In this document: positions 1 to 64,000 of the stretch, in pieces
Layout of the letters: each line of letters begins with the position of its first letter
How positions within the stretch are numbered: the stretch's first letter is position 1
Source of the DNA: Porphyrobacter sp.
GTDB taxonomy: Bacteria; Pseudomonadota; Alphaproteobacteria; Sphingomonadales; Sphingomonadaceae
Length of the DNA stretch: 64,000 nt
Assembly: GCA_027531395.1 (NCBI GenBank)
Contig: JAPZRO010000001.1
Coordinates: 544,377-608,376 of the forward strand
Reading direction: 5' to 3'
Translations under genes and position numbers: made by a program
Notes under the pieces: generated by a model
Told to the model about the DNA's origin: nothing
Database searches by the model: none
Seen by the model: only the letters and a program-made list of their open reading frames with translations

Positions 1-1120
1 GTTCTGCCGCTTCGGCTTCGGCCATGGCCTTCTCTTCGGCTTCGCGGCGGGCCTGCTCCTCGGCCTCGGCCTTGGCTTTGGCAGCCGCTTCGGCTTCGAG
101 ACGCGCCTTTTCGGCGGCGGCAGCCTTGGCGGCAGCGGCGGCTTCGGCCTTGGCTTTCTTTTCCGCTTCGGCCCTGGCCTTGGCCTCGGCGGCGAGACGG
201 GCCTTTTCTTCCGCCTCGGCTTTCTTGCGGGCTTCGGCCTCGGCCTTGGCGCGGGCCTTGGCTTCGGCTTCGGCGCGCGCCTTCTCCTCCGCTTCGCGGC
301 GAGCCTGTTCTTCTGCGGCGGCCTTGGCTGCGGCTTGGGCTTCCGCTTTGGCGCGAGCCTCGGCTTCGGCTTTCGCCCGGGCTTCCGCTTCTGCCCGCGC
401 CTTTTCCTCGGCCTTGGCGCGCGCTTCGGCCTCGCGACGGGCCTTTTCCTCGGCGAGCGCCTTTTCCTTGGCTTCCTTGCGCGCCTTGGCTTCGGCTTCC
501 GCCTTGGCCTTGGCCTCGGCGGCGAGACGCGCACGTTCGGCGGCTTCGGCCTCGCGGCGGGCGCGGGCTTCGGCGGCAGCTTTCTCGCGGGCTTCGCGCT
601 CGGCGGCGGCGCGGGCTTCGGCTTCCGCCTTGGCGCGCTCGCGCTCCTCGCGCATGGCCCGCGCGCGTTCTTCGGCCTCGGCCTTGGCTCTGGCGAGGGC
701 TTCGGCCTTGGCTTTCGCTTCGGCTTCAGCGCGGGCCTTGGCCTCTGCGCGGGCACGCTCGCGGGCTTCGGCGTCCGCTCGTGCCTTCTCCTCGGCTTCG
801 GCCTTGGCGCGGGCAGCGGCTTCAGCGCGAGCGGCCGCTTCGGCCTGCGCGCGCGCCTTGGCCTCGGCGGCGGCCTGCTCGCGCGCGGCGCGTTCGGCAG
901 CGGCCTTCGCTTCGGCGGCGGCCTTGGCGTTCGCCGCAGCCTCGGCCTTGCGGCGCGCTAGCTCTTCCTTGTCGTCCTCGGGATCGATCAGCCGCAGCGC
1001 CGGGCGCCAGACGGCTGCGCCGGTCAGGCCGGCTGCGTCGTCCCCGCCCCCAGCGGCTTCTTCCGCAAGGCGTAGAGCACGACAATCAATCCAGTCAGGA
1101 TAAGCGGTATGGTCAGCCAT
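1..1120 (-). CDS. Ala/Glu/Lys/Arg-rich repetitive (coiled-coil-like) protein, N-terminal ~373 codons; continues past the left edge
   Basis: Not in ORF track (no stop inside window). The minus frame is open from position 1 to an in-frame stop at 1156-1154. The only start candidate is ATG 1120-1118, giving a 97-nt overlap with the lgt 3' end, so the start is uncertain. Translation ...[57 protein letters not shown]... is an uninterrupted A/E/K/R repeat built from common GCC/GAG/AAG/CGC codons. Blocks such as [12 protein letters not shown] and ARLAAEAKA recur roughly 90-110 aa apart. Confidence 0.55.
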
Positions 1121-1920
1121 TGCCCCATCGATAGCCCGGTCCGGGCCGCAAAGTCAGCCAGCTGTGCGTCGGGCTGACGGAAAAATTCGTTAACGAAGCG
1201 CGAAATGCCCATGCCGAGCGTGAACACCCCGGCGAGGAGCCCGGGCCGATAGCGCGCGCGGGTTTTCCAGAACAGCAGTATCATCACGATCAGCAGCGCC
1301 AGCCCTTCTAGCCCCGCCTGATAAAGCTGGCTCGGGTGGCGCGGCAGCTCGTCCGCACCGGGGAACACCATCGCCCAGGGCACATCGGTGGCCCGGCCCC
1401 ACAGCTCGCCGTTGACGAAGTTCGCGAGGCGCCCGAGCAGCATCCCCATCGGCACCCCGACGCTGACATAGTCGACCACACGGATGAAGTTGAGCTTGTC
1501 GCGCCAGGCCACGTAAGCCATCGCCACTGTCACCCCGATCAGCCCGCCGTGAAACGCCATGCCGCCGTCCCACAGCCGCAGCAGTTTCCACGAAACGAAG
1601 CCATCACCCGAGAAATCGGTGAAGGCGGACGGAATGCCGGTCTCGCCCCCGGTGTAGAACGCCGCGTAGCCCAGCCGCCCGCCGATGATCACGCCCAGCG
1701 TGCAGTAGAAGAACAGATCGTCGGCATGGCGCTGCGCCATCGGCGCGCCGGGCTCTTTGAGCATCTTCGAGGTGTGCCAATAGGCGAAGATCACCCCGAA
1801 CAGGTAGGCGAGCGAGTAGAACCGCAGCGTGAAGAAGCCGAGCTCGATGCCGGGCCTGAGGCCGAGATCGGCCCAGTGGATCGGATCGGCAGCGCCGCTT
1901 GCGGCAAGTAGTGACAGCAC
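1024..1920 (-). CDS. lgt: prolipoprotein diacylglyceryl transferase
   Basis: Track ORF of 298 aa. GTG start preceded by AAGAGG. Multi-TM protein with Lgt-type blocks ([46 protein letters not shown]). Confidence 0.93.
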
Positions 1921-2111
1921 GGGGCGAACCTCTTATTGACAATGAGATGCCGTATCGGCGGGCCTGATCTGGCCGTGTCGCGTGGGTGCTTCTGGCACAG
2001 CGCGCCGGACAGGGGAAGGGGCGCGGGACTGCCGACGGGGCGAGGGATCGGATGACAGGCAGCGCGAGACGCGCGCCGGTCTTCCAGAACAGAGAGAGGA
2101 AAGGATACCGC

Positions 2112-3827
<1,716 letters not shown>

Positions 3828-3847
3828 CCGGCGCATGAGTCCGCCCC

Positions 3848-6607
3848 ATGTCGCCTAGGCGTGTCCCCGGCCAGCGCGCGATCATCGACCGGCGCGTGCT
3901 GGCCGACGAGGTCGCCGCGCTGCACGCAGCGCACGGGACGGGTGCGCGCACGGCGATCGTCAAGGCGCTGCGGGCGGCGCTCGATGGCGGGCGGGCCGAA
4001 CTGGCGCGGCGGCTGGCCGAGGCGCCTTCGGCCGGGCACGAGGTGACGGGGGGCTATTCCTTCCTCACCGACCAGCTGCTGCGGGTGATCCACGATCACG
4101 TCACCGCCGATCTCTACCCCGTCCCCAACCGGACCCAGGCCGAACGCCTCGCGATCCTCGCGGTGGGGGGCTACGGGCGGGCCGAGATGGCGCCGCATTC
4201 GGACATCGACATCGCCTTCATCACCCCGATGCGGCGCTCGCCGTGGTGCGAGCAGGTGATCGAGGCGATGCTCTACATCCTGTGGGATCTCGGCCTCAAG
4301 GTCGGCCATTCGAGCCGCACCGTGTCCGACACGATGCGGATGGCGAAGGAGGATCTCACGATCCGCACCGCGCTGCTCGAAAGCCGGCTGGTGTGGGGTG
4401 ATCAGGCGCTCTACGACGAGCTGCGCCAGCGCTTCTGGAGCGAGGTCGCCAAGGGCTCAGAGCGCCAGTTCCTGACCCAGAAGCTCGCCGAACGCGACGC
4501 GCGGCACAAGCGCATGGGCGACAGCCGCTATGTCGTCGAGCCCAACATCAAGGACGGCAAGGGCGGCCTGCGCGATCTCCAGACGCTCTACTGGATCGGC
4601 AAATATGTCCACCGCGTCGGCAGCGCCAGCGAGCTGGTCGATGTCGGGCTGCTGACCGCCAATGAATATCGCAGCTTCCGCCGTGCCGAGGGGTTCCTGC
4701 TGGCGGTGCGCAGCCACATGCACATCATCACCGACCGCGCCGAGGACCGGCTGACCTTCGATCTCCAGCGGCGGGTGGCCGAGCGGATGCAGTTCGCCGA
4801 CCGCCCGGGGAAGAGCGCGGTCGAGCGGTTCATGCAGTACTATTTCCTGCAGGCGAAGCGTGTCGGCAGCCTGACCGGCGTGTTCCTCGCTCACCTCGAC
4901 GAGGAATTCGCCCGCAAGCGCACCCGCAGCGGGTTCTTCGCCGGATGGACCCAACGTCCCCGCGTGTTCAAGGGCTACATGGTCGAAGGCGGGCGCCTGC
5001 GCGCACCGGGCGACGACTGGTTCCGCAGCGATCCGGTGCGGCTGATCGAGGTGTTCCGGCTGGCCGAGGCCGAGGGGCTGGAAGTCCACCCTGAAACCAT
5101 GCGCCAGGTCGGCCGCGATGCACGCCTGATCGACATCGGCGTGCGCCGCGACAAGCGCGCGAATGTGCTGTTCCTCGAACTGCTCGCGGGCCGCAAGGAC
5201 CCGGAAAACGCGCTGCGCTGGATGAACGAGGCGGGGGTGTTCGGCCGCTTCGTGCCCGATTTCGGGCGGGTCAACGCGCAGATGCAGTTCGACATGTATC
5301 ACCACTACACGGTCGACGAGCACACCATTCGCGCCATCGGCCTGCTCAGCCAGATCGAGCGCGGGCTGCTGGCCGCCGACCACCCGCGCGCCACCCGCGA
5401 GATTTCCAAGGTCGCCTCGCGCCGGGCGCTCTATGTCGCGGTGTTGCTGCACGATATCGCGAAGGGCCGCGGCGGCGATCATTCCGAGCTTGGCGCGGAA
5501 GTCGCCCACCGGCTGTGCCCGCGCTTCGGGCTCGACGAGAAGGAGACCGATCTGGTCGCCTGGCTGGTGCGCCACCACCTCCTGATGAGCCGCACCGCGC
5601 AGAAGCGCGACCTGACCGATCCCAAGACGATCGAGGATTTCGTTGGCGAGGTGCAGAGCCTCGAACGCCTGCGCAATCTCGCGATCCTGACCGCGGTCGA
5701 TATCCGCGCGGTCGGCCCCGGCACGTGGAACAGCTGGAAGGGCCAGCTGCTGGGCGAACTCTACGATGCCGCTGAGGAGCGGCTGAGGCTCGGCCACAAG
5801 GGCACCGGTCGCAAGCAACGGGTGGCGGCCAAGAAGGATGCGGTCGCGCGGCTTCTGGGCGAGCGCGACCATCTGGTCGATGCGGCAGGCGCCCTGCTCG
5901 GCGATGCCTACTGGATCGCCGAACCCGAGGACATCATCGCCAGCAACCTGCTGCAATATGATGCCGCGCTGGCCGCGGGCGAGCAGTTGTCGATCCGGTG
6001 CGAGCCAGACGAGGTGCGCGGCGCGACCCGCGTCAATGTCATCGCGGCCGACCATCCGGGCCTGTTCTACCGCATGGCGGGCGGCATCCACCTTGCCGGC
6101 GGCAACATCATCGACGCGCGCATCCACACCGCCAAAAGCGGCTATGCGGTCGACAATTTCCTGGTGCAGGACCAGCACGGCCAGCCGATGGGCGAGGAGG
6201 CGCAGATCGCGCGCATCCACAAGGGCATCCGCGACGCGCTGCTGGCCAAGGTCGAACTGGTGCCCAAGCTCGCCGCGCGCCCGCTCGCCCACTCCCGCGC
6301 GAAAGCATTCGACGTCGCCCCGCGGGTCGGGTTCGACAATGACGCCTCGAACAACTTCACCGTGATCGAGGTGACCGCCCGCGACCGTCCGGCACTGCTC
6401 AACCGCTTGGCGCACGCGCTCTACAAGGCCAACCTGATCGTCCATTCGGCGCACATCACCGCCTATGGCGAAGCGGCGGCGGATACCTTCTACGTCACCG
6501 ATCTGACCGGAGCCAAGATAAAGGCGCCCGACAGGCTTGCCGAAATCGAGGCCGCGCTGCTCGCCGCGGCAAGCGATCACCGACAGCAACAGCTAGAAAA
6601 GGCCTAG
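3848..6607 (+). CDS. glnD: [protein-PII] uridylyltransferase / uridylyl-removing enzyme
   Basis: 919 aa. Nucleotidyltransferase block GGYGRAEMAPHSDIDI, HD domain (HHYTVDEHT ... LLHDIAKG) and two C-terminal ACT-like segments. Confidence 0.93.
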   Translation: MSPRRVPGQRAIIDRRVLADEVAALHAAHGTGARTAIVKALRAALDGGRAELARRLAEAPSAGHEVTGGYSFLTDQLLRVIHDHVTADLYPVPNRTQAERLAILAVGGYGRAEMAPHSDIDIAFITPMRRSPWCEQVIEAMLYILWDLGLKVGHSSRTVSDTMRMAKEDLTIRTALLESRLVWGDQALYDELRQRFWSEVAKGSERQFLTQKLAERDARHKRMGDSRYVVEPNIKDGKGGLRDLQTLYWIGKYVHRVGSASELVDVGLLTANEYRSFRRAEGFLLAVRSHMHIITDRAEDRLTFDLQRRVAERMQFADRPGKSAVERFMQYYFLQAKRVGSLTGVFLAHLDEEFARKRTRSGFFAGWTQRPRVFKGYMVEGGRLRAPGDDWFRSDPVRLIEVFRLAEAEGLEVHPETMRQVGRDARLIDIGVRRDKRANVLFLELLAGRKDPENALRWMNEAGVFGRFVPDFGRVNAQMQFDMYHHYTVDEHTIRAIGLLSQIERGLLAADHPRATREISKVASRRALYVAVLLHDIAKGRGGDHSELGAEVAHRLCPRFGLDEKETDLVAWLVRHHLLMSRTAQKRDLTDPKTIEDFVGEVQSLERLRNLAILTAVDIRAVGPGTWNSWKGQLLGELYDAAEERLRLGHKGTGRKQRVAAKKDAVARLLGERDHLVDAAGALLGDAYWIAEPEDIIASNLLQYDAALAAGEQLSIRCEPDEVRGATRVNVIAADHPGLFYRMAGGIHLAGGNIIDARIHTAKSGYAVDNFLVQDQHGQPMGEEAQIARIHKGIRDALLAKVELVPKLAARPLAHSRAKAFDVAPRVGFDNDASNNFTVIEVTARDRPALLNRLAHALYKANLIVHSAHITAYGEAAADTFYVTDLTGAKIKAPDRLAEIEAALLAAASDHRQQQLEKA

Positions 6608-6608
6608 C

Positions 6609-6657
6609 GCACTTTCCGATCATTCCATCAGGATGATCTGGAGTGATCGGAAAGTGC
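6609..6657 (+). terminator. 14-bp perfect stem-loop just after the glnD stop (no U-tract)
   Basis: GCACTTTCCGATCA (6609-6622) pairs with TGATCGGAAAGTGC (6644-6657), with a 21-nt loop. It starts 2 nt after the glnD stop. No T-run follows, so it is a terminator or processing hairpin only by position. Confidence 0.4.
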
Positions 6658-6777
6658 TAAAGCTGCAAGTTGTTGAAGATGTAGCGATTTGAAGGTTCGG
6701 CGCGGCGCCGCGCGATAGGTTGCAATTGCGTGACGCATTGCTATTGGGGCGCCCCTCAACTCAGGGAGAGTTATAAC

Positions 6778-9129
6778 ATGACCACCGCAACCCCCCTGCG
6801 GAGCCCCCTCCGGCTCGGCAAGCTTGCACTCCTTCTCGGCACGGCAGCCTTCACCCCCTTCGCTGCCGCGGCCCAGGACAGCGAAACCCCCGCCAGCGAA
6901 GAGCGCACCAGCACGCTCGATTCCATCAACGAGATCCTCGTTACCGGCACCAAGACCCGCGACGCGGAAAACGTGCAGGACATCCCGCTGGCTGTGACCG
7001 CGTTCAACGCCGGCACGCTCGAAGCCTTCAAGATCCGCGACATTCAGGGCCTCTCGTTCCAGGCCCCGACCGTCAGCCTTGACCAGGTTGGCACCAGCCG
7101 CGGCACCGCCAACTTCACCGTGCGCGGCCTCGGCATCAACTCGTCGATCCCCTCGATCGACCCGACCGTCGGCGTGTTCGTTGACGGCGTGTACCTCGGC
7201 ATCAACGGCGGCGTGGTGTTCGACCTGTTCGACCTCGACAGCGTCGAAATCCTGCGCGGTCCGCAGGGCGTGCTGTTCGGCCGCAACGTGACGGGCGGCG
7301 CGGTGGTGATCAACACCGGCAACCCGACCGAGGACTTCCGCGGCAAGTTCCGTGCGGCGGTCGACGGCCCGGCGCTCGATGGCGGCCGCGGTGGCCCGAA
7401 CTACACCGTCAGCGGCGTGGTCTCCGGCCCGATCATCGAGGACGTGCTGCTGTTCAAGGTCGGCGCGTACTACAACAAGGACGAAGGCTACTTCCGCAAC
7501 CTCGCCTCGCTGACCAATCCGAACATTCCGGAAAATCACGGCCAGGCGGAAACCAAGATCCTGCGCGGCGCGCTCGAAGCGCGTCTCGGCGGCCTGACCC
7601 TGCTCGGCAAGCTCGACTACTTCGAGAGCGACGGCGACGGCCCGAGCGCGCAGAACCGCGCCTTCTTCGATCGCAACAGCTTCGACTTCGCGATCGACGA
7701 GCCGGGCAACTATGCCAACGAGATCTGGACCGGCTCGCTCACCGCGACCGTCGACATCGGCCCCGGCACGCTCACCAACGTGTTCGGCTGGCGCAAGTAT
7801 GACGCCACCACCCGCGGCGACATCGACGCGACCCCGGTGTTCCTGTTCCACTCGAGCACCGAAACCGCGCAGGAGCAGTTCTCGAACGAACTGCGCTACG
7901 CCATGTCGTTCGACAGCCTCGACCTGACCGTCGGCGGCTTCTGGTTCGATCAGGATCTCGCCTACACCGAGAACCGCGAACTGCGGCGCGACCTGCCGGT
8001 CAACCTGCGTCCGCCGGTGTTCTACGGCGGCGGCGCGCAGAACCACGAAGTGATCGGCGTGTTCGCCAACGCCCAGTGGGAATTCGTCGACAACCTCTCG
8101 CTGATCGCCGGTATCCGCTGGAACCAGGAAACCAAGGATGCGGCCGTGACCTTCATCACGCCGCGCGCGCAGTGCTCGTTCATCCAGGGCACCTGCCCGA
8201 CCGGCACTTCGCCCTACCGTCCGGGCATCGAGACCAACGGCTTCACCGATCGCGTGCGGTTCCGCAACGTCTCGCCCAAGGTCGGCCTCCAGTACGAATT
8301 CGCCAACAGCCAGGTCTACGGCCACTGGAGCCGCGGCTTCCGTTCGGGCGGCTACAACTTCCGCATCACCAACATCCCGGTGTTCAACCGTGCCTTCCAG
8401 GCCACCGGCGAACTCGGCTTCGATGAAGAGCAGGTCGACAATTACGAAATCGGCGGCAAGTTCCAGACCGATGACGGCTCGTTCACGCTCAACGCGGCGG
8501 CCTATGTCACCAAGGTCGGCAACATGCAGCGCGAAGTGAACCTCGCCGATCCGGGCGCGGGCGTGGTGCAGAACATCCTCAACACCGCGGATGCGACGAT
8601 CACCGGCTTCGAAGCCGAAGCGCGCATGCGCGTGTCGGACAGCCTCGCCTTCACCGCCAACATCGGGATCATCGACGCGCAGTACGACGAAGTGCTGTTC
8701 GACATCTCGGGTGACGGCGTGATCAACGACACCGATCTGGCGCTGAGCCTGCCGCGCGTTCCCCCGATCACGGTGGGCGCGGGCCTGATCCACGACTGGG
8801 ATCTGGGCAGCAGCAACATCCTCACGCGGATCAACTACCAGTACCGCGACGAGGCAGCCTACACCGACGACAACCTCGGCTGGCTGAACGCGCTGTCGAA
8901 CCTCGAAGCGAACGTCACCTGGAACACCCCGATCGAAGGGCTGTCGCTCTCGGTCTACGGCCGCAACCTGCTCGACGAAGTGCAGGAAGGTGGCGACACG
9001 CAGGTTCCGTTCGGCGGTCCGAACTCGACCGGCGTGCGCCGCACCTTCGCACCGAACCCGACCGCCGGCACCTTCTCGCCGCTGATGCGCGGCCGGAACG
9101 TCGGCATCGAGGCGATGTTCGAGTTCTGA
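6778..9129 (+). CDS. TonB-dependent receptor
   Basis: Signal peptide (LALLLGTAAFTPFAAAAQD), plug region with EILVTGTK, long beta-barrel body and aromatic terminus ...GIEAMFEF. Start trimmed to ATG 6778, behind a GGGAGAG RBS. Confidence 0.9.
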   Translation: MTTATPLRSPLRLGKLALLLGTAAFTPFAAAAQDSETPASEERTSTLDSINEILVTGTKTRDAENVQDIPLAVTAFNAGTLEAFKIRDIQGLSFQAPTVSLDQVGTSRGTANFTVRGLGINSSIPSIDPTVGVFVDGVYLGINGGVVFDLFDLDSVEILRGPQGVLFGRNVTGGAVVINTGNPTEDFRGKFRAAVDGPALDGGRGGPNYTVSGVVSGPIIEDVLLFKVGAYYNKDEGYFRNLASLTNPNIPENHGQAETKILRGALEARLGGLTLLGKLDYFESDGDGPSAQNRAFFDRNSFDFAIDEPGNYANEIWTGSLTATVDIGPGTLTNVFGWRKYDATTRGDIDATPVFLFHSSTETAQEQFSNELRYAMSFDSLDLTVGGFWFDQDLAYTENRELRRDLPVNLRPPVFYGGGAQNHEVIGVFANAQWEFVDNLSLIAGIRWNQETKDAAVTFITPRAQCSFIQGTCPTGTSPYRPGIETNGFTDRVRFRNVSPKVGLQYEFANSQVYGHWSRGFRSGGYNFRITNIPVFNRAFQATGELGFDEEQVDNYEIGGKFQTDDGSFTLNAAAYVTKVGNMQREVNLADPGAGVVQNILNTADATITGFEAEARMRVSDSLAFTANIGIIDAQYDEVLFDISGDGVINDTDLALSLPRVPPITVGAGLIHDWDLGSSNILTRINYQYRDEAAYTDDNLGWLNALSNLEANVTWNTPIEGLSLSVYGRNLLDEVQEGGDTQVPFGGPNSTGVRRTFAPNPTAGTFSPLMRGRNVGIEAMFEF

Positions 9130-9148
9130 TGAGGACTTGAGCCTGAAG

Positions 9149-9184
9149 AAAAGGGGGCGCTCCGGAAACGGGGCGCCCTTTTTC
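9149..9184. terminator. bidirectional intrinsic terminator between convergent TBDR and yggS
   Basis: GGGCGC (9155-9160) pairs with GCGCCC (9173-9178). The stem is flanked by an A-run upstream and TTTTT downstream, so both strands see a stem plus U-tract. Confidence 0.7.
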
Positions 9185-9229
9185 GTTGGGAGTTTTTGTT
9201 CGCCTACCGCTTCGCTGCTTGAGGCGGGG

Positions 9230-9904
9230 CTACCCTCGCGCCCCGTCTCTTTGGCCGAACAGTGCGGTGCCGACCCGCACATGGGTCGCCCCGAGCATCA
9301 CGGCCGTTTCGTAGTCGCCGCTCATACCCATGCTAAGGCCTTCAAGCCCGTGATCCGCCGCCAGCTTCGCCAGAAAGGCGAAGAAGGGCGCGGCTTCGGT
9401 GTCGGCAGGCGGGATGCACATCAGGCCGGCGAGCGGGATCTCCGTCGCGCGCACCGCTGCCAGAAACGCGGGCAGCTCGGCAACCGAACAGCCGCCCTTC
9501 TGCGGCTCGTCGCCGATATTGACCTGCACGAAGCACGGCACCTTGCGCCCCGCCTTGTCCATCGCCTTGGCGAGCGCCGCCAGCAGGCTCGGCCGGTCGA
9601 GCGAGTGGATGCAGTCGAACAGTGCCACGGCTTCTTCCGCCTTGTTCGACTGCAACTGGCCGATCAGGTGCAGCTCGATATCGGGGTGCGCGGCCTTGAG
9701 TGCGGGCCACTTGACCAGCGCTTCCTGCACCCGGTTCTCGCCGAACACGCGCTGGCCCGCGTCGATCAGCGGCTGGATCGCTTCAGGCCCGTGGGTCTTG
9801 CTGACCGCGATCAGCGTGACGTCTCCGGCCTCGCGGCGGGCAGGCTTGCACACGCGGGCGATGTTGGCGTGCACTTCGGCAAGGCGGGTTGCTGCATTGT
9901 CCAT
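9230..9904 (-). CDS. yggS: YggS-family pyridoxal-phosphate homeostasis protein
   Basis: C-terminal 224 aa of track ORF 9230..10432 (MDNAATRLAEVHANIARV...IAVSKTH...HLIGQLQSNK...LSMGMSGDYETAV..G.T.VRVG). The upstream 176 codons of the track ORF are R/P/G-rich antisense of the next gene and were removed. Confidence 0.88.
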   Translation of the reverse strand: MDNAATRLAEVHANIARVCKPARREAGDVTLIAVSKTHGPEAIQPLIDAGQRVFGENRVQEALVKWPALKAAHPDIELHLIGQLQSNKAEEAVALFDCIHSLDRPSLLAALAKAMDKAGRKVPCFVQVNIGDEPQKGGCSVAELPAFLAAVRATEIPLAGLMCIPPADTEAAPFFAFLAKLAADHGLEGLSMGMSGDYETAVMLGATHVRVGTALFGQRDGARG

Positions 9905-9925
9905 GCTGCGCGCTATAGAGACGCG

Positions 9926-10465
9926 GTGACGCAGATAAAGACCCTTCCCGGCCTGTGGCTGATCTCCGACGCGCGCAACGACGCGGGGCTGGAGCGTGCG
10001 CTCGCCCGCCTGCCGCGCGGATCGGGTTTCATCTACCGCCACTATCACCTGCCCGATCCCGAGCGCTTCGCGCGGTTCCGCCAGCTGCGCCGCATCGCGC
10101 GGGCGCGGGGCCATACGATCCTCCTCGCCGATTCTGCCCTGACCGCACGCGAATGGGGGGCGGACGGGATCTACGGGAGCCCGCGCAGCCTCTATCCGCG
10201 CCGTGCCGGTCTGATCCACCTCGCCACCGCACACGACCTTGCCGAACTCGGCCTCGCCGCGCGGCTGGGGGCGGATGCGGCGCTGCTTTCGCCGGTCTTC
10301 CCGACCCGCACGCACCCCGGCGGCGCAGTGCTGGGGCCAGTGCGCTTCCGGCTGCTGGCGCGGCAGTCGCGGCTGCCGGTCATCGCGCTGGGCGGCATGA
10401 ACGCCCACCGCGCCCGGACGCTTGGCTGGCAAAGCTGGGCGGCGATCGACGGGCTGAGCCGGTGA
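9926..10465 (+). CDS. thiamine-phosphate synthase (ThiE)-like protein
   Basis: C-terminal 179 aa of track ORF 9137..10465 (LWLISDARND..., FIYRHY, LSPVFPT.THPG, VIALGGM). GTG 9926 is the first in-frame start upstream of the LWLISD block. It is divergent from yggS with only 21 bp between the starts. Confidence 0.7.
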   Translation: MTQIKTLPGLWLISDARNDAGLERALARLPRGSGFIYRHYHLPDPERFARFRQLRRIARARGHTILLADSALTAREWGADGIYGSPRSLYPRRAGLIHLATAHDLAELGLAARLGADAALLSPVFPTRTHPGGAVLGPVRFRLLARQSRLPVIALGGMNAHRARTLGWQSWAAIDGLSR

Positions 10466-10644
10466 ACGACCGCGACGATGACGAGCTTTACCGGCGCGCC
10501 TGCGAATATGTCGTGCGCGGCGGCAGTCCGCGCCTGTCGCATCTCATGATCCGCTTCAAGGTCGGCTATAATCAGGCCTCGCGCTGGGTCGAGCGGATGA
10601 TGGAGAACGGGATCCTCACCCCGCCCCGCGACAGCTTCCATTAG
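10462..10644 (+). CDS. stand-alone FtsK-gamma-like winged-helix mini-protein (60 aa)
   Basis: GTG 10462 overlaps the ThiE-like stop (GTGA). The product VNDRDDDELYRRACEYVVRGGSPRLSHLMIRFKVGYNQASRWVERMMENGILTPPRDSFH aligns by eye with the C-terminus of the adjacent FtsK (YRQACQIVFENQKASGSWLQRQMGVGYNTAAKWIERMEEDGFV). Good GC3. Confidence 0.55.
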   Translation: MNDRDDDELYRRACEYVVRGGSPRLSHLMIRFKVGYNQASRWVERMMENGILTPPRDSFH

Positions 10645-10718
10645 AACACGCTCCGTCGCACATCGCTTGACCCGGACTCTCCGAGGATTCATGATGTGTT
10701 CCGCACAGGAGACACCCC

Positions 10719-13151
10719 ATGGCCAGCCGCGCCGTTACGCCCAGAGGCCCTTCCGGCCGCAAGCCTGCCGTCAGCAAGTCCGATGCCGAATGGCGCGCGG
10801 GGCTGCGGCGAGGCCTCCGCCGCCTCGCGCAGATGACGGGGGCCGCGGCGCTGCTGGGGGCGATGGTGTTCCTCGCGCTCGCACTGGTAAGCTACACCCA
10901 GACCGACCCCAGCCCCTCGACCGCCGCCGATCCGGGCGAGGTCGCCAACTGGATGGGCGCTGCCGGCGCCTGGGTGGCCGACCGCGTGCTGCTGGTGTTC
11001 GGCCTGCCCGCCGCGCTGCTGCTGCCGCTGCTCTATGTCAGCGCGCGCAAGCTGTGGCGCGATGTCGAGAACGGCGACGAGGCGGAAACGACCCCCTGGT
11101 GGCTGCCCACCGGCCTGCTGCTGATCGCCATGACCCTGCTCGCTACCGTGCTCAGCCTCGCCTTCGAAGGGCCGGGCGGGACGCTGCCGGCACAGGCGGG
11201 CGGGCTTGCCGGCCTGCTCGGCGCGGGCGCGGTGCAGGCGCTCGCCGCGCGGATCGCGGGCGATGCGCAGGGCTGGGTGATCCTCGGCACGGCGCTGGCC
11301 TGCCTTGCGACCGGTGTCGGCCTTTTGACCCGTATCTTCGCGATCGACTGGCGGGTGCTGATGAGCCTGCCCGAATTTCTCGGTGGCGGGTCGCTCGCCG
11401 GACTGCTGCGCCGGCTTCCGCTGCCGGGCCGCAAGCGAGCGCCGGCCACCGCGCTGGCCTTTGCCGATGACGAGGACGAGGAAGCCCCCGCCCGCCCGCG
11501 CCGCGCCGCAAAGGGCGACGCCGCCCCCGTCACCATCGACGATCGCCCGCGCCGCGCGCCCGAAATCAGCGATCCCTCGGCCCCGCCGCGCCGCGCCGCC
11601 GCAGCCAAAACCGCCCAGCGCGACATGTTCGCGCCCTTCAACCTGCCGAGCCTCGATCTGCTGGCCGAGCCGCCGGTCGACAAGGCGCCCAAGCTCGACA
11701 AGATCGCGCTCGAACGCAACGCCCGCCTGCTCGAAAACGTGCTCGACGATTTCAACGTGAAGGGCGAAATCACCGCGGTGCGCACCGGGCCGGTGGTGAC
11801 GATGTACGAGCTCGAACCCGCGCCCGGCATCAAGGCCAGCCGCGTCGTCGGTCTGGCCGAGGATATCGCCCGCAACATGAGCGCGATCTCCGCACGCGTC
11901 TCGCCGATCCCGGGCCGCACGGTGATGGGCATCGAACTGCCCAACCAGGACCGCCAGATGGTGGCCCTGAAGGAACTCGCCGCCTGCGCCGCCTTTGCCG
12001 AATCCAAGGGCAACCTGCCGATCATCCTCGGCAAGGATATCGCAGGCGAACCGGTGATCGCCGATCTGGCCGCCATGCCGCACCTGCTGGTCGCCGGGAC
12101 CACCGGATCGGGCAAGTCCGTGGGCCTCAACGTCATTCTGCTGAGCCTGCTCTACCGCTTCACACCCTCCGAACTGCGCCTGATCCTGATCGATCCCAAG
12201 GTGCTCGAACTCAAGACCTATGACGACATACCGCACCTGCTCTCGCCGGTGGTGACCGAGCCGGCGAAGTCGGTGCGTGCGCTGAAGTGGGCGGTCGAGG
12301 AAATGGAGCGGCGCTACCGCATGATGAGCGCGATTTCCTCGCGCAACATCAACTCCTTCAACGAGAAGGTCTCCGCCGCAATCGCCAAGGGCAAACCCTT
12401 GGGCCGCCGGGTGCAGACCGGCTTCGACCCCGAAACCGGCGAGCAGCTGTTCGAGGAAGAACAGCTCGATTACCAGCCGCTGCCGCAAATCGTGCTGATC
12501 GTCGACGAACTCGCCGACCTGATGGTGACGGTCGGCAAGGAAATCGAAGTGCTGATCCAGCGCCTCAGCCAGAAGAGCCGCGCAGCGGGCATTCACCTCA
12601 TCATGGCGACACAGCGCCCCTCGGTGGACGTCATCACCGGCGTCATCAAGGCCAACCTGCCGACCCGCATCAGCTTCAAGGTGACCAGCCGGATCGACAG
12701 CCGCACCATCCTCGGCGAGCAGGGGGCGGAGCAGCTGCTGGGCAAGGGCGACATGCTCTACAAGCCCAACACCGGCGCGATGGTGCGCGTCCATGGCCCG
12801 TTCGTGTCCGACGAGGAAGTCGAGGCCGTGGCCGATTTCTGGCGCGGACAGGGCTCGCCCGAATATGTCGATGCCGTCACCGAGGAACCCGAGGACGGCT
12901 TCGGCGGCTTCGGCTTCGATGACGATCTCACCGCTTCCGACAACCCGGAAGAGCGCAAGTACCGGCAGGCCTGCCAGATCGTGTTCGAGAACCAGAAGGC
13001 GTCCGGTTCGTGGCTCCAGCGCCAGATGGGCGTGGGCTACAACACGGCGGCCAAATGGATCGAGCGGATGGAGGAGGACGGCTTCGTCGGCCCCGCCAAC
13101 CACGTCGGCCGCCGCGAGATCTACCGCGACAAGGACGGCAATCCGCTCTGA
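10719..13151 (+). CDS. ftsK: DNA translocase FtsK
   Basis: 810 aa. N-terminal TM helices, Pro/Ala-rich linker, motor domain with Walker A GTTGSGKS, and a C-terminal gamma domain. AGGAGA RBS. Confidence 0.95.
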   Translation: MASRAVTPRGPSGRKPAVSKSDAEWRAGLRRGLRRLAQMTGAAALLGAMVFLALALVSYTQTDPSPSTAADPGEVANWMGAAGAWVADRVLLVFGLPAALLLPLLYVSARKLWRDVENGDEAETTPWWLPTGLLLIAMTLLATVLSLAFEGPGGTLPAQAGGLAGLLGAGAVQALAARIAGDAQGWVILGTALACLATGVGLLTRIFAIDWRVLMSLPEFLGGGSLAGLLRRLPLPGRKRAPATALAFADDEDEEAPARPRRAAKGDAAPVTIDDRPRRAPEISDPSAPPRRAAAAKTAQRDMFAPFNLPSLDLLAEPPVDKAPKLDKIALERNARLLENVLDDFNVKGEITAVRTGPVVTMYELEPAPGIKASRVVGLAEDIARNMSAISARVSPIPGRTVMGIELPNQDRQMVALKELAACAAFAESKGNLPIILGKDIAGEPVIADLAAMPHLLVAGTTGSGKSVGLNVILLSLLYRFTPSELRLILIDPKVLELKTYDDIPHLLSPVVTEPAKSVRALKWAVEEMERRYRMMSAISSRNINSFNEKVSAAIAKGKPLGRRVQTGFDPETGEQLFEEEQLDYQPLPQIVLIVDELADLMVTVGKEIEVLIQRLSQKSRAAGIHLIMATQRPSVDVITGVIKANLPTRISFKVTSRIDSRTILGEQGAEQLLGKGDMLYKPNTGAMVRVHGPFVSDEEVEAVADFWRGQGSPEYVDAVTEEPEDGFGGFGFDDDLTASDNPEERKYRQACQIVFENQKASGSWLQRQMGVGYNTAAKWIERMEEDGFVGPANHVGRREIYRDKDGNPL

Positions 13152-13215
13152 CCCGCGCGGGCCGGCATGAGCCCCCGCCGAGACCAATCTGCTCGCCTTT
13201 GCAGATAAATCTCGT

Positions 13216-13235
13216 GGTTATCGGTTACGGTTAGG
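13216..13235 (+). promoter_or_regulatory. triple GGTTA direct repeat in an AT-rich island upstream of the OMP/7TM/ATP-grasp operon
   Basis: GGTTAtcGGTTAcGGTTAgg lies inside the only AT-rich stretch (13195-13255) of the ftsK-OMP intergenic region, about 55-75 nt upstream of ATG 13290. Confidence 0.25.
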
Positions 13236-13289
13236 ATTTTCTAAACGGCCTCCCCGTAGGGCTGCGTAAGTCAACGGGGGGACATCTTC

Positions 13290-14204
13290 ATGCATATCAC
13301 CTTTCCAGCGCTCATCCGGACGCTGGCCATGCTCCTTGCAATCGTTTGTGCGTCGGGGGCGGCCGCGCAGGACAGTAGCTGGACGCTCCAGCCCGATGCC
13401 CGCATCGAGGTCCAGACGGTCAGCGCCCAGACCACCACGCGCGACGATGACCTGGTGGTTGACGGCGAGGCGATTTCGGTGCGCGGACAGGTCGGTGTGG
13501 CGCTCGAAAAGCGCGGCGTGCGGCTGCGCGTCGAGGCGGACCGGATCGAGGTGTTCCGGCTGGGTGACGGGCGTCCCGACATTGCCCGCGACCGCTTCAC
13601 CGCAACGCTCCAAACCGACATCGAGAAGGACTGGGAACTGCAACTGCAGGCCCGCCACTTCGACGATTATGTCTCGGTCGAGGCCGCCGATACCGACGAA
13701 TGGCAAGGCTCGGCCCGGCTGACATGGGAACCGCGCAACGAACACCGGGTGCGCGTGCAGGGCACCTGGCGGGAACGCGAATATGACGATGGCACGCCGA
13801 TCGAGACCACCGGCGAAGGCCCGCGCGTCGATGCCCAATACCGCCGCCGCTTCGGGGCCAATCACTTTCTCGCCTTCGACCTGCGCGCTGAGGAAATCCG
13901 CTCGGACGATGCCCGCCGCGGCTACGAGCGCCAGTCGGCCGGGGTCGCCTATACCAGGCCGGTCGCGCCCGATCTGCGCGTGCGCCCGGCGATCGAGGTG
14001 ATCCGCACCCGCTTCGACGGCCGGATCACCGCGGCAGGCGAACGCCGCCGCGACCGGCTGGTGGTACCCGAAGTCGAGCTGCTGTGGTGGCCCGGCAAGT
14101 GGCGCATCGAGGCCGAGGCCAAGTATATCTTCACCGGCAGCAACGAACCCGTGCGCGAGCGCGAGGGTTACCGGCTGACCCTGTCGCTGGGTTACGCCTT
14201 CTGA
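13290..14204 (+). CDS. predicted outer-membrane beta-barrel protein
   Basis: 304 aa. Signal peptide (LAMLLAIVCASGAAAQD), alternating amphipathic strands rich in R/E/D/W/Y, and C-terminal ...LTLSLGYAF typical of OMP termini. GGGGGGA RBS. No named family recognised. Confidence 0.6.
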   Translation: MHITFPALIRTLAMLLAIVCASGAAAQDSSWTLQPDARIEVQTVSAQTTTRDDDLVVDGEAISVRGQVGVALEKRGVRLRVEADRIEVFRLGDGRPDIARDRFTATLQTDIEKDWELQLQARHFDDYVSVEAADTDEWQGSARLTWEPRNEHRVRVQGTWREREYDDGTPIETTGEGPRVDAQYRRRFGANHFLAFDLRAEEIRSDDARRGYERQSAGVAYTRPVAPDLRVRPAIEVIRTRFDGRITAAGERRRDRLVVPEVELLWWPGKWRIEAEAKYIFTGSNEPVREREGYRLTLSLGYAF

Positions 14205-14205
14205 G

Positions 14206-15351
14206 ATGATCGCACGGGTTGCCCAGGTCTGGAGGCGGGCTACCCCGCAGGTACGGCGTCCTGTGTACGTCGGCCTGGCCGTCGGCTTCGTGCTGGCGGC
14301 GCTGGTTGCGCTTGGCGTGGCCAATACCGATGCCTTCTTCGTCCTGCCCTCCTCGCTCGACGGCGTCGCCACCTCGCAGGCGATCTGGGGGCTGAAGCCC
14401 TCCAACCTGCTGATGGTGCTGCCGCTGGGCGCGTTCCTGGTGGTGCTGGCGCGCAGTTTCGTCGGCCTCAAGGCCTTCGGCCTGTTCACCCCGATGCTGA
14501 TCGCGCTCGCCTTCCTTCAGATCGGCCCGATCATGGGGCCGGTGGTGCTGTGTTCCTCGGTCGCAGTCGGCATGATCGTCACGCCGAGCCTGCTCAAGCT
14601 GCGCATGACCCGCGTCGGCTTTCTCGGGGTGCTGATCTCGCTGATCGTGCTGGTGCTGGTGGCGCTGATGATGGTGCTCGATACCGAGCTTCAGGTCGAC
14701 GCCTTCCCTGTGATCGTCTGCGCGCTGGTGGTCGAGCGGTGGTGGAAGCAGGTCGGCAAGGACGGCGCCAAGCCGGCCGCCAAGATGGCGTTCAATACCT
14801 TTGTGCTGGCGGTGGTGATCGAGTTCGTGATGGTCTCGCACTTCGCGCTGGCGCTGATCGAATGGTCGCCGCTGCTGATGCCGGCCTTCACCGCGATCGC
14901 GATCGGCATTCTCGGCCGATACCGCGGACTGCGCCTGTCCGAAATTCACCGCTTCCTCCCGATATGGCTTGAGAGACGACGAAATGCCCGCAATCCGACA
15001 TCTGCTGAGGAGCCTCTGGAAGAGGACTTCGCCAGCGCCGAAATCCACGATACCGGCGGCGCCCACCCGCCGGCGTTCACCACGTGGATTATACGTAGTC
15101 GCGACGACCTCCCCTGGAAGCCCGTCATCGTCGGGCAGCGCAAGCCGTATCGCAAGCCCTACCGAAAGCCCCGCATCACCCGCACCGGCCCGATCAACGG
15201 TCGCGGCACCTGGCCCATCCTCTCGGTCGCGGACCTCTGGCCGCCGGACTGGAGCCGCGATGATGGAGATGGACGAGATTCTCGGCATCAACATGCGCAA
15301 CGCTCTGATCGCGAAATACAATCCCCGGCACGCTATCGAGCGCGCGCGTGA
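14206..15351 (+). CDS. 7TM membrane protein of the 7TM_transglut type, lacking the transglutaminase-like domain, with a ~130-aa charged C-terminal tail
   Basis: ATG sits 1 nt after the OMP stop. Blocks VGLKAFGLFTPMLIALAF and ILGRYRGLRLSE match the 7TM module that partners RimK-related ATP-grasp enzymes. The frame stays open and keeps high GC3 to about 15258, then overlaps the next gene to the stop at 15351. Confidence 0.75.
   Translation: MIARVAQVWRRATPQVRRPVYVGLAVGFVLAALVALGVANTDAFFVLPSSLDGVATSQAIWGLKPSNLLMVLPLGAFLVVLARSFVGLKAFGLFTPMLIALAFLQIGPIMGPVVLCSSVAVGMIVTPSLLKLRMTRVGFLGVLISLIVLVLVALMMVLDTELQVDAFPVIVCALVVERWWKQVGKDGAKPAAKMAFNTFVLAVVIEFVMVSHFALALIEWSPLLMPAFTAIAIGILGRYRGLRLSEIHRFLPIWLERRRNARNPTSAEEPLEEDFASAEIHDTGGAHPPAFTTWIIRSRDDLPWKPVIVGQRKPYRKPYRKPRITRTGPINGRGTWPILSVADLWPPDWSRDDGDGRDSRHQHAQRSDREIQSPARYRARA
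15139..15174 (+). repeat. in-frame 12-nt tandem repeat x3 encoding RKPY-RKPY-RKPR
   Basis: cgc aag ccg tat / cgc aag ccc tac / cga aag ccc cgc. The copies differ only at synonymous third positions, apart from the last codon. Confidence 0.9.
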
Positions 15352-16129
15352 CAAGGTCGCGGCCAAGCGCGCGCTCGAGGCGGCAGGGATCTCCTGCACC
15401 GGCACCGTCGCGGTTCTCGAGGACAACCAGCAGGTCGCCAATTTCAAGCCCTCCCGCGACATGCCCGATGCCTGGGCGATCAAACCCGCGCGGGGATCGC
15501 AGGGCGACGGCATCCTGCTCGCGGTCCGGCGCGAGGGGAACACCTGGTTCAAGGGATCGGGCACCCCGCTGCCCGAGGACGCGGTGATGCACCACATCCA
15601 GAAGGTCGTCGATGGCGGCTTCTCGGGCGATTCGGCGGCCGAGGACGCAGCGCTGATCGAGCCGCTGATCATCGCCGATCCGGCGCTTTCCCGCATCGTG
15701 CCGGAGGGCCTGCCGGACCTGCGCGTCATCAGCTTGCACTACACGCCCCTGATGGCGATGGTGCGCCTGCCCACCATCGAGAGCGACGGCAAGGCCAACC
15801 TCCACCAGCGCGCGATCGGGGCGGGGATCGATATGGAGACCGGCAAGATCACCCGCGCAGTGGTCAAGGGCACGCCGATCACCCATCACCCTGACACGGG
15901 CGTCAATCTGATCGGGTTCGAGATTCCGGGCTGGAAGCGGGTGCTGGAGCTGGCGTCGAAATGCGGGCCGGCGGTGGGCCTCGGCTATTGCGGGGCGGAC
16001 ATCGTGCTCGACGTCAACGATGGCCCGCTGGTGATCGAGGTCAATGCCCACCCGGGGATCGAGATCCAGAATATCTGCCAGGCCGGCCTCAGGGCGCGGA
16101 TCGCGGCGACGGGCGAGGATTTCCGCTAG
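15260..16129 (+). CDS. alpha-L-glutamate-ligase-related (RimK-related, sugar-transfer-associated) ATP-grasp protein
   Basis: MMEMDEILGINMRNALIAKYNPR..., AIKPARGSQGDGIL, MAMVRLPTIESDGKANLHQRAIGAGID, ITHHPDTG, GADIVLDVNDGPLVIEVNAHPG. Start set at ATG 15260, behind GGAG at 15251. The track start 14969 adds an S/P/R/T-rich, low-GC3 stretch. Confidence 0.85.
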   Translation: MMEMDEILGINMRNALIAKYNPRHAIERARDKVAAKRALEAAGISCTGTVAVLEDNQQVANFKPSRDMPDAWAIKPARGSQGDGILLAVRREGNTWFKGSGTPLPEDAVMHHIQKVVDGGFSGDSAAEDAALIEPLIIADPALSRIVPEGLPDLRVISLHYTPLMAMVRLPTIESDGKANLHQRAIGAGIDMETGKITRAVVKGTPITHHPDTGVNLIGFEIPGWKRVLELASKCGPAVGLGYCGADIVLDVNDGPLVIEVNAHPGIEIQNICQAGLRARIAATGEDFR

Positions 16130-16284
16130 GCAGCAGCGCGGCGCGCGCCGACGGGCGAAGATGCACTTCTGCAACGTCCCGAAACTGTAAATCCGGCGTC
16201 ACCGGGCCTTCACGCGCCCGTCGCGGCAGCGTCACCATCGCCTGTCACGGGGGGGCCTCTCTCCAGCAACAGGGAAGCCCAACC

Positions 16285-18654
16285 ATGCTCCGCACCACTT
16301 TGTCGCGCGTTTCACCGATCGCGCTTGCCGCCGTTCTTGCCGCCGCTCCGCAGGCCGCCTTCGCGCAGGACGCCGAAGCCCCGGCCGAGGACGAGCGTTC
16401 CGGCAACCAGATCATCGTCACCGCGCAGAAGATCGAGCAGCGCGCGCAGGACGTGCCGATCACCATCTCGGCCGTGAGCGGCGAGCAGATCCGCGAACTG
16501 GGCGTCAATGATCTCGACGAGCTGTCGAACTACATCCCCGGCCTCAACATCCAGGAGCAGAGCGCCAACAACCCCGGCGTGGTGATCCGCGGGATTACCT
16601 CGGACTCGGGCTCGGCGCAGCAGGGGCCGCGGGTCACGCTCTATTACAACGGCGTCGACATCTCGCGCTCGCGCGGGTCCTATCAGGCGATCTACGATCT
16701 CGAGCGGGTCGAGGTGATCAAGGGCCCGCAGGCAACCCTGTTCGGCACCGCCAGCGCCGTGGGCGCGATCAGCCTCGTCTCGGCCCGCCCGCGCGAGGGC
16801 TTCTCCGGCCAGATTACCGGCGGCTACGGCAATTTCGAACAGACCCTGCTGTCGGGCTTCCTCAATGCCGGCTCCGACGTGCTGGCCGGGCGCATTGCCT
16901 TCGAATGGCGCGCCCGTGACGGCTATATCGAAAACCTCTCGCCCAATCAGGACGAGGAGCTTTACGCGCAGGACCAGCTCGGGGTGCGCGCCTCGCTGCG
17001 CTACACGCCGACCAGCGACATCACCGTCGATCTGATCGGCACCTACGACCAGCAGCGCAACGGCGGCACGCCCTTCGTCTCGGGCCGCTTCCCGGGCTTT
17101 CTGGGCGCGCCGGGCGGAGCGGCCAATGCTTTCGGCCCCGCCAATCTCGGCGGCAATCCGGGCGCGGCAGCGGTGCTGGGCGACGACCAGCTCGGCCTCA
17201 ACCGCGAGGTCTATGACCTGAACCTGACGCTCGAATATGCCTTCGCCGACGATTGGACCTTCACCACCGTCAACGGCTATCGCGAATTCGACAGCGCCGA
17301 GGTGTTCGATGCCGACGGCTCGGCCGCGCCCTTCCTCGAATTCGCCGAGATCGCGGACGGCTGGCAGGTCAGCCACGAAGGCCGCTTCAGCTATGCCGGC
17401 AGCAGCCTGCGGGCGAGCGCGGGGTGGAACGTCTTCATCGAGGACGGCCGCCAGAACGTGCCCTTCGCGACCGAGGAAGGCACCTTCCTCCAGTGCCTCA
17501 GCTCGCTGTTCGGCGCGCCGCTGATCCCGGGCATTCCCTGCGTTGCGCCCAATGGCAGTGTGCCGGCCGCCGGCGTGACCGCGATCGCCACCGGCGGGGC
17601 CTTCCAGGCGATCCCCTATGCCTCGGTGTTCGAGAACCAGGGCCGCAACGAGGCCTATTCGGTGTTCGCCGACGCCACCTGGCTGGCGAGCGACGCCTTC
17701 GAACTGACGGCGGGCGTGCGGTTCCTGTGGGAGTATCGCAAGTCCGGCTTTTTCGCCAACGTGCCCAACTCGGTGCTTAGCCGTGCGCCGCTGATCCCCG
17801 GACAGATCGACACCGGCGGGCGCACCTTCACCGCCGATGAAAGCTTCACCGCCGCCCTGCCGCGCGTCAACGCGCTCTACCGCATCAGCGACGATGTGAA
17901 CGTCTTCGCCACCGTGTCCAAGGGCCGCCGCTCGCCGGTGGTGCAGGTCAATGCCGCGCGCCGCGCCGGTGTGGTCGAGCCCAACGTGGTCGATGTCGCG
18001 CAGGAAATCGTGTGGAACTACGAAGGCGGGGTGAAGCTCGCGAGCGGCCCGGTGTCGGGCTCGCTCGGGGTCTATTACCAGGTCTACGACAACTTCCAGG
18101 TCTCGGTTGCCCAGCTCGACGCCAACGGCAACCCGACCGGCGCCTTCGTCACCGCCAGCGCGGGCAAGGCCTCGAACCTCGGGGTCGAAGCCGAAGTGTC
18201 GATCGAAGTGGCCGACTGGCTGCGGGTGTTCGGCAATGTCGGCTTCATCGACGGCGGGATCGACAAGGACGGGGCCTTCTCACCCGCCTTCTCTGGTGCC
18301 CGCTTCCGGCTCCAGCCCGAATGGCAGGGCGCGGCTGGCTTCACCATCGACAAGGATCTGGGCGGCGGCATGCGCCTGTTCGCCACGCCGAGCGTGACCT
18401 ATCGCAGCAAGATCTTCTTCGAGGTGCCCAACAACCCGCTGATTGCGCAGGATGCGGTGACGCTGGTCAACGCGCGCGCGGGGGTAAGCTTTGCCGATGA
18501 CCGCTACGAGATCGCGGGCTTCATCCGCAACGCCACGGGCGAGGACTACCTGCTCGATGCGGGCAACACCGGCGGGGCCTTCACCATCCCCACCTTCATC
18601 CCGGCCGAACCGCGCTTCTACGGCATCCAGCTGACCGCGCGCTTCGGCAACTGA
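16285..18654 (+). CDS. TonB-dependent receptor
   Basis: Signal peptide (IALAAVLAAAPQAAFAQD), plug motifs (IIVTAQK, DVPITISAV, RVEVIKGPQATLFG) and a long barrel. Start trimmed to ATG 16285, behind an AGGGAAG RBS. Confidence 0.9.
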   Translation: MLRTTLSRVSPIALAAVLAAAPQAAFAQDAEAPAEDERSGNQIIVTAQKIEQRAQDVPITISAVSGEQIRELGVNDLDELSNYIPGLNIQEQSANNPGVVIRGITSDSGSAQQGPRVTLYYNGVDISRSRGSYQAIYDLERVEVIKGPQATLFGTASAVGAISLVSARPREGFSGQITGGYGNFEQTLLSGFLNAGSDVLAGRIAFEWRARDGYIENLSPNQDEELYAQDQLGVRASLRYTPTSDITVDLIGTYDQQRNGGTPFVSGRFPGFLGAPGGAANAFGPANLGGNPGAAAVLGDDQLGLNREVYDLNLTLEYAFADDWTFTTVNGYREFDSAEVFDADGSAAPFLEFAEIADGWQVSHEGRFSYAGSSLRASAGWNVFIEDGRQNVPFATEEGTFLQCLSSLFGAPLIPGIPCVAPNGSVPAAGVTAIATGGAFQAIPYASVFENQGRNEAYSVFADATWLASDAFELTAGVRFLWEYRKSGFFANVPNSVLSRAPLIPGQIDTGGRTFTADESFTAALPRVNALYRISDDVNVFATVSKGRRSPVVQVNAARRAGVVEPNVVDVAQEIVWNYEGGVKLASGPVSGSLGVYYQVYDNFQVSVAQLDANGNPTGAFVTASAGKASNLGVEAEVSIEVADWLRVFGNVGFIDGGIDKDGAFSPAFSGARFRLQPEWQGAAGFTIDKDLGGGMRLFATPSVTYRSKIFFEVPNNPLIAQDAVTLVNARAGVSFADDRYEIAGFIRNATGEDYLLDAGNTGGAFTIPTFIPAEPRFYGIQLTARFGN

Positions 18655-18661
18655 AGGCGGG

Positions 18662-19219
18662 TTAGCGGCTCATGATCGGGGGCGGGAGGCGCAGGTCTTC
18701 CGCCCCTTCGTTTTGCGCGTCGCGCTCGGCGATTTCCTCAGGGGTGAGCGGGCGGAAGCGGATGGCGATGGGCGTGAAGCTGCCGTCCTCGCGCTGGCGG
18801 ATCGTCACGATCCCGCGCTGGTCGGATTTCTGGAGCTGTTGCTGCAATTCCGTGGCCCGGTCTTGTCCGATATAGAGCCGCCCGCGCATCAGCGCGTCCC
18901 AGCCATAGACCCCGCTGCCTTGCGCGCGGACCGGATGGGTGCAGGGCTGGCCTGTCGGCAGCACGGTGACCGCTGCCAGCTGCGGCGCCTCGCCCGAAAG
19001 GCATAGCGCCTCGGGGGGAACATCGCGGAATTCGTCGATGCCCGGCCAGCCATAGGTGAACTCGACATAGTGCCCGCGCAGGAAGTCGCGCGGATCGAAC
19101 CCCTCGATCGGTACCTCCCATTCGGTGCCGGTGCGGTAATGGCTGTCGCTCTGCACCCACAGACCGGCGAGACCGGCAAGCGGGAGGATGACAGCGAGCA
19201 GACGGGCGGCGCGCATCAT
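18662..19219 (-). CDS. GDYXXLXY-domain protein
   Basis: 185 aa. N-terminal anchor (MMRAARLLAVILPLAGLAGLW) and DPRDFLRGHYVEFTY, which corresponds to the family GDYXXLXY block. The ATG overlaps the upstream stop (ATGA). Confidence 0.8.
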   Translation of the reverse strand: MMRAARLLAVILPLAGLAGLWVQSDSHYRTGTEWEVPIEGFDPRDFLRGHYVEFTYGWPGIDEFRDVPPEALCLSGEAPQLAAVTVLPTGQPCTHPVRAQGSGVYGWDALMRGRLYIGQDRATELQQQLQKSDQRGIVTIRQREDGSFTPIAIRFRPLTPEEIAERDAQNEGAEDLRLPPPIMSR

Positions 19220-20364
19220 GCCTCGGGCTCCTCGCGCGGGGCAAAGCGCTTCGACACCCGCACCGCGCCCCATGCCACGCCGAGGATCATCACCCCGGCA
19301 AGGATCAACCCGAAGCCGCTCATCAGCAGGTCACCCGCCAGCTCGAAGCTGAGGATGATGAGGCGCAGCGCAATCACGCCGACGGCGAGCTGGAACACGC
19401 CCCGCCAGTGCGCGGCAAGCGCAGCGGCGGCGATACCGACCCACAGCGCCATGAACAGCAGCGCGGGCGGGAGCGTCACATTGTCGGCGGCATAGGCCAA
19501 CGGCGGCACCAGCCCCGCTCCGGCCATGATCGCGCCTGCCATGCGCCCCGAGGTGCCCGGCCGCGCCAGCACCACGCCGAGCCCCGCCGCCAGCGTCACC
19601 GCGCCGCTCACGGCCATGCTCGCCCATTCCTGCGTCAGCCCGCGCTCCCCGAACCCGCCGACCGCCGCGACTGCGGTCGCAAAGGAAGCGCCGGCGACCG
19701 CATAGGCGAGCGCCAGCTGCTCCAGCCGCCGCCAGAAATCGGGGCGCGCGCTGCGGGCGCGCAGGGCTGCGGCGAAGGGTGCGAAGATCACCGGCAGGGC
19801 GGTGACCAGCGCCAGCCACAGCAACAGCGCCATGTCCGGCGATCCGGTGCCGTAGCCGGTCATGTCGGTGGCATATTCCCACGCCGTCCACACCGCCCCG
19901 CCCAGCACCGCGAGCGCGGCGGGCCAGCTGCGGCCCGTCAGCAGCAGCAGCGGCGCGAACAGCACCAGCCACACGCCCAGAGGCTGCCACAGCGGCGAGG
20001 AGGTCTGGTAGACTTGGCCCAGATGCCCGAAGAAGGTGAGGCCGAGCGCGGCGGTGACGAACACCAGCGCCTCGACCGCCCAGGGGGACGTCGCCGCCAG
20101 CCGTTCCTCGCGCAGGAACAGCACCGCCAGCGCGCCCGCGATCAATGCAAGGTGCACGCCGAGGCGCAATTGCCCGGGAATATCCTCCCAGTTGGCAGCA
20201 ATGACCGAGACCAGGCCCAACCCGATCGCAAGGGCCCCGATACCGAAAACCGCCCACAGCGCGAGCGGTCGCGCGTGGGCGGCTTCGTAGGCCAGCAGCC
20301 GGTCACGCGTTTCCGCGTCGATCAGGCCGGCGTCATGCCATGTGGCGATCTTGCGGGCGCTCAT
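19216..20364 (-). CDS. DUF2157-type polytopic membrane protein
   Basis: The N-terminal cytoplasmic helix IATWHDAGLIDAETRDRLLAYEAA is followed by about 11 hydrophobic helices. Start could be 20364, 20373 or 20400. Translationally coupled to the GDYXXLXY gene. Confidence 0.72.
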   Translation of the reverse strand: MSARKIATWHDAGLIDAETRDRLLAYEAAHARPLALWAVFGIGALAIGLGLVSVIAANWEDIPGQLRLGVHLALIAGALAVLFLREERLAATSPWAVEALVFVTAALGLTFFGHLGQVYQTSSPLWQPLGVWLVLFAPLLLLTGRSWPAALAVLGGAVWTAWEYATDMTGYGTGSPDMALLLWLALVTALPVIFAPFAAALRARSARPDFWRRLEQLALAYAVAGASFATAVAAVGGFGERGLTQEWASMAVSGAVTLAAGLGVVLARPGTSGRMAGAIMAGAGLVPPLAYAADNVTLPPALLFMALWVGIAAAALAAHWRGVFQLAVGVIALRLIILSFELAGDLLMSGFGLILAGVMILGVAWGAVRVSKRFAPREEPEA

Positions 20365-20406
20365 GCGCGGCATGCTACGCCGCGAAACCGCCCGCTGCAA
20401 TCACAC

Positions 20407-21480
20407 TTACTTGGCGGCGAGTTCCTCGCGGGTCAGCACGGTCTGCTCGCGCACCTTGGCGGCGTTGGCGGCCATCGCCTCCTGCGGCATCGCGACCATC
20501 CCGATCTTGGCCAGCGGGCCATCCTTGCCCCAGCTCTTGACCCACTCGTCAAGGAATGCCGACAGGCCCGGGATCGCGCGCATATGTTCCTTCTTTACAT
20601 AGACATAAAGCGGGCGCGCACCGGGATAGGCGAAGCTCGCGATGTTCTCGTAGGTGGGCGCGACGCTGTTCATCGGCAGGCCCTGCACCTTGTCGAGGTT
20701 CTCTTCGAGATAGGAATAGCCGAAGATGCCGACCGCCTGCGGATTGGCCTCGATCTTCTGCACGATCAGGTTGTCCTGCTCGCCCTGATCGACATAGGCG
20801 CCATCGTCGCGCACTTCGGTGCACAGCTGCTTGTACTTGTTCTCGTCGCTGTCCTTCAGCGCCTTCATCGCCGGATCGGCCTTGCACCCGACTTCGAGGA
20901 TCAGCTCCTTGAGCGCGTCGCGCGTGCCCGAGGTGCTCGGCGGGCCGTAGACGAGGATCGGCTGGGCCGGCAGGGCCGGATCGACATCCTTCCAGGTCTT
21001 GGCGGTCTGCGGCTTGCCATAGGGCTGCGCGGCGAGCGCCTTGTAGATCGTCTCGGGCGAGAGGTTGAGCATGATCCCGCCCTTGGCCGACGCGAAGGCG
21101 ATGCCGTCGAGGCCGACCTGCAGTTCGATGATCTCGTCGACCTTGTTGGCCTTGCAGCCGTCAAATTCGCTGTCCTTCATCCGGCGCGAGGCGTTGACCA
21201 TGTCAGGGGTGTTGGGGCCGAGGCCCTTGCAGAACAGCTGGATGCCGTTGCCGGTGCCGGTGGATTCGATCAGCGGCGAGCGGAAGTCGGTGTTCGAGCG
21301 CGCGAAGTTCTCGGCCACCAGCTTGGCGAAGGGATAGACGGTGGAGGAGCCGACCGCGTGCACCGAGTTGCGGGCGCCGCCGCTGCTGCTGCCGCCGGAG
21401 CTGTCGCAGGCGGAAAGGGCAAGCGCAGCCAGCGCGAGGGTGGCGGTGGTGCGGGCGAGAGTGGCAAATGAAGTGGTCAT
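20407..21480 (-). CDS. pstS: PstS-family phosphate-binding lipoprotein (orphan, no pstCAB nearby)
   Basis: Lipobox LALSAC, then VHAVGSSTVYPFAKLVAENF, ESTGTGNGIQLFC and a periplasmic binding fold. Start trimmed to ATG 21480. Confidence 0.85.
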   Translation of the reverse strand: MTTSFATLARTTATLALAALALSACDSSGGSSSGGARNSVHAVGSSTVYPFAKLVAENFARSNTDFRSPLIESTGTGNGIQLFCKGLGPNTPDMVNASRRMKDSEFDGCKANKVDEIIELQVGLDGIAFASAKGGIMLNLSPETIYKALAAQPYGKPQTAKTWKDVDPALPAQPILVYGPPSTSGTRDALKELILEVGCKADPAMKALKDSDENKYKQLCTEVRDDGAYVDQGEQDNLIVQKIEANPQAVGIFGYSYLEENLDKVQGLPMNSVAPTYENIASFAYPGARPLYVYVKKEHMRAIPGLSAFLDEWVKSWGKDGPLAKIGMVAMPQEAMAANAAKVREQTVLTREELAAK

Positions 21481-21525
21481 TAAGAGTCCCCGAGGTTGTC
21501 CGATGCCGCGCGCTAGTGCCCTTCC

Positions 21526-21545
21526 ATGACAAGCATATGACAAGC
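21526..21545 (-). promoter_or_regulatory. Pho box (PhoB site) upstream of pstS
   Basis: On the minus strand it reads GCTTGTCATATGCTTGTCAT: two TTGTCAT cores exactly 11 bp apart, 46-65 nt upstream of ATG 21480. The E. coli consensus is CTGTCATAWAWCTGTCAY. Confidence 0.65.
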
Positions 21546-21694
21546 GCGCAAAGCAATCGCGGCGACCTTTCGGGGTTTCTTGGCGCGACCCCGCCCGATG
21601 CAAGCCAAGTCGATGAGATTACGCGATATTCCCAAGGCAACGCTGATAACGCGCTTAACAGCATCGTAAGGCCTTCGGTGCTAGGCCCGCGCGC

Positions 21695-23437
21695 ATGAGT
21701 AGGCTGTGCCTCAAAATCTGGCTTTGGCTGGCGGCTGCGTTGCTGACCGCGGGCCTTGCCGTGCCTGCGGCAGCCGACAGCCATCAAGGTCATGTCACCG
21801 CCCCGCAGTGCCACGCCGCGACCCCGGCGGATCGCGGCGCGGTGGCGATGATCGACCGGGCGGCATGGAACTGCACCAGCAGCGGCTGGCGCGCCGATCT
21901 GCCCTCGGCATGGCTGCGGTTCGAGGCCGACAGCTGGCAGGGCGGCCCGCCCCCGCGCCATTTCTTCACCCGCACCGCGCGGCACGAGGCGATCACACTC
22001 TACGCGCTCGATGCAGACGGCACCCTGCGCGCGCGCCGCTTCGCCGAGAGCGATGGGCGGCCTTTCGCTGCCGGGCCGGTGTTCCGCCTGCCCCTGCCCG
22101 TGATCACCGCCGACACCAGAGCGGTGCTGGTGCGGATCGACGCGCCACATTCGATCCCGCTGCTGACCGAGGCCGGCATCGCGCGCTATCCCGAGGATGC
22201 CAACCGCAGCCTCGAGGAGATGATGCTGCTGGCACTGGTGCTGGGGATGCTGGTGCTGCCGCTGCTGTTCGACGTCAGCTTCTATCTCGTGCTGCGCGAA
22301 CGCTTCGTGCTCTACCACGCGACCATGGTGGTGGCGATGATGGGCTATGTCCTGTTCGCTGGCGGGCTCATTTCGGTGGTGGCGAGCCTGCCGGTGGCGT
22401 TCCTCGCGATCATGGCGCCGCTGTGCTGGGCGACAGGGTGCGGGGCGGCGCTGCTGTTCCTGAGCGACTTCCTCGAACGCGGCGCGCTGTCGCGCGGGAT
22501 GCGGCGGCTGACCTTCTGGACCGGGTGCTGGACAATTGCGGTGCCCGGCTTCTTCGCGCTGCAGCTGCACGCCACGCAGGCCTTCGACGACACCGGCTAT
22601 TTCCTCACCATCACGCCGGCCGCAGTGGTGGTGAGCGCCGCGCTGATCCACGCGATAGTGCGTGGCAGCCGCTCGGCCAAGTTCGTCGCGGCAGCGTGGT
22701 TCCCGCTGATCCTCACCTCGATCGAGCGGCTGGTGCGCGGGCTCGGGGTCTATGCCGGCCCTGCGCAGCTTGATCTGATGATGTTCGTCGCCACCGGGAT
22801 CGAGGTGGTGATCATCAGCCTCGCGATTGCCGACCGCTTCCTCGCGATCCGCCACGAGCGCGACGCGGCGCTGACCGAGGCGCGGATGCTGGAGCAGATC
22901 TCGACCCGCGATTCGCTCACAGGGCTGATGAACCGCCGCGCGATCGAGGCGCGCTTCGACGAGCTGATGGCGCAGGGCTTCGATACCTTTGCGCTGGTCG
23001 ATCTCGACCGCTTCAAGGCGATCAACGATCTGCACGGCCACCAGGTCGGCGATGCCGCGCTGATCGCCTGCGCCAACGCGATCCGCTCCACCGGCGACCG
23101 TGACACCATCGCGGTGCGGCTGGGCGGCGAGGAGTTTGTGGTGCTGCTGCGCGGGCTGCGCACGCTCGAACGGGCCGAGGCACTGCGGCAGGCGATCCCG
23201 ATGCGGATCGCCAAGGACGTGCCCGGGCTGGAGCTGCCGGTGACCGCGAGCATGGGGGTGATCGTGCTGGAACAGGCGCTGCGCCCGACGATGCAGTTCG
23301 CCGAATTCTACGCCCGCGCCGACGCGCTGATGTACGAGGCCAAGGCGAGCGGGCGCAACCGGCTGGCCTATGAACGCCTGACGGTGTTCAGCCAGCCCCC
23401 TGCCTTACGCGGACGCAAGCGGGACAAGGCAGCCTAG
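21695..23437 (+). CDS. membrane sensor diguanylate cyclase (periplasmic domain + 7TM + GGDEF)
   Basis: 580 aa. Signal/anchor, ~160-aa extracytoplasmic region, seven hydrophobic helices, and a C-terminal GGDEF domain (RDSLTGLMNRR, DLDRFKAINDLHGHQVGD, RLGGEEFVVLL). Confidence 0.88.
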   Translation: MSRLCLKIWLWLAAALLTAGLAVPAAADSHQGHVTAPQCHAATPADRGAVAMIDRAAWNCTSSGWRADLPSAWLRFEADSWQGGPPPRHFFTRTARHEAITLYALDADGTLRARRFAESDGRPFAAGPVFRLPLPVITADTRAVLVRIDAPHSIPLLTEAGIARYPEDANRSLEEMMLLALVLGMLVLPLLFDVSFYLVLRERFVLYHATMVVAMMGYVLFAGGLISVVASLPVAFLAIMAPLCWATGCGAALLFLSDFLERGALSRGMRRLTFWTGCWTIAVPGFFALQLHATQAFDDTGYFLTITPAAVVVSAALIHAIVRGSRSAKFVAAAWFPLILTSIERLVRGLGVYAGPAQLDLMMFVATGIEVVIISLAIADRFLAIRHERDAALTEARMLEQISTRDSLTGLMNRRAIEARFDELMAQGFDTFALVDLDRFKAINDLHGHQVGDAALIACANAIRSTGDRDTIAVRLGGEEFVVLLRGLRTLERAEALRQAIPMRIAKDVPGLELPVTASMGVIVLEQALRPTMQFAEFYARADALMYEAKASGRNRLAYERLTVFSQPPALRGRKRDKAA

Positions 23438-23466
23438 CTTGCTTGCGGTCGCGCTCACGCGCGACG

Positions 23467-23553
23467 CAGACCTCCCGCCCCGCCTCCCCACCCGGCCACC
23501 AATAGTACCACTATGTTATGGTGGCCGGGTGGGGAGGCGGGGCGGGCGGTCTG
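23467..23553. other. 27-bp perfect (33-bp with one mismatch) GC-rich inverted repeat between convergent genes
   Basis: CCCGCCCCGCCTCCCCACCCGGCCACC (23474-23500) pairs with GGTGGCCGGGTGGGGAGGCGGGGCGGG (23520-23546). The loop is 19 nt and AT-rich. Pairing extends to 23467/23553. No flanking T-run on either strand. Confidence 0.9.
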
Positions 23554-23558
23554 AACCT

Positions 23559-23951
23559 TCACATAAAAGGTTCGAGCACCTCGGGCCGCACCCGCGCCAG
23601 CCGGCCCGTGGCGCGGTCGAGCATCGCCCAGGTGGTCGCCGCGCTGACGAGGCGTTTGCCGGCGGCGTCGGTGAACTCGACCCGCCGGAGCGATTTGGCG
23701 CCTTGGGCCGGGCCTTCGATCCATGTCTCGGCGGTGACGCTCTCGCCCTCCGACACATTGCCGCGATAGTTGATCTCGTGTCGCACCACGACCCAGAAGA
23801 ATGCCGCACGATCCTCGGGCCGCGCCACTGCGTCCCAGTGGGCGGTGGCCATGTCCTGAATCCACTGCACCCAGACGGTGTTGTTGACGTGGCCGAGTTC
23901 GTCGATGTGCTCCGGCGCGGCGATGAAGGTGCGGGTGAAGGTATTCGGCAT
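23559..23951 (-). CDS. 4HBT-fold acyl-CoA thioesterase (YbgC/FadM-like)
   Basis: 130 aa. IDELGHVNNTVWVQW hot-dog thioesterase block. ATG 23951 lies 5 nt after GGAGA; the track starts at GTG 23954. Confidence 0.85.
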   Translation of the reverse strand: MPNTFTRTFIAAPEHIDELGHVNNTVWVQWIQDMATAHWDAVARPEDRAAFFWVVVRHEINYRGNVSEGESVTAETWIEGPAQGAKSLRRVEFTDAAGKRLVSAATTWAMLDRATGRLARVRPEVLEPFM

Positions 23952-23968
23952 CACAATCTCCGTTCGCC

Positions 23969-24016
23969 TCGAGCGTAGTCGAGAGGCCCCAGAACATGTG
24001 TCTCGACTACGCTCGA
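23969..24016 (-). terminator. 16-bp perfect stem-loop downstream of ptrB/small ORF
   Basis: TCGAGCGTAGTCGAGA (23969-23984) pairs with TCTCGACTACGCTCGA (24001-24016), with a 16-nt loop. No U-tract. Confidence 0.35.
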
Positions 24017-24068
24017 CACGAACGGGGAGGGGGTCTGACCAATCATCCAGCCCCGCAATACAGCGCCG

Positions 24069-24191
24069 TCAGGGGCAGCCGCCCCACATCACGCAGGGAA
24101 CTGCGAGTAGCAGAAAGAACGCCAGGGGCACGCCCACCACGATCGCAGCCACGATAATGGCGAGGCCGCGACCATAGTTCGGTGCTCTCAC
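24069..24191 (-). CDS. candidate 40-aa hydrophobic mini-protein coupled to ptrB
   Basis: GTG 24191 overlaps the ptrB stop (GTGA). The product MRAPNYGRGLAIIVAAIVVGVPLAFFLLLAVPCVMWGGCP has one TM helix plus a C-x5-C tail. No homology recognised; it is the tail of the rejected track ORF 24069..24380. Confidence 0.25.
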   Translation of the reverse strand: MRAPNYGRGLAIIVAAIVVGVPLAFFLLLAVPCVMWGGCP

Positions 24192-26431
24192 TCGCCCCCG
24201 GCCTTGTCCGCCATCCCCATCTGCCACAGGATGAAGGCGTATTCCTCCGCCGTCTCCTTCAAGGAGTTCCAGCGGCCCGATTGCCCGCCGTGGCCTGCGC
24301 CCATGTTGGTCTTCATCAGCAGCAGGTTGTCGTCGGTCTTGAGCTCGCGCAGCTTGGCGACCCACTTGGCGGGCTCCCAATAGGTCACGCGCGGGTCGTT
24401 GAGGCCCGCGGTCACCAGCATCGGCGGGTAGGCCTTGGCGACCACCTGATCATAGGGCGAATAGGACAAGATATAGGCGAAGGCCTCCTTGCTCTCGATC
24501 GGGTTGCCCCACTCCTGCCACTCGCCCGGGGTGAGCGGCAGCTTCTCGTTGAGCATCGTGCCGAGCACATCAACGAAGGGCACGTGTGCGACAATCGCGC
24601 CATATTGCTTGGGGTCCTGATTGATGATCGCGCCCATCAGCTCGCCGCCTGCCGAGCCGCCGCTCGCGGTCACCATGCCTTCCGCGGTGTAGCCCTTGGC
24701 GATCAGGCCCCGGCCGACATCGACGAAGTCGTTGAAGGTGTTGGTGCGCTCGAACAGCTTGCCTTGCAGATACCAGCGCCGCCCGAGATCATCGCCGCCG
24801 CGGATATGGGCGATGGCATAGGCGAAGCCGCGGTCCACGAGGCTCAGCCGCGTGGTCGAGAAGCCCGGCGGCACGGCATAGCCATAGGCACCATAGGCAT
24901 AGAGATGCAGCGGCCCCGGCCCCTCGATCCCCGCCTTCTTGAGGATCTCGGCCCGGTCCTTCCTCATCATGATGCTGACCGGCACCATCGTCCCGTCGCG
25001 CGCCTGCACGGTCAGGCGTTCCGATACGTAGAGCGAGGGGTCGTAGCCGCTCGGGATCTCCTGCGTCTTGAGCGTGGCGAGCTTGCCGGTCGCGACGTCG
25101 TAATCATAGACCGTGCTCGGCGTGACCATCGACTGATAGGCCAGCCGCAGCTTCTTCATGTCGTATTCGGGGTTGTTGGAGAGGCCCGCGGTATAGCTGG
25201 CTTCCGGGAAGGTGATCGGCGTGATCTTCGCCGGATCGGCGTAGGAGCGCAGCTGGATCTGGTCGAGGCCGTTGAGCCGCCCCTCGGTGACGAAGAAGTC
25301 CTTGAACAGGTCGAAACCGGTCAGATAGAAATCGTCCGAACCGGCAATCACCGTCTGCCAGTCGCCCGGGGTTTCCAGCTTGGCCTTGGCGAGGCGGAAG
25401 TTGATGTGGTTGTCGTTGGTCCACACCCACAGCTCTCCGTCGCGCACATCAACGCTGTATTCGACGCCCTTCTGGCGCGCCTTGACGAGGATCGGCTCCG
25501 CAGTCGGGTTGGCGGCGGGGACGAGGCGCACTTCGCTCGTCTCGTTGTCGCCGGTGGCGATGATCAGCCAGTCTTCCTGCGCGGTGAGGCCGGTGCCGAC
25601 GCCGAAGGACTGGTCCTCCTCCTTGTAGAGCGTGACGTCGCTTTCAACCGGCGTGCCGATCACGTGCAGCTTGGCTTCGAGCGTGCGCCATTCCTCGGTC
25701 GAGGGGCCGTAGACCAGCGCGGTGTCGTTCGCGACCCACACCAGATCGCCGCGCAGGTTTTCGAGCACGTCAGGCAGGTGCTCGCCGGTCTGCAGATCCT
25801 TGATCCGCGCGGTGTAGCGTTCCGATCCGTTGGTGTCGGTCGAATAGGCGAGATAGCGCCCGTTCTGGCTGATCGAGGCCGCGCCGAGGCGGAAATACTC
25901 GAGACCCTTGGCGAGCTCGTTCTCGTCGATCAGCAGCTCGGCCTTGGCGGCATCAGCCTTGTCGCCGACCGCAGGGGCGCGCCAATGCTTGCGATACTGC
26001 GCGCCTTCCTCGAACTCGCTCCAGTAGAAGTAATCGCCATCCTTCTGCGGCACCGTGCTGTCGTCTTCCTTGATGCGCGCGCGCATCTCGGTGAACAGCG
26101 CCTCGGTGAAGGGTGCCTGCGCGGCCATCTTGGCTTCGAAATAGGCGTTCTCGGCCTTCACATGGGCCAGCACCGCCTCGTCATCCACCACCGGATAGGA
26201 CTTGTCGTAGAGCCAGTCATAGGGATCCTCGATGGTGATCCCGTGATGGGTGTAGCTGTGCGGGCGCTTCTCCGCGACGGGGGGCTTGATCTCGCCAATC
26301 GAAGCGGGGGCAGCGGCGGAAGTGGTCACGCGGGTCGGTTCCTCTCGGGTGGTGGCGTGCGCGGGCACAGGCGCAAAGGTGGTGGCGGCAAGCGCGGTAG
26401 CAAGAGCGATGGCGCTGACAAGTCTGGTCAT
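24188..26431 (-). CDS. ptrB: S9A serine peptidase, oligopeptidase B-like, secreted
   Basis: 747 aa within track ORF 24188..28426. Signal peptide (AIALATALAATTFAPVPAHA), PPVAEKRPHSYTHHGITIEDPYDWL N-terminus, beta-propeller region and catalytic GGSAGG. Confidence 0.9.
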   Translation of the reverse strand: MTRLVSAIALATALAATTFAPVPAHATTREEPTRVTTSAAAPASIGEIKPPVAEKRPHSYTHHGITIEDPYDWLYDKSYPVVDDEAVLAHVKAENAYFEAKMAAQAPFTEALFTEMRARIKEDDSTVPQKDGDYFYWSEFEEGAQYRKHWRAPAVGDKADAAKAELLIDENELAKGLEYFRLGAASISQNGRYLAYSTDTNGSERYTARIKDLQTGEHLPDVLENLRGDLVWVANDTALVYGPSTEEWRTLEAKLHVIGTPVESDVTLYKEEDQSFGVGTGLTAQEDWLIIATGDNETSEVRLVPAANPTAEPILVKARQKGVEYSVDVRDGELWVWTNDNHINFRLAKAKLETPGDWQTVIAGSDDFYLTGFDLFKDFFVTEGRLNGLDQIQLRSYADPAKITPITFPEASYTAGLSNNPEYDMKKLRLAYQSMVTPSTVYDYDVATGKLATLKTQEIPSGYDPSLYVSERLTVQARDGTMVPVSIMMRKDRAEILKKAGIEGPGPLHLYAYGAYGYAVPPGFSTTRLSLVDRGFAYAIAHIRGGDDLGRRWYLQGKLFERTNTFNDFVDVGRGLIAKGYTAEGMVTASGGSAGGELMGAIINQDPKQYGAIVAHVPFVDVLGTMLNEKLPLTPGEWQEWGNPIESKEAFAYILSYSPYDQVVAKAYPPMLVTAGLNDPRVTYWEPAKWVAKLRELKTDDNLLLMKTNMGAGHGGQSGRWNSLKETAEEYAFILWQMGMADKAGGE

Positions 26432-26566
26432 GGGTTGCGATCCCTTCTGGCAATCAGGTGCTGCGGCTCCGGGTGGAAAGACGCGCCGCATCGGCCTATG
26501 ATGGCGCTTGTAATGAGACAATATCGCGCGGCAAGTGCCCGCGCCGCTACCCGAGGACATGACGAC

Positions 26567-28375
26567 ATGCTGATGCAAACCCATGAGGCCCGCCTTGCCG
26601 CCCTGCGCGAGGAATTGAAGCGCCGCGGGCTCGACGGGTTCATCGTGCCGATCAGTGACGAACACATGAGCGAATATGTCGGCGACTATGCCCAGCGGCT
26701 CCGCTGGCTGACCGGCTTCGGTGGCTCGGCCGGGTTTGCCGCCGTGACGCTGAACCACGCCGCGATCTTCGTCGACGGGCGCTACACCGTGCAGGTGCGC
26801 GAACAGGTCGACGGGAACCTGTTCGACTACAAGAGCGTCCCCGCCGATACGCTGGCCGGCTGGCTCGCCGAAGTGTCCGAGAGCGGTGCCCGGATCGCCT
26901 ATGATCCCTGGCTCCACACCTGGGCCTGGGTCGAGGCGCTGGAAAAGCAGCTCGCGCCGAAGGGCGTCACCATGGTGCCGGCCGACAGTAATCCCCTCGA
27001 CGCGGTGTGGGCCGACCGGCCTGCGCCCTCGCCCGCTGCCGCGATTGTCCATCAGGACGATCTCGCCGGGCGCTCCTCGGCGGACAAGCGCGCTGCCGTG
27101 GCCGACTGGCTGGCGAAAGAAGGCCATGACGCGGTGGTGATCACGGCGCTCGATTCGATCGCATGGCTGCTCAACATCCGGGGCAGCGACGTGCCGCACA
27201 CTCCGGTCGCGCTGTCCTATGTGATCGCGCATAAGGACGGCAGCGCCGAGCTGTTCATCGCGCCCGAGAAGGTCACGCCCGAACTCACCCGCCATCTCGG
27301 CAATGCGGTGACGATCCGTGACCGCGCGGCCTTTGAAGGTGCGCTGACCGGCGAGCTGGCGGGCAAGAGCGTCGCGCTCGATCCCGATTTCGCGGTGGTC
27401 GGCATCGCGCAGGCGCTGCGCAGCGGGGGGGCGAGCTTCGCCTTCAAGCAGGACCCGACGATCCTTGCCAAGGCGATCAAGAACCCCGCCGAACAGCAGG
27501 GCCACCGCGACGCGCAGGCGCGCGACGGTGCGGCGGTGACTAAGTTCCTGCGCTGGCTGGAGATCGAGGGGCCGAAAGGCACGGTCGACGAACTCTCCGC
27601 CGCCGCCCGCCTGCAAGCCTTCCGCGAGGAAGACGAGGGCCTGCGCGATCTCAGCTTCGACACCATCTCCGCCGCTGCTGGCCACGCCGCGCTGCCGCAT
27701 TACAAGGTGGACGAGGACAGCAATATCCCGATCCCGCCGGGTTCGATCTATCTGGTGGATTCGGGCGGGCAATATCCCGGCGGCACCACCGACATCACCC
27801 GCACGGTGTGGGTCGGCCCGGGTGAGCCGACGCAGGAAATGCGCGATCGCAACACCCGCGTGCTCAAGGGCCACATCCAGATCGACCGCGCGGTGTTTCC
27901 GCAAGGCACTGCGGGCGGCCAGCTCGACGTGCTGGCGCGGCAATATCTGTGGGAGGCGGGGGTCGATTACGCCCACGGCACCGGCCACGGGGTGGGCAGC
28001 TTCCTCGGCGTGCACGAAGGCCCGCAGCGCATCGCCAAGCCTTCGGGCGGGCAGGCCGGCACCGCGCAGGAGCTGTTCGCGGGCATGATCCTCTCGAACG
28101 AGCCGGGCTATTACAAGCAGGGCCACTTCGGCATCCGCATCGAGAACCTCGTGCTGGTCGAGGAGCGCCAGATCGAAGGGCAGGAAGGCCGCTATCTCGG
28201 CTTCGAGACGCTGACCTTCGTGCCGCTCGATCGCAAGCTGATCGACAAGGCGCTGCTGACAGCGGACGAGATCGCGTGGGTCGATGCCTATCACGCCAGG
28301 GTGCGCGTGCTGCTCTCGCCGCGGCTGGAGGGCGAGGACCTCGCATGGCTGGAGCGGGAGACGGCGCCGCTGTGA
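26567..28375 (+). CDS. pepP: M24B Xaa-Pro aminopeptidase (aminopeptidase P family, ~600-aa type)
   Basis: 602 aa within track ORF 24182..28375. Metal-ligand blocks YLVDSGGQY, TDITRT, HGTGHGVG, SNEPGYY and IRIENL. Confidence 0.9.
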   Translation: MLMQTHEARLAALREELKRRGLDGFIVPISDEHMSEYVGDYAQRLRWLTGFGGSAGFAAVTLNHAAIFVDGRYTVQVREQVDGNLFDYKSVPADTLAGWLAEVSESGARIAYDPWLHTWAWVEALEKQLAPKGVTMVPADSNPLDAVWADRPAPSPAAAIVHQDDLAGRSSADKRAAVADWLAKEGHDAVVITALDSIAWLLNIRGSDVPHTPVALSYVIAHKDGSAELFIAPEKVTPELTRHLGNAVTIRDRAAFEGALTGELAGKSVALDPDFAVVGIAQALRSGGASFAFKQDPTILAKAIKNPAEQQGHRDAQARDGAAVTKFLRWLEIEGPKGTVDELSAAARLQAFREEDEGLRDLSFDTISAAAGHAALPHYKVDEDSNIPIPPGSIYLVDSGGQYPGGTTDITRTVWVGPGEPTQEMRDRNTRVLKGHIQIDRAVFPQGTAGGQLDVLARQYLWEAGVDYAHGTGHGVGSFLGVHEGPQRIAKPSGGQAGTAQELFAGMILSNEPGYYKQGHFGIRIENLVLVEERQIEGQEGRYLGFETLTFVPLDRKLIDKALLTADEIAWVDAYHARVRVLLSPRLEGEDLAWLERETAPL

Positions 28376-28376
28376 T

Positions 28377-28475
28377 TCCCCGCCCCGGGCTTGACCCGGG
28401 GCCCAGCTGCCCTTGCGCTGTTGCAACCGCCTGAAAGAAAAGCGGGGTCCCGGGTCAAGCCCGGGACGGGAGGAG
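28377..28475. repeat. MITE/REP-like palindromic element, copy A
   Basis: TCCCCGCCCCGGGCTTGACCCGGGGCC...(about 32 nt)...GCGGGGTCCCGGGTCAAGCCCGGGACGGGAGGAG. The ends are imperfect inverted repeats of each other, and each contains CCCGGG-N7-CCCGGG. The right arm is nearly identical to the copy at 48121-48216. It starts 2 nt after the pepP stop. Confidence 0.7.
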
Positions 28476-28480
28476 CATGC

Positions 28481-28507
28481 TTGTCGCCGCCCCTTTGTTC
28501 CTATAAT
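28481..28507 (+). promoter_or_regulatory. sigma70-like promoter for the VOC gene
   Basis: TTGTCG (28481-28486), a 15-nt spacer, then a perfect TATAAT (28502-28507), 39 nt upstream of ATG 28546. A perfect -10 is unusual in this GC background, but the spacer is short. Confidence 0.35.
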
Positions 28508-28545
28508 GTTCCAACATACCGAGTCGCGGTAAGGGAGGAACTCAC

Positions 28546-28926
28546 ATGATCGGCTACGTCACCTTGGGCACCAATGATCTGCCGCGCGCGGCGGCGTTCT
28601 ATGATGCGATCGCCGCGCATTTCGGCGTCGGGCGGATGATGGATTTCGAAACCTTCATCGCCTGGGGCGAATGGGGCGGCGCGCCGGGGATCGCGGCGAC
28701 CGTGCCGTTCGATGGCGAACCGGCCACGGTGGGCAACGGGGTGATGGTCGCGCTCGAAGTGAAGACGCCGGAAGATGTCCACGCGATCTACGATATCGCC
28801 ATGGCCCATGGCGGCAGCGACGAAGGCGCTCCCGGCCCGCGCGGCGATGACGGGTTCTACGCGGGCTACTTCCGCGATCCGGACGGCAACAAGCTCAATG
28901 CCTTCTGCATGGTCGCCAAGGACTGA
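28546..28926 (+). CDS. VOC (glyoxalase/bleomycin-resistance fold) family protein
   Basis: 126 aa. IGYVTLGTNDL...FY...GFYAGYFRDPDGNKL pattern. Strong RBS AAGGGAGGA. Confidence 0.85.
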   Translation: MIGYVTLGTNDLPRAAAFYDAIAAHFGVGRMMDFETFIAWGEWGGAPGIAATVPFDGEPATVGNGVMVALEVKTPEDVHAIYDIAMAHGGSDEGAPGPRGDDGFYAGYFRDPDGNKLNAFCMVAKD

Positions 28927-28933
28927 CCTGCGT

Positions 28934-28953
28934 GACCCCGCCGCTGCGGGGTC
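28934..28953 (+). terminator. 8-bp stem/tetraloop hairpin after the VOC gene
   Basis: GACCCCGC cgct GCGGGGTC, 8 nt after the stop. A weak U-tract follows (ATTGTG). Confidence 0.4.
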
Positions 28954-29008
28954 ATTGTGCGATCATTGGCGGGTCGTTGCCTGTTTCACGTGAAACAATC
29001 GCGGCCCG

Positions 29009-30550
29009 CTAACGCATCAGCCCGCCGAGCAGATTGCGCACGAAAGCGGTCGCGCCGGTGCGCAGCGGATCGGCGCTCGACTTCTTGCCGAGCACGGCAG
29101 CGACCGCGATCGAGGCGAGCGAACCGCCCGCCGCGGTCATCGCGCTCTTGCCCGCCTTCTCCCACATCGAGGGCGTCTTGCGCTCGCGCTTGGCGACTTC
29201 CTCGCGCCCCTTTTCGGCGACTTCGACGGCAGTGGCGGCGGCATCGGCAGCCTTGATAGCCAGTACTTCGGCCGCGCTCTCGCGGTCCACGCGGGTGTCG
29301 TACTTGCCTTCGACCGGGCTGATCGACTGGATGATCGCCCGCTCCTTGGGTGTCACCGGCCCCAGCCGTGAACGCGGCGGCTTGATCAGCGTGCGTTCGA
29401 CAATCGTCGGCGCACCGTCCTCGTCCAGCGTCGAGACCAGCGCCTCGCCGACCTTCAGTTCGGTGATCGCAGTCTCGACATCGAGCTTGGGATTGATGCG
29501 GAAGGTCTCCGCCGCCGCCTTGATCGCCCGCTGGTCGCGCGGGGTGAAGGCCCGCAGCGCGTGCTGCACGCGGTTGCCCAATTGCCCTGCGACCTCCTCG
29601 GGAATGTCGATCGGATTCTGCGTCACGAAGAACACCCCGACGCCCTTCGAACGGATCAGCCGCACCACGTTCTCGATGGTGTCCTGCAGCGCCTTGGGGG
29701 CATCGTCGAACAGCAGGTGCGCCTCGTCGAAGAAGAACACCAGTTTCGGCTTTTCCGGATCGCCCACCTCGGGCAGGCTCTCGAACAACTCGGCCAGCAG
29801 CCACAAGAGGAAGGTGGCGTAAAGCTTGGGGCTGCGCATCAGCTTGTCGGCGGCGAGCACGTTGACATAGCCGCGCCCCTGATCGTCGACCTTGAGGAAG
29901 TCGCCGATCTCCAGCGCCGGCTCACCGAAGAAATTGTCCGCCCCCTGCGCCTCGAAGCTCAGGAGCTGGCGCTGGATCGAACCGACCGAAGGCTTGGTGA
30001 CATTGCCGTATTTGCCCGAAAGCTCGGCCGCGTTCTCGTTCGCCCAGGCCAGCAGCGCGGACAGATCCTCGAAGTCGAGCAGCAGCATCCCGTTCTCGTC
30101 GGCATAACGGAAGATGATCTGCAGCACGCCTTCCTGCGTCTCGTTGAGGTCGAGCAGGCGGGACAATAGCAGCGGGCCCATCTCCGACACCGTGGTGCGG
30201 ACCGGGTGGCCCTGCTCGCCGTAGAGGTCCCAGAAAATCACCGGATTGTCCGAATAGGCATAGTCGGTGATGCCCAGCTCCTTCGCCCGCGCTTCGAGCT
30301 TGTCGGCGTGCTTGAAGGTGGGCGAACCCGGCATGGCGATGCCCGAAAGATCGCCCTTCACGTCGGCGACGAACACCGGCACTCCGGCCGCCGAAAAGCT
30401 CTCGGCGATGCCCTGGAGGGTGACGGTCTTGCCGGTGCCGGTGGCGCCCGCGATCAACCCGTGCCGGTTCGACCGGCCCAGCAGCAGCGTCTGCCGCGAT
30501 CCGTCCGCCCCGAGCCCGAGATAGATATCGCCCGCCACGTCCGCCATCAT
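29009..30550 (-). CDS. HerA-like ATPase, DUF853 (YjgR) family
   Basis: 513 aa. Walker A GATGTGKT, Walker [13 protein letters not shown], and a [10 protein letters not shown] block. The C-terminal tail is A/K/E-rich. Confidence 0.88.
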
Positions 30551-30645
30551 GTATCCCCTTGTCCGAATTCGGCTCCGGTGTGCAGGCGACCGGCGAAGCG
30601 GTCAAGTTCTCGACAGCGGCGCGGTTTTTGGCCAAGGCTGATGCA

Positions 30646-32460
30646 ATGGGTCAGCCAACGCCATTTGTCCTGCTCGATGATGCCCGCGCCGGAGCGAGCG
30701 CGGCCGATGCCCTGCTTTACGGGGCCCCCGAAGCCCTGTTCGTCGCGCACCGGCCCGAGGAGGTCGAAGCCGTCCTCGCCGCTGCCGAGGCGGCGCGGCA
30801 GGCGGGTGGCGGCGCGCTGGCGGGCTATATTGCCTACGAGGCCGGAATGGCGCTCGAACCCCGGCTCGCTCCGCTGGCCGCAAGCCGCAGCGGCGCGGCG
30901 GGTCCGCTGGTGTGGCTCGGCCTGTTCGGCGCGCCGACACGCATCGCAGCGGCCGAAGTGCCTGCCTTTCTCGACGCCCGCGCCTCCGGCCCCGGCACGA
31001 TCGGGCCGATGGAGCCGCAACTCTCGCCCGGCGGCTATGCCGAAGCCTTCGCAGCGCTGGGCGAGGCGATCCGCGCGGGCGACATCTATCAAGCCAACCT
31101 CACCTACCCGCTGGCGGGCGCGTTCCGCGGCGATCCGGTCGGGCTCTATGCCGCGCTGCGCAGTGCCTCGGCGGCGAGCTATGGCGGGCTGATCTTCGAT
31201 GGCTCGCACTGGCTGCTGAGCTTCTCGCCCGAGCTGTTCGTGGCGCTCTCCGGAGACGAGGCCAAGGTCAAGCCCATGAAGGGCACCCGCCCCCGCATGG
31301 CCGACCCGGAGGCCGACGCGGCGATGGCGGACGACCTTGCCACCTCGGTCAAGGACCGCGCCGAGAACCTGATGATCGTCGATCTGATGCGCAACGATCT
31401 GTCGCGCGTGGCCGAGGCGGGCAGCGTGCGCGTAGATGCGCCCTTCGCGGTTGAGAGCTACCCGACGGTGCACCAGATGGTCTCGACCGTGCGCGCACGG
31501 CTCAGCCCGGGCAAGGGGGCGATGGATCTGGTGCGGGCGCTGTTCCCCTGCGGCTCGATCACCGGCGCGCCCAAGATCCGGGCGATGGAACTGCTCACGC
31601 AAGCCGAGCGCGATGCGCGCGGGCCTTACTGCGGAGCGATTGGCCGGATCGATAGCGACGGCAATGCCGCCTTCAATGTCGCGATCCGCACCCTGCGTCT
31701 GACTCCGATCGAGAACGGGCAAGGCAGCGCTGTGCTCGGCATCGGCTCGGCCATCGTCGCCGACAGCGATGCGATGGCCGAGCGGCGCGAATGCGAGGTC
31801 AAGGCAGGCTTCCTGCGCCGCGCCGCGCCGGGCCTCACAGCGCCGCAATGCGATCTGATCGAGACCATGCGCTTCGAGCCGGACAGCGGCATCGCGCTGC
31901 TCGAACTGCACCTTGCGCGTATGAAGGCGAGCGCTGCGGCGCTGGGCTTCGCCTTCGATCGCCATGCGCTGCGCAACCAGATCCAGGCGCTGTGCTTCGA
32001 ACTCGATGCACCCGCGCGCGTGCGGCTGATGGTGTCGCGCTCCGGGGCGAGCGCGCTGGAGACCGGGCCGGTCCCTGCGCCGCTGGACGAACCGGTAAAG
32101 GTCGCCGCCCTGCCCCACCCGCTCGATCCTTCGGACTGGCGGCTGATGCACAAGACCTCCGACCGCGGCTTTTACGAGGATGCGCTGGAAGCGGCGCGGA
32201 CGTTTGGCGCACAGGAGGCGGTGCTGGTGCGCGGCGATGGCCTCGTCACCGAAGGCAGCTGGACCAGCGTCTTCGTGGACGGCCCTGACGGCGTGCTGCT
32301 CACCCCGCCCGCCCACCTCGGCCTGCTGCCCGGCGTGCTGCGCGAACACCTCATCGCGACAAGCCGCGCGCGCGAGGCGGAACTCACCTTGAACGATCTC
32401 GAAAACGGCTTCTGGCTCGGCAATGCCCTGCGCGGCCTCATCCGGGCGGAGCTGATATGA
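30646..32460 (+). CDS. pabB: bifunctional aminodeoxychorismate synthase component I / aminodeoxychorismate lyase-like (PabB-PabC fusion)
   Basis: Chorismate-binding blocks (GDIYQANLT, SFSPELF, KPMKGTRPR, DRAENLMIVDLMRND, FPCGSITGAPK, RGPYCGAIG) are followed by a ~200-aa class-IV aminotransferase-like domain (LIETMRF..., HKTSDRGFY, LLTPP...LLPGVLR). Start trimmed to ATG 30646. Confidence 0.88.
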   Translation: MGQPTPFVLLDDARAGASAADALLYGAPEALFVAHRPEEVEAVLAAAEAARQAGGGALAGYIAYEAGMALEPRLAPLAASRSGAAGPLVWLGLFGAPTRIAAAEVPAFLDARASGPGTIGPMEPQLSPGGYAEAFAALGEAIRAGDIYQANLTYPLAGAFRGDPVGLYAALRSASAASYGGLIFDGSHWLLSFSPELFVALSGDEAKVKPMKGTRPRMADPEADAAMADDLATSVKDRAENLMIVDLMRNDLSRVAEAGSVRVDAPFAVESYPTVHQMVSTVRARLSPGKGAMDLVRALFPCGSITGAPKIRAMELLTQAERDARGPYCGAIGRIDSDGNAAFNVAIRTLRLTPIENGQGSAVLGIGSAIVADSDAMAERRECEVKAGFLRRAAPGLTAPQCDLIETMRFEPDSGIALLELHLARMKASAAALGFAFDRHALRNQIQALCFELDAPARVRLMVSRSGASALETGPVPAPLDEPVKVAALPHPLDPSDWRLMHKTSDRGFYEDALEAARTFGAQEAVLVRGDGLVTEGSWTSVFVDGPDGVLLTPPAHLGLLPGVLREHLIATSRAREAELTLNDLENGFWLGNALRGLIRAELI

Positions 32461-33116
32461 ACATCCCCATTCTCTACGAAGACGGCGAAGCGCTGGTGAT
32501 CGACAAGCCTGCGGGCCTGCCGGTCGACCGGCCGCGCAAGGGCGGGCCGTGCCTCGACGATCATCTCGAGCGGCTGAAGCTGGGCTTCCAGCGACCGCCG
32601 GTCGCGGTGCACCGGCTCGACACCGATACCTCGGGCTGCCTGCTGCTGGCGCGCAATCCCAAGGCGCTGGCCCGCTTCAACAAGGCGTTCGAGGAGCGGC
32701 TGGTGGGCAAGACCTATCTGGCGATCCTCGCGGGCCATCCGCCGGGGACCGAGGGGACGATCGAACTGGCGCTCGCCAAGATCAGCTCGGCGGACAAGGG
32801 CTGGCGGATGATCCCGGCCAAGAAGGGCAAACCGGCGGTCTCGCACTGGGAACTGGTGGCGGAGCTGGGGCCACACAGCCTGATCCGCTTCCGCCCAGAA
32901 ACCGGCCGCACCCACCAGCTGCGCGTCCATGCGCTCAAGGGCCTCGGCGCCCCGCTGCTGGGCGATCCGGTCTATGGCGCAGGGCCGGCGCCGGGGGCGA
33001 AGCGCACCATGCTGCACGCCGAGAGCCTCACCGTCACGCGCCCCGGCAAGACCCCGATCGAGGCCCGCGCGCCGCTGCCCGCCGATTTCCGCGCATTCGG
33101 GGCGAGCGATGGATGA
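32457..33116 (+). CDS. RluA-family pseudouridine synthase
   Basis: 219 aa. VIDKPAGLPV, catalytic HRLDTDTSGCLLLA, and GRTHQLRVH. ATGA overlap with the pabB fusion. Confidence 0.9.
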   Translation: MNIPILYEDGEALVIDKPAGLPVDRPRKGGPCLDDHLERLKLGFQRPPVAVHRLDTDTSGCLLLARNPKALARFNKAFEERLVGKTYLAILAGHPPGTEGTIELALAKISSADKGWRMIPAKKGKPAVSHWELVAELGPHSLIRFRPETGRTHQLRVHALKGLGAPLLGDPVYGAGPAPGAKRTMLHAESLTVTRPGKTPIEARAPLPADFRAFGASDG

Positions 33117-33537
33117 GGACGCGCCCGAACCTCTGGTAAGCCGCGCGCTCAGGCTCGCGAGCGAGAGCTTTCTCGCCGGTTCCGGCCCGGGCGGGCAGAA
33201 CGCCAACAAGGTCGCCACCGAAGTCGAGCTGCGGGTGAATATCTACGCCCTGCGCCTCGCTCCGCCGGTGTTCGCGCGGCTCAAGACGCTGGCGGGATCG
33301 AAGCTGGCAGGCAATGGCGATCTGATCGTCACCTCCAAGGCGCACCGCACGCAGGAGGCCAACCGCCAGGACGCCCGCGCCAAGCTCGCCGATCTGCTCG
33401 AGGAGGCGCAGGTCGAGCCCAAGCGGCGGGCGAAGACACGGGTCAACCGGGTCGGCAAGGCCGAGCGGCTGAAGGTCAAGAAAGCGCGCGGCGCGGTGAA
33501 GGCCAATCGCGGCAAGCCCCGCAGCGGGGACTGGTGA
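33109..33537 (+). CDS. arfB: alternative ribosome-rescue factor ArfB (peptidyl-tRNA hydrolase, GGQ)
   Basis: 142 aa. GSGPGGQNANKVATEVELR and a basic C-terminal tail (KRRAKTRVNRVGKAERLKVKKARG). Start ATG 33109 overlaps the rluA-family gene by 8 nt. Confidence 0.9.
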   Translation: MDEDAPEPLVSRALRLASESFLAGSGPGGQNANKVATEVELRVNIYALRLAPPVFARLKTLAGSKLAGNGDLIVTSKAHRTQEANRQDARAKLADLLEEAQVEPKRRAKTRVNRVGKAERLKVKKARGAVKANRGKPRSGDW

Positions 33538-33676
33538 GCCGCCTTGACTTTTCCCCGTGAATCGCCCAATGGCCCGCCCGTGTGCGGTGTGCCGGGCCTT
33601 CCGGGCGCGCCGCGTTTGCTTTTTTGACGCCCGCTTCGATCCGTCTTGTGGGCCAATCGTTTGACAGGAAACCGCC

Positions 33677-33844
33677 ATGGCGAAGCCCACCACCGTCAAG
33701 ATCCGCCTCGTCTCGAGCGAGGGCACCGGCTTCTTCTACGTGACCAAGAAGAACCCGCGCAACATCACCGAGAAGATGAGCTTCCGGAAGTATGATCCCG
33801 TCGCGCGCAAGCACGTCGAGTTCAAGGAAGCCAAGATCAAGTAA
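33677..33844 (+). CDS. rpmG: 50S ribosomal protein L33
   Basis: Not in track (55 aa). Product is [55 protein letters not shown]. Confidence 0.95.
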
Positions 33845-33855
33845 GATCGGCTTCG

Positions 33856-33890
33856 CGCGCCCTGCCGCAATGCGGGGCGCGATAATTCAT
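33856..33890 (+). terminator. rpmG terminator hairpin
   Basis: 10-bp stem (33856-33865 with 33872-33881, one G-U pair), 6-nt loop, followed by ATAATTCAT. Confidence 0.5.
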
Positions 33891-33925
33891 CGACAGTTCA
33901 AGCCTCCGGCCCTAGGCGCTGGCGG

Positions 33926-34597
33926 ATGATCACAAACCGCATTTCCGCCCGTTCGCTGCTGCTCGGCCTTGGTGCCGGCACGCTTGCGCTTGGCCTCGTT
34001 CCCGCGCTCCCTGCCGCCATCGCCCCCGCGCCGCTTGCCGCGCAGTCCGGCGGCCAGCTCGACGCGGTCGTCACCGCCCTGCGCGCGATCAGCACGATGC
34101 GCGCGGACTTCACCCAGACCGACCGGCAGGGCAATGTCATGACCGGCGTAATGACCCTGAAGCGCCCGGGCAAGATCCGCTTCGATTACGGCAAGAATTC
34201 GGACTTCCTCGTCATCTCCAACGGCAAGTCGCTGTTCGTGGTCGACTACGAGGTCAACCAGGTCGAACGCTGGCCGATCGGCAATTCGCCGCTGGGCGCG
34301 CTGTTCGATCCCGAGCGCGATGTGAAGCGTTACGGCAAGCTGGTGCAGACCGGGAACCCGGATGTCATCAGCGTCGAGGTGCGCGATCCCAAGAAGCCCG
34401 AATTCGGGATGATCAACCTGATTTTCGTGCGCCAGCCCTCGGCCCCGGGTGGCTGGCAGCTGACCCATTGGGTCGCGCTCGATGCCCAGAACAACCGCAC
34501 GCGGGTGCAGCTGACGAATCAGCGCTACGGCGTGCCGGTGGCCGACAGCACGTTCACCTTCCGCGATCCGCGCCGCTCGGCCCGTCGTCCGGGATGA
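33926..34597 (+). CDS. lolA: LolA-family outer-membrane lipoprotein carrier protein
   Basis: 223 aa. Signal peptide, then FTQTDRQGNVMTGVMTLKRPGKIRFDY...LVISNGKSLFVVDYEVNQV, the typical LolA pattern. Confidence 0.78.
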   Translation: MITNRISARSLLLGLGAGTLALGLVPALPAAIAPAPLAAQSGGQLDAVVTALRAISTMRADFTQTDRQGNVMTGVMTLKRPGKIRFDYGKNSDFLVISNGKSLFVVDYEVNQVERWPIGNSPLGALFDPERDVKRYGKLVQTGNPDVISVEVRDPKKPEFGMINLIFVRQPSAPGGWQLTHWVALDAQNNRTRVQLTNQRYGVPVADSTFTFRDPRRSARRPG

Positions 34598-34622
34598 ACG
34601 GAGCTTCGACGAACGGTTGTAT

Positions 34623-34648
34623 GGAAACGACAGAATTGCGCCGCCGTT
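34623..34648 (+). promoter_or_regulatory. EcfG (general-stress sigma)-type promoter candidate
   Basis: GGAAAC (34623-34628), then N16, then CGTT (34645-34648). The alphaproteobacterial EcfG/SigT consensus is GGAAC-N16/17-CGTT. One mismatch or insertion in the -35. Confidence 0.4.
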
Positions 34649-34652
34649 CATG

Positions 34653-34816
34653 TAGCTGAAAGCCTCTTTCGGCTAATCATTCTCAACAAGGCGCGGCTGA
34701 AGGGCGGTTTCCCCCCTGTTGCCCACCCTTCGCAAGAAGCCCCGCCTTGTACACAGCGTGACGAACGCTCCATGGAACCCTCGACCCACCGCCCCCGGGT
34801 CGAGGGTTTTTGTTTG
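34653..34816 (+). ncRNA. candidate ~165-nt structured sRNA (GsrN-like features) or structured lolA 3' UTR
   Basis: Four consecutive hairpins. HP1 34654-34674 has a 9-bp stem. HP2 34686-34750 is a long irregular stem whose 15-nt loop is UUUCCCCCCUGUUGC. HP3 is 34754-34768. The last is a canonical terminator at 34776-34816. No credible ORF. An EcfG-like promoter lies just upstream. Confidence 0.4.
34776..34816 (+). terminator. canonical Rho-independent terminator
   Basis: AACCCTCGACCC (34776-34787) pairs with GGGTCGAGGGTT (34797-34808), with a 9-nt loop, followed by TTTTTGTTT. Only the plus strand has a U-tract. Confidence 0.8.
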
Positions 34817-34992
34817 GGGGGTGAACACAAGCCCACTTTCTCGCGCCGGCCCGAAGCGATCCGGTAGCGAAGTCGCGCTGGATCGGCCGCAAAGCGACCG
34901 CAAGGCCGAACGGCCGCCGCGCCTTATGGCGCGAAAGCCAAGCGGGCCGGACGGCCCGCGCCCGGCGCTTGAGGGCGCAAACAAAAGACTCC

Positions 34993-36378
34993 CTACTTTT
35001 CCCAGCCAAGCGCCTTGCGGATGATGGAGTAGATCACGTTCTGCTCGATCACGCCGCGGGCGCGGTCTGCGCCGGGGCCGGTGGCGAACAGGGCGACATC
35101 CTCGCCGCCGTGGGTCTCGATGCCGGTCGGCACCAGCGATTGCTGCCGCGCGGCGATGCCGGTCTGCGGCACGGGCCGCTCCCCGCTCACCGCGCCCGGG
35201 CCATTGGCGTAGCCCAATGTGGTGTAGGGCTTGCCGTCCGCCGCCAGCAGGGGCGAGACGCCGTCGCCGCCATCCTCGCCGCTGCCCTTGGGCGGCACCA
35301 CCAGTCCGAGGATATCGTTGCCGCGCTTGGGATAGCCGGCGATGGTGAAGACGTGGCTGTGATCGGCGGTGACCATGATCAGCGTCTCGGCCGGATTGGT
35401 GTGATCGACCGCCCATTGCACCGCGCGGGCGAACTCGACCGCTTCTTCCAGCGCGAAGCCGGCCTGTCCGGCGTGGTGGCCGTGATCGATCCGCCCGCCT
35501 TCGACCATCAGGTAGAACCCATCGGGATCGGCCTCGAGCCGCGCGATCGCCTGCGCGGTCATGTCGGTGAGAGTCGGCTCGGTGGAGTCCGCCTTGCGCT
35601 CGGCCATGAAGCTCATGTGGCTGGGATGGAACAGCCCGAGCACCGGCTTGTCCATCGGCGCGGCGGCGAGTTCGGCGGCGCTCTTGACCACCACCCCGCC
35701 GTTCTTCGCGGCCCAGGCTCCGGGCAGATCAGCCGCCGCATCACCGCGCCGTCCACCCGCCTGCTTGCCGTAGAACATCGCCGTCCCGCCCCCGAGCGCC
35801 ACGTCGAAGCGCGCCTCGGCCAGCTGGAGCGCGATGTCCTTGCAGCCCTGCCCCTGCTGGTCGGCGGGGATATTGGTGTCGCTCTCCCAGTCGCGGTCGG
35901 CGCTGCGCGAATAGACGCTGGCGGGCGTAGCGTGAGTGATGCGGGTGGTGGTGACGATCCCCAGCGCGAGCCCGCGCGCCTTCACTTCCTCGCCCAGCAA
36001 GGGCAGCGGATGCGCCAGCGCGTCCTTGCACACGCCCTTTTCCGCGTCCGGCCCGATCCCCAGCACCCCGATGCGGGTCTTGAGGCCCGAATGAATCGCG
36101 GTCGCCGTGCCCGCAGAATCGGGCACCTGCGCGTTGGTGTTGTAGGTCTTGACCAGCGCGACATTGGGGAAGGTCTCGAAGCTGAGGCGGTTTTCCTCCC
36201 CCGTCTCCCCGCGCTTCTGCGCCTCGTAGATGCGCGCGGCGGTGATGGTGGAGATGCCCATGCCGTCGCCGATGAACAGGATGACGTTCTTGGCGCGCGG
36301 CTCGGCGGGCGCGTCCTCGGCCAGCGCAGGCATGGCGGCAGAGGTCAGTAGCAGGGCGGCAAACAGGGTGCGGGTCAT
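34993..36378 (-). CDS. phoA: alkaline phosphatase (PhoA family), secreted
   Basis: 461 aa. Signal peptide, DGMG, active-site VPDSAGTATA, GGRIDHGHH and TADHSH metal ligands. Confidence 0.92.
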   Translation of the reverse strand: MTRTLFAALLLTSAAMPALAEDAPAEPRAKNVILFIGDGMGISTITAARIYEAQKRGETGEENRLSFETFPNVALVKTYNTNAQVPDSAGTATAIHSGLKTRIGVLGIGPDAEKGVCKDALAHPLPLLGEEVKARGLALGIVTTTRITHATPASVYSRSADRDWESDTNIPADQQGQGCKDIALQLAEARFDVALGGGTAMFYGKQAGGRRGDAAADLPGAWAAKNGGVVVKSAAELAAAPMDKPVLGLFHPSHMSFMAERKADSTEPTLTDMTAQAIARLEADPDGFYLMVEGGRIDHGHHAGQAGFALEEAVEFARAVQWAVDHTNPAETLIMVTADHSHVFTIAGYPKRGNDILGLVVPPKGSGEDGGDGVSPLLAADGKPYTTLGYANGPGAVSGERPVPQTGIAARQQSLVPTGIETHGGEDVALFATGPGADRARGVIEQNVIYSIIRKALGWEK

Positions 36379-36475
36379 GAGGGGCCTCCGGGAACGGGCC
36401 CAGCCCTATCGCGCCCCAAAGCGACATGAAAGTGAAAGGTAGAAACTTGGCGAAATGGTGCCTAAGTCCGCCCCC

Positions 36476-37264
36476 ATGCTGTCTGTCGCCACCTGGAACA
36501 TCAATTCGGCCCGCCTGCGCGTCGGCCTGATCGAAAAGCTGCTCACCGAAGCCGCGCCCGACATCCTGTGCCTGCAGGAGATCAAGTGCGAGAGCCATCT
36601 GTTCCCGGCCGAGGCGCTGGCGGCGCTGGGCTATACCCATCAGGCGGTGAGCGGGCAGAAGGGCTATCACGGGGTGGCGACCGTCAGCCGTGTGCCGATC
36701 CGCGAGGTCACCCGCCACGACTGGCAGGACAATGGCGAGGCGCGGCATATCGGGGTCGAGGTGCTGGGCAAGGACCTCCTCGTCGAGAACGTCTATGTCC
36801 CGGCAGGCGGCGACGTGCCCGATCGCGAGCTTAACCCCAAGTTCGGCCAGAAGCTCGACTTCCTCGGGCGCATGACAAGGTGGGCGGACACGCTCGATAA
36901 GCCGACGCTGATCGTCGGCGATTTCAACATCGCCCCGCTCGAAAGCGACGTGTGGAGCCACAAGCAACTCCTGAAGGTCGTCAGCCACACCCCCATCGAG
37001 GTCGAGACGCTGGGCAAGTTCCAGGACGCGCACGGCTGGGTCGATCTCGGCCGCCAGCACATCCCTGCACCCCAGCGCTACTATTCGTGGTGGAGCTATC
37101 GCAATCCGGGCTGGCAGGAGAACGACAAGGGCCGCCGCCTCGATCACATGTGGGCCTCGCCCGCCGTGGCGCAGCAGGCGCGGACGCACCGCGTGCTGGA
37201 AAACGCCCGGGCGTGGGAGCAGCCTTCCGATCACGTGCCGCTGATCACGGAGTTCGACCTCTGA
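36476..37264 (+). CDS. xthA: exodeoxyribonuclease III
   Basis: MLSVATWNINSARLR, CLQEIK, GDFNIAP, RLDHMW and PSDHVPL. An alternative ATG at 36455 adds 7 aa. Confidence 0.9.
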   Translation: MLSVATWNINSARLRVGLIEKLLTEAAPDILCLQEIKCESHLFPAEALAALGYTHQAVSGQKGYHGVATVSRVPIREVTRHDWQDNGEARHIGVEVLGKDLLVENVYVPAGGDVPDRELNPKFGQKLDFLGRMTRWADTLDKPTLIVGDFNIAPLESDVWSHKQLLKVVSHTPIEVETLGKFQDAHGWVDLGRQHIPAPQRYYSWWSYRNPGWQENDKGRRLDHMWASPAVAQQARTHRVLENARAWEQPSDHVPLITEFDL

Positions 37265-37299
37265 GTTCGCCTTCGCCTTCGCGCCGCGCCGCGCAGGCG

Positions 37300-38328
37300 G
37301 TGGACGCCCTGCGCCACGGCTGGCCGCTGGCGTTCGAGGGCGGGCCGACCCTGCTGCCGGTCGAAACCGCGATCGCGCAGGGTGCGCGCAGCCAGCGGAT
37401 GCTGATCTCCGCTGCGCGCGCCGTCACGCTCAAGCTCGCCAACCAGCGCGAGGCGGCTGTCCCGCACGCGCCCGTGCTGATCGCCGGGGGCGAGGACTTC
37501 ACCCTGCGCGAAGCGTTGCCGATTGCCGATCCGGCCTTGGACCTCGGCAACCCGCTGAAAGGCCCGTTCAAGGCGGTGACGCTCGACTGGGCTGAGACCG
37601 CCGCAGCCGCGCTTGAACTCGCGCGGATTGCCGGTATCCTGCCCGCTTTCCTCGTCGATCCGGTGGATGCGGGCGAGGCGGTGCCCATCGCCGCGTCTGA
37701 CCTCGCCGCCTATGCCGATGCGGGCGCCCTGCGCATCGTCACCCGCGCGCGACTGCCGGTCAGCGCCTGCGAGGAGGCCGAGATCGTCGCCTTCCGCTCG
37801 GCCGCCGACCTGCGCGAGCACGTGGCGCTGATCATCGGCAAGCAGTCGGGCGACCGCCTGCCGCTGGTGCGACTCCATTCGGAGTGCCTCACCGGCGACA
37901 TCCTCGGCAGCCTCAAGTGCGACTGCGGCCCGCAATTGGACGCCGCGCTCCACGCGATGGCGCACGAGGCGCGGGACAGCGGCGGCTGGGGCGTCCTGCT
38001 CTATATGCGGCAGGAGGGGCGCGGGATCGGGCTCGTCAACAAGCTGCGCGCCTATCGCTTGCAGGATCAGGGGTTTGATACGGTCGAGGCCAACCAGCGC
38101 CTCGGCCTGCCCGACGAAGCGCGCGACTTTCCGGTGGCGGCGCGGATGCTGGAGCTGCTCGGGGCGACCACCATCCGCCTGCTGACCAACAACCCCGCCA
38201 AGGTCGAAGCGCTATCCGCCGCCGGGATCGCGGTGAGCGAACGCGTGCCGCACCAGCTCCCCGAAAACCCGCACAACGCGCGCTATCTCGCCACCAAACG
38301 CGACAAGTCCGGGCATCTGCTGCTGTGA
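37300..38328 (+). CDS. ribA: GTP cyclohydrolase II with ~150-aa N-terminal extension
   Basis: RLHSECLTGDILGSLKCDCGPQL, LYMRQEGRGIGLVNKLRAY.LQD.G.DTVEAN and LLTNNP.K. Start is uncertain: GTG 37300 is the minimal call, and GTG 37213 would overlap xthA by 51 nt. The track start 36952 lies inside xthA. Confidence 0.85.
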   Translation: MDALRHGWPLAFEGGPTLLPVETAIAQGARSQRMLISAARAVTLKLANQREAAVPHAPVLIAGGEDFTLREALPIADPALDLGNPLKGPFKAVTLDWAETAAAALELARIAGILPAFLVDPVDAGEAVPIAASDLAAYADAGALRIVTRARLPVSACEEAEIVAFRSAADLREHVALIIGKQSGDRLPLVRLHSECLTGDILGSLKCDCGPQLDAALHAMAHEARDSGGWGVLLYMRQEGRGIGLVNKLRAYRLQDQGFDTVEANQRLGLPDEARDFPVAARMLELLGATTIRLLTNNPAKVEALSAAGIAVSERVPHQLPENPHNARYLATKRDKSGHLLL

Positions 38329-38837
38329 CCGCCGTCACCTTCCGCGAGGAGCGCCCCGGCGACGAGGCGGCCATTCACGATCTGGTGCGCCGCGCCTTCA
38401 TCGGCCGTCCTTATGCCGACGGGGACGAGCAGGACGTGATCGACCGGTTGCGCGCCGACGGCGATCTGCTGCTGTCACTGGTGGCCGAGCATGACGGCAC
38501 GATCATCGGCCAGATCACCTTCTCGCCCGCGCTGCTGGCAAACGGCGATGAGGGCTGGGTGGTGCTCGGCCCGGTGGCAATCGACCCGGCGCATCAGGGC
38601 AAGGGACTGGGCCGCGCGCTGATCCAGGCGGGCGAGGCGATCATGCAGGCTCGCGGCGCGCTGGGCATCACAGTGCTCGGCAACCCGGCGATATACGGAC
38701 GCTTCGGCTATGCGCAGAACACCCCGATGTGGCTGGCGGGGGAGCTTGGCTGGGCGTTTCAGGTGAAAAGTCTGGGCGGCCCGATCCCGGCGACCGAGCA
38801 GCGCTACGTGCGCGCCTTCGATCCGCCGGCCGCCTAG
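38325..38837 (+). CDS. GNAT-family N-acetyltransferase
   Basis: 170 aa. The acetyl-CoA loop QGKGLGRALI follows LGPVAIDP. GTG start overlaps the ribA stop (GTGA). Confidence 0.8.
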   Translation: MTAVTFREERPGDEAAIHDLVRRAFIGRPYADGDEQDVIDRLRADGDLLLSLVAEHDGTIIGQITFSPALLANGDEGWVVLGPVAIDPAHQGKGLGRALIQAGEAIMQARGALGITVLGNPAIYGRFGYAQNTPMWLAGELGWAFQVKSLGGPIPATEQRYVRAFDPPAA

Positions 38838-39784
38838 CGCCGTTCGTACTGCTTGATCCCGCTCGCGAGGCGGTTGCCCTGCATCACCACGCGCTCGCCC
38901 GTCCAGTCGGCGAGGAAGGCGCTCTGGCGGCTGAGGCCGGGGACGAAGCGGGCCTCGTTGTTCTCGATCCTCAGGCCATCGGACGGGTGGAGAATGTCCT
39001 CCGCCCCCAGGGCGATGAAGGCCGAGTAGTTCTCCTTGTCGCGGCCCTGCACGAACCAGTTGTCGATGATCCGGCCGCGGCTGCCGGCCGGCAGGTCGAT
39101 CATGTAATTGGTGGTGCGCCCGCCCGCATCGTCGAAGCTGTTGCCCTCGATCACCACCTCGGCGGCGCGCGCCTTGAGGTAATGGCCGCCGGTGCCGCGC
39201 TCGAACCGGCTCTCGCGCACGGTAAGCGAGCCAATGTCGCCGATATAGATCGAATGCGCGCAGCCCGCGTCGTTCTCGCAGGTGCCCAGCCCCGAGAAGG
39301 TCGAGCGGGTGATGAACACGCGGATCGCCGGATCGGCAGCGGTGAGGATACCCTGCTGGCTGTTCTCGAACCGCGCCAGCGCGACATTGAGCGCCCCTGC
39401 CTCCAGCCGGATGCCCGCGCCGTTGCCGTCGGCGACATTGATGCCGCTGAAGGTCAGCCCGCGGATTTCCGCCCCGGTGCCGCGCAGCACCAGCGCCGCC
39501 TTGCCCTCGCAGGCGCGGCCCGAAAGGGTGGCGGTGCCGGGGGTGGTGGCCTCGTAGACGATCACGCCCTGCTCCTGCACCGCGCACTGGCGCCAATTGC
39601 CTGCGGCGATGCGGATCGTGGCGCGGCTGTTGCCGACCGCGTTGATCGCGTCCTGCAAGCTGGCATAGCCGCGCCCGGTTTCGACCACGGTAAAGGGCGC
39701 AGTGCTGCTCTGGCCGGAGACTGCGGCAAGCGGCAGGACGAGGGCGGCCAGCATCAGGGCCGTGCGGAGGGAAAGGCGGGTCAT
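38834..39784 (-). CDS. secreted right-handed parallel beta-helix repeat protein
   Basis: Signal peptide (LMLAALVLPLAAVSGQ). Periodic G/N/I-rich ~22-aa repeats (GINVADGNGAGIRLE, ENSQQGILTA, IYIGDIGSLTVRES, VIEGNSF). ATG 39784 chosen over track TTG 39793. Confidence 0.7.
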   Translation of the reverse strand: MTRLSLRTALMLAALVLPLAAVSGQSSTAPFTVVETGRGYASLQDAINAVGNSRATIRIAAGNWRQCAVQEQGVIVYEATTPGTATLSGRACEGKAALVLRGTGAEIRGLTFSGINVADGNGAGIRLEAGALNVALARFENSQQGILTAADPAIRVFITRSTFSGLGTCENDAGCAHSIYIGDIGSLTVRESRFERGTGGHYLKARAAEVVIEGNSFDDAGGRTTNYMIDLPAGSRGRIIDNWFVQGRDKENYSAFIALGAEDILHPSDGLRIENNEARFVPGLSRQSAFLADWTGERVVMQGNRLASGIKQYERR

Positions 39785-39917
39785 GGCGCGCAATATAAGC
39801 CAGAATCGTTAAGGCACCATTTGGCGCTTGGCCTCGCCCCCCCAGCTTGGCTAAACCCTCGCGCGTTGCCGCCGGACGAGGCTCCGGCGCTGTCACGGGA
39901 TTTGAGGAGAGACAGTG

Positions 39918-40205
39918 ATGAACACCCGCGCCACCTTTGGCACCCTGGCCCTCGCCGCACTGATGCTGGCCGCTTGCGGCAGCTCGGACGACGCCTCGAC
40001 CGAAGCCACCGCCGACACCGTCGAGATGCCGGCTGACGAAGCGCTTGAAGCGATCAGCGACGAGCCGGTTGCCGACCCTGAAGCCACCGCGACCGACGCG
40101 CCCGAAACCGACGCCGCTGCCGAAGCGACCGCGGAAGAGGCTGCCGATGCTGCGGCGGACGTCGCTGCCGAGGCCGCCGCTGCCGCCGAAGACAAGAGCG
40201 AATAG
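39918..40205 (+). CDS. small acidic low-complexity lipoprotein
   Basis: Lipobox LMLAAC, then an A/E/D/T-rich tail. GAGGAGAG RBS 6 nt upstream of ATG 39918. Confidence 0.5.
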   Translation: MNTRATFGTLALAALMLAACGSSDDASTEATADTVEMPADEALEAISDEPVADPEATATDAPETDAAAEATAEEAADAAADVAAEAAAAAEDKSE

Positions 40206-40215
40206 GCGAGAGGCG

Positions 40216-40443
40216 GTGCGCCGCGCTCCGGCCCTGCTGCTGCCCCTCGCGCTGCTCCCGGCGCTCGCCGCCTGCGACAGTGCGGGGGCGGACGCGCCAG
40301 GCGGGGTCAGCGCGGGCGAGGCCGAGGCGCTGGAGGATGCAGCCGAAATGCTCGACCAGCGCCGCCTTCCGCCCGAGGCGCTCCCGCCCGAAGCGGCCCC
40401 TGCCGAAATGACAGGCGACACCGGCGGCCAGACCCGTCAGTGA
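40216..40443 (+). CDS. small lipoprotein (75 aa)
   Basis: GTG 40216 follows GAGAGG. MRRAPALLLPLALLPALAAC lipobox. This is the C-terminal part of track ORF 40045..40443. Confidence 0.45.
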   Translation: MRRAPALLLPLALLPALAACDSAGADAPGGVSAGEAEALEDAAEMLDQRRLPPEALPPEAAPAEMTGDTGGQTRQ

Positions 40444-40514
40444 CCGCGCCGACCCTGTAACGAACCGGCAGCTCTGCCCAGCGCAAGCGTGCCGACGCAA
40501 GGATAGTGTCTGCC

Positions 40515-41717
40515 ATGAATGCCCCCAGCACCATCTCCAGCCAGCGCAACACCGGCATGGACGAGGAAACCTTCGAGCAGTTCGCCGAGCAGCTGACCCG
40601 CTACGTGCGCGAGCGGCTGATCCCGGCCGAGCCCGAGGTGATCGCCAACGATCGGATTCCCGAGGAAATCCTCAAGGAAATGCGCGAGATGGGGCTGTTC
40701 GGCCTGTCGGTGCCCGAGGAATATGGCGGCGCGGGGCTCAACATGACGCAGTACGCCCGCGTGGTGAACATCATGGCCTATGCCGCGCCCGCCTACCGTT
40801 CGATCTTCTCGATCAATGTCGGCATGTTCGCGAGCGCGCTCAAGAACGGCGCGACCGAGGGGCAGAAGGCCGAATGGTATCCCAAGATCGCGGAAGGCCG
40901 GATCGCCTGCTTCGGCCTGACCGAACCGGGTTCGGGCAGCGACAGCGCAGGCCTTGCGACCACCGCCGTGCCTGATCCTGACGGCAATGGCTGGATCCTC
41001 AACGGCACCAAGCGCTACATCACCAACGCCCCCCACGCCGATGTCGCGCTGATCATGGCGCGCACCAGCAAGGAGGCGCTGCCCAAGAACGCGCACGTGT
41101 CCGCCTTCATCGTGCCGATGGACAGCCCCGGCATCTCGCGCGGCTCGCCGGACCGGAAGATGGGGCAGTCGGGCTCGCACATCTCCGACATCATGCTCGA
41201 CGACGTGCGCGTGCCGGGTGATGCGCTGCTCGGCGGGGAGACCGGCAAGGGCTTTGTCTTCGCGATGAAGAGCCTCGACAACGGCCGCATCTCGGTGGGC
41301 GCGGCGGCGACCGGCTATGCCCGCCGCGCGCTGGACTCCGCGCTGCGCTACGCCAACGAGCGCAAGGCGTTTGGCGAGCCGATCGCCAATTTCCAGCTAA
41401 TCCAGCAGATGCTCGCCGACAGCGAGATCGAGATCTATGCCGCCGAGAGCATGATGAAGGACGTGACCGCGCGGGCCGACGCGGGCGAGAACATCCTCGT
41501 CAAGGCGGCGGCCTTCAAGGTCTTCGCCTCGGAGATGTGCGGCCGCGTGGTCGACCGCGTGGTGCAGATCTACGGCGGCGCGGGCTATCTGGCCGAATAC
41601 GACGCCGAGCGGTTCTTCCGCGATGCGCGCATCTACCGCATCTACGAAGGCACGACGCAGATCCTGCAACTCCAGATCGCCAAGCACATGCTGCGCGAAT
41701 GGAGCGGCAATGTATAA
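40515..41717 (+). CDS. acyl-CoA dehydrogenase
   Basis: LTEPGSGSD, NGTKRYITNA, GRISVGAAATG, IYGGAGY and RIYEGTTQI. Start options are GTG 40506, ATG 40515 and ATG 40557. Confidence 0.88.
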   Translation: MNAPSTISSQRNTGMDEETFEQFAEQLTRYVRERLIPAEPEVIANDRIPEEILKEMREMGLFGLSVPEEYGGAGLNMTQYARVVNIMAYAAPAYRSIFSINVGMFASALKNGATEGQKAEWYPKIAEGRIACFGLTEPGSGSDSAGLATTAVPDPDGNGWILNGTKRYITNAPHADVALIMARTSKEALPKNAHVSAFIVPMDSPGISRGSPDRKMGQSGSHISDIMLDDVRVPGDALLGGETGKGFVFAMKSLDNGRISVGAAATGYARRALDSALRYANERKAFGEPIANFQLIQQMLADSEIEIYAAESMMKDVTARADAGENILVKAAAFKVFASEMCGRVVDRVVQIYGGAGYLAEYDAERFFRDARIYRIYEGTTQILQLQIAKHMLREWSGNV

Positions 41718-42942
41718 TCTTCTCAATGACCTGAGCATCGTCGAAGTCTCGAGCTTCGTCGCCTCGCCCACTGCCGGGCTCTACTGCGCGCAGATGGGCG
41801 CGGAGGTGATCCGCGTCGATCACAAGGCGGGCGGGCTCGACTACAACCGCTATATGCTGACCCGCGAGGGGCGGAGCCTCTCGTGGGAGAACCTCAACCG
41901 CGCCAAGAAATCGGTCGCGCTCGATCTGCAATCGGGCGAGGGGCGCGAGCTGCTGGTCGAGCTGGCGAGCGCGGTCGGCCAGTGCATCACCAACCTGCCC
42001 GAGCAGAGCTTCCTCAGCCACGCCGCGATGCAGGCGAAGCGTGCGGACATGATCTCCCTGCGCATCATGGGCTGGCACGACGGGCGGCAGGCGATGGACT
42101 TCACCGTCAACGCCGCTGCCGGCTATCCGCTGATGTGCGGGCCGGAGGACTGGGACCCGGCGACTGCGCCCCCCGTCAACCAGGTGCTGCCCGCGTGGGA
42201 CTTCATCACCGGCGCCTATTCCGCCTTCGCCATGCTCGCCGCGCTCCACCATCGCAGCCGCACCGGCGAGGGCAGCGAAGTGCGCGTGCCGCTCGGGGAC
42301 GTCGCGATCGGGACGCTCGCCAACTCGGGGACGATGGCGGAAATGCTCTATCGCGGGGCGGACCGCGAGCGGCTCGGCAATGCGATCTGGGGCGCGTTCG
42401 GGCGCGATTTCCGCTCGAAGGACGGCAAGCGCTTCATGGTCGCCGCGCTCACGCCCAAACAGTGGAGCGGGCTCGTCAAGGCCTTCGGGATCGCCGAGCC
42501 GATGGCCGCGCTCGAAGCCGAACTCGGCGTGCGTTTCGCCGATGGCGACACGCCGCGCTTCCAGCACCGCGCGCGGCTGTTCGCGCTGTTCCAGCAGGCG
42601 GCAGGCGAGATGGATTACGATAGCCTCGCCGCGCGCATGGCGGCCGAGGGCTGCACCTTCGAGCGTTACCGCACCGCCCACGAGGCCGCGAACGACCCGC
42701 AGCTGGTGGCCGACAACCCGCTGTTCGGCCCCTCGCCCGCCAACCCCTCGGGCTTCGCCTATCCCGCCACCCGCAGCTTCGCCAACTTCCCGGGCCGCGA
42801 GGTCGGCGACCCCCGGCCCGCGCCCTATCTCGGCGAGCATTCCGAGGAAGTGCTGGCCGACAAGCTCGGCCTGTCCTCGGGCACGATCGGCAAGCTGATC
42901 GACGCGGGGACGGTGGCTCTTTCAGACAAGGACAGGACATGA
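41710..42942 (+). CDS. family III (CaiB/BaiF-type) CoA-transferase
   Basis: The N-terminus LSIVEVSSFVASPTAGLYCAQMGAEVIRVD is typical of the family. Starts at ATG 41710, with an 8-nt overlap with the upstream ACAD. Confidence 0.85.
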   Translation: MYNLLNDLSIVEVSSFVASPTAGLYCAQMGAEVIRVDHKAGGLDYNRYMLTREGRSLSWENLNRAKKSVALDLQSGEGRELLVELASAVGQCITNLPEQSFLSHAAMQAKRADMISLRIMGWHDGRQAMDFTVNAAAGYPLMCGPEDWDPATAPPVNQVLPAWDFITGAYSAFAMLAALHHRSRTGEGSEVRVPLGDVAIGTLANSGTMAEMLYRGADRERLGNAIWGAFGRDFRSKDGKRFMVAALTPKQWSGLVKAFGIAEPMAALEAELGVRFADGDTPRFQHRARLFALFQQAAGEMDYDSLAARMAAEGCTFERYRTAHEAANDPQLVADNPLFGPSPANPSGFAYPATRSFANFPGREVGDPRPAPYLGEHSEEVLADKLGLSSGTIGKLIDAGTVALSDKDRT

Positions 42943-44165
42943 CCAGACGCGCCGCCATCTGCACTCCGCTGCGCACCCCGGTGGGCAAGTTCCTCGGCGG
43001 GCTGTCGAGCATGAACGCCGGACAGCTCGGCGCGGTGATCCTCAAGGCGCTGATGGAGCGCAGCGGCATTGATCCGGCGCGCGTCGACGACGTCGTCTTC
43101 TCGCAGGGCTACGGCAATGGCGAGGCCCCGGCGATCGGCCACTGGAGCTGGCTGGCGGCGGGGCTCCCCATCGAAGTTCCCGGCTTCCAGCTTGACCGCC
43201 GCTGCGGCTCGGGGGTGCAGGCGGTGGCGACCGCAGCAATGATGGTCGAGACCGGCATGGCCGATGTTGTGGTCGCGGGCGGCGTCGAGTCCATGTCCAA
43301 TGTCGAACACTACACCCTCGCCGCGCGCGGGGGCGTGCGGATGGGGGACATGGTGCTGCATGACCGCCTCTCGCGCGGCCGGGTGATGAGCCAGCCGGTC
43401 GAACGTTTCGGCGTCATCACCGGCATGATCGAGACGGCGGAGAACCTCGCCAAGGATTACGGCATCACCCGCGAGGAGGCCGATGCCTTCGCGGTGCGCT
43501 CGCACCAGAACGCGGCCAAGGCCTGGGCCGAGAACCGCTTTGCCGAGCAGCTCGTCCCCGTCACGATCCCGAGCCGCAAGGGCGAGCCCGTCATCTTCGA
43601 CCACGACGAGGGCTACCGCACCGACGCCAGCATGGAGACCCTCGGCAAGCTTGCGCCGATCGACCTGAAGCGCGATCCGGCCGCCATCGTCACGGCGGGC
43701 AATGCCAGCCAGCAGAACGATGCGGCGGCAGCCTGTCTGGTGGTCGCCGAGGACAAGCTGGAGGAACTCGGCCTCACTCCCATGCTGTGGTTCGGCGGCT
43801 GGGCCGCGGCGGGCTGCGATCCTTCGCGCATGGGGATCGGCCCCGTGCCCGCGGTCGAGCGACTGTTCGAACGGCGCGGCTACAGCTGGGATGATATCGG
43901 CCTCGTCGAACTCAACGAGGCCTTCGCCCCGCAGGTGCTCGCCGTGCTCAAGGGCTGGGGCTGGTCGGCGGACGACAGCCGCCGCGAGATCCTCAATGTC
44001 AATGGTTCGGGCATCAGCCTCGGCCATCCCATCGGCGCCACGGGCGGGCGCATCCTTGCCGACATGGCGCACGAAATGCACCGGCGCGGCGTGCGCTACG
44101 GGCTGGAGACCATGTGCATCGGCGGCGGTCAGGGCATCGCGGCGGTGTTCGAGCGCGCCGAATGA
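42939..44165 (+). CDS. acetyl-CoA C-acyltransferase (thiolase)
   Basis: 408 aa. Active-site DRRCGSGVQA, NEAFAPQ, GHPIGATG and CIGGGQG. ATGA overlap upstream. Confidence 0.92.
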   Translation: MTRRAAICTPLRTPVGKFLGGLSSMNAGQLGAVILKALMERSGIDPARVDDVVFSQGYGNGEAPAIGHWSWLAAGLPIEVPGFQLDRRCGSGVQAVATAAMMVETGMADVVVAGGVESMSNVEHYTLAARGGVRMGDMVLHDRLSRGRVMSQPVERFGVITGMIETAENLAKDYGITREEADAFAVRSHQNAAKAWAENRFAEQLVPVTIPSRKGEPVIFDHDEGYRTDASMETLGKLAPIDLKRDPAAIVTAGNASQQNDAAAACLVVAEDKLEELGLTPMLWFGGWAAAGCDPSRMGIGPVPAVERLFERRGYSWDDIGLVELNEAFAPQVLAVLKGWGWSADDSRREILNVNGSGISLGHPIGATGGRILADMAHEMHRRGVRYGLETMCIGGGQGIAAVFERAE

Positions 44166-45010
44166 GCTTCGAGGCGTGGATCGGGCGCGAGACCCGCGCC
44201 ACCGACCGCCTCGACGAGGGGCTGGCCGCGCGCTGGCTCGCGACCTTCGATCTGCCGCATCCCCATCCACCGATCATGCCGCAGGGCATCCATTTCGCGC
44301 TCTGCACCCCCGATGCGCCGACGGCAAAGCTGGGCGAGGACGGGCACCCGGCGCGTGACGACAGCCCCGACAGCTTCCTGCCGCCCTTCCCCATGCCGCG
44401 CCGGATGTGGGCGTCATCGAAGATCGCCTTCCATGCCCCCATCGCCATCGGCGCGGCGGTGGAGCGCACCAGCCGCGTCGTCTCGGTCAGCGAGAAGGAA
44501 GGGGGCTCGGGCCGCCTCGCCTTCGTCGATGTCGAGCACCAGACGCTCGCCAACGGCACCGTCGCGGTGATCGAGACCCAGACGCTGGTCTATCGCGAGG
44601 CCGCCGCGCCCGATGCCCCGCTCTCCCCGCCGCCGCCGGGCGAGGGGCATTTCTCCCCCGAGGGGTGGGACGCGCATCGCGCCATCACCCCCGATGCGCG
44701 CCTGCTGTTCCGCTACTCGGCGCTGACCTTCAACACCCACCGCATCCATTACGATGCGCCCTACGCCGAGCAGATCGAGCGCTATCGCGGCCTGGTGGTC
44801 CACGGCCCGCTGACCGCGAGCCTGCTGCTGCAACTGGCGGCAAGCGAGCTCGGCGAGAACCGCTTGCGCACGTTCAGTTTCCGCGGCCTCTCCCCCGCCA
44901 TCGCGGGCGAGCCGCTGCATCTGGTGATGCGCGCGAAGGACGAGAGCTACGAGCTCGCGGCCTTTGCCGGCGACGGGCGGCAGGTGACGGCGGCTTCGGC
45001 CACGGTCTGA
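44162..45010 (+). CDS. double hot-dog MaoC-like (FAS1-type N-terminal) acyl dehydratase/hydratase
   Basis: 282 aa. RRMWASSKI and YSALTFNTHRIHYD...YRGLVVHGPL blocks. ATGA overlap with the thiolase. Confidence 0.72.
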   Translation: MSFEAWIGRETRATDRLDEGLAARWLATFDLPHPHPPIMPQGIHFALCTPDAPTAKLGEDGHPARDDSPDSFLPPFPMPRRMWASSKIAFHAPIAIGAAVERTSRVVSVSEKEGGSGRLAFVDVEHQTLANGTVAVIETQTLVYREAAAPDAPLSPPPPGEGHFSPEGWDAHRAITPDARLLFRYSALTFNTHRIHYDAPYAEQIERYRGLVVHGPLTASLLLQLAASELGENRLRTFSFRGLSPAIAGEPLHLVMRAKDESYELAAFAGDGRQVTAASATV

Positions 45011-45035
45011 TCGTCCTCCTTTAAGCGAGAGGGAA

Positions 45036-45809
45036 TTACCCCTCCCAGTTGGCAATCGGCTTCAGGACCTTGAATTTTTCCTTCGCAGGCTCGCGCCCAA
45101 GATCGGGGAAGTCGATCGCATCCGGTTCGGCGTGGGTATCGGGAATGCGGCTGAGCAGATCGCGCACCAGCGTCAGCCGGCCGCGGCGCTGGTCGTTGAA
45201 ATCGACGATGGTCCACGGCGCATGGTTTGTGTGGGTGGCCTTCAGCATCGCCTCGCGCGCCTTGGTGTAGTCGTCGTATTTCTCGCGCGCCGCGAGATCG
45301 ATCGGCGATAGCTTCCAGCGCTTCAGCGGGTCTTCCAGCCGTTCCTTGAGCCGCGCTTCCTGCTCGGCCTGATCGGCAGCAAGCCAATATTTGAACAGCA
45401 GGATGCCATCGTCGACCAGCAGCTTCTCGAAGGCCGGCGCCGCCTTGAGGAAGGCTTCGACCTGCGCCGGCGAAGCATAGCCCATCACCTTCTCGACGCC
45501 CGCGCGGTTGTACCACGAGCGGTCGAACAGCACGATCTCGCCCGCCGCCGGCAGGTAGGGGACGTAGCGCTGGAAATACCACTGGGTGGTCTCGGCCTCG
45601 GTCGGCTTGGACAGCGCGACGGTCCGGCACTGGCGCGGGTTGAGCTTCTCGCGCACCGCGGTGATCGCACCGCCCTTGCCCGCCGTGTCGCGCCCCTCGA
45701 ACAGCACCACGATGCGCGCACCGGTCGCCTTGGCCCAACGCGCCATGCTCACCAGTTCGAAGGTCAGCGGCTTGAGCGCCTCCTCGTATGCCTCGCGCTT
45801 CATTCCCAT
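45036..45809 (-). CDS. ppk2: polyphosphate kinase 2
   Basis: VVLFEGRDTAGKGG (Walker A), DRSWYNRAGVE and KRWKLSPID. Start ATG 45809 lies 6 nt after GGGGAG; the track start 46316 lies inside phhA antisense. Confidence 0.9.
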   Translation of the reverse strand: MGMKREAYEEALKPLTFELVSMARWAKATGARIVVLFEGRDTAGKGGAITAVREKLNPRQCRTVALSKPTEAETTQWYFQRYVPYLPAAGEIVLFDRSWYNRAGVEKVMGYASPAQVEAFLKAAPAFEKLLVDDGILLFKYWLAADQAEQEARLKERLEDPLKRWKLSPIDLAAREKYDDYTKAREAMLKATHTNHAPWTIVDFNDQRRGRLTLVRDLLSRIPDTHAEPDAIDFPDLGREPAKEKFKVLKPIANWEG

Positions 45810-45863
45810 CGGCATCTCCCCCGTTTGTGCTGGCGGCGCGAAAGTAGTATCATCTGCAACGAT

Positions 45864-46802
45864 ATGGCCACGCTCGCAGATCCCCATCCCGATTTCGCCA
45901 CCTTGCCAGACATGGCAGCGGATGTCTTTACCGCGCCGCTCGCACGCCCGGCGCACGTGGGCGAGGACTGGCTGGAGCCGAAGCAGACGGACTATTCGGC
46001 AGAGGATCACGCCGTCTGGAACGATCTCTTCGCCCGCCAGATGGAGGTGCTGCCGGGCCGGGCTTGCTCTGCCTTCATGGCGGGGCTGGACAAGCTCGAT
46101 CTGGGGCGCGGGGGCATCCCCGAATTCGGCCAGTTGTCCGAGGAACTCGGCGCGCTCACCGGCTGGAGCGTCGTGCCGGTACCGATGCTGATCCCCGATC
46201 ACGTGTTCTTCTGGCACTTGGCCAACCGCCGCTTTCCGGCCGGCAACTTCATCCGCACGCGCGAGACCTTCGACTACATCGAGGAGCCCGATGTCTTCCA
46301 CGACGTCTTCGGCCATGTCCCGATGCTGACCGATCCGGTCTATGCCGACTACATGCAGGAATATGGCCGCGCCGGTTGGAAGGCGATGCGCTACAACCGG
46401 CTCAAGGCGCTGGGGGCACTCTACTGGTACACGGTGGAGTTCGGGCTGATCGAGGAAGCCGGCTCTGTGCGCGCCTATGGTGCGGGGATCCTGTCAGGCC
46501 CGACCGAGGCGAAGTTCGCGGTGGAAGCCGAGAGCCCCAACCGCATCATGCTCAATGTCGACCGCGTGATGCGCACCGATTACGTGATCAGCGATCTGCA
46601 GCCGACCTATTTCGTGATCGAGAGCTTCGCCGATCTTTACCGCCAGACGGTGGAGCGCGATTTCGACCGGCTCTACCGCAGCCTCGCGCCGGGCTTCACC
46701 TATGCCAATTCGGCGGTGATCGATGTCGATAACGTGCTGCACCGGGGGACGCAGGAGTATCACCTGCGCGGCGGTCGCGGCAGCGGAGCGGTTCCGGTCT
46801 AG
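45864..46802 (+). CDS. phhA: phenylalanine 4-monooxygenase
   Basis: EEPDVFHDVFGHVPML iron ligands, YWYTVEFGL and AYGAGILS. Confidence 0.92.
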   Translation: MATLADPHPDFATLPDMAADVFTAPLARPAHVGEDWLEPKQTDYSAEDHAVWNDLFARQMEVLPGRACSAFMAGLDKLDLGRGGIPEFGQLSEELGALTGWSVVPVPMLIPDHVFFWHLANRRFPAGNFIRTRETFDYIEEPDVFHDVFGHVPMLTDPVYADYMQEYGRAGWKAMRYNRLKALGALYWYTVEFGLIEEAGSVRAYGAGILSGPTEAKFAVEAESPNRIMLNVDRVMRTDYVISDLQPTYFVIESFADLYRQTVERDFDRLYRSLAPGFTYANSAVIDVDNVLHRGTQEYHLRGGRGSGAVPV

Positions 46803-46914
46803 ATCATCGATGCCGCAGGCTTCGCAAGGCCGACTGGCCGCCCGAGCTTATGCGAGGAAAGCCAAGGCGGACGGATGTCCGCCGCCCGGCGCCTGAGGGC
46901 GCAGCAAGCCAGAT

Positions 46915-47172
46915 TCACGCCTTGATGCGCCGCCGCACGATGGCGTGGTAGAGCACCAGCGCGACAAGGCAGGATGCCAGCGCGACGCCAAGGCCGAGGA
47001 ACGACAGGCTGCCGATCATGGTCCCGCCATTGGCGAGCTCTCCGGCCACCACCGACACGGCAAGGCCCAGCGCAATCTGGCGCAGGATAGCGCCCGGCGC
47101 CTCGGTCCGCGCGAGGATCGAGGCCAGCCAGCCCAGAGTAGCCCCCAACACGATCAGCACCAGCAACGCCAT
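46915..47172 (-). CDS. GlsB/YeaQ/YmgE-family stress membrane protein
   Basis: 85 aa. MALLVLIVLGATLGWLASIL..., three TM helices with G-rich packing. The track start 47232 adds a non-hydrophobic leader. Confidence 0.8.
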   Translation of the reverse strand: MALLVLIVLGATLGWLASILARTEAPGAILRQIALGLAVSVVAGELANGGTMIGSLSFLGLGVALASCLVALVLYHAIVRRRIKA

Positions 47173-47231
47173 TTTGTCCGTAGTCTCCGTGAAGCACCGG
47201 CACCCTTCGTCTCGGGCCGGTCCGAGTCTCA

Positions 47232-47256
47232 AACCAGCATCGCGCCGAGTTGTTCC
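47232..47256 (-). promoter_or_regulatory. EcfG-type promoter upstream of the glsB/yeaQ-like gene
   Basis: On the minus strand: GGAAC (47256-47252), then N16, then GGTT (47235-47232), about 60 nt upstream of ATG 47172. The consensus is GGAAC-N16-CGTT, and this gene family is a frequent general-stress regulon member. Confidence 0.45.
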
Positions 47257-47267
47257 GAAAAGGCGCT

Positions 47268-48071
47268 CTATCGCAGGGTGAGCCAGACGAGGCCGCCGGC
47301 ACCGATCACGATGCGATACCAGGCGAAGGGGGCAAAGCCGATCTTCGTAACCACCGCAACGAACAGCTTGACCACCACCAGCGCGGTCACGAAGCCTACG
47401 GCCGAGCCGATCGCGATCAGCTCCAGATCATGCGCGGTCAGAACGGTGGCGTGCTTCGCCATTTGGTAGACCGTCGCTCCGGTCAGGGTCGGGACGGCCA
47501 GGAAGAAACTGAACTCGGCCGCCGTCTTGCGGTCGACGCCGAAGGCCATCGCGCCGAGGATGGTCGCGCCCGAGCGGCTCACCCCGGGGATCATCGCCAG
47601 GCACTGGACGAGACCGATCAGCACCGCAGTGCGCAGCGGCACGCCGGCAACGCCCGGGCCTTCGGCAGGCGGATTGGCCCAGCGTTCGATCGCGAGGATC
47701 GCCACCCCGCCGACAATCAGCGACCAGCACACCAGCACCGCATTGCCAAGCAGCGCCTGAATGACGTCGCCAAAGGCAAGGCCGAGCAGCACCGCCGGGA
47801 AGAAGGCGACCAGCAGGTTGCGAACGAAGGCGAGCGCGCCCTTGTCGAACCCCAGCAGGCCTTTCGCCACATCCCAGAAGGTGCGCCAGTAAAGCACCAC
47901 GATGGCGAGGATCGCCGCCGGCTGGATGGCGATGTTGAAGACCTCCCAGTCGTCCTGGTTGAAGCCGAGCAATTCGGTGGCGAGGATCAGGTGCCCGGTC
48001 GAGGACACGGGCAGAAACTCGGTCAGTCCTTCGAGGATGCCGAGCAGGATGGCAGCAAGCGTGTCATTCAT
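47268..48071 (-). CDS. uppP: undecaprenyl-diphosphate phosphatase
   Basis: 267 aa. EFLPVSSTGHL and PGVSRSGATI motifs. Confidence 0.93.
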   Translation of the reverse strand: MNDTLAAILLGILEGLTEFLPVSSTGHLILATELLGFNQDDWEVFNIAIQPAAILAIVVLYWRTFWDVAKGLLGFDKGALAFVRNLLVAFFPAVLLGLAFGDVIQALLGNAVLVCWSLIVGGVAILAIERWANPPAEGPGVAGVPLRTAVLIGLVQCLAMIPGVSRSGATILGAMAFGVDRKTAAEFSFFLAVPTLTGATVYQMAKHATVLTAHDLELIAIGSAVGFVTALVVVKLFVAVVTKIGFAPFAWYRIVIGAGGLVWLTLR

Positions 48072-48117
48072 GGGCGCACCGCTTCGACGAGTGCCGGCGA
48101 AGTGTCAAACCAAACGT

Positions 48118-50391
48118 TTACTCCCCCGCCCCGGGCATGAACCCGGGGCCAGCGTTACAGCGATAGCACAGGCAAAAAAACAAGCGGGGTCCCGGGTCAA
48201 GCCCGGGACGGGGGAGGCTGGACTTACCAGATGCGCACGCGCTTTCCGGCGGCAGGTACATCGCGTCGCCCGGCTTCACGCCGAAAGCCTCGTACCATTC
48301 GTCGAGCTGCCGCACGACGCCGTTGACGCGGTATTCCTCGGGGCTGTGGCTGTCGGTGCGCAGGCGATTGCGATAGTTCTCCTCGCGCTGGGTCGAACGC
48401 CACACCTGTGCCCAGGCGAGGAAGAAGCGTTGGTCGCCGGTCAGTCCGTCGATCACCGGGACCTCCTTGCCCTTGGTGGCGAGCTTGTAGGCGCGGTAGG
48501 CCATGCTGAGGCCGCCGACATCGCCGATGTTCTCGCCGAGGGTGAGGCGGCCGTTGACGCAGGTCTTGCCCTCGTCGAGCGGGCAGAAGGCGTTGTACTG
48601 CGCCACCAGCGCATCGCCGAGCGCATCGAAGGCGGCACGGTCGGCGTCGGTCCACCAGTTGCGCAGCGCCCCGCTGGCGTCGGACTTCGAGCCCTGATCG
48701 TCGAAGCCGTGGCCGATCTCGTGCCCGATCACCCCGCCGATCGCGCCGTAGTTGACCGCGATGTCGTTGGTCAGCGCAAAGAACGGCTGCTGGAGAATCC
48801 CCGCCGGGAAGACGATCTCGTTCTTCACCGAGTTGTAATAGGCGTTCACCGTCTGCGGCAGCATGCCCCATTCGGTGCGGTCGATCGGCTGTCCGAGCTT
48901 GGCGACATTGTCGGCCTGCTCCCACTTGGCCGAGGCCATGCGGTTGGCGATCGGATTGCCCGGCGTGATCGCGAGCCCCTCATAGGTCTCGAGGTTGGGG
49001 CGGTAGCCGATCTTGGGATCGAAGCTGGCCAGCTTGGCGCGGGCCTGGGCCTTGGTTTCCTCGCCCATCCACTTGATCTCGGTGATCGATTCGGCGAGCG
49101 CGAGCCGCAGGTTGGCGACCAGCTCGTCCATCGCCGCCTTGTTCTCGGGCGGGAAGTAGCGCGCGACATATTCCTTGCCGACCAGCTCGCCCAGCAGCCC
49201 CTCGGTCTCGCCGATCGCGCGCTTCCAGCGCGGGCGCTGTTCGGGGGTGCCGCGCAGGATCTTGCCGTAGAAGGCAAAATTCGCCTCGTCGAAGCGCTTG
49301 GGCAGCACCGCCGCATTGCCCGACAGGAACTCCTTCACCATCCACGCCTTGAGCGTTTCGACCGAAGTGTCGCCGAGCAGCGCGAACATGCCCGGCAGGC
49401 CGGTGCCGATCTTGGCGCGGGTCGCCTCGTCGAGCTTGTACTGGGCGATTTCCTCCGCCGTGGGCGGCATCAGCGCGACCACGAAGCCGGGGCTGTTCGC
49501 AATCCCGATCTGCTCAAGCATCGCGGCCACGGGCACCTTGCCGCCGATCGCGGCAAGCTCGTCGGCGGTGAGCAGGTTGTAGGTCAGGTCGCGGTTGCGG
49601 CGCACGGCGCGGTCCCATGCCACGGTGCGGGCGATCTGCTCCTCGAAGGCATAGACCTCGGCGGCCTGCATCTCGGGATCCTCGTAGCCGGCCTCGCTCA
49701 GCAGGAAGACGAGATAGGACTTGTAGGCGTCCTGGATCGCCGCGCCCTTTTCGGAGGTGTCGAGGTAGTAATCGCGGTCGGGCATCCCGAGACCGCCGAA
49801 GCCGACTTGGGCGATGTGGCGGTCGGGCTGCTTGGCATCGACGCCCACACCGCCGCCGACCGGGCTGGCGAAGCCGGGCTCGGCCCACAGCTTGGCAAGA
49901 TCATCAAGGGTCTTGGCGGCCTTGATCCGGTCGAGCCACGGCTGGGCCGGCGCGAGCCCCGCAGCCTCGATCGCGTCGGTATCGAGGTAAGTGCGATAGG
50001 CATCCAGAATGCGCCGCTCGTCGCCCGAGAGGGTGGCCGGATCCTTGGCCGCGAGCTCGTCCATGATCGCCTTGACGTCATAGGTGCTCTTCTCGCCGAG
50101 CAGGGTGAAGGCGCCGATCCGGCTGAATTCGGGCGGCAACGGGTTGGCGTCGATCCAGCGCTTGTTGGCATAGGCGTTGAAGTCGTCGCCCGGCTTGATG
50201 TCAGTGGCGAGCAGCGCTGGATCGAAGCCCCAGGTGCCGAAGCTCATGGTCGGCAGCGCGGCGGCAGGCTCGCCCTCGGCCAGCAGCACTTCGGTGCCGT
50301 CCTCATGCGCGTGGGCATCGTCATTGGCGAAAGCCGGCGCGGTGAGCGCAAGCAGGCTGGCACCGAGCAGGGCTGCGGTTCTGATGATCAT
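48118..50391 (-). CDS. M13-family zinc metallopeptidase (PepO/neprilysin-like), secreted; probable frameshift near the 3' end
   Basis: 757-aa track ORF. Signal peptide, VIGHEIGHGFDD (HExxH) and GENIGDVGG. After ...GDAMYLPPES the frame runs into the repeat element, while the -1 frame gives KRVRIW-TAA at 48224. Confidence 0.88.
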   Translation of the reverse strand: MIIRTAALLGASLLALTAPAFANDDAHAHEDGTEVLLAEGEPAAALPTMSFGTWGFDPALLATDIKPGDDFNAYANKRWIDANPLPPEFSRIGAFTLLGEKSTYDVKAIMDELAAKDPATLSGDERRILDAYRTYLDTDAIEAAGLAPAQPWLDRIKAAKTLDDLAKLWAEPGFASPVGGGVGVDAKQPDRHIAQVGFGGLGMPDRDYYLDTSEKGAAIQDAYKSYLVFLLSEAGYEDPEMQAAEVYAFEEQIARTVAWDRAVRRNRDLTYNLLTADELAAIGGKVPVAAMLEQIGIANSPGFVVALMPPTAEEIAQYKLDEATRAKIGTGLPGMFALLGDTSVETLKAWMVKEFLSGNAAVLPKRFDEANFAFYGKILRGTPEQRPRWKRAIGETEGLLGELVGKEYVARYFPPENKAAMDELVANLRLALAESITEIKWMGEETKAQARAKLASFDPKIGYRPNLETYEGLAITPGNPIANRMASAKWEQADNVAKLGQPIDRTEWGMLPQTVNAYYNSVKNEIVFPAGILQQPFFALTNDIAVNYGAIGGVIGHEIGHGFDDQGSKSDASGALRNWWTDADRAAFDALGDALVAQYNAFCPLDEGKTCVNGRLTLGENIGDVGGLSMAYRAYKLATKGKEVPVIDGLTGDQRFFLAWAQVWRSTQREENYRNRLRTDSHSPEEYRVNGVVRQLDEWYEAFGVKPGDAMYLPPESACASGKSSLPRPGLDPGPRLFFCLCYRCNAGPGFMPGAGE
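48121..48216. repeat. MITE/REP-like palindromic element, copy B
   Basis: CTCCCCCGCCCCGGGCATGAACCCGGGGCC...(about 27 nt)...GCGGGGTCCCGGGTCAAGCCCGGGACGGGGGAG. The ~30-nt terminal inverted repeats have 4 mismatches. It ends 7 nt from the TAA (48226-48224) that closes the conserved M13 C-terminus. Confidence 0.7.
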
Positions 50392-50510
50392 GTCTGGTGT
50401 CCCCGAAAAGCTGTCGCAGATGATCTGCGCTTTGCCACCCTAACGTCGCACGCGGCAAAGGGTTGCGGTTCGTCCGCCGCGCGCGGTCATTTGTCGAAAA
50501 ACGAGGAGGG

Positions 50511-52385
<1,875 letters not shown>

Positions 52386-52469
52386 CGTGCCGCCGCTCTA
52401 GCCGCGGCCTGCGCGAATTTCACGTGCAAAAAGCAACAGACAACCACCGCGGCGCCGCCGCACGCAATA

Positions 52470-52484
52470 TTGTGCATTGCACAA
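52470..52484. promoter_or_regulatory. 7-1-7 palindrome TTGTGCA-T-TGCACAA upstream of phaZ (possible PhaR-type operator)
   Basis: Perfect palindrome containing TGC-N3-GCA, 81-95 nt upstream of ATG 52565, in the divergent ABC/phaZ intergenic region. Confidence 0.3.
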
Positions 52485-52564
52485 ACCATCTTGAAGGCGC
52501 ATCTGTGGGGACAAGGTGCCCGCGGGATGAGGCGCCGGACATGTTCGTCGCTCAGGGGCCACCC

Positions 52565-53803
52565 ATGCTTTACCATGCCTATGAACTCCAGCGCAGCTGG
52601 ATGAACAGCGCCAGCGCGCTCGCTTCGATCAGCGCCAATGTGCTGTCGAACCCCGCCAACCCGCTCGCGGCCTTCGGCATGGGTCCGCTCGCCGCCAGCG
52701 CGCTAGACGTCTTCGCCCATGCGACCGCGCATTACGGCAAGCCCGCCTTCGGGATCGAGAGCGTCGCGATCGACGGCGCGCCTCACACCGTGATCGAAAG
52801 CGTGGTGATGAAGCGCCCGTTCGGCAATCTCCTGCGCTTCCGCGTCGAAGGCACCCCCGCCGACCGCCCGCGTCTGCTGATCGTCGCCCCGATGAGCGGT
52901 CACTACGCCACGCTGCTGCGCGGCACGGTGGAACGGATGCTCGAATCCGCCGAGGTGTTCATCACCGACTGGGCCGACGCCAAGATGGTCCCCGCCGACG
53001 CAGGCAAGTTCGATCTCGACGACTATATCGACTACCTGATGGACTTCGCCGAGCACGTGCACGGTGAAGCCGGCGGACAGCGCATCCACATGATGGCGGT
53101 GTGCCAGCCGAGCGTCCCGGCCTTTGCCGCGACCGCGCTGCTCAACCTCCACAAGTCGCCCGCCACGCCTGCCACCCTCACCATGATGGGCGGCCCGATC
53201 GACACCCGCGAATGCCCCACGGTCGTCAACAACATGGCGATGCAGCGCCCGATCGAATGGTTCCGCCAGAGCGTGATCGCTACCGTGCCGGGCAAGTATC
53301 CGGGCGCCGGGCGGCGGGTCTATCCGGGCTTCATGCAGCTCTCGGCGTTCATGAGCATGAACCTCTCGAGCCACATGATGAGCCATTACGAGATGTTCAA
53401 ACACCTCACCGTCGGCGACGAGGCGAGCGCGCAGGCGACCAAGACCTTCTACGATGAATACCGCGCGGTGTGCGACATGACGGCGGAGTTCTACCTCCAG
53501 ACCGTGGAAGAGGTATTCCAGAAGCACTCGATCCCCAAGGGCGAGTTCCGCCACAAGGGCGAGATCGTCGATCTCACTGCGATCACCGGCACCGCGCTGC
53601 TGGCGATCGAGGGCGAGCGCGACGACATTTCCGGCCTCGGCCAGACCCGCGCAGCCTTGAAGCTGACCCCGAATCTCCCCGAGACGATGAAGCGCTACTA
53701 CATGGCCGAAGGCGCGGGGCACTACGGCATCTTCAACGGCAGCCGCTGGCGCACCAAGGTCGCGCCGGTGGTCGAGGAATGGATCGCGGCGCACGCGGGG
53801 TAA
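52565..53803 (+). CDS. phaZ: intracellular polyhydroxyalkanoate depolymerase
   Basis: 412 aa. MLYHAYELQRSWM N-terminus, LIVAPMSGHYATLLR, VCQPSVP, and GERDDISG...GHYGIFNG. Confidence 0.9.
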   Translation: MLYHAYELQRSWMNSASALASISANVLSNPANPLAAFGMGPLAASALDVFAHATAHYGKPAFGIESVAIDGAPHTVIESVVMKRPFGNLLRFRVEGTPADRPRLLIVAPMSGHYATLLRGTVERMLESAEVFITDWADAKMVPADAGKFDLDDYIDYLMDFAEHVHGEAGGQRIHMMAVCQPSVPAFAATALLNLHKSPATPATLTMMGGPIDTRECPTVVNNMAMQRPIEWFRQSVIATVPGKYPGAGRRVYPGFMQLSAFMSMNLSSHMMSHYEMFKHLTVGDEASAQATKTFYDEYRAVCDMTAEFYLQTVEEVFQKHSIPKGEFRHKGEIVDLTAITGTALLAIEGERDDISGLGQTRAALKLTPNLPETMKRYYMAEGAGHYGIFNGSRWRTKVAPVVEEWIAAHAG

Positions 53804-53969
53804 GACTTGCCGCTACGGCGCGCTTGATCTGACGTAACGGCACCCCGCCGCGCGCGTACACGCGCTGCAAATTTCGCAAGCGCACGGGCGCAGATTGCCC
53901 CTTGCCGCTTGGGCTTTTCTCATGACAAGAGGCTCGCCAAGAGACGAGCCACGTGAGGAGAGCACAGCC

Positions 53970-55166
53970 ATGAACCTCGAATTCAGCCCCGAAGAGCAGG
54001 CGTTCCGCGACGAGGTCCGCGCCTTCATCGCCGAGAACCACCCCAAGGAGTTGGGCGACTTCGGGATGCGCGAGGACATGACCCGCGAGGAAATGGTCGC
54101 GTGGCACAAGATCCTTGGCCGCAAGGGCTGGTCGGTTCCCGCATGGCCCGTGGAATATGGCGGCACCGGCTGGACCCCGACCCAGCGCTACATCTGGTCG
54201 GAAGAGAACGCCCGCGCCAACACCTTCATGCCGCTGCCCTTCGGCGTCTCGATGGTCGGCCCGGTGATCTACACCTTCGGTTCGGAAGAGCAGAAGGCCA
54301 AGCACCTGCCCGGCATCCGCAGCGGCGAGGTGTGGTGGTGCCAGGGCTATTCGGAGCCCGGCGCGGGTTCGGACCTTGCCAGCCTCAAGACCACCGCGGT
54401 GCGTGACGGCGATCACTACGTCATCAACGGCCAGAAGACCTGGACGACCCTCGCCCAGCACGCCGACTGGGGCTTCTTCCTGTGCCGCACCGATCCCACT
54501 GCCAAGCAGCAGGAAGGCATCAGCTTCATCCTCGTCGACATGAAGACGCCGGGCGTGGAAGTGAAGCCGATCAAGCTGCTCGACGGCGGCTACGAGGTCA
54601 ACGAGACCTGGCTGACCGACGTGCGCGTGCCGGTCGAGAACCTCGTCGGGGTCGAGAACAAGGGCTGGACCTATGCCAAGTTCCTGCTCGCCCACGAACG
54701 TTCGGGCATCGCAGGTGTCGCGCGCTCGAAGCGCGGCATTGAAAAGCTGCGCGCGATCGCCGCCAACGAGACCGCCTATGGCGAGCCGCTGATCAAGGAC
54801 TTCGACTTCGCCCGCAAGGTGAGCCAGCTCGAGATCGATCTCGCCGCGCTCGAAATCACCGAGCTGCGCACGCTGGCCGGCGAGCAGGCGGGCAAGGGCC
54901 CGGGGCCGGAAAGCTCGATCCTCAAGATCAAGGGCACCGAAATCCAGCAGCGCCTGACCGAGCTGACGCTCGAAGCGGTCGGCAATTACGGCGCGCCCTA
55001 CATGGGCGGCGTGTCGAACGACAACGGCTCGAACGAGCACCCCGTCGGCCCCGACTACGCGACCCACGCCGCGGCGACCTATTTCAACATGCGCAAGACC
55101 TCGATCTATGGCGGATCGAACGAAATCCAGCGCAACATCATCACCAAGATGATCCTCGGCCTTTAA
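53970..55166 (+). CDS. acyl-CoA dehydrogenase (large partner of an adjacent pair)
   Basis: 398 aa. WCQGYSEPGAGSDLA, INGQKTWTT and IYGGSNEIQRNII. GAGGAG RBS. Start trimmed from 53895. Confidence 0.9.
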   Translation: MNLEFSPEEQAFRDEVRAFIAENHPKELGDFGMREDMTREEMVAWHKILGRKGWSVPAWPVEYGGTGWTPTQRYIWSEENARANTFMPLPFGVSMVGPVIYTFGSEEQKAKHLPGIRSGEVWWCQGYSEPGAGSDLASLKTTAVRDGDHYVINGQKTWTTLAQHADWGFFLCRTDPTAKQQEGISFILVDMKTPGVEVKPIKLLDGGYEVNETWLTDVRVPVENLVGVENKGWTYAKFLLAHERSGIAGVARSKRGIEKLRAIAANETAYGEPLIKDFDFARKVSQLEIDLAALEITELRTLAGEQAGKGPGPESSILKIKGTEIQQRLTELTLEAVGNYGAPYMGGVSNDNGSNEHPVGPDYATHAAATYFNMRKTSIYGGSNEIQRNIITKMILGL

Positions 55167-55189
55167 GCCGCCGGGACGGGAGAGAACAC

Positions 55190-56320
55190 GTGGACTTCAA
55201 CTTCACCGAAGAACAGGACATGGTGCGCGACGGCCTCTCGCGGCTGGTGCGCGAGCAGTACGACTGGGAAACCCGGCGCAAGGCGATTGCCAGCGCGGCC
55301 GGCTGGCGGCCGGAAATCTGGGCGCAGCTGGCCGAGCTCGGCATCCTCGGCATGCCCTTCAGCGAAGCCGACGGCGGCTTCGGCGGCGGCGCGGTCGATG
55401 CGATGGTGATCATGGAGGAGTTCGGCAAGGGCCTGGTGGTCGAACCCTTCGTCCCCACCGTGGTCTGCGCCGGCGGCTTCCTCAAGCACGGCGGCACCGC
55501 GGCGCAGAAGGAAGAGCATATCGGCGCGATCGTCTCGGGCAGCGCGATCTTCGCCTTCGCCTATGCCGAGCCCAAGGGCCGGTTCGACTATGCCGACCTC
55601 GAGACCACCGCGAAGAAGGACGGTTCGGGCTATGTCATCAACGGCCACAAGGCCGTCGTGATCGGCGCGCCCTGGGCGAGCCACCTGATCGTCACCGCCC
55701 GCACCGGCGGCGAGCGGCGCGACCGCAGCGGCGTCTCGGTGTTCGTGCTCGCCAAGGACACCCCCGGCGTCACCACCCGCGATTACGTGACGGTCGACGG
55801 CCGCCGCGCCTCGGAAGTCTATTTCGAGAACGTTTCGGTGGGCGCTGACGCGCTGATCGGCGTCGAGGGCGAGGGCCTTGCGCTGATCGAGCTGGTCACC
55901 GACGAGGCCATCGCCGCGACCTGCGCCGAGGCCTGCGGGGCGATGAAGGTCGCCCATGCAATGACGGTGGACTACAGCCGCCAGCGCAAGCAGTTCGGCG
56001 TGCCCATCGGCAGCTTCCAGGTGATCCAGCACCGTATGGTCGACATGTACACCGCCTACGAAACCGCGGTCTCCCTGACCTACCTCGCCACCCTGCGCCT
56101 CGGCTCGGACGAGCGCGAGCGCAAGCGCGCGGTCTCGGCGGCGAAGGTCGGGGTCGGCCAGTCGGCCCGCCTGATCGGGCAGGAAGCGGTGCAGATCCAC
56201 GGCGGCAACGGCGTGACCGACGAATATGCGATCGGCCACTACTTCAAGCGCCTGACGATCTTCGATTCCGAGTTCGGCAACGTCGATCATCACATGAAGC
56301 GCCACGTCGCGCTGGCGTGA
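55190..56320 (+). CDS. acyl-CoA dehydrogenase (small partner)
   Basis: 376 aa. GTG start after GGGAGAG. ACAD fold (INGHKAVVIGA, QIHGGNGVTDEY). Lies 23 nt downstream of the previous ACAD. Confidence 0.88.
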   Translation: MDFNFTEEQDMVRDGLSRLVREQYDWETRRKAIASAAGWRPEIWAQLAELGILGMPFSEADGGFGGGAVDAMVIMEEFGKGLVVEPFVPTVVCAGGFLKHGGTAAQKEEHIGAIVSGSAIFAFAYAEPKGRFDYADLETTAKKDGSGYVINGHKAVVIGAPWASHLIVTARTGGERRDRSGVSVFVLAKDTPGVTTRDYVTVDGRRASEVYFENVSVGADALIGVEGEGLALIELVTDEAIAATCAEACGAMKVAHAMTVDYSRQRKQFGVPIGSFQVIQHRMVDMYTAYETAVSLTYLATLRLGSDERERKRAVSAAKVGVGQSARLIGQEAVQIHGGNGVTDEYAIGHYFKRLTIFDSEFGNVDHHMKRHVALA

Positions 56321-56351
56321 TCCGGGCGATGCGCTGAAGGGGGAGAATGGC

Positions 56352-57245
56352 GTGTCGTTCCAGCATGCCGCACGCAGCCTGACGGTGGTGCTGGTCGCCA
56401 GCATCATGGGGCTCGCCTTCGCATGGTTCGCCGGCAGTGGCTCAGTGCCGCTCGCCGGCCTGCCGGCGGTGTTCACCTGCGCGCTGATCGCCTTCGGCGT
56501 GAACTGGCTCGCCTTCATCCCGGCAGCGGCGTTCCAGTCCGACCGCCTCTACGACAGCACCGGCGCGCTGACCTATCTGTCGGTGATCGCGGCGGCTTCG
56601 GTGGCGGCGATCGAGGGACGCGGGAGCCTTGGCCCGGCCGCGCTCGCGGTCGCGGGGATGGTGGCGATCTGGACCGTGCGGCTCGGCTCGTTCCTGTTCA
56701 CCCGCATCCATGCCGCGGGCGGCACCGATGTGCGGTTCGAGAAGATCAAGGTGAACCCGCCGCGCTTTCTGGTCGCGTGGACCTTGCAGGCCTGCTGGGT
56801 GATCTTCACCGCCTCGGCCGCGCTGGTGATCATTACCGAGCCGTCTCCGAGGCCGCTTGATGCCTTCTTCTGGGCCGGGGCGGCGCTGTGGGTGATCGGG
56901 TTCGCCTTCGAGGTGATCGCCGATGATCAGAAGCGCCGGTTCAAGGCCGATCCGGCCAATCACGGCAAGTTCATCACCTCGGGCCTGTGGGCATGGTCGC
57001 AGCACCCCAACTACTTCGGCGAGATCACGCTGTGGGCCGGCATTCTGGTGATCGCCCTGCCGCAGCTTTGGGGCTGGAATTGGCTGGTGGTGTTCTCGCC
57101 CGTCTTCGTCGCGCTGCTGCTGACCCGGGTGAGCGGGATCAACCTGCTCGATGCCATCGCGAAGAAGCGCTGGGGCGATGATCCGGCGTGGCAGGCCTAC
57201 GTGGCCCGCACCTCGGTGCTCTTCCCCCGCCCGCCGCGCAGCTAA
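56352..57245 (+). CDS. DUF1295 (steroid 5-alpha-reductase/ICMT-like) membrane protein
   Basis: 297 aa. FEVIADDQKRRFK, LWAWSQHPNYFGE, polytopic. Confidence 0.8.
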   Translation: MSFQHAARSLTVVLVASIMGLAFAWFAGSGSVPLAGLPAVFTCALIAFGVNWLAFIPAAAFQSDRLYDSTGALTYLSVIAAASVAAIEGRGSLGPAALAVAGMVAIWTVRLGSFLFTRIHAAGGTDVRFEKIKVNPPRFLVAWTLQACWVIFTASAALVIITEPSPRPLDAFFWAGAALWVIGFAFEVIADDQKRRFKADPANHGKFITSGLWAWSQHPNYFGEITLWAGILVIALPQLWGWNWLVVFSPVFVALLLTRVSGINLLDAIAKKRWGDDPAWQAYVARTSVLFPRPPRS

Positions 57246-58105
57246 CCCTCGGCGCGCTTGCCGCGTTCGAGCAGCGGCATGAACGGGAACAGCCACTGCT
57301 CCCTGATCGACAGCCGCTTGCGGTCGTCCTGCCCCACCACCTCGCTCTCGCCCTCCTTGTAGGTGCCGAACACGCGGTCCCAGAAGATCACCGAGTTGCC
57401 GTAGTTGCAGCGCGTGTCCTCGTAGCTGAGCGCAGTGTGGTGCAGGCTGTGGTTGCGGATGGTGGTGAAGAAGTAGCCGTACCAGATCGGCGGATCAGCC
57501 TTGACGTTGGCATGGGCATAGGTGGCGATCACACCGCCCGCGGTGATCGCGGCGAACAGCGCGTTGAGATCGACGTCGAGCAGCGCGTTCACCCCGATGC
57601 TGATCAGGAACAGCTCGATCGGATTGCCGATGAAGCCCTTCATCGCATTGAGCTGCGTCACGTGATGGTGCGGCGCGTGGGTCAGCCACAGCGGATGCCA
57701 GTTATGCATCGCGCGGTGCATCCAGTACTGCCCGAACTCGAACAGGAACAGCACCACCATCACCTGCACGAGGAAGGGGCTGGCGGCGAGCCACGGGGTG
57801 GCGATGCCGAGGCTGTCCTTGAGCTGGCCGAGCGGGCCGTGGATCAGCGTATCCGAGAAGAACCCGATCACCCCGTAGCCGAAGGCGACGTAGAACACGT
57901 CGGTGGCAAGCTCCTTGCCATTGATGCGCCAGCCTTCGTGCCGCTCGAACACCAGCTCCAGCAGCTGCACGAAGGCGATCACGCCCAGCCCGACGATCAT
58001 GATCGTCCACGGCGCCTCGACCCATGACTGCGGCGCGAGGCCCCAGAAGGCGATCACGGCAGCCAGCGTGGCGGGCGGCAGCAGATTGACGAGCGACTGT
58101 TTCAC
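57242..58105 (-). CDS. sterol desaturase / fatty-acid hydroxylase superfamily protein
   Basis: 287 aa. Histidine boxes HRAMH, HAPHHH and HSLHH. GTG start after GAGGAAA. Confidence 0.85.
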   Translation of the reverse strand: MKQSLVNLLPPATLAAVIAFWGLAPQSWVEAPWTIMIVGLGVIAFVQLLELVFERHEGWRINGKELATDVFYVAFGYGVIGFFSDTLIHGPLGQLKDSLGIATPWLAASPFLVQVMVVLFLFEFGQYWMHRAMHNWHPLWLTHAPHHHVTQLNAMKGFIGNPIELFLISIGVNALLDVDLNALFAAITAGGVIATYAHANVKADPPIWYGYFFTTIRNHSLHHTALSYEDTRCNYGNSVIFWDRVFGTYKEGESEVVGQDDRKRLSIREQWLFPFMPLLERGKRAEG

Positions 58106-58271
58106 CGGACGTTTCCTCGCAAATGGCGCGCGGCCAGCCTTAGGAGTGCGATCCGGAAGCCAGAATACGCCATCTTGCCCAGTCCGTCGAGGCGGTCCGC
58201 AAACGCCCCTCCGCCACCGCCGCTTCGTTCAGCTTCACGCCTGTAGGAGACACAGGAGACACTGTCCTGAA

Positions 58272-58320
58272 GCGAAAAACACGAGCCCGCCGCAGCACCG
58301 CCCGGCGGGCTGGTTTTCAC
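58272..58320. terminator. bidirectional intrinsic terminator inside a 384-bp intergenic region
   Basis: AGCCCGCCG (58284-58292) pairs with CGGCGGGCT (58303-58311). GGTTTTCA follows on the plus strand, and CGTGTTTTTCG follows on the minus strand. Confidence 0.55.
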
Positions 58321-58391
58321 AAGACGAGAGCGCGGATCGATCATGCCCGCACTCTGCCGCGACACGGCGAGGTAGGAAAGCACCCTTGCGG

Positions 58392-58430
58392 CAAACGAAA
58401 ACGGCGCGGGAAGTTGCCCTCCCGCGCCGC
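58392..58430 (-). terminator. Rho-independent terminator of the MaoC-thiolase operon
   Basis: On the minus strand: GGCGCGGGA gggcaact TCCCGCGCC, followed by GTTTTCGTTT, about 60 nt after the thiolase stop. Confidence 0.75.
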
Positions 58431-58489
58431 CTGATTGTTTAATCCCCTCCGGCCTCAAGTAGCGTCAGCGGTAGGCCGCAAAAGACTCA

Positions 58490-59671
58490 TCAGAACACCT
58501 CGAACACGCCCGCAGCGCCCATGCCGCCGCCGACGCACATGGTGACCACGACATACTTCGCCCCGCGGCGCTTGCCTTCGATCAGCGCGTGGCCGGTGCA
58601 GCGCGCGCCGGTCATGCCGTAGGGGTGGCCGATCGAGATCGAGCCGCCGTTGACGTTGAGGATGTCGTTGGGGATGCCCAGCGTGTCGCGGCAGTAGAGC
58701 ACCTGCACCGCGAAGGCCTCGTTCAGCTCCCACAGCCCGATGTCGTCCATCTTGAGGCCGGTCTGCTTGAGCAGCTTCGGGATCGCAAACACAGGCCCGA
58801 TGCCCATCTCGTCAGGCTCGGTGCCGGCCACCGCCATGCCGACATAGCGGCCGAGCGGCTGGAGTCCGCGCTGTTCGGCGAGCTTGGCTTCCATCAGCAC
58901 CGCGGCCGAGGAACCGTCCGAGAGCTGCGAGGCGTTGCCGGCGGTGATGTTCATGCCCGGGCCCATCACCGGCTGGAGCGCCTGCAAGCCCTCGAGCGTG
59001 GTTTCGGGGCGGTTGCCTTCGTCCTTGGTGAGGGTCACCTCGACTTCGCTGACTTCGCCGGTCGCCTTGTCCTTCACCTGCATGGTGGCGGTGACGGGGA
59101 CGATCTCGTCGTCGAACTTGCCTGCGGCCTGCGCGGCGGCAGTGCGCATCTGCGACTGGTAGGCGTATTCGTCCTGCGCCTCGCGGCTGACATTGTAGCG
59201 CTTGGCGACGGTCTCCGCCGTGCCGAGCATCGGCATATAGACGTCCTTGTGCATCGCGATCAGCGAGCGGTCGGGCGCAACGCGCATCTCGGGGGTCTGC
59301 ACCATCGAGATCGAATCCTGGCCGCCGCCGACGACGATATCCATGTTGTCGACGATGATCTGCTTGGCCGCGGTGGCGATCGCCATCAGGCCCGAGGAGC
59401 ACTGGCGGTCGATGGTCTGGGCCGAGACGCCCACCGGGCAACCGGCGCGCAGCGCGACCTGGCGGGCGATGTTGCCCGACTGGGTGCCCTGAGTGAGCAC
59501 CGCGCCCCACACCACGTCGTCGATCTGGCCGGCTTCGATCCCGGCGCGCTCGATCGCGGGGGCAAGGCTCAGCGCACCGAGGGTGGCACCGGGGGTGGCA
59601 TTGAAAGCGCCCTTGTAGGCGCGCCCGATCGGCGTGCGGGCGGTGGAGACGATAACGGCGTCACGTGCCAT
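58490..59671 (-). CDS. acetyl-CoA C-acetyltransferase (thiolase II)
   Basis: 393 aa. [25 protein letters not shown] and CVGGGMG. Confidence 0.93.
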
Positions 59672-59745
59672 GTTGGGGGGTATCCTTGATTATGTTGTTG
59701 TCCTGCGACCGTCACCCGCCGCAGGGGCGTGCGACGGTCAAAGGG

Positions 59746-60195
59746 TCAGACGAAGAACATCGTCATCCATTCGCAGATAAGGGCGGGCTTGTCCTCGCCT
59801 TCGATCTCGATGGTGATCTCGACGGTCTGCTGCCACTGGCCGGGGCGCTTCTCGGCCATTTCGAGCAGCTTCCACTGGCCGCGGATGCGCTTGCCCGAGC
59901 GGACGGGGGCGATGAAGCGGGTCTTGTTGCCGCCGTAGTTGACGGCCATCTTGATCCCGTCGACGCGCGGCATGTCGCTGTTGGCCGAGAGGTAGGGGAT
60001 CATCGAGAGCGTCAGGAAGCCGTGGGCGATGGTCCCGCCGAACGGGGTCATCTTGGCCATCTCTTCGTTGACGTGGATGAACTGGTGGTCACCGGTCGCC
60101 TCGGCGAACTGGTTGATGCGCTCCTGGCTCATCTCGACCCATTCGCTGGTGGCGAAATGCTCACCGACCTTGGCGGCGATCTCTTGCGGATTCAT
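59746..60195 (-). CDS. MaoC-family (R)-specific enoyl-CoA hydratase/dehydratase
   Basis: 149 aa. FAEATGDHQFIHV...GGTIAHGFLTLS hot-dog motif. Confidence 0.88.
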   Translation of the reverse strand: MNPQEIAAKVGEHFATSEWVEMSQERINQFAEATGDHQFIHVNEEMAKMTPFGGTIAHGFLTLSMIPYLSANSDMPRVDGIKMAVNYGGNKTRFIAPVRSGKRIRGQWKLLEMAEKRPGQWQQTVEITIEIEGEDKPALICEWMTMFFV

Positions 60196-60295
60196 GGGGC
60201 TCCTCCTCGTGCTGTGACGGCGAGATCCCGTGCCCGCCGCGCTCGTTTTGCGGGGGCTTCATGGCGCAACAACAGGGGCAGCGCAACACACTCGG

Positions 60296-61678
60296 CTATG
60301 CCGCTACGGCACCGCGGAGCTTGTCGTCGATCGCCGCGCGCCGCTGCTCGCTGCGCTGGTGCAGGGCGCGGGCCGAATCGATCCGCGCACAATAGGTGTT
60401 GAGCCCGATCTGCAGGCCCACCAGCATCAGCATCACCGGCTGGTAGCCGATCCCCTGGAAGGTCGCCCCGACGAGATAGACCAGCGCGCCCATCTGCAAG
60501 GCGGCGGCGAAGGGCGCGATCCACGCCTCCTCCTCGGCCTCGACGCCCTTCCAGCGGCGATAGATGCGCTCCATCTGCCACAGGCCCAGCGCGTGCAGCG
60601 TCAGCCAGATCGCCAGCCCCGGCCAGCCCTGTTCGCCCAGCAACTCGAAGAACGAGGAGTGGAAGGCGCGGCCCTTGTCCTCGACCGGCTGGTAGGTGAC
60701 CGTGGTGGTGTTCCCGTCGACCTGCTTGACCGGCATCACATAGGTGAAGCTGTTGGAGCGATAGGCATCGAACCCGCCGCCGAAGGGCTTTTCGGCGACG
60801 TAATCGAGCGTCCATTGCCACACCGCCACGCGGGTCGATGCGCTTTCGTCACCGCCCGGCTCGGCCAGCGTCGCCATGCGCTCGTAATAGGACTGCGGCA
60901 GGAAGGGCAGCGCCGAGAGGCCAAGCACGCCCGCCCCCATGATGAACAGCAGCCGGCGCTTGGTGTAGCGCAGCAGCAGGATGCCGAGCGCGGCGATGCA
61001 GAGCAGGCCGGTGCGCGCCTCGGTGCCGATGGGGACGAGCAGGCAGGCGAAGGTCAGCGCCACCGCGAAGCCGGTCACCATCCAGTGCGGGCGGAACACC
61101 GTGCCGTGGCGGGTGAACCACCAGATCATCGGAATGAGGCCGATCGCCACCGTCGCCAGCGTCGAGCTTTCATAGACCCCGCTGTTGTCGTTCACGAAGA
61201 ACTTGAGGTTCTGGTAGCCCCCGCCGCCGAGGATCGTCTTCATCCCCGTCCCGATCACGATGGTGGCGATGGTCAGCACCAGCATCAGCGCCAGCGCCTC
61301 GATGCGGGCGCGGGTGGTGAGGGTGAAGGGCAGGAAGATCGCGAACAGCAGCGCCTTCCACACCCAGTCCCACTTGGTCTCGGCATCGAGCGGGAAATCG
61401 GCGTGGCCGGTGGTCCACCAGCAATAGAGCAGCAGGGCCAGCATCAGCCCCTGCCGGACCGAGAACCGCCCGCCCTCCTTGCGGTCGAGCACCAGCCAGC
61501 CGCCGAAGGCCGCGGCAAAGGCGATCAGCGAGACCGGCAGGCTGGCGATGATCGAATAGCCGATCCGCTGCGGCGCGAGGATGTCGATATAGACATAGAG
61601 CAGCACCCACAGGAACGGGCGCTTCAGCCCGAGCAGCAGGATGTAGCCAATGAAGGCGAGGAAGACGAGATCGAGCAT
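60296..61678 (-). CDS. O-antigen-ligase-like membrane protein, exosortase-A-system-associated type
   Basis: 460 aa, about 10 TM helices. The N-terminal GLKRPFLWVLLYVYIDILAPQRIGY resembles the putative O-glycosylation ligase family found in PEP-CTERM/exosortase A loci. Large periplasmic loop. Confidence 0.78.
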   Translation of the reverse strand: MLDLVFLAFIGYILLLGLKRPFLWVLLYVYIDILAPQRIGYSIIASLPVSLIAFAAAFGGWLVLDRKEGGRFSVRQGLMLALLLYCWWTTGHADFPLDAETKWDWVWKALLFAIFLPFTLTTRARIEALALMLVLTIATIVIGTGMKTILGGGGYQNLKFFVNDNSGVYESSTLATVAIGLIPMIWWFTRHGTVFRPHWMVTGFAVALTFACLLVPIGTEARTGLLCIAALGILLLRYTKRRLLFIMGAGVLGLSALPFLPQSYYERMATLAEPGGDESASTRVAVWQWTLDYVAEKPFGGGFDAYRSNSFTYVMPVKQVDGNTTTVTYQPVEDKGRAFHSSFFELLGEQGWPGLAIWLTLHALGLWQMERIYRRWKGVEAEEEAWIAPFAAALQMGALVYLVGATFQGIGYQPVMLMLVGLQIGLNTYCARIDSARALHQRSEQRRAAIDDKLRGAVAA

Positions 61679-61681
61679 GGC

Positions 61682-61891
61682 TCAATCGTCTCCGCTGCTC
61701 TCTGGCGCGGTGCCGCGCGCCCGCCTTGCCGCATTGCGGCCGGCGGTGCTCGCCGCCATGCGGTTGTCGGCGGTGTCCTTCTTGAGCTGCCCGATCAGCG
61801 GATCGGCATCGAGATCGGCGCGCAGCACCAGACGCAGCAGCGCGATGGCCATCAGGCCATGGCCGAGCGCGAGCGCGAAATAGTCGATCAT
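61682..61891 (-). CDS. hypothetical small membrane protein (69 aa)
   Basis: One hydrophobic helix (FALALGHGLMAIALLRLVL) plus a basic tail. High GC3. Its stop is 3 nt before the ligase-like gene start. Confidence 0.35.
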   Translation of the reverse strand: MIDYFALALGHGLMAIALLRLVLRADLDADPLIGQLKKDTADNRMAASTAGRNAARRARGTAPESSGDD

Positions 61892-61979
61892 CGAATGCTG
61901 CTCCTGACGGGCGGACCAGCAGCTTTACCCCCACCCGGTTGACGCGGCGTTAAGCACACCCGCGCTAGGGCACCCACCC

Positions 61980-63212
61980 ATGACCCGCGTGCTCCATGTT
62001 CTCGACCATTCGCTGCCGCTGCACTCCGGCTACACCTTCCGCACCCGCGCGATCCTCAAGGCGCAAGCGGGCCACGGGCTGGAGGTGCGCGGGATCACCG
62101 GGCAGCGCCACAATCTGGAGGCGCCCGGCGGCCCCTCGCCCGAGGAGGCCGACGGCCTTACCTTCCACCGCACCCCCGGCCTCCCCGAAGGCCCGCCCGC
62201 CTTGCGCGAACTGGGCGAGATCGAGGCGCTCGACGCGGCGATCCACGCGCTCGCGCAGGAGTGGCGGCCCGACATCATCCACGCCCATTCACCCGCCCTG
62301 TGCGGCGCCGCCGCCAGCCGCGCGGCGCGCGCGCTGGACATCCCCTTCGTCTACGAGATCCGCGCCTTCTGGGAGGACGCGGCGGTCGGCAACCTGTCGG
62401 GCACCGAGGGCAACCTCAAATACCGCCTCACCCGCGCGCTTGAGACGCGGGTGGTGAAGCAGGCCGACGCGGTGTTCACCATCTGCCACGGGCTCAAGGA
62501 CGATCTCGTCGCGCGCGGCATCCCTGCCGAACGCATCGCGATCATGCCCAACGGGGTCGATCTGGAGCTGTTCGGTGAGCCGGTGAGCCGCGACGAGAAC
62601 CTCGCGCGCGACCTCGGCCTCGCCCCGCACGCGCCGGTGATCGGCTATATCGGCAGCTTCTACGCCTATGAGGGCGTCGATGATCTGATCGCCGCCATGC
62701 CGCTGCTCAGGCGAACGCACCCGGGCGCGCGGCTGCTGCTGGTCGGCGCGGGGTCGATGGACGCCGCCTGGCGCGCCGCGGCCGCCGCCCTACCCGAGCC
62801 CGATGCGGTGATCTTCACCGGCCGCGTGCCGCACACCGAGGTCGAACGCTACTATTCGCTCGTCGACGTGCTCGCCTATCCCAGGAAGGCCCAGCGCCTG
62901 ACCGATCTGGTGACGCCGCTGAAACCGCTCGAAGCCATGGCGCAGCGTCGCCTCGTGGCCGCATCGAGCGTTGGCGGGCACCGCGAGTTGATCACCGACG
63001 GCGACACCGGCACGCTGTTCGCGCCCGACGATCCCGCCGCCTGCGCCGCAGCCCTCGCCCGGCTGATCGATGCGCGTGAGCAGTGGGAAGCAATCAAGGA
63101 CCGCGCCGTCACCCACGTCCGCACCCGCCACGACTGGGCGGCGAATGCGCGTGATTATCTGTCTGTTTACCATCTCTTGCTAGCCCGCAGCGAGCGACGC
63201 AAGGCAGGGTGA
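61980..63212 (+). CDS. GT4 glycosyltransferase, PEP-CTERM/exosortase-A-associated type
   Basis: 410 aa. The N-terminus VLHVLDHSLPLHSGYTFRTRAILKAQ matches, from memory, the exosortase-A-associated glycosyltransferase family. C-terminal GT4 core (PLKPLEAMA). Confidence 0.85.
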   Translation: MTRVLHVLDHSLPLHSGYTFRTRAILKAQAGHGLEVRGITGQRHNLEAPGGPSPEEADGLTFHRTPGLPEGPPALRELGEIEALDAAIHALAQEWRPDIIHAHSPALCGAAASRAARALDIPFVYEIRAFWEDAAVGNLSGTEGNLKYRLTRALETRVVKQADAVFTICHGLKDDLVARGIPAERIAIMPNGVDLELFGEPVSRDENLARDLGLAPHAPVIGYIGSFYAYEGVDDLIAAMPLLRRTHPGARLLLVGAGSMDAAWRAAAAALPEPDAVIFTGRVPHTEVERYYSLVDVLAYPRKAQRLTDLVTPLKPLEAMAQRRLVAASSVGGHRELITDGDTGTLFAPDDPAACAAALARLIDAREQWEAIKDRAVTHVRTRHDWAANARDYLSVYHLLLARSERRKAG

Positions 63213-63220
63213 CAAGGCGC

Positions 63221-64000
63221 ATGGGACGCAAGCGAGACAAACGGGCGAAGAACAAAGGCGGCAGCAAGCCGACGCGCCGACCGCTGGCGTTGCATCGGCT
63301 GTTCGGCTTCGTGCTGGGCCTGTGGGGCGCTGCGCTCGGCGGTCTGGTGACGCTGGTGCTGCCGCGCGATCTCGTGCTTGAAGTCGCCGCAAACGCCGGT
63401 CTGGCAGGCATCGGCGCCAATGCGCCCTTCGTGATCGCCGCGATCGCCGCGTTGGTGCTGGGCGCGGTGATGTTCGCCATCGCCGGCCTGATCACCCGCG
63501 CAGCAAGCAAGGCGCGTCGCCCGAAGGACACGCCTTCGCTGGCAGCGCTGGCGGTGCGCCGTGTGCAGACCATCGATCCGGCCAGCGAGCTTGGCAGCCG
63601 CCGCCTCGATGATCCGATCGAGGTCATGCCCTTTGCCGGCCTGAAGCCCGAATTCGAAGCCGAGGACGAGGCCGAGGACGAGGTCGAGGCCGAAGTGGCC
63701 CAAGCCGCGCCGCCGCCGCTCGAGCTTGATCTCGAGGAATTCGGCGCCCTTCCGGGACGCAACGCCGTTTGGGTGGAAGCCGACAGCATCCTCGGAGCCA
63801 GCCCCGCGCCTGAGGCTCCTGCCTTTGCTCCAGCCCTTACGCTGCCGGTGGACGAGGCTGAGCTTCCCGAAACCCCTGCCGAAGCCGCGCCGGAGCCGGT
63901 GCTGCAAGCCGTCGCCCCTGCGCCGCGCCCGCTCAGCCCGAGCGCGATCGAGCGCCTGCGCGCAGTGCCGACCAGCGAGCTCAGCCTCGTGCAGATGGTC
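63221..64000 (+). CDS. hypothetical membrane protein with acidic/Pro-rich region; runs off the right edge
   Basis: Not in track (no stop). ATG 63221 is 8 nt after the GT stop. 260 codons are open to the edge. Basic N-terminus (MGRKRDKRAKNKGGSKPTRRP), two TM helices, then an EAEDEAEDEVEAE and P/A/E-rich segment. High GC3. Confidence 0.5.
   Translation, partial: MGRKRDKRAKNKGGSKPTRRPLALHRLFGFVLGLWGAALGGLVTLVLPRDLVLEVAANAGLAGIGANAPFVIAAIAALVLGAVMFAIAGLITRAASKARRPKDTPSLAALAVRRVQTIDPASELGSRRLDDPIEVMPFAGLKPEFEAEDEAEDEVEAEVAQAAPPPLELDLEEFGALPGRNAVWVEADSILGASPAPEAPAFAPALTLPVDEAELPETPAEAAPEPVLQAVAPAPRPLSPSAIERLRAVPTSELSLVQMV

Follow-up and report, generated by a model that had tools for sequence, protein, structure and literature searches.

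Our preferred reading of three adjacent genes in the 64-kb stretch of DNA analysed here (hereafter, the window), to which reading we assign a probability of about 0.45, is that they constitute a conserved operon of the Erythrobacteraceae in which an envelope amidoligase module of the RloBC type is joined to an outer-membrane channel of its own. The evidence for the individual parts is good; by inference, as to its chemistry and to the way in which it moves material, such a module would probably export an anionic peptide product. The coordinates of the genes and of the features discussed below are collected in Table 1.

Table 1. Positions in the window of the three genes, their parts, and the upstream palindrome.
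Feature	Position	Strand	Description
Palindromic operator-like motif GGTTAGGATTTTCTAAAC (GGTTAG-N6-CTAAAC)	13229–13246	.	44 nt 5' of the gene-1 ATG
Gene 1, predicted secreted outer-membrane beta-barrel protein	13290–14204	+	304 aa; 14 predicted strands, short loops, ends in GYAF
Gene 1, signal peptide	13290–13370	+	about aa 1–27; predicted cleavage between AAA and QD
Gene 2, ORF	14206–15351	+	381 aa
Gene 2, core	14206–14991	+	aa 1–262; anchor helix, loop of about 25 residues, 7TM_transglut, amphipathic helix LSEIHRFLPIWLERRRNAR
Gene 2, cytoplasmic tail	14992–15237	+	aa 263–344; variable, probably disordered; two copies of a short motif
Gene 2, first tail motif	15082–15111	+	TWIIRSRDDL
Gene 2, second tail motif	15208–15237	+	TWPILSVADL; decayed, by alignment
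Gene 2, read-through extension	15238–15351	+	aa 345–381; TGG (15238–15240) where relatives have a stop
Gene 3, putative cytoplasmic ATP-grasp amidoligase	15260–16129	+	289 aa; RloC-like/RimK-related by profile matches; ORF 14969/15260–16129
Gene 3, motif IKPARGSQG	15479–15505	+	
Gene 3, motif GKANLHQ	15788–15808	+	
Gene 3, motif GADIVLD	15992–16012	+	
Gene 3, motif IEVNAHPG	16034–16057	+	

The stop codon of gene 1 (TGA, 14202–14204) is separated from the ATG of gene 2 (14206–14208) by a single nucleotide (g, 14205), and the ATG of gene 3 at 15260—with a GGAG located 6 nt upstream—precedes the gene-2 stop codon at 15349–15351, which arrangement results in an overlap of 92 nt. Public gene callers start gene 3 at 15293 (278 aa); the alignment to the family profiles favours a start at 15260–15269. 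The initial annotation had described this same geometry of three same-strand genes and had quoted several peptide motifs, all of which we recovered in the translated ORFs. No site resembling a terminator was detected within the three-gene unit, and this result, along with the common strand, the 1-nt gap and the overlap, and the conservation of tight junctions among loci, makes the trio a putative operon. None of the three proteins matched the anti-phage-defence models of PADLOC.

The GC content at third codon positions follows the frame of gene 1 and then that of gene 2, where it remains near 0.9 to roughly position 14900, becomes weaker over the gene-2 tail (0.57–0.82), and from 15260 onward reaches 0.85–1.0 in the frame of gene 3; from that point no such signal is present in the frame of gene 2, in which the value falls to 0.38. 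Within the overlap, then, the gene-3 frame alone looks constrained. In relatives the gene-2 stop lies 43–97 nt before gene 3 (121–315 nt in three loci), and in the clade to which the window belongs the corresponding position reads TGG, so that the 92-nt overlap, being created by the read-through extension of gene 2, most likely arose from a lineage-specific TGA-to-TGG loss of the stop, and the extension itself is probably not functional as a protein. The overlap on which the initial annotation remarked is present, but is most likely not a design feature of the operon: that TGG stands where 56 related loci have the stop.

Of 80 species loci of the Erythrobacteraceae, 78 have the trio as contiguous genes, as do all 41 of the metagenome loci with room for it, the latter including a second, paralogous clade; its expected co-conservation in relatives is thus upheld. 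The flanking genes, in turn, vary: the FtsK gene and the TonB-dependent receptor are relocated or missing among the 80 species loci while the trio is kept. Wherever the contig extends far enough, genes 2 and 3 were neighbours in each of the loci that we examined, and the gene-1 stop is separated from the gene-2 start by 1 nt in most loci; in two (L005, L006) the called genes 1 and 2 overlap by 11 nt. All the short-clade loci with sufficient room have the same three-ORF order. The two paralogous clades share 36–48% identity, and both paralogues occur together in one assembly (NBV68_13040 and NBV68_09880).

Upstream of gene 1 lies the sequence GGTTAGGATTTTCTAAAC, which occurs once in the window versus 0.06 times expected, and which recurs with up to three mismatches within 200 nt 5' of gene 1 in 64 of the 80 loci, regardless of the upstream gene. 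Because most of the remaining matches to it turned out to be the site itself, read from the other strand, we consider the site a palindrome; it is a candidate regulatory site of the operon. This conserved palindrome was found upstream of gene 1 only, and not of gene 2.

These data bear on the question of whether gene 1 belongs to the system at all. If the barrel were functionally unrelated and merely co-transcribed, the system would be reduced to genes 2 and 3; and consistent with that notion are the existence of more distant barrel-family members that are unaccompanied by 7TM and ligase genes (P0276), the faster divergence of the barrel (48–90% identity among loci, as opposed to 63–96% for gene 3), and one metagenome-assembled genome (L015) that kept genes 2 and 3 with gene 1 reduced to a remnant, in which genome the barrel may be dispensable or the assembly faulty. 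We nevertheless regard that explanation as improbable: the 1-nt junction of the long-tail clade, or the 11-nt overlap, along with the gene order, is maintained in more than 115 loci belonging to two paralogous clades with changing flanks; the conserved operator-like site precedes gene 1 rather than gene 2; and a chance linkage would not be expected to persist once the genes had been duplicated and had diverged to about 35% identity.

Gene 3 scored 210 bits against the ATPgrasp_ST family (PF14397; E = 5.3e-62; positions 2–276 of the 278 in the profile), far above the gathering cut-off of 31.4 bits; it also aligned with TIGR02291 at 256.6 bits (profile positions 8–288 of 317), which score falls under the cut-off of 314.2. 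Its sequence thus places it as related to, but outside, the curated alpha-L-glutamate ligase-like (RloC-type) equivalog, and it is 38% identical to the RloC of Legionella. When aligned with the RimK structures 5zct and 4iwx, gene 3 corresponded over the segment of the ATP-binding lysine and the D/E/N Mg2+ site, and distant trios retain the residues K75, D247, E260, and N262 without variation; by its sequence, therefore, gene 3 is an ATPgrasp_ST/RimK-related ligase with intact residues of the ATP/Mg2+ site, in agreement with the previous description of it as a RimK-related ATP-grasp protein. The possibility that gene 3 was RimK itself—the poly-alpha-L-glutamate ligase of ribosomal protein S6—was set aside, since its match to PF08443 was limited to aa 230–269 (40 residues) and no match to the pre-ATP-grasp domain Rimk_N was obtained in gene 3; a true RimK from one of the loci (L074) matched both domains fully. 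With the system formed by RimK and its retropepsin-like partner RimB, gene 3 shares the ATP-grasp core, including the Lys and the D/E/N Mg2+ motifs, but it lacks Rimk_N, has membrane-protein partners, and implies no S6-type substrate.

Gene 2 comprises an N-terminal anchor helix (aa 20–39) and a module (aa 68–252) that matched 7TM_transglut (PF14402) at 91 bits (E = 1.1e-25; profile positions 58–246 of 248; gathering cut-off, 25 bits), as the initial annotation had proposed. The loop of about 25 residues sits where RloB has its transglutaminase-like domain, and the absence of that domain, likewise anticipated, was borne out by the lack of any match of gene 2 to the inactive-transglutaminase family PF14400; the RloB of Legionella matched both PF14400 and the 7TM family. 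Since, moreover, the NCBIfam RloB model (NF052267) aligned in only its C-terminal part (314–502 of 508) at 57.3 bits versus a cut-off of 900, we discarded the identification of gene 2 as RloB proper; its identity to aa 314–500 of the Legionella RloB is 29%. The AlphaFold2 model of gene 2 was of low confidence (pLDDT 50.6), though its helices agree with one plus seven membrane helices, and the core motifs are invariant in both clades. These profile matches mark gene 2 as an inner-membrane protein that has RloB's 7TM module and lacks its periplasmic transglutaminase-like domain.

Neither the paralogous short clade (253–257 aa) nor RloB has the gene-2 tail. It contains the motif W-[VI]-I-x-S-x-x-D-[LV], whose second copy in 56 related loci forms the C-terminus, NAW[VI]IRxxEDV-stop, with synonymous codon variation, from which variation we conclude that this copy is translated and under selection in the relatives. 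In the window, where the stop was lost and the second copy decayed, the tail cannot be essential.

The pairing of a 7TM protein with such a ligase, which the initial annotation believed to have been predicted by computation only, has in fact been characterized genetically, and structural data are likewise available, in the RloABC system of Pseudomonas aeruginosa (Lormand et al., mBio 2025, PMC12239564), and NCBIfam names RloB. There the deletion of rloB or rloC suppresses the loss of the secreted, poly-Glu-cleaving RloA proteases, which finding supports the conclusion that the product of that system reaches the periplasm; and biofilm formation in P. aeruginosa depends on RloB and RloC, as do its tolerance of stress and of antibiotics (PMC12239564). 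Also among the defining traits of the system are a role in tolerating hypo-osmotic conditions or in cell shape, and the epistasis of the B and C genes over A. Canonical RloABC copies were present in plasmid 5 of Legionella adelaidensis (L089) and in Aeromonas caviae (L088). As in those systems, the trio encodes the ATPgrasp_ST ligase directly after the 7TM_transglut protein, and presumably resembles them both in its chemistry and in working from the cytoplasm toward the envelope. The trio differs, however, in lacking PF14400—some 230 periplasmic residues being replaced by the loop of about 25—in the cytoplasmic tail of gene 2, in the score of gene 3 below the TIGR02291 cut-off (256.6 versus 314.2), in the barrel gene in front, and in having no secreted retropepsin RloA (PF05618 with a signal peptide) in either the operon or the window. 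Phmmer and tblastn searches of the ORFs for homologues of RimB and of the Legionella RloA detected no retropepsin-like gene in the 64 kb, and the motif D[TS]G[AS] was absent from the likely coding ORFs of the window, with the exception of a long TonB-dependent receptor ORF. The protease partner that the initial annotation considered to be missing was thus not found in the window, but a sister clade does have rimB–rimK next to the trio: directly upstream in 9 loci of the Aurantiacibacter-type clade, and nearby in L083.

A related arrangement was encountered on the plasmid CP007061 of Halobacterium sp. DL1, where an ORF of 584 aa matches PF14402 (aa 51–243) and then PF14397 (aa 286–557); that ORF is unannotated in the record, whose taxonomy is archaeal. 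Like gene 2, its first part is a transglutaminase-less 7TM protein, with an anchor helix and a short loop ahead of the 7TM module; its second part belongs to the ligase family of gene 3, which is 39% identical to it; it differs in being a single polypeptide, in which the fusion linker holds the position that in the trio is occupied by the gene-2 tail. No barrel gene adjoined the fusion in the stretch examined, for which both ORFs and annotated genes were considered, and archaea have no outer membrane. To describe the trio as a stripped-down architecture is fair, with the qualification that the transglutaminase-less form is found also in that fusion.

For gene 1, AlphaFold2 returned a model (pLDDT 79.7; pTM 0.70) with a signal helix (aa 4–25) followed by antiparallel strands, whose elements agree with 14 strands, and the top matches of that model in the PDB by Foldseek were the 14-strand porins OmpG (E = 8e-10; TM-score 0.61–0.70) and CymA. 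The signal peptide, the even number of antiparallel strands, and the C-terminal aromatic residue are all those of a predicted outer-membrane barrel, as had been surmised earlier. The likeness to OmpG and CymA (E from 8e-10 to 4e-07; TM-score up to 0.70) is one of fold, with a sequence identity of 9–12% and with much shorter loops in gene 1, and no sequence-level relationship to any solved structure was found. In Pfam and NCBIfam no curated family was reached at threshold, with no NCBIfam match at all; the best sub-threshold Pfam matches were Porin_4 and DUF7840 (E = 0.015) and DUF481 (E = 0.08), and gene 1 stayed below the curated cut-offs of the EpsL, BBP2_2, DUF481, and SlipAM barrel families. 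We found 345 homologues (about 290–313 aa in length among the matches listed), which fall into 77 clusters at 50% identity; of 19 other family members, 8 matched OMP_b-brl, 7 BBP2_2, and 5 EpsL. As far as its sequence indicates, the gene-1 barrel is undescribed and outside all curated families. By a crude strand-parity count, not taken from coordinates, 28 Arg/Lys versus 19 Asp/Glu residues point inward, and the conserved R153, R163, and R214 occupy lumen-facing positions under that same assignment; the lumen-facing positions of the modelled barrel thus look arginine-rich. The mature protein as a whole has a net charge of -7.

AlgE is an alginate-export barrel, of the polymer-export/assembly type, and EpsL is named in NCBIfam as an outer-membrane protein of XrtB/PEP-CTERM polysaccharide loci. 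With such proteins gene 1 would share the condition of being a dedicated barrel encoded together with cytoplasmic and inner-membrane machinery for an anionic polymer; it differs in reaching none of these models, in its 14 predicted strands versus 18, and in the lack of polysaccharide genes nearby.

On the basis of these comparisons we propose that the ligase would dock against the 7TM protein from the cytoplasmic side, for which tethering the gene-2 tail motifs may serve in this clade; that the two act as a complex is suggested by their constituting one polypeptide in the Halobacterium plasmid ORF. Gene 3 would there form amide bonds using ATP, the product most likely being, to judge from RimK and from the glutamate-specific RloA that acts on the Pseudomonas pathway, an alpha-glutamate-rich anionic peptide or peptide tag; we base this assignment to glutamate on homology (24–38% identity) and on genetic work in bacteria of a different class. 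The 7TM module would hand the product over the inner membrane and the barrel would pass it through the outer membrane or retain it there, so that export may dispose of, or display, what in the gammaproteobacteria is trimmed by a periplasmic retropepsin. A more ambitious form of the same idea—a complete trans-envelope pathway for the synthesis and export of a ribosome-independent anionic peptide, such as poly-alpha-glutamate, composed of a polymerase of the ATP-grasp type tethered to a 7TM translocon and of an arginine-lined 14-strand barrel—we hold to be unlikely and put forward as speculation.

If, alternatively, the ligase and the 7TM protein modified the envelope, by adding an amino acid or a short peptide to a carboxylate carried by a lipid-linked molecule, by peptidoglycan, or by a glycolipid, the barrel might serve the modified molecule as its outer-membrane insertion or assembly factor, or as its receptor; the uronic-acid glycosphingolipids of the Sphingomonadales are an example of such an acceptor. 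This explanation, which we rate as rather unlikely, would accord with the Pfam designation of the ligase family as sugar-transfer associated and with the matches of distant barrel relatives to EpsL (at up to 3.8e-07), to SlipAM, and to PEP-CTERM-associated polysaccharide outer-membrane proteins; with the cell-shape defects and cell-wall-antibiotic sensitivity of the Pseudomonas rlo mutants, for which the Discussion of that study proposes peptidoglycan defects as a possible cause (PMC12239564); and with the overproduction of membrane vesicles by a Shewanella inactive-transglutaminase/7TM mutant, taken as that of an RloB homologue. The core pair, however, is also present on the Halobacterium sp. 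DL1 plasmid and in gammaproteobacteria, so that an acceptor found solely in sphingolipid outer membranes cannot be the right one; the genes next to the trio in the window include none for glycosyltransferases or polysaccharides; and the poly-Glu preference of RloA fits a peptide product better (PMC12239564).

The flux might, conversely, be inward, with the barrel as an import porin for a peptide or an amino-acid-like solute, the 7TM protein as the importer, and the ligase trapping or processing what enters. The nearest folds, OmpG and CymA, are indeed uptake porins, and the operon sits in the window among nutrient-acquisition genes, namely, TonB-dependent receptors and a PstS-like binding protein; but those flanking genes are not conserved, a 7TM protein fused to an ATP-consuming ligase is typical of a synthase rather than of a permease, and the need of the Pseudomonas product for a periplasmic protease, together with the relief of toxicity upon the loss of RloB or RloC, fits an outward flux, for which reasons we give uptake or salvage little credence.

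The trio indicates that the core pair of 7TM protein and ligase can do without the protease and without a transglutaminase-like domain, and the tie of that pair to a barrel of its own within one bacterial family suggests that the product gets as far as the outer membrane or passes through it; the dispensable parts, the one-polypeptide form, and the linkage to the barrel accordingly offer three independent clues on the core pair. The trio is, furthermore, a simpler system in which to seek the product of the RloB/RloC type, and one that is present in culturable strains, having been found in Erythrobacter sanguineus DSM 11032, E. donghaensis DSM 16220, and E. colymbi JCM 18338. If the barrel were a true exporter, it would define a new family of outer-membrane proteins with a testable cargo; and if the complete synthesis-and-export pathway were to prove true, the trio would represent a new kind of Gram-negative secretion route and would identify the long-sought product, and the direction, of the RloB/RloC family.

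Three same-strand genes of the window had been proposed in the initial annotation to form an operon for an uncharacterized amidoligase system lacking a transglutaminase-like domain and a retropepsin-like protease. The sequence and the ORF table confirmed the arrangement there described—a gap of 1 nt followed by an overlap of 92 nt—and every one of the peptide strings quoted in that annotation was found in the window. The TGA of gene 1 (14202-14204) is separated by a single base from the ATG of gene 2 (14206), and the stop codon of gene 2 (15349-15351) lies beyond the ATG of gene 3 (15260).

Features of the trio and of its surroundings in the window
Feature	Position	Strand	Remarks
FtsK gamma-only ORF	10462-10644	+	Winged-helix, KOPS-reading; 60 aa; also in public gene calls
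Gene 1, barrel	13290-14204	+	ORF, 304 aa
Gene 2, 7TM protein	14206-15351	+	ORF, 381 aa
Gene 3, ligase	15260-16129	+	ORF end 16129; family-consistent start, ATG at 15260
TonB-dependent receptor	16285-18654	+	Downstream of the trio in the window; between ftsK and the trio in many relatives
GDYXXLXY-domain gene and DUF2157 membrane-protein gene	18662-20400	-	End to end; downstream of the receptor
PstS-like PBP_like_2 gene	20407-21603	-	A few kb from the window trio

The assignment of gene 3 to the RimK-related, ATPgrasp_ST ligases was supported by a match of 210 bits to PF14397 (ATPgrasp_ST; E=5.3e-62), and the protein scored 256.6 bits against TIGR02291 ("alpha-L-glutamate ligase-like"), a value under the cut-off of 314.2 for that model. 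The RimK models matched only across the C-terminal Mg2+-site segment, and the profile search found no Rimk_N domain. The protein was aligned to the RimK structures 5zct and 4iwx over the segment of the ATP-binding lysine (IKPARGSQGDGILLA) and the GADIV...EVNAHPG triad, the ATP-binding-lysine and Mg2+-triad residues being invariant in trios of only 46–47% identity. From these sequence features we read gene 3 as encoding an active ATP-grasp amidoligase related to RloC—the ligase of the P. aeruginosa RloABC system, in which RloA is a retropepsin-like protease and RloB an inactive transglutaminase fused to a 7TM module—and not a RimK.

Gene 2 matched PF14402 (7TM_transglut; E=1.1e-25) over residues 68-252, and the NCBIfam RloB model aligned to it only through the C-terminal part of that model (314-502 of 508). 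No match was found in gene 2 to PF14400, the inactive transglutaminase domain that is clear in the canonical RloB of Legionella, so that the proposal of a 7TM module without the transglutaminase-like domain held. The protein begins with a positively charged N-terminus and an anchor helix (residues 20-39), after which come a loop of some 25 residues, in place of the roughly 230 periplasmic residues of RloB, and seven helices. An AlphaFold2 model of poor confidence (pLDDT 50.6), from which we took the helix positions only, agreed with that 1+7 layout and was unstructured past residue 262; the helix count and the positive-inside residues would put the C-terminal tail in the cytoplasm, where the ligase is. 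A search of gene 2 against the PDB sequences gave no match.

Gene 1, for its part, matched no curated family in Pfam or NCBIfam, nor did its profile match any PDB sequence. The protein carries a signal peptide (AAA/QD) without a lipobox and ends in GYAF, and its AlphaFold2 model (25 homologues; pLDDT 79.7, pTM 0.70) comprises a signal helix and then antiparallel strands that would fit a barrel of 14 strands with short loops. Among PDB folds the model came closest to OmpG (E=8e-10, TM up to 0.70) and CymA, both porins of 14 strands; the prediction and these fold matches bear out the earlier reading of a signal-peptide beta-barrel. The family is small: 345 homologues were counted at the level of the 90% clusters, and 77 clusters at 50% identity; full-length proteins run to about 280–330 residues, mostly with a terminal Phe. 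A profile of the distant relatives found at least seven proteins, giving two distant trios; among 19 distant relatives, the generic barrel models OMP_b-brl, BBP2_2, and SlipAM matched eight, seven, and three, respectively, and EpsL, an outer-membrane protein of polysaccharide loci, matched five. By a crude count based on strand parity, which is indicative only, the lumen side holds 28 Arg/Lys versus 19 Asp/Glu, and the same parity assignment places the conserved R153, R163, and R214 at lumen-facing positions. We consider the predicted barrel to be a new protein family of known fold.

To survey the synteny of the trio we gathered 80 species-level loci from a genome scan with the 7TM alignment, all of them, by their record titles, from the Erythrobacteraceae (Erythrobacter, Porphyrobacter, Altererythrobacter, Qipengyuania, Aurantiacibacter, Alteraurantiacibacter, and Alteriqipengyuania). 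The ligase gene directly followed the 7TM gene in every locus, and the barrel gene preceded the latter in 78 of the 80, mostly with 1 nt between the gene 1 stop and the gene 2 start; the exceptions were a contig end and an Erythrobacter MAG (L015, 5851-5999) in which all that is left of gene 1 is the signal peptide and the final 14 codons in fusion (...REREGYRLTVSLGYAF), whether by a genuine deletion or through faulty assembly, with genes 2 and 3 intact. A metagenome scan seeded with a distant pair added 45 loci, with the same order in all 41 having room for the trio. The flanks are variable: FtsK lies immediately upstream in some loci, both FtsK and the TonB-dependent receptor are missing in many, and the receptor stands upstream of the trio in some loci and downstream in others, which switching of sides indicates that the trio moves as a block.

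Besides the window-type trios, or long-tail clade, whose gene 2 bears the cytoplasmic tail, a paralogous short clade was found, also among the metagenome loci (L005, L006, and L091-L117), with a tail-less 7TM protein of 253–257 residues and proteins 36–48% identical to those of the window; the named members, to judge from cluster names that are partly informative, are Erythrobacter or Porphyrobacter, and the gene calls of L005 and L006 give an 11-nt overlap between the barrel and 7TM genes. Both types are present together in a single Erythrobacter MAG (locus tags NBV68_13040 and NBV68_09880), so that the association of the three genes has survived duplication and deep divergence. A rival to the export function that we propose below is that the barrel is unrelated to the other two genes and only shares their transcript; the most remote barrel relatives, for example P0276 (24–26% identity), are unlinked to a 7TM gene.

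An 18-bp palindrome, GGTTAGGATTTTCTAAAC (GGTTAG-N6-CTAAAC), occurs once in the window, at 13229-13246, 44 nt ahead of the ATG of gene 1. With up to three mismatches, 64 of the 80 loci have the palindrome in this position irrespective of the upstream gene, and degenerate copies were visible in several of the others; most of the apparent extra matches were the same site on the opposite strand. As judged from the sequence, a dimeric regulator probably uses the palindrome as its operator, which would mark the trio as a unit of its own. Simple scans found neither a sigma-70-like promoter nor an intrinsic terminator, and Rfam gave only sub-threshold chance matches.

Among the neighboring genes, the full-length ftsK (10719-13151) starts shortly after the gamma-only ORF, the GDYXXLXY and DUF2157 genes overlap by 4 nt in the public gene calls, and many of the closer relatives also have the GDYXXLXY gene close to the trio. 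A few kb from the short-clade trio of L005 (5001-7231) are PhoB-like, PhoU, and PstB genes; with the PstS-like gene of the window, phosphate-related genes thus stand near both trio types, which proximity may be a coincidence.

The third-position GC follows the frame of gene 1 and then that of gene 2 at about 0.9 until roughly 14900, is weaker (0.57–0.82) over 14900-15260, and from 15260 onward attains 0.85–1.0 in the frame of gene 3, with that of gene 2 down to 0.38; over the 92-nt overlap, constraint on coding is apparent for gene 3 alone. Among related loci, 56 have a gene 2 that terminates in ...NAW[VI]IRxxEDV-stop (TGA in 46), 43–97 nt ahead of gene 3 in most and 121–315 nt in three, which C-terminus must be translated and under selection because the codons vary synonymously while the amino acids are conserved; an upstream copy of the motif in the tail, W[VI]IxSxxD[LF], is likewise conserved. 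In the small clade of the window a TGG (15238-15240) occupies the position of that stop and the ORF continues for 37 codons into gene 3, two members retaining WVIRSVEDV-W... and the window having TWPILSVADL-W.... Therefore, the overlap, which had been cited in favor of the operon, is most likely a derived accident, uninformative on mechanism. The Aurantiacibacter-type clade has another read-through of gene 2, of 170–200 nt, and in the MAG locus L018 (6001-6540) the frame ends after 179 codons versus the 345–410 usual in the long-tail clade, with genes 1 and 3 present; this short gene 2 may be a pseudogene or a sequencing error in the assembly.

A frameshifted fusion of genes 2 and 3 was rejected, the frames and stops being kept across many assemblies and an identical protein occurring on 12 contigs. 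We also rejected, as the core mechanism, the possibility that the ligase modifies the C-terminus of gene 2 (...EDV-COOH) in the manner of RimK on S6, because the clade of the window reads through the stop, the short clade and RloB are tail-less, and a haloarchaeal form is fused at that point; the free ...EDV carboxylate thus cannot be essential to the core system.

The pairing of a 7TM-transglutaminase protein with such a ligase was reportedly first predicted by Iyer et al. in 2009. A tblastn search of plasmid records provided three informative cases of wider relatives. Plasmid 5 of Legionella adelaidensis carries the canonical operon (Zn_protease/retropepsin, 152 aa; Transglut_i_TM plus 7TM, 508 aa; ATPgrasp_ST, 314 aa), and a record of Aeromonas caviae has the same arrangement without annotation. 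On plasmid CP007061 of Halobacterium sp. DL1 (L090, 4176-5930), a single ORF of 584 aa joins 7TM_transglut (residues 51-243) to ATPgrasp_ST (residues 286-557), where the PLSDB gene table, known to be incomplete, lists no gene; a membrane-like ORF of 100 aa follows (5906-6208). As a Rosetta stone, this fusion argues for joint action of the 7TM module and the ligase in one machine, and it places the transglutaminase-less form outside the Erythrobacteraceae as well. In the literature examined we found no description of that form, its ligase fusion, or a linked barrel.

With the Legionella protease as the probe for protease genes near the trios, we found that loci of the Aurantiacibacter-type clade carry a retropepsin gene of the rimB type (PF05618), with no signal peptide evident, and then a genuine rimK (Rimk_N plus RimK). 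This pair directly precedes the trio in nine loci (L074, 3547-4934; L068, L069, L072, L078-L081, and L084) and in the metagenome locus L135, and a further pair is nearby in L083; two systems of the glutamate-ligase type thus adjoin each other. Neither gene was found in the 64-kb window, in agreement with the claimed lack of a retropepsin-like partner at this locus.

In P. aeruginosa the secreted RloA proteases cut glutamate-rich peptides, and their loss is lethal in low-salt medium unless rloB or rloC is deleted, the authors having left the mechanism open (PMC12239564). We read that suppression to mean that RloC and RloB together give rise to something which RloA has to process, presumably outside the cytoplasm. 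The locus resembles RloBC and may work like that pair, whereas the transglutaminase domain and the operon-encoded secreted protease of RloABC have no counterpart here, and the locus falls below the curated cut-offs of the RloABC-type models TIGR02291 and NF052267; it is likewise distinct from RimK. We propose that the gene 3 ligase would form ATP-dependent amide bonds at the cytoplasmic face of gene 2, whose 7TM module would hand outward a product that is most likely an alpha-glutamate-rich anionic peptide or tag, the barrel serving as the route of that product through the outer membrane, or as its place there, in substitution for the periplasmic trimming by a retropepsin. The modification of the envelope and an uptake function are further rivals to such export; an anti-phage defence system was rejected because PADLOC gave no match. 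The locus overturns nothing, but offers a concrete and testable lead on what RloB and RloC produce and on where that product goes.

Follow-up and report, generated by a model that had tools for sequence, protein, structure and literature searches.

A conserved, structured RNA element at the 3' end of lolA in sphingomonads: a candidate small RNA with C-rich loops

Introduction

Several enterobacterial sRNAs are embedded in the 3' UTRs of protein-coding genes, among them MicL within cutC, CpxQ from cpxP, DapZ from dapB, and SroC. Such RNAs take their terminator from the upstream protein gene and arise by transcription from an internal promoter or by processing; for MicL and CpxQ there is also a tie to envelope homeostasis, with sigma-E or Cpx as their regulators. 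Other sRNAs, including RsaE, RNAIII, RepG and 6C, act through exposed C-rich motifs.

In the Alphaproteobacteria, one of the closest described systems is GsrN of Caulobacter crescentus (CCNA_R0081), a 112-nt RNA whose exposed loop of six C's pairs with G-rich mRNA sites (PMC5869019). By BLAST, GsrN homologues are confined to the Caulobacteraceae, and Tien et al. report that Erythrobacter litoralis has 'no apparent gsrN-like gene' (PMC5869019). Sphingomonads and erythrobacters are environmentally abundant and important in biodegradation, and the literature that we searched holds one characterised sRNA for them: SuhB, a LysR-activated RNA of 61 nt that is described as the only one characterised in S. 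granuli TFA (bioRxiv 10.64898/2025.12.09.693200).

Here we follow up a candidate sRNA gene in a 64,000-nt stretch of a Porphyrobacter sp. contig (JAPZRO010000001.1), hereafter the window. A first-pass annotation, made from the letters alone, had placed a general-stress sRNA akin to GsrN between lolA and the convergent phoA, with an EcfG/SigT promoter, four consecutive hairpins, an exposed C-rich loop and an intrinsic terminator. Comparison across about 200 loci leaves most of the structural part of that proposal standing, although neither the promoter assignment nor the kinship to GsrN survives it.

Results

Position and layout of the element

Gene coordinates and Pfam matches agree on a gap of 395 bp between lolA and the convergently oriented alkaline phosphatase gene phoA (Table 1). 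The element lies on the same strand as lolA, directly 3' of its coding sequence, and closes the lolA transcription unit at its 3' end: neither the sequence nor a terminator scan revealed a terminator between the lolA stop (34597) and the element, which ends at the sole terminator after lolA, common to the element and to lolA read-through transcripts. Same strand, immediate downstream position and common terminator make up the layout of the 3'-UTR-derived or 3'-embedded sRNA class. The surrounding genes are those for a pseudouridine synthase and an RF-1 domain protein, rpmG, lolA, phoA, a gene for an exo/endonuclease-phosphatase family protein, and ribA; ecfG, nepR and phyR were not found among the neighbouring genes checked. 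The element is not coding, since in the alignment of relatives indels do not come in threes and the ATG at 34772 is not conserved, and since the long overlapping minus-strand ORF has no Pfam match.

Table 1. Features of the lolA-phoA gap and its flanking genes (window coordinates; MFE, minimum free energy)
Feature	Position	Strand	Basis or remark
lolA coding sequence	33926..34597	+	Pfam LolA, E = 3.7e-22
Conserved upstream blocks GTTGTA (34616-34621) and (A/G)CGACA (34627-34632), 11 bp apart	34616..34632	+	column counts, 79 sequences
YRTTCAT (here CGTTCAT; its CGTT is the -10 of the first-pass annotation)	34645..34651	+	TTCAT (nearly) invariant, 176 sequences listed
Hairpin 1	34655-34673	+	MFE fold of window; not a family feature
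Proposed sRNA gene, about 155 nt	about 34658-34816	+	predicted 5' end
RNA 5' region: G(A/C)(A/C)AG (GAAAG, 34658-34662), then UA within CUA (34673-34675)	34658..34685	+	alignments
A/U-rich single-stranded stretch UAAUCAUUCUCA	34674-34685	+	alignments
Hairpin 2, four stacked helices and apical loop	34686..34750	+	fold, covariation
Near-invariant GGUUUCCCCCCUGUUGCC around hairpin 2 apex	34706..34724	+	invariant columns in three alignments
15-nt C-rich loop UUUCCCCCCUGUUGC of hairpin 2	34708-34722	+	MFE fold; proposed seed for G-rich targets
Hairpin 3, AGCGU-GACGA-ACGCU; invariant core GCGUGACGAACGC	34755..34769	+	invariance, single-sequence folds
Intrinsic terminator, 14-bp stem (34774-34810), U tract UUUUUGUUU to 34816	34774..34816	+	fold, covariation
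Conserved C-rich loop ACCGCCCCC of terminator	34788-34796	+	alignments
Alkaline phosphatase gene (phoA), convergent to lolA	34993-36378	-	Pfam Alk_phosphatase, E = 9e-113

Fold and covariation

On the plus strand, the MFE fold of 34655-34816 contains four hairpins, with the 15-nt loop of hairpin 2 and the terminator where the first-pass annotation had placed them (-69.8 kcal/mol, z = -5.5; none of 200 dinucleotide shuffles folds as well). The minus strand folds nearly equally (z = -4.7), as GC-rich palindromes are expected to do; we assign the element to the plus strand because only there does a U tract follow the stem. A simple terminator scan missed this stem, as it allows loops of up to 8 nt and the loop here is 9 nt. 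The C-rich loop has no second copy elsewhere in the window.

Conservation is patchy, as expected for a structured RNA: in a MAFFT alignment of the genome copies, GGTTTCCCCCCTGTTGCC, AGCGTGACGAACGCT and the terminator loop GCCCCCG are invariant and the stems vary. With a structure-blind MAFFT alignment as input, RNAalifold detects compensatory changes in two places, the terminator and the outer stem of hairpin 2. For the wide family such an alignment proved too inaccurate inside hairpin 2 for RNAalifold, and we turned instead to a covariance-model alignment of 101 distinct sequences. In this alignment, which is fitted to the model's structure and so leans towards it, 92.6% of cells hold standard pairs vs 69.4% in shuffles, 30 of the 37 pairs have changed on both sides, and the covariation score is 0.531, compared with 0.155 when shuffled (0 of 500 shuffles reach the observed score) and about 0.09 when partners are slid by 1-3 columns. 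Despite the fitting, the slid controls, the MAFFT-only result and the alignment-free folds described below argue that the signal is real. Every one of the 20 pairs of hairpin 2 shows two-sided changes (85-98% of cells paired per helix), as do 9 of the 12 pairs of the terminator, in which 99.9% of cells are paired.

In hairpin 3 the four core pairs are the same throughout, and this helix is therefore without covariation. Its support comes instead from invariance, the core GCGUGACGAACGC being unchanged in 79 of 79 genome-derived copies that were not selected on that sequence, and from single-sequence MFE folds made with no alignment, in which it forms 104 times out of 128. The C-rich loop is likewise predicted to be exposed, as first proposed: its columns are invariant in the alignments, and of 128 independent single-sequence MFE folds, 99 leave at least 8 of the 9 nucleotides of the C-motif unpaired. 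Invariance extends over 16-18 nt at loop 2 and 13 nt at hairpin 3, across loci among those listed in which LolA has diverged to 43% identity.

Hairpin 1 fares differently. Its inner pairs are formed in about a third to a half of the sequences, at about 35-45% across the wide family, which in all four registers amounts to chance, and we rejected it as a conserved helix; judging from the alignments, only the window sequence and those most closely related to it have this hairpin. A more fitting description of the 5' 30 nt is a segment of fixed length that is largely unpaired and bears G(A/C)(A/C)AG and (C)UA, with the UA inside CUA invariant in the family alignments and the 5' end of the RNA probably near G34658. 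From the four consecutive hairpins originally proposed there thus remain hairpin 2, hairpin 3 and the terminator, conserved and/or covarying, but not hairpin 1. Conservation and covariation together support the proposal of a discrete non-coding RNA on the plus strand with its own intrinsic terminator.

Occurrence of the family

Using LolA, we fetched 80 loci from named genomes, all of them Erythrobacteraceae or close MAGs. A homologue of the element directly follows lolA in 78, and the other two loci end at a contig edge; conservation in the orthologous intergenic regions of Erythrobacteraceae, where a check for covariation had been proposed, is therefore complete across the 78 informative genome loci. 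These homologues show 71-93% nucleotide identity, in a sample where LolA is at least 65% identical. Metagenome contigs scanned with the exact pattern CCCCCTGTT-N25-55-GCGTGACGAACGC gave at least 120 further loci, members that were retrieved by a pattern containing CCCCCTGTT, itself part of the C-rich loop motif. Among the matches listed, 110 of 120 have lolA immediately upstream, with LolA identities from 94% down to 43%, and nine of the ten others have upstream sequence too short to tell. Linkage to lolA consequently holds in 188 of 189 informative loci (78 genome loci and the metagenome loci listed). At the single exception, L083, the element stands after a ferritin-like gene in place of lolA, which favours a separable, autonomous gene.

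A covariance model (R1), built from 39 Erythrobacteraceae sequences with a hand-checked structure and used to realign 100 sources, detects one copy, and no more, on the strand of the element in all 100, window included. The only extra hits are three weak antisense matches (E at least 0.0024) that overlap the elements of L087, L089 and L092. With one R1 copy per source, the element is single-copy and not a dispersed repeat. As far as sequence comparison can establish it, this is a genuine, structured, conserved, single-copy RNA family; judging by the metagenome members, it reaches far beyond the Erythrobacteraceae sampled by name, and its taxonomic range is probably order-level, Sphingomonadales.

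Conserved motifs upstream of the RNA

YRTTCAT is the only upstream motif common to the whole family among the members listed, within a signature YRTTCAT-N6-G(A/C)(A/C)AG that often follows GCGACA repeats. Its distance from the stop codon has a median of 49 nt in the loci listed, and it may be either a -10-like promoter element or a processing signal. The blocks GTTGTA and (A/G)CGACA constitute a candidate regulator binding site. GCGACA stands at a fixed N13 before YGTTCAT in 108 of the 176 family members listed, and a second upstream element lies 10-11 bp further, namely GTTGTA in Erythrobacteraceae and, in other clades, GCGACA(A) once more. Fixed spacing, variable spacer sequence and the lack of predicted RNA pairing suggest a constraint at the DNA level, a pattern characteristic of DNA bound by protein. 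More specifically, they point to a putative promoter whose -35 region is occupied by tandem regulator sites, a geometry that an OmpR/PhoB-type response regulator would fit. We rejected RNA structure as the reason for the upstream blocks, given their fixed-length, variable spacers and the fact that RNAalifold predicts nothing in the first 95 alignment columns. In 29 loci among those listed, YRTTCAT starts 0-19 nt after the lolA stop, and this group has no -35 conservation; for these loci it would be equally possible that the RNA is processed out of the lolA mRNA or is not released.

We also compared the region with described promoters and regulators. A sigma-70 consensus scan of the lolA-phoA gap gave no site, and sigma-70, sigma-32, sigma-54 and the Caulobacter sigma-73 were rejected by hand for GTTGTA/CGACA/GTTCAT/GAAAG/CTA, as no spacing fits. 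ChvI was set aside because its published motifs, TTGC-N3-GCAA and GCC-N8-GCC (PMC9731502), are unlike the GCGACA repeats. PhoB was not adopted either, the orientation being reversed and the period 10 bp in several clades. TGTCGC, the reverse complement of GCGACA, is similar to a Pho half-site, and CTTTCAC-TTTC-ATGTCGC occurs in the phoA promoter. Within the window, only the element itself matches the upstream motif exactly, and GCGACA-N4-GCGACA-like matches are not enriched. A related motif, GTTCA-N6-GTTCAA, lies upstream of lolA itself.

The proposed EcfG promoter

The EcfG/SigT promoter of the first-pass annotation is GGAAAC-N16-CGTT at 34623-34648 (+). Against the published definition, a strict GGAAC and CGTT 15-17 nt apart (PMC5869019), this site is off consensus by an extra A and matches with one mismatch, as GGAAA-N17-CGTT or GAAAC-N16-CGTT. 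The strict motif has 0 occurrences in the window vs 0.6 expected; one-mismatch matches number 5 and 18 by spacing vs about 10.7 expected each, i.e. they are at chance frequency, and a match of the quality of this site is expected about 20 times in the window. The same bases score on the minus strand too, AACG...CGTT being palindromic. The half-palindromic EcfG motif (GGAAC...GTTCC-like) is readily mimicked by such a sequence, and a single near-match is not evidence of general-stress control.

Across the family, the strict GGAAC-N16/17-CGTT occurs in 0 of 79 Erythrobacteraceae copies, and none of the 176 distinct members among the matches listed has a perfect GGAAC at N15-17; in the metagenome half of the family, as listed, control offsets give an equally good -35 match. 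Column counts over 79 sequences single out the supposed -35 (G-R-A-W-R) as the least conserved upstream part, lying between the conserved GTTGTA, CGACA and YGTTCAT, with GGAAAC itself (34623-34628) extending from the poorly conserved gap into the second block, of which it covers the first two bases (34627-34628). In Sphingopyxis granuli, of the same order, the EcfG -35 box is 'highly conserved' and the -10 flexible, with reported variants CGTT, TGTT and CATT (PMC7083833). The family does carry those same variants: before TTCAT, the dinucleotide gives CGTT in 98, TGTT in 40 and CATT in 27 of the 176 sequences listed, besides TATT in 7, which is weak evidence for EcfG because the invariant part is TTCAT and not CGTT. 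GGAAC-like pentamers (1-2 mismatches, N15-17) are also mildly enriched in Erythrobacteraceae, at 55 of 78 vs 7 of 78 at control offsets. By these motif comparisons the element is not a recognisable EcfG target, and we consider its dependence on EcfG quite improbable.

Search against known RNAs

Rfam 15 gave 0 matches at the gathering threshold in the whole window, and the best E-value of a permissive search in the element region was 2.1. A distant family member, L130, had its top bit score with 6C, at 23.7 bits vs a gathering threshold of 47 (E = 0.26). The first-pass annotation had recognised no tmRNA, SRP RNA, 6S RNA or riboswitch signatures, and this negative is thereby confirmed for both sequences. 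For GsrN, we rebuilt nt 10-57 and 62-89 (76 of 112 nt) from the probe sequences in the supplement of the original paper; local alignments of the element to these segments scored 16 and 12, no better than 136 and 286 of 500 shuffles. On this comparison, and with the locus not beside ecfG/nepR/phyR, the supposed kinship falls away: the element is not a GsrN homologue and has only the use of a C-rich loop in common with it.

Discussion

Taken together, the comparative evidence makes it on balance probable that the element is a new lolA-3'-linked structured sRNA of about 155 nt, base-pairing in trans via C-rich seeds. Such an RNA would either be transcribed from a promoter of its own immediately behind lolA or be cut out of the lolA mRNA; if a promoter is used, the -10-like YRTTCAT would sit 6 nt before the conserved G, with the tandem GCGACA/GTTGTA at -35 in many clades. 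It would accumulate as a species of about 155 nt, the CCCCCCUGUUG loop of which may pair with G-rich Shine-Dalgarno regions or 5' leaders of target mRNAs, as has been reported for other sRNAs that expose C-rich motifs; perhaps the GCCCCCG terminator loop pairs with G-rich mRNA stretches too. A chaperone such as Hfq is probably involved, and Hfq would be suited by the A/U-rich single strand and the terminator U tail. The target prediction proposed for the C-rich loop yielded nothing: loop-complementary G-rich sites take no recurrent position in the window and 1.39 Mb of related loci, a search that is underpowered without whole genomes.

The element could instead be a cis-acting lolA 3' UTR without any trans function, active in termination, 3' end protection, mRNA decay or protein binding. 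This reading, which we judge unlikely, draws on the strict linkage to lolA (188 of 189 informative loci listed), on the absence of a terminator between lolA and the element, and on the 29 loci in which the 5' motif lies 0-19 nt after the stop with no -35 conserved. Stabilisers, however, rarely keep loops of 13-18 nt invariant as LolA falls to 43% identity, and in L083 the element follows a ferritin-like gene. The blocks at fixed spacing in 108 of 176 listed members moreover resemble a promoter or operator, and the layout itself is equally that of many known 3'-UTR-embedded sRNAs (CpxQ, MicL, DapZ, SroC).

A protein-binding or sponge RNA, whose loops CCCCCCUGUUG, GACGA and GCCCCCG would serve not as seeds but for recognition by a conserved RNA-binding protein, is in our view very unlikely. 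The invariance of 13-18 nt exceeds what an sRNA seed typically needs and could mean protein binding, all the more as the stems covary around loop 2 and hairpin 3 is wholly invariant, stem included. Against this, no protein partner is known, the RNA lacks repeated GGA- or ANGGA-type motifs, and C-rich loops are a recurrent base-pairing device, as in GsrN and, by a weak resemblance, 6C RNA.

We give similarly little credence to the model of the first-pass annotation, an EcfG/SigT-dependent general-stress sRNA that would be the counterpart of GsrN and act with its C-rich loop on G-rich leaders, e.g. that of katG. Besides the near-match, the shared -10 variants and the mild enrichment described above, it has in its favour the six C's in the loop, as in the GsrN loop GCCCCCCGA (rebuilt). 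The -35, the half that is highly conserved in Sphingomonadales (PMC7083833), is nevertheless missing in perfect form from every listed member and equals controls in the broader family, its position being the least conserved upstream; the locus lies away from the GSR locus, GsrN sequence similarity is absent over the 76 nt compared, and the report on E. litoralis (PMC5869019) also speaks against a GsrN counterpart. That the element is non-functional, a lolA terminator with hairpins formed by chance or a REP-like palindrome in front of it, is suggested by the ease with which GC-rich genomes fold on both strands (minus strand z = -4.7) and can be practically dismissed in view of conservation and compensatory covariation across about 200 loci and a single-copy occurrence unlike that of REP elements.

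Returning to the trans-acting sRNA, its association with lolA invites a narrower proposal, which we regard as possible but doubtful. By analogy to MicL and Lpp, or to CpxQ, the RNA, physically coupled to lolA, might be dedicated to the post-transcriptional control of lipoprotein or outer-membrane biogenesis; an envelope-sensing response regulator would act via the tandem GCGACA, and GTTCA-N6-GTTCAA would tie lolA into one regulon. In these bacteria, the outer membrane contains sphingolipids instead of LPS.

The literature that we searched describes no sphingomonad sRNA connected with lolA, and the invariant sequences appear in none of its papers. The element presents a candidate new RNA family that is single-copy, fixed after the essential envelope gene lolA and strongly covarying, and the extraordinary conservation of its loops implies a conserved partner. 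This uncatalogued RNA would be a 3'-embedded sRNA with C-rich loops and stands outside the GsrN family.

Among known systems, GsrN shares with it a six-C exposed loop and a size of the same order (112 nt vs about 155 nt). GsrN has a strict sigma-T/EcfG promoter, whereas the -35 is absent from the element, and the gsrN gene is typically a neighbour of the GSR locus (C. crescentus itself being an exception), whereas the element lies between lolA and phoA. The 6C RNA (RF01066; Actinobacteria; B11 in mycobacteria) has two stem-loops with C-run loops, and the match of L130 to it covers hairpin 3 and the terminator; it belongs, however, to another phylum, has no lolA linkage and is without the long four-helix hairpin, and the resemblance is convergent and not one of membership. 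The alpha-r14/CcsR 'cuckoo' RNAs, with CCUCCUCCC loops, and SuhB/MmgR (RF00519) are likewise alphaproteobacterial RNAs with anti-Shine-Dalgarno-like loops, but Rfam gives no match to them and the loop here is CCCCCCUGUUG, not CCUCC. To MicL, CpxQ, DapZ and SroC the element has no sequence or structural homology; what it has in common with them is a terminator that also serves the upstream gene, and by that analogy the link to lolA would suggest a tie to the envelope.

Elements shared around lolA and the sRNA

A conserved motif, [AG]TTCA-N6-[GA]TTCAA(K)(S)C, stands 25-50 nt ahead of the lolA start codon, and among the matches listed it recurs at the equivalent position in 146 of the 166 loci. 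Since both this motif and the YRTTCAT element preceding the sRNA contain GTTCA, the two may represent a common regulatory site; alternatively, the motif ahead of lolA may be a promoter of the ECF type for that gene, or a structure in its 5' UTR. In more distant loci CTGAAC-N6-GGAAC(C)-N5-6 lies 5' of the motif, such that the whole arrangement reads GGAAC-N18-GTTCAA; this allows two readings, an ECF-like promoter or a nested palindrome (TGAAC..GGAACC..GGTTCA..GTTCAA). In many of the distant loci the gene preceding lolA is, instead of rpmG, one whose product ends with the peptide ...GRR(D/E)VL...; to judge by this C-terminus, it is putatively ftsK.

GAACG/CGTTC recurs at four places in the window: at the lolA stop codon, 15 nt beyond it, in complementary form in the -10-like motif, and within the invariant hairpin 3 of the sRNA (coordinates below). 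Should the transcript start upstream, CGUUC would have the potential to base-pair with GAACG in hairpin 3; both partners are invariant and so show no covariation.

Positions of features in the window and in two related loci
Feature	Location	Strand	Remark
rpmG (ribosomal protein L33)	33677-33844		gene before lolA; Pfam E = 3e-16
GC-rich hairpin	33850-33878		after rpmG
Region of the lolA upstream motif	33880-33925		ATAATTCATCGACAGTTCAAGCC at 33882-33904; lolA ATG at 33926
TGAACGG	34594-34601		at lolA stop
CGAACGG	34611-34616		15 nt past TGAACGG
CCGTTCA	34644-34651		complementary copy; -10-like motif before sRNA
GAACG	34762-34767		in hairpin 3
GTTGTA-N5-GCGACA	34616-34632
Terminator-like stem for phoA	34942-34959	-	among the palindromes of 34817-34992
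CTTTCAC-TTTC-ATGTCGC	36421-36441	-	ahead of phoA
L083 sRNA copy	3198-3362	-	upstream ORF ends at 3441
L160 family member	10303-10486	-	insertion of about 35 nt

Terminator and unusual family members

The remainder of the lolA-phoA gap (34817-34992) is very GC-rich and holds several palindromes; it lacks conservation in relatives, whose alignments diverge straight after the sRNA terminator. In many relatives the convergent gene is a different one, and its end falls a few bases at most from that terminator (...GCAGGCCTGCATAA, minus strand); the terminator may therefore be bidirectional.

Two related loci depart from the common arrangement. L083 is the only informative locus, among the matches listed, in which the sRNA does not follow lolA; the gene upstream of it on the same strand codes for a protein with a Ferritin-like domain (Pfam PF00210, E = 2e-23), and further out lies a GDT1 cation antiporter gene. 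At L160, the insertion (GCTCTGCCTGCAAAGTGCTTTGGGCGTTTTTATGAC) sits between hairpin 3 and the terminator and forms an additional hairpin carrying its own U tract.

Candidate operators

Tandem direct repeats of the form (T)GCGACAA-N3-GCGACAA, with a 10-bp period, occur 13-35 nt 5' of YGTTCAT at L114, L131, L200, L088, L092, L105, L140, L155, L166 and other loci. They stand in place of the window's GTTGTA-N5-GCGACA and look like a two-site operator for a regulator. About 45-65 nt ahead of the phoA start, CTTTCAC-TTTC-ATGTCGC is plausibly a Pho box in the 7-4-7 layout; it contains TGTCGC, which on the opposite strand reads GCGACA, as does the block beside the sRNA.
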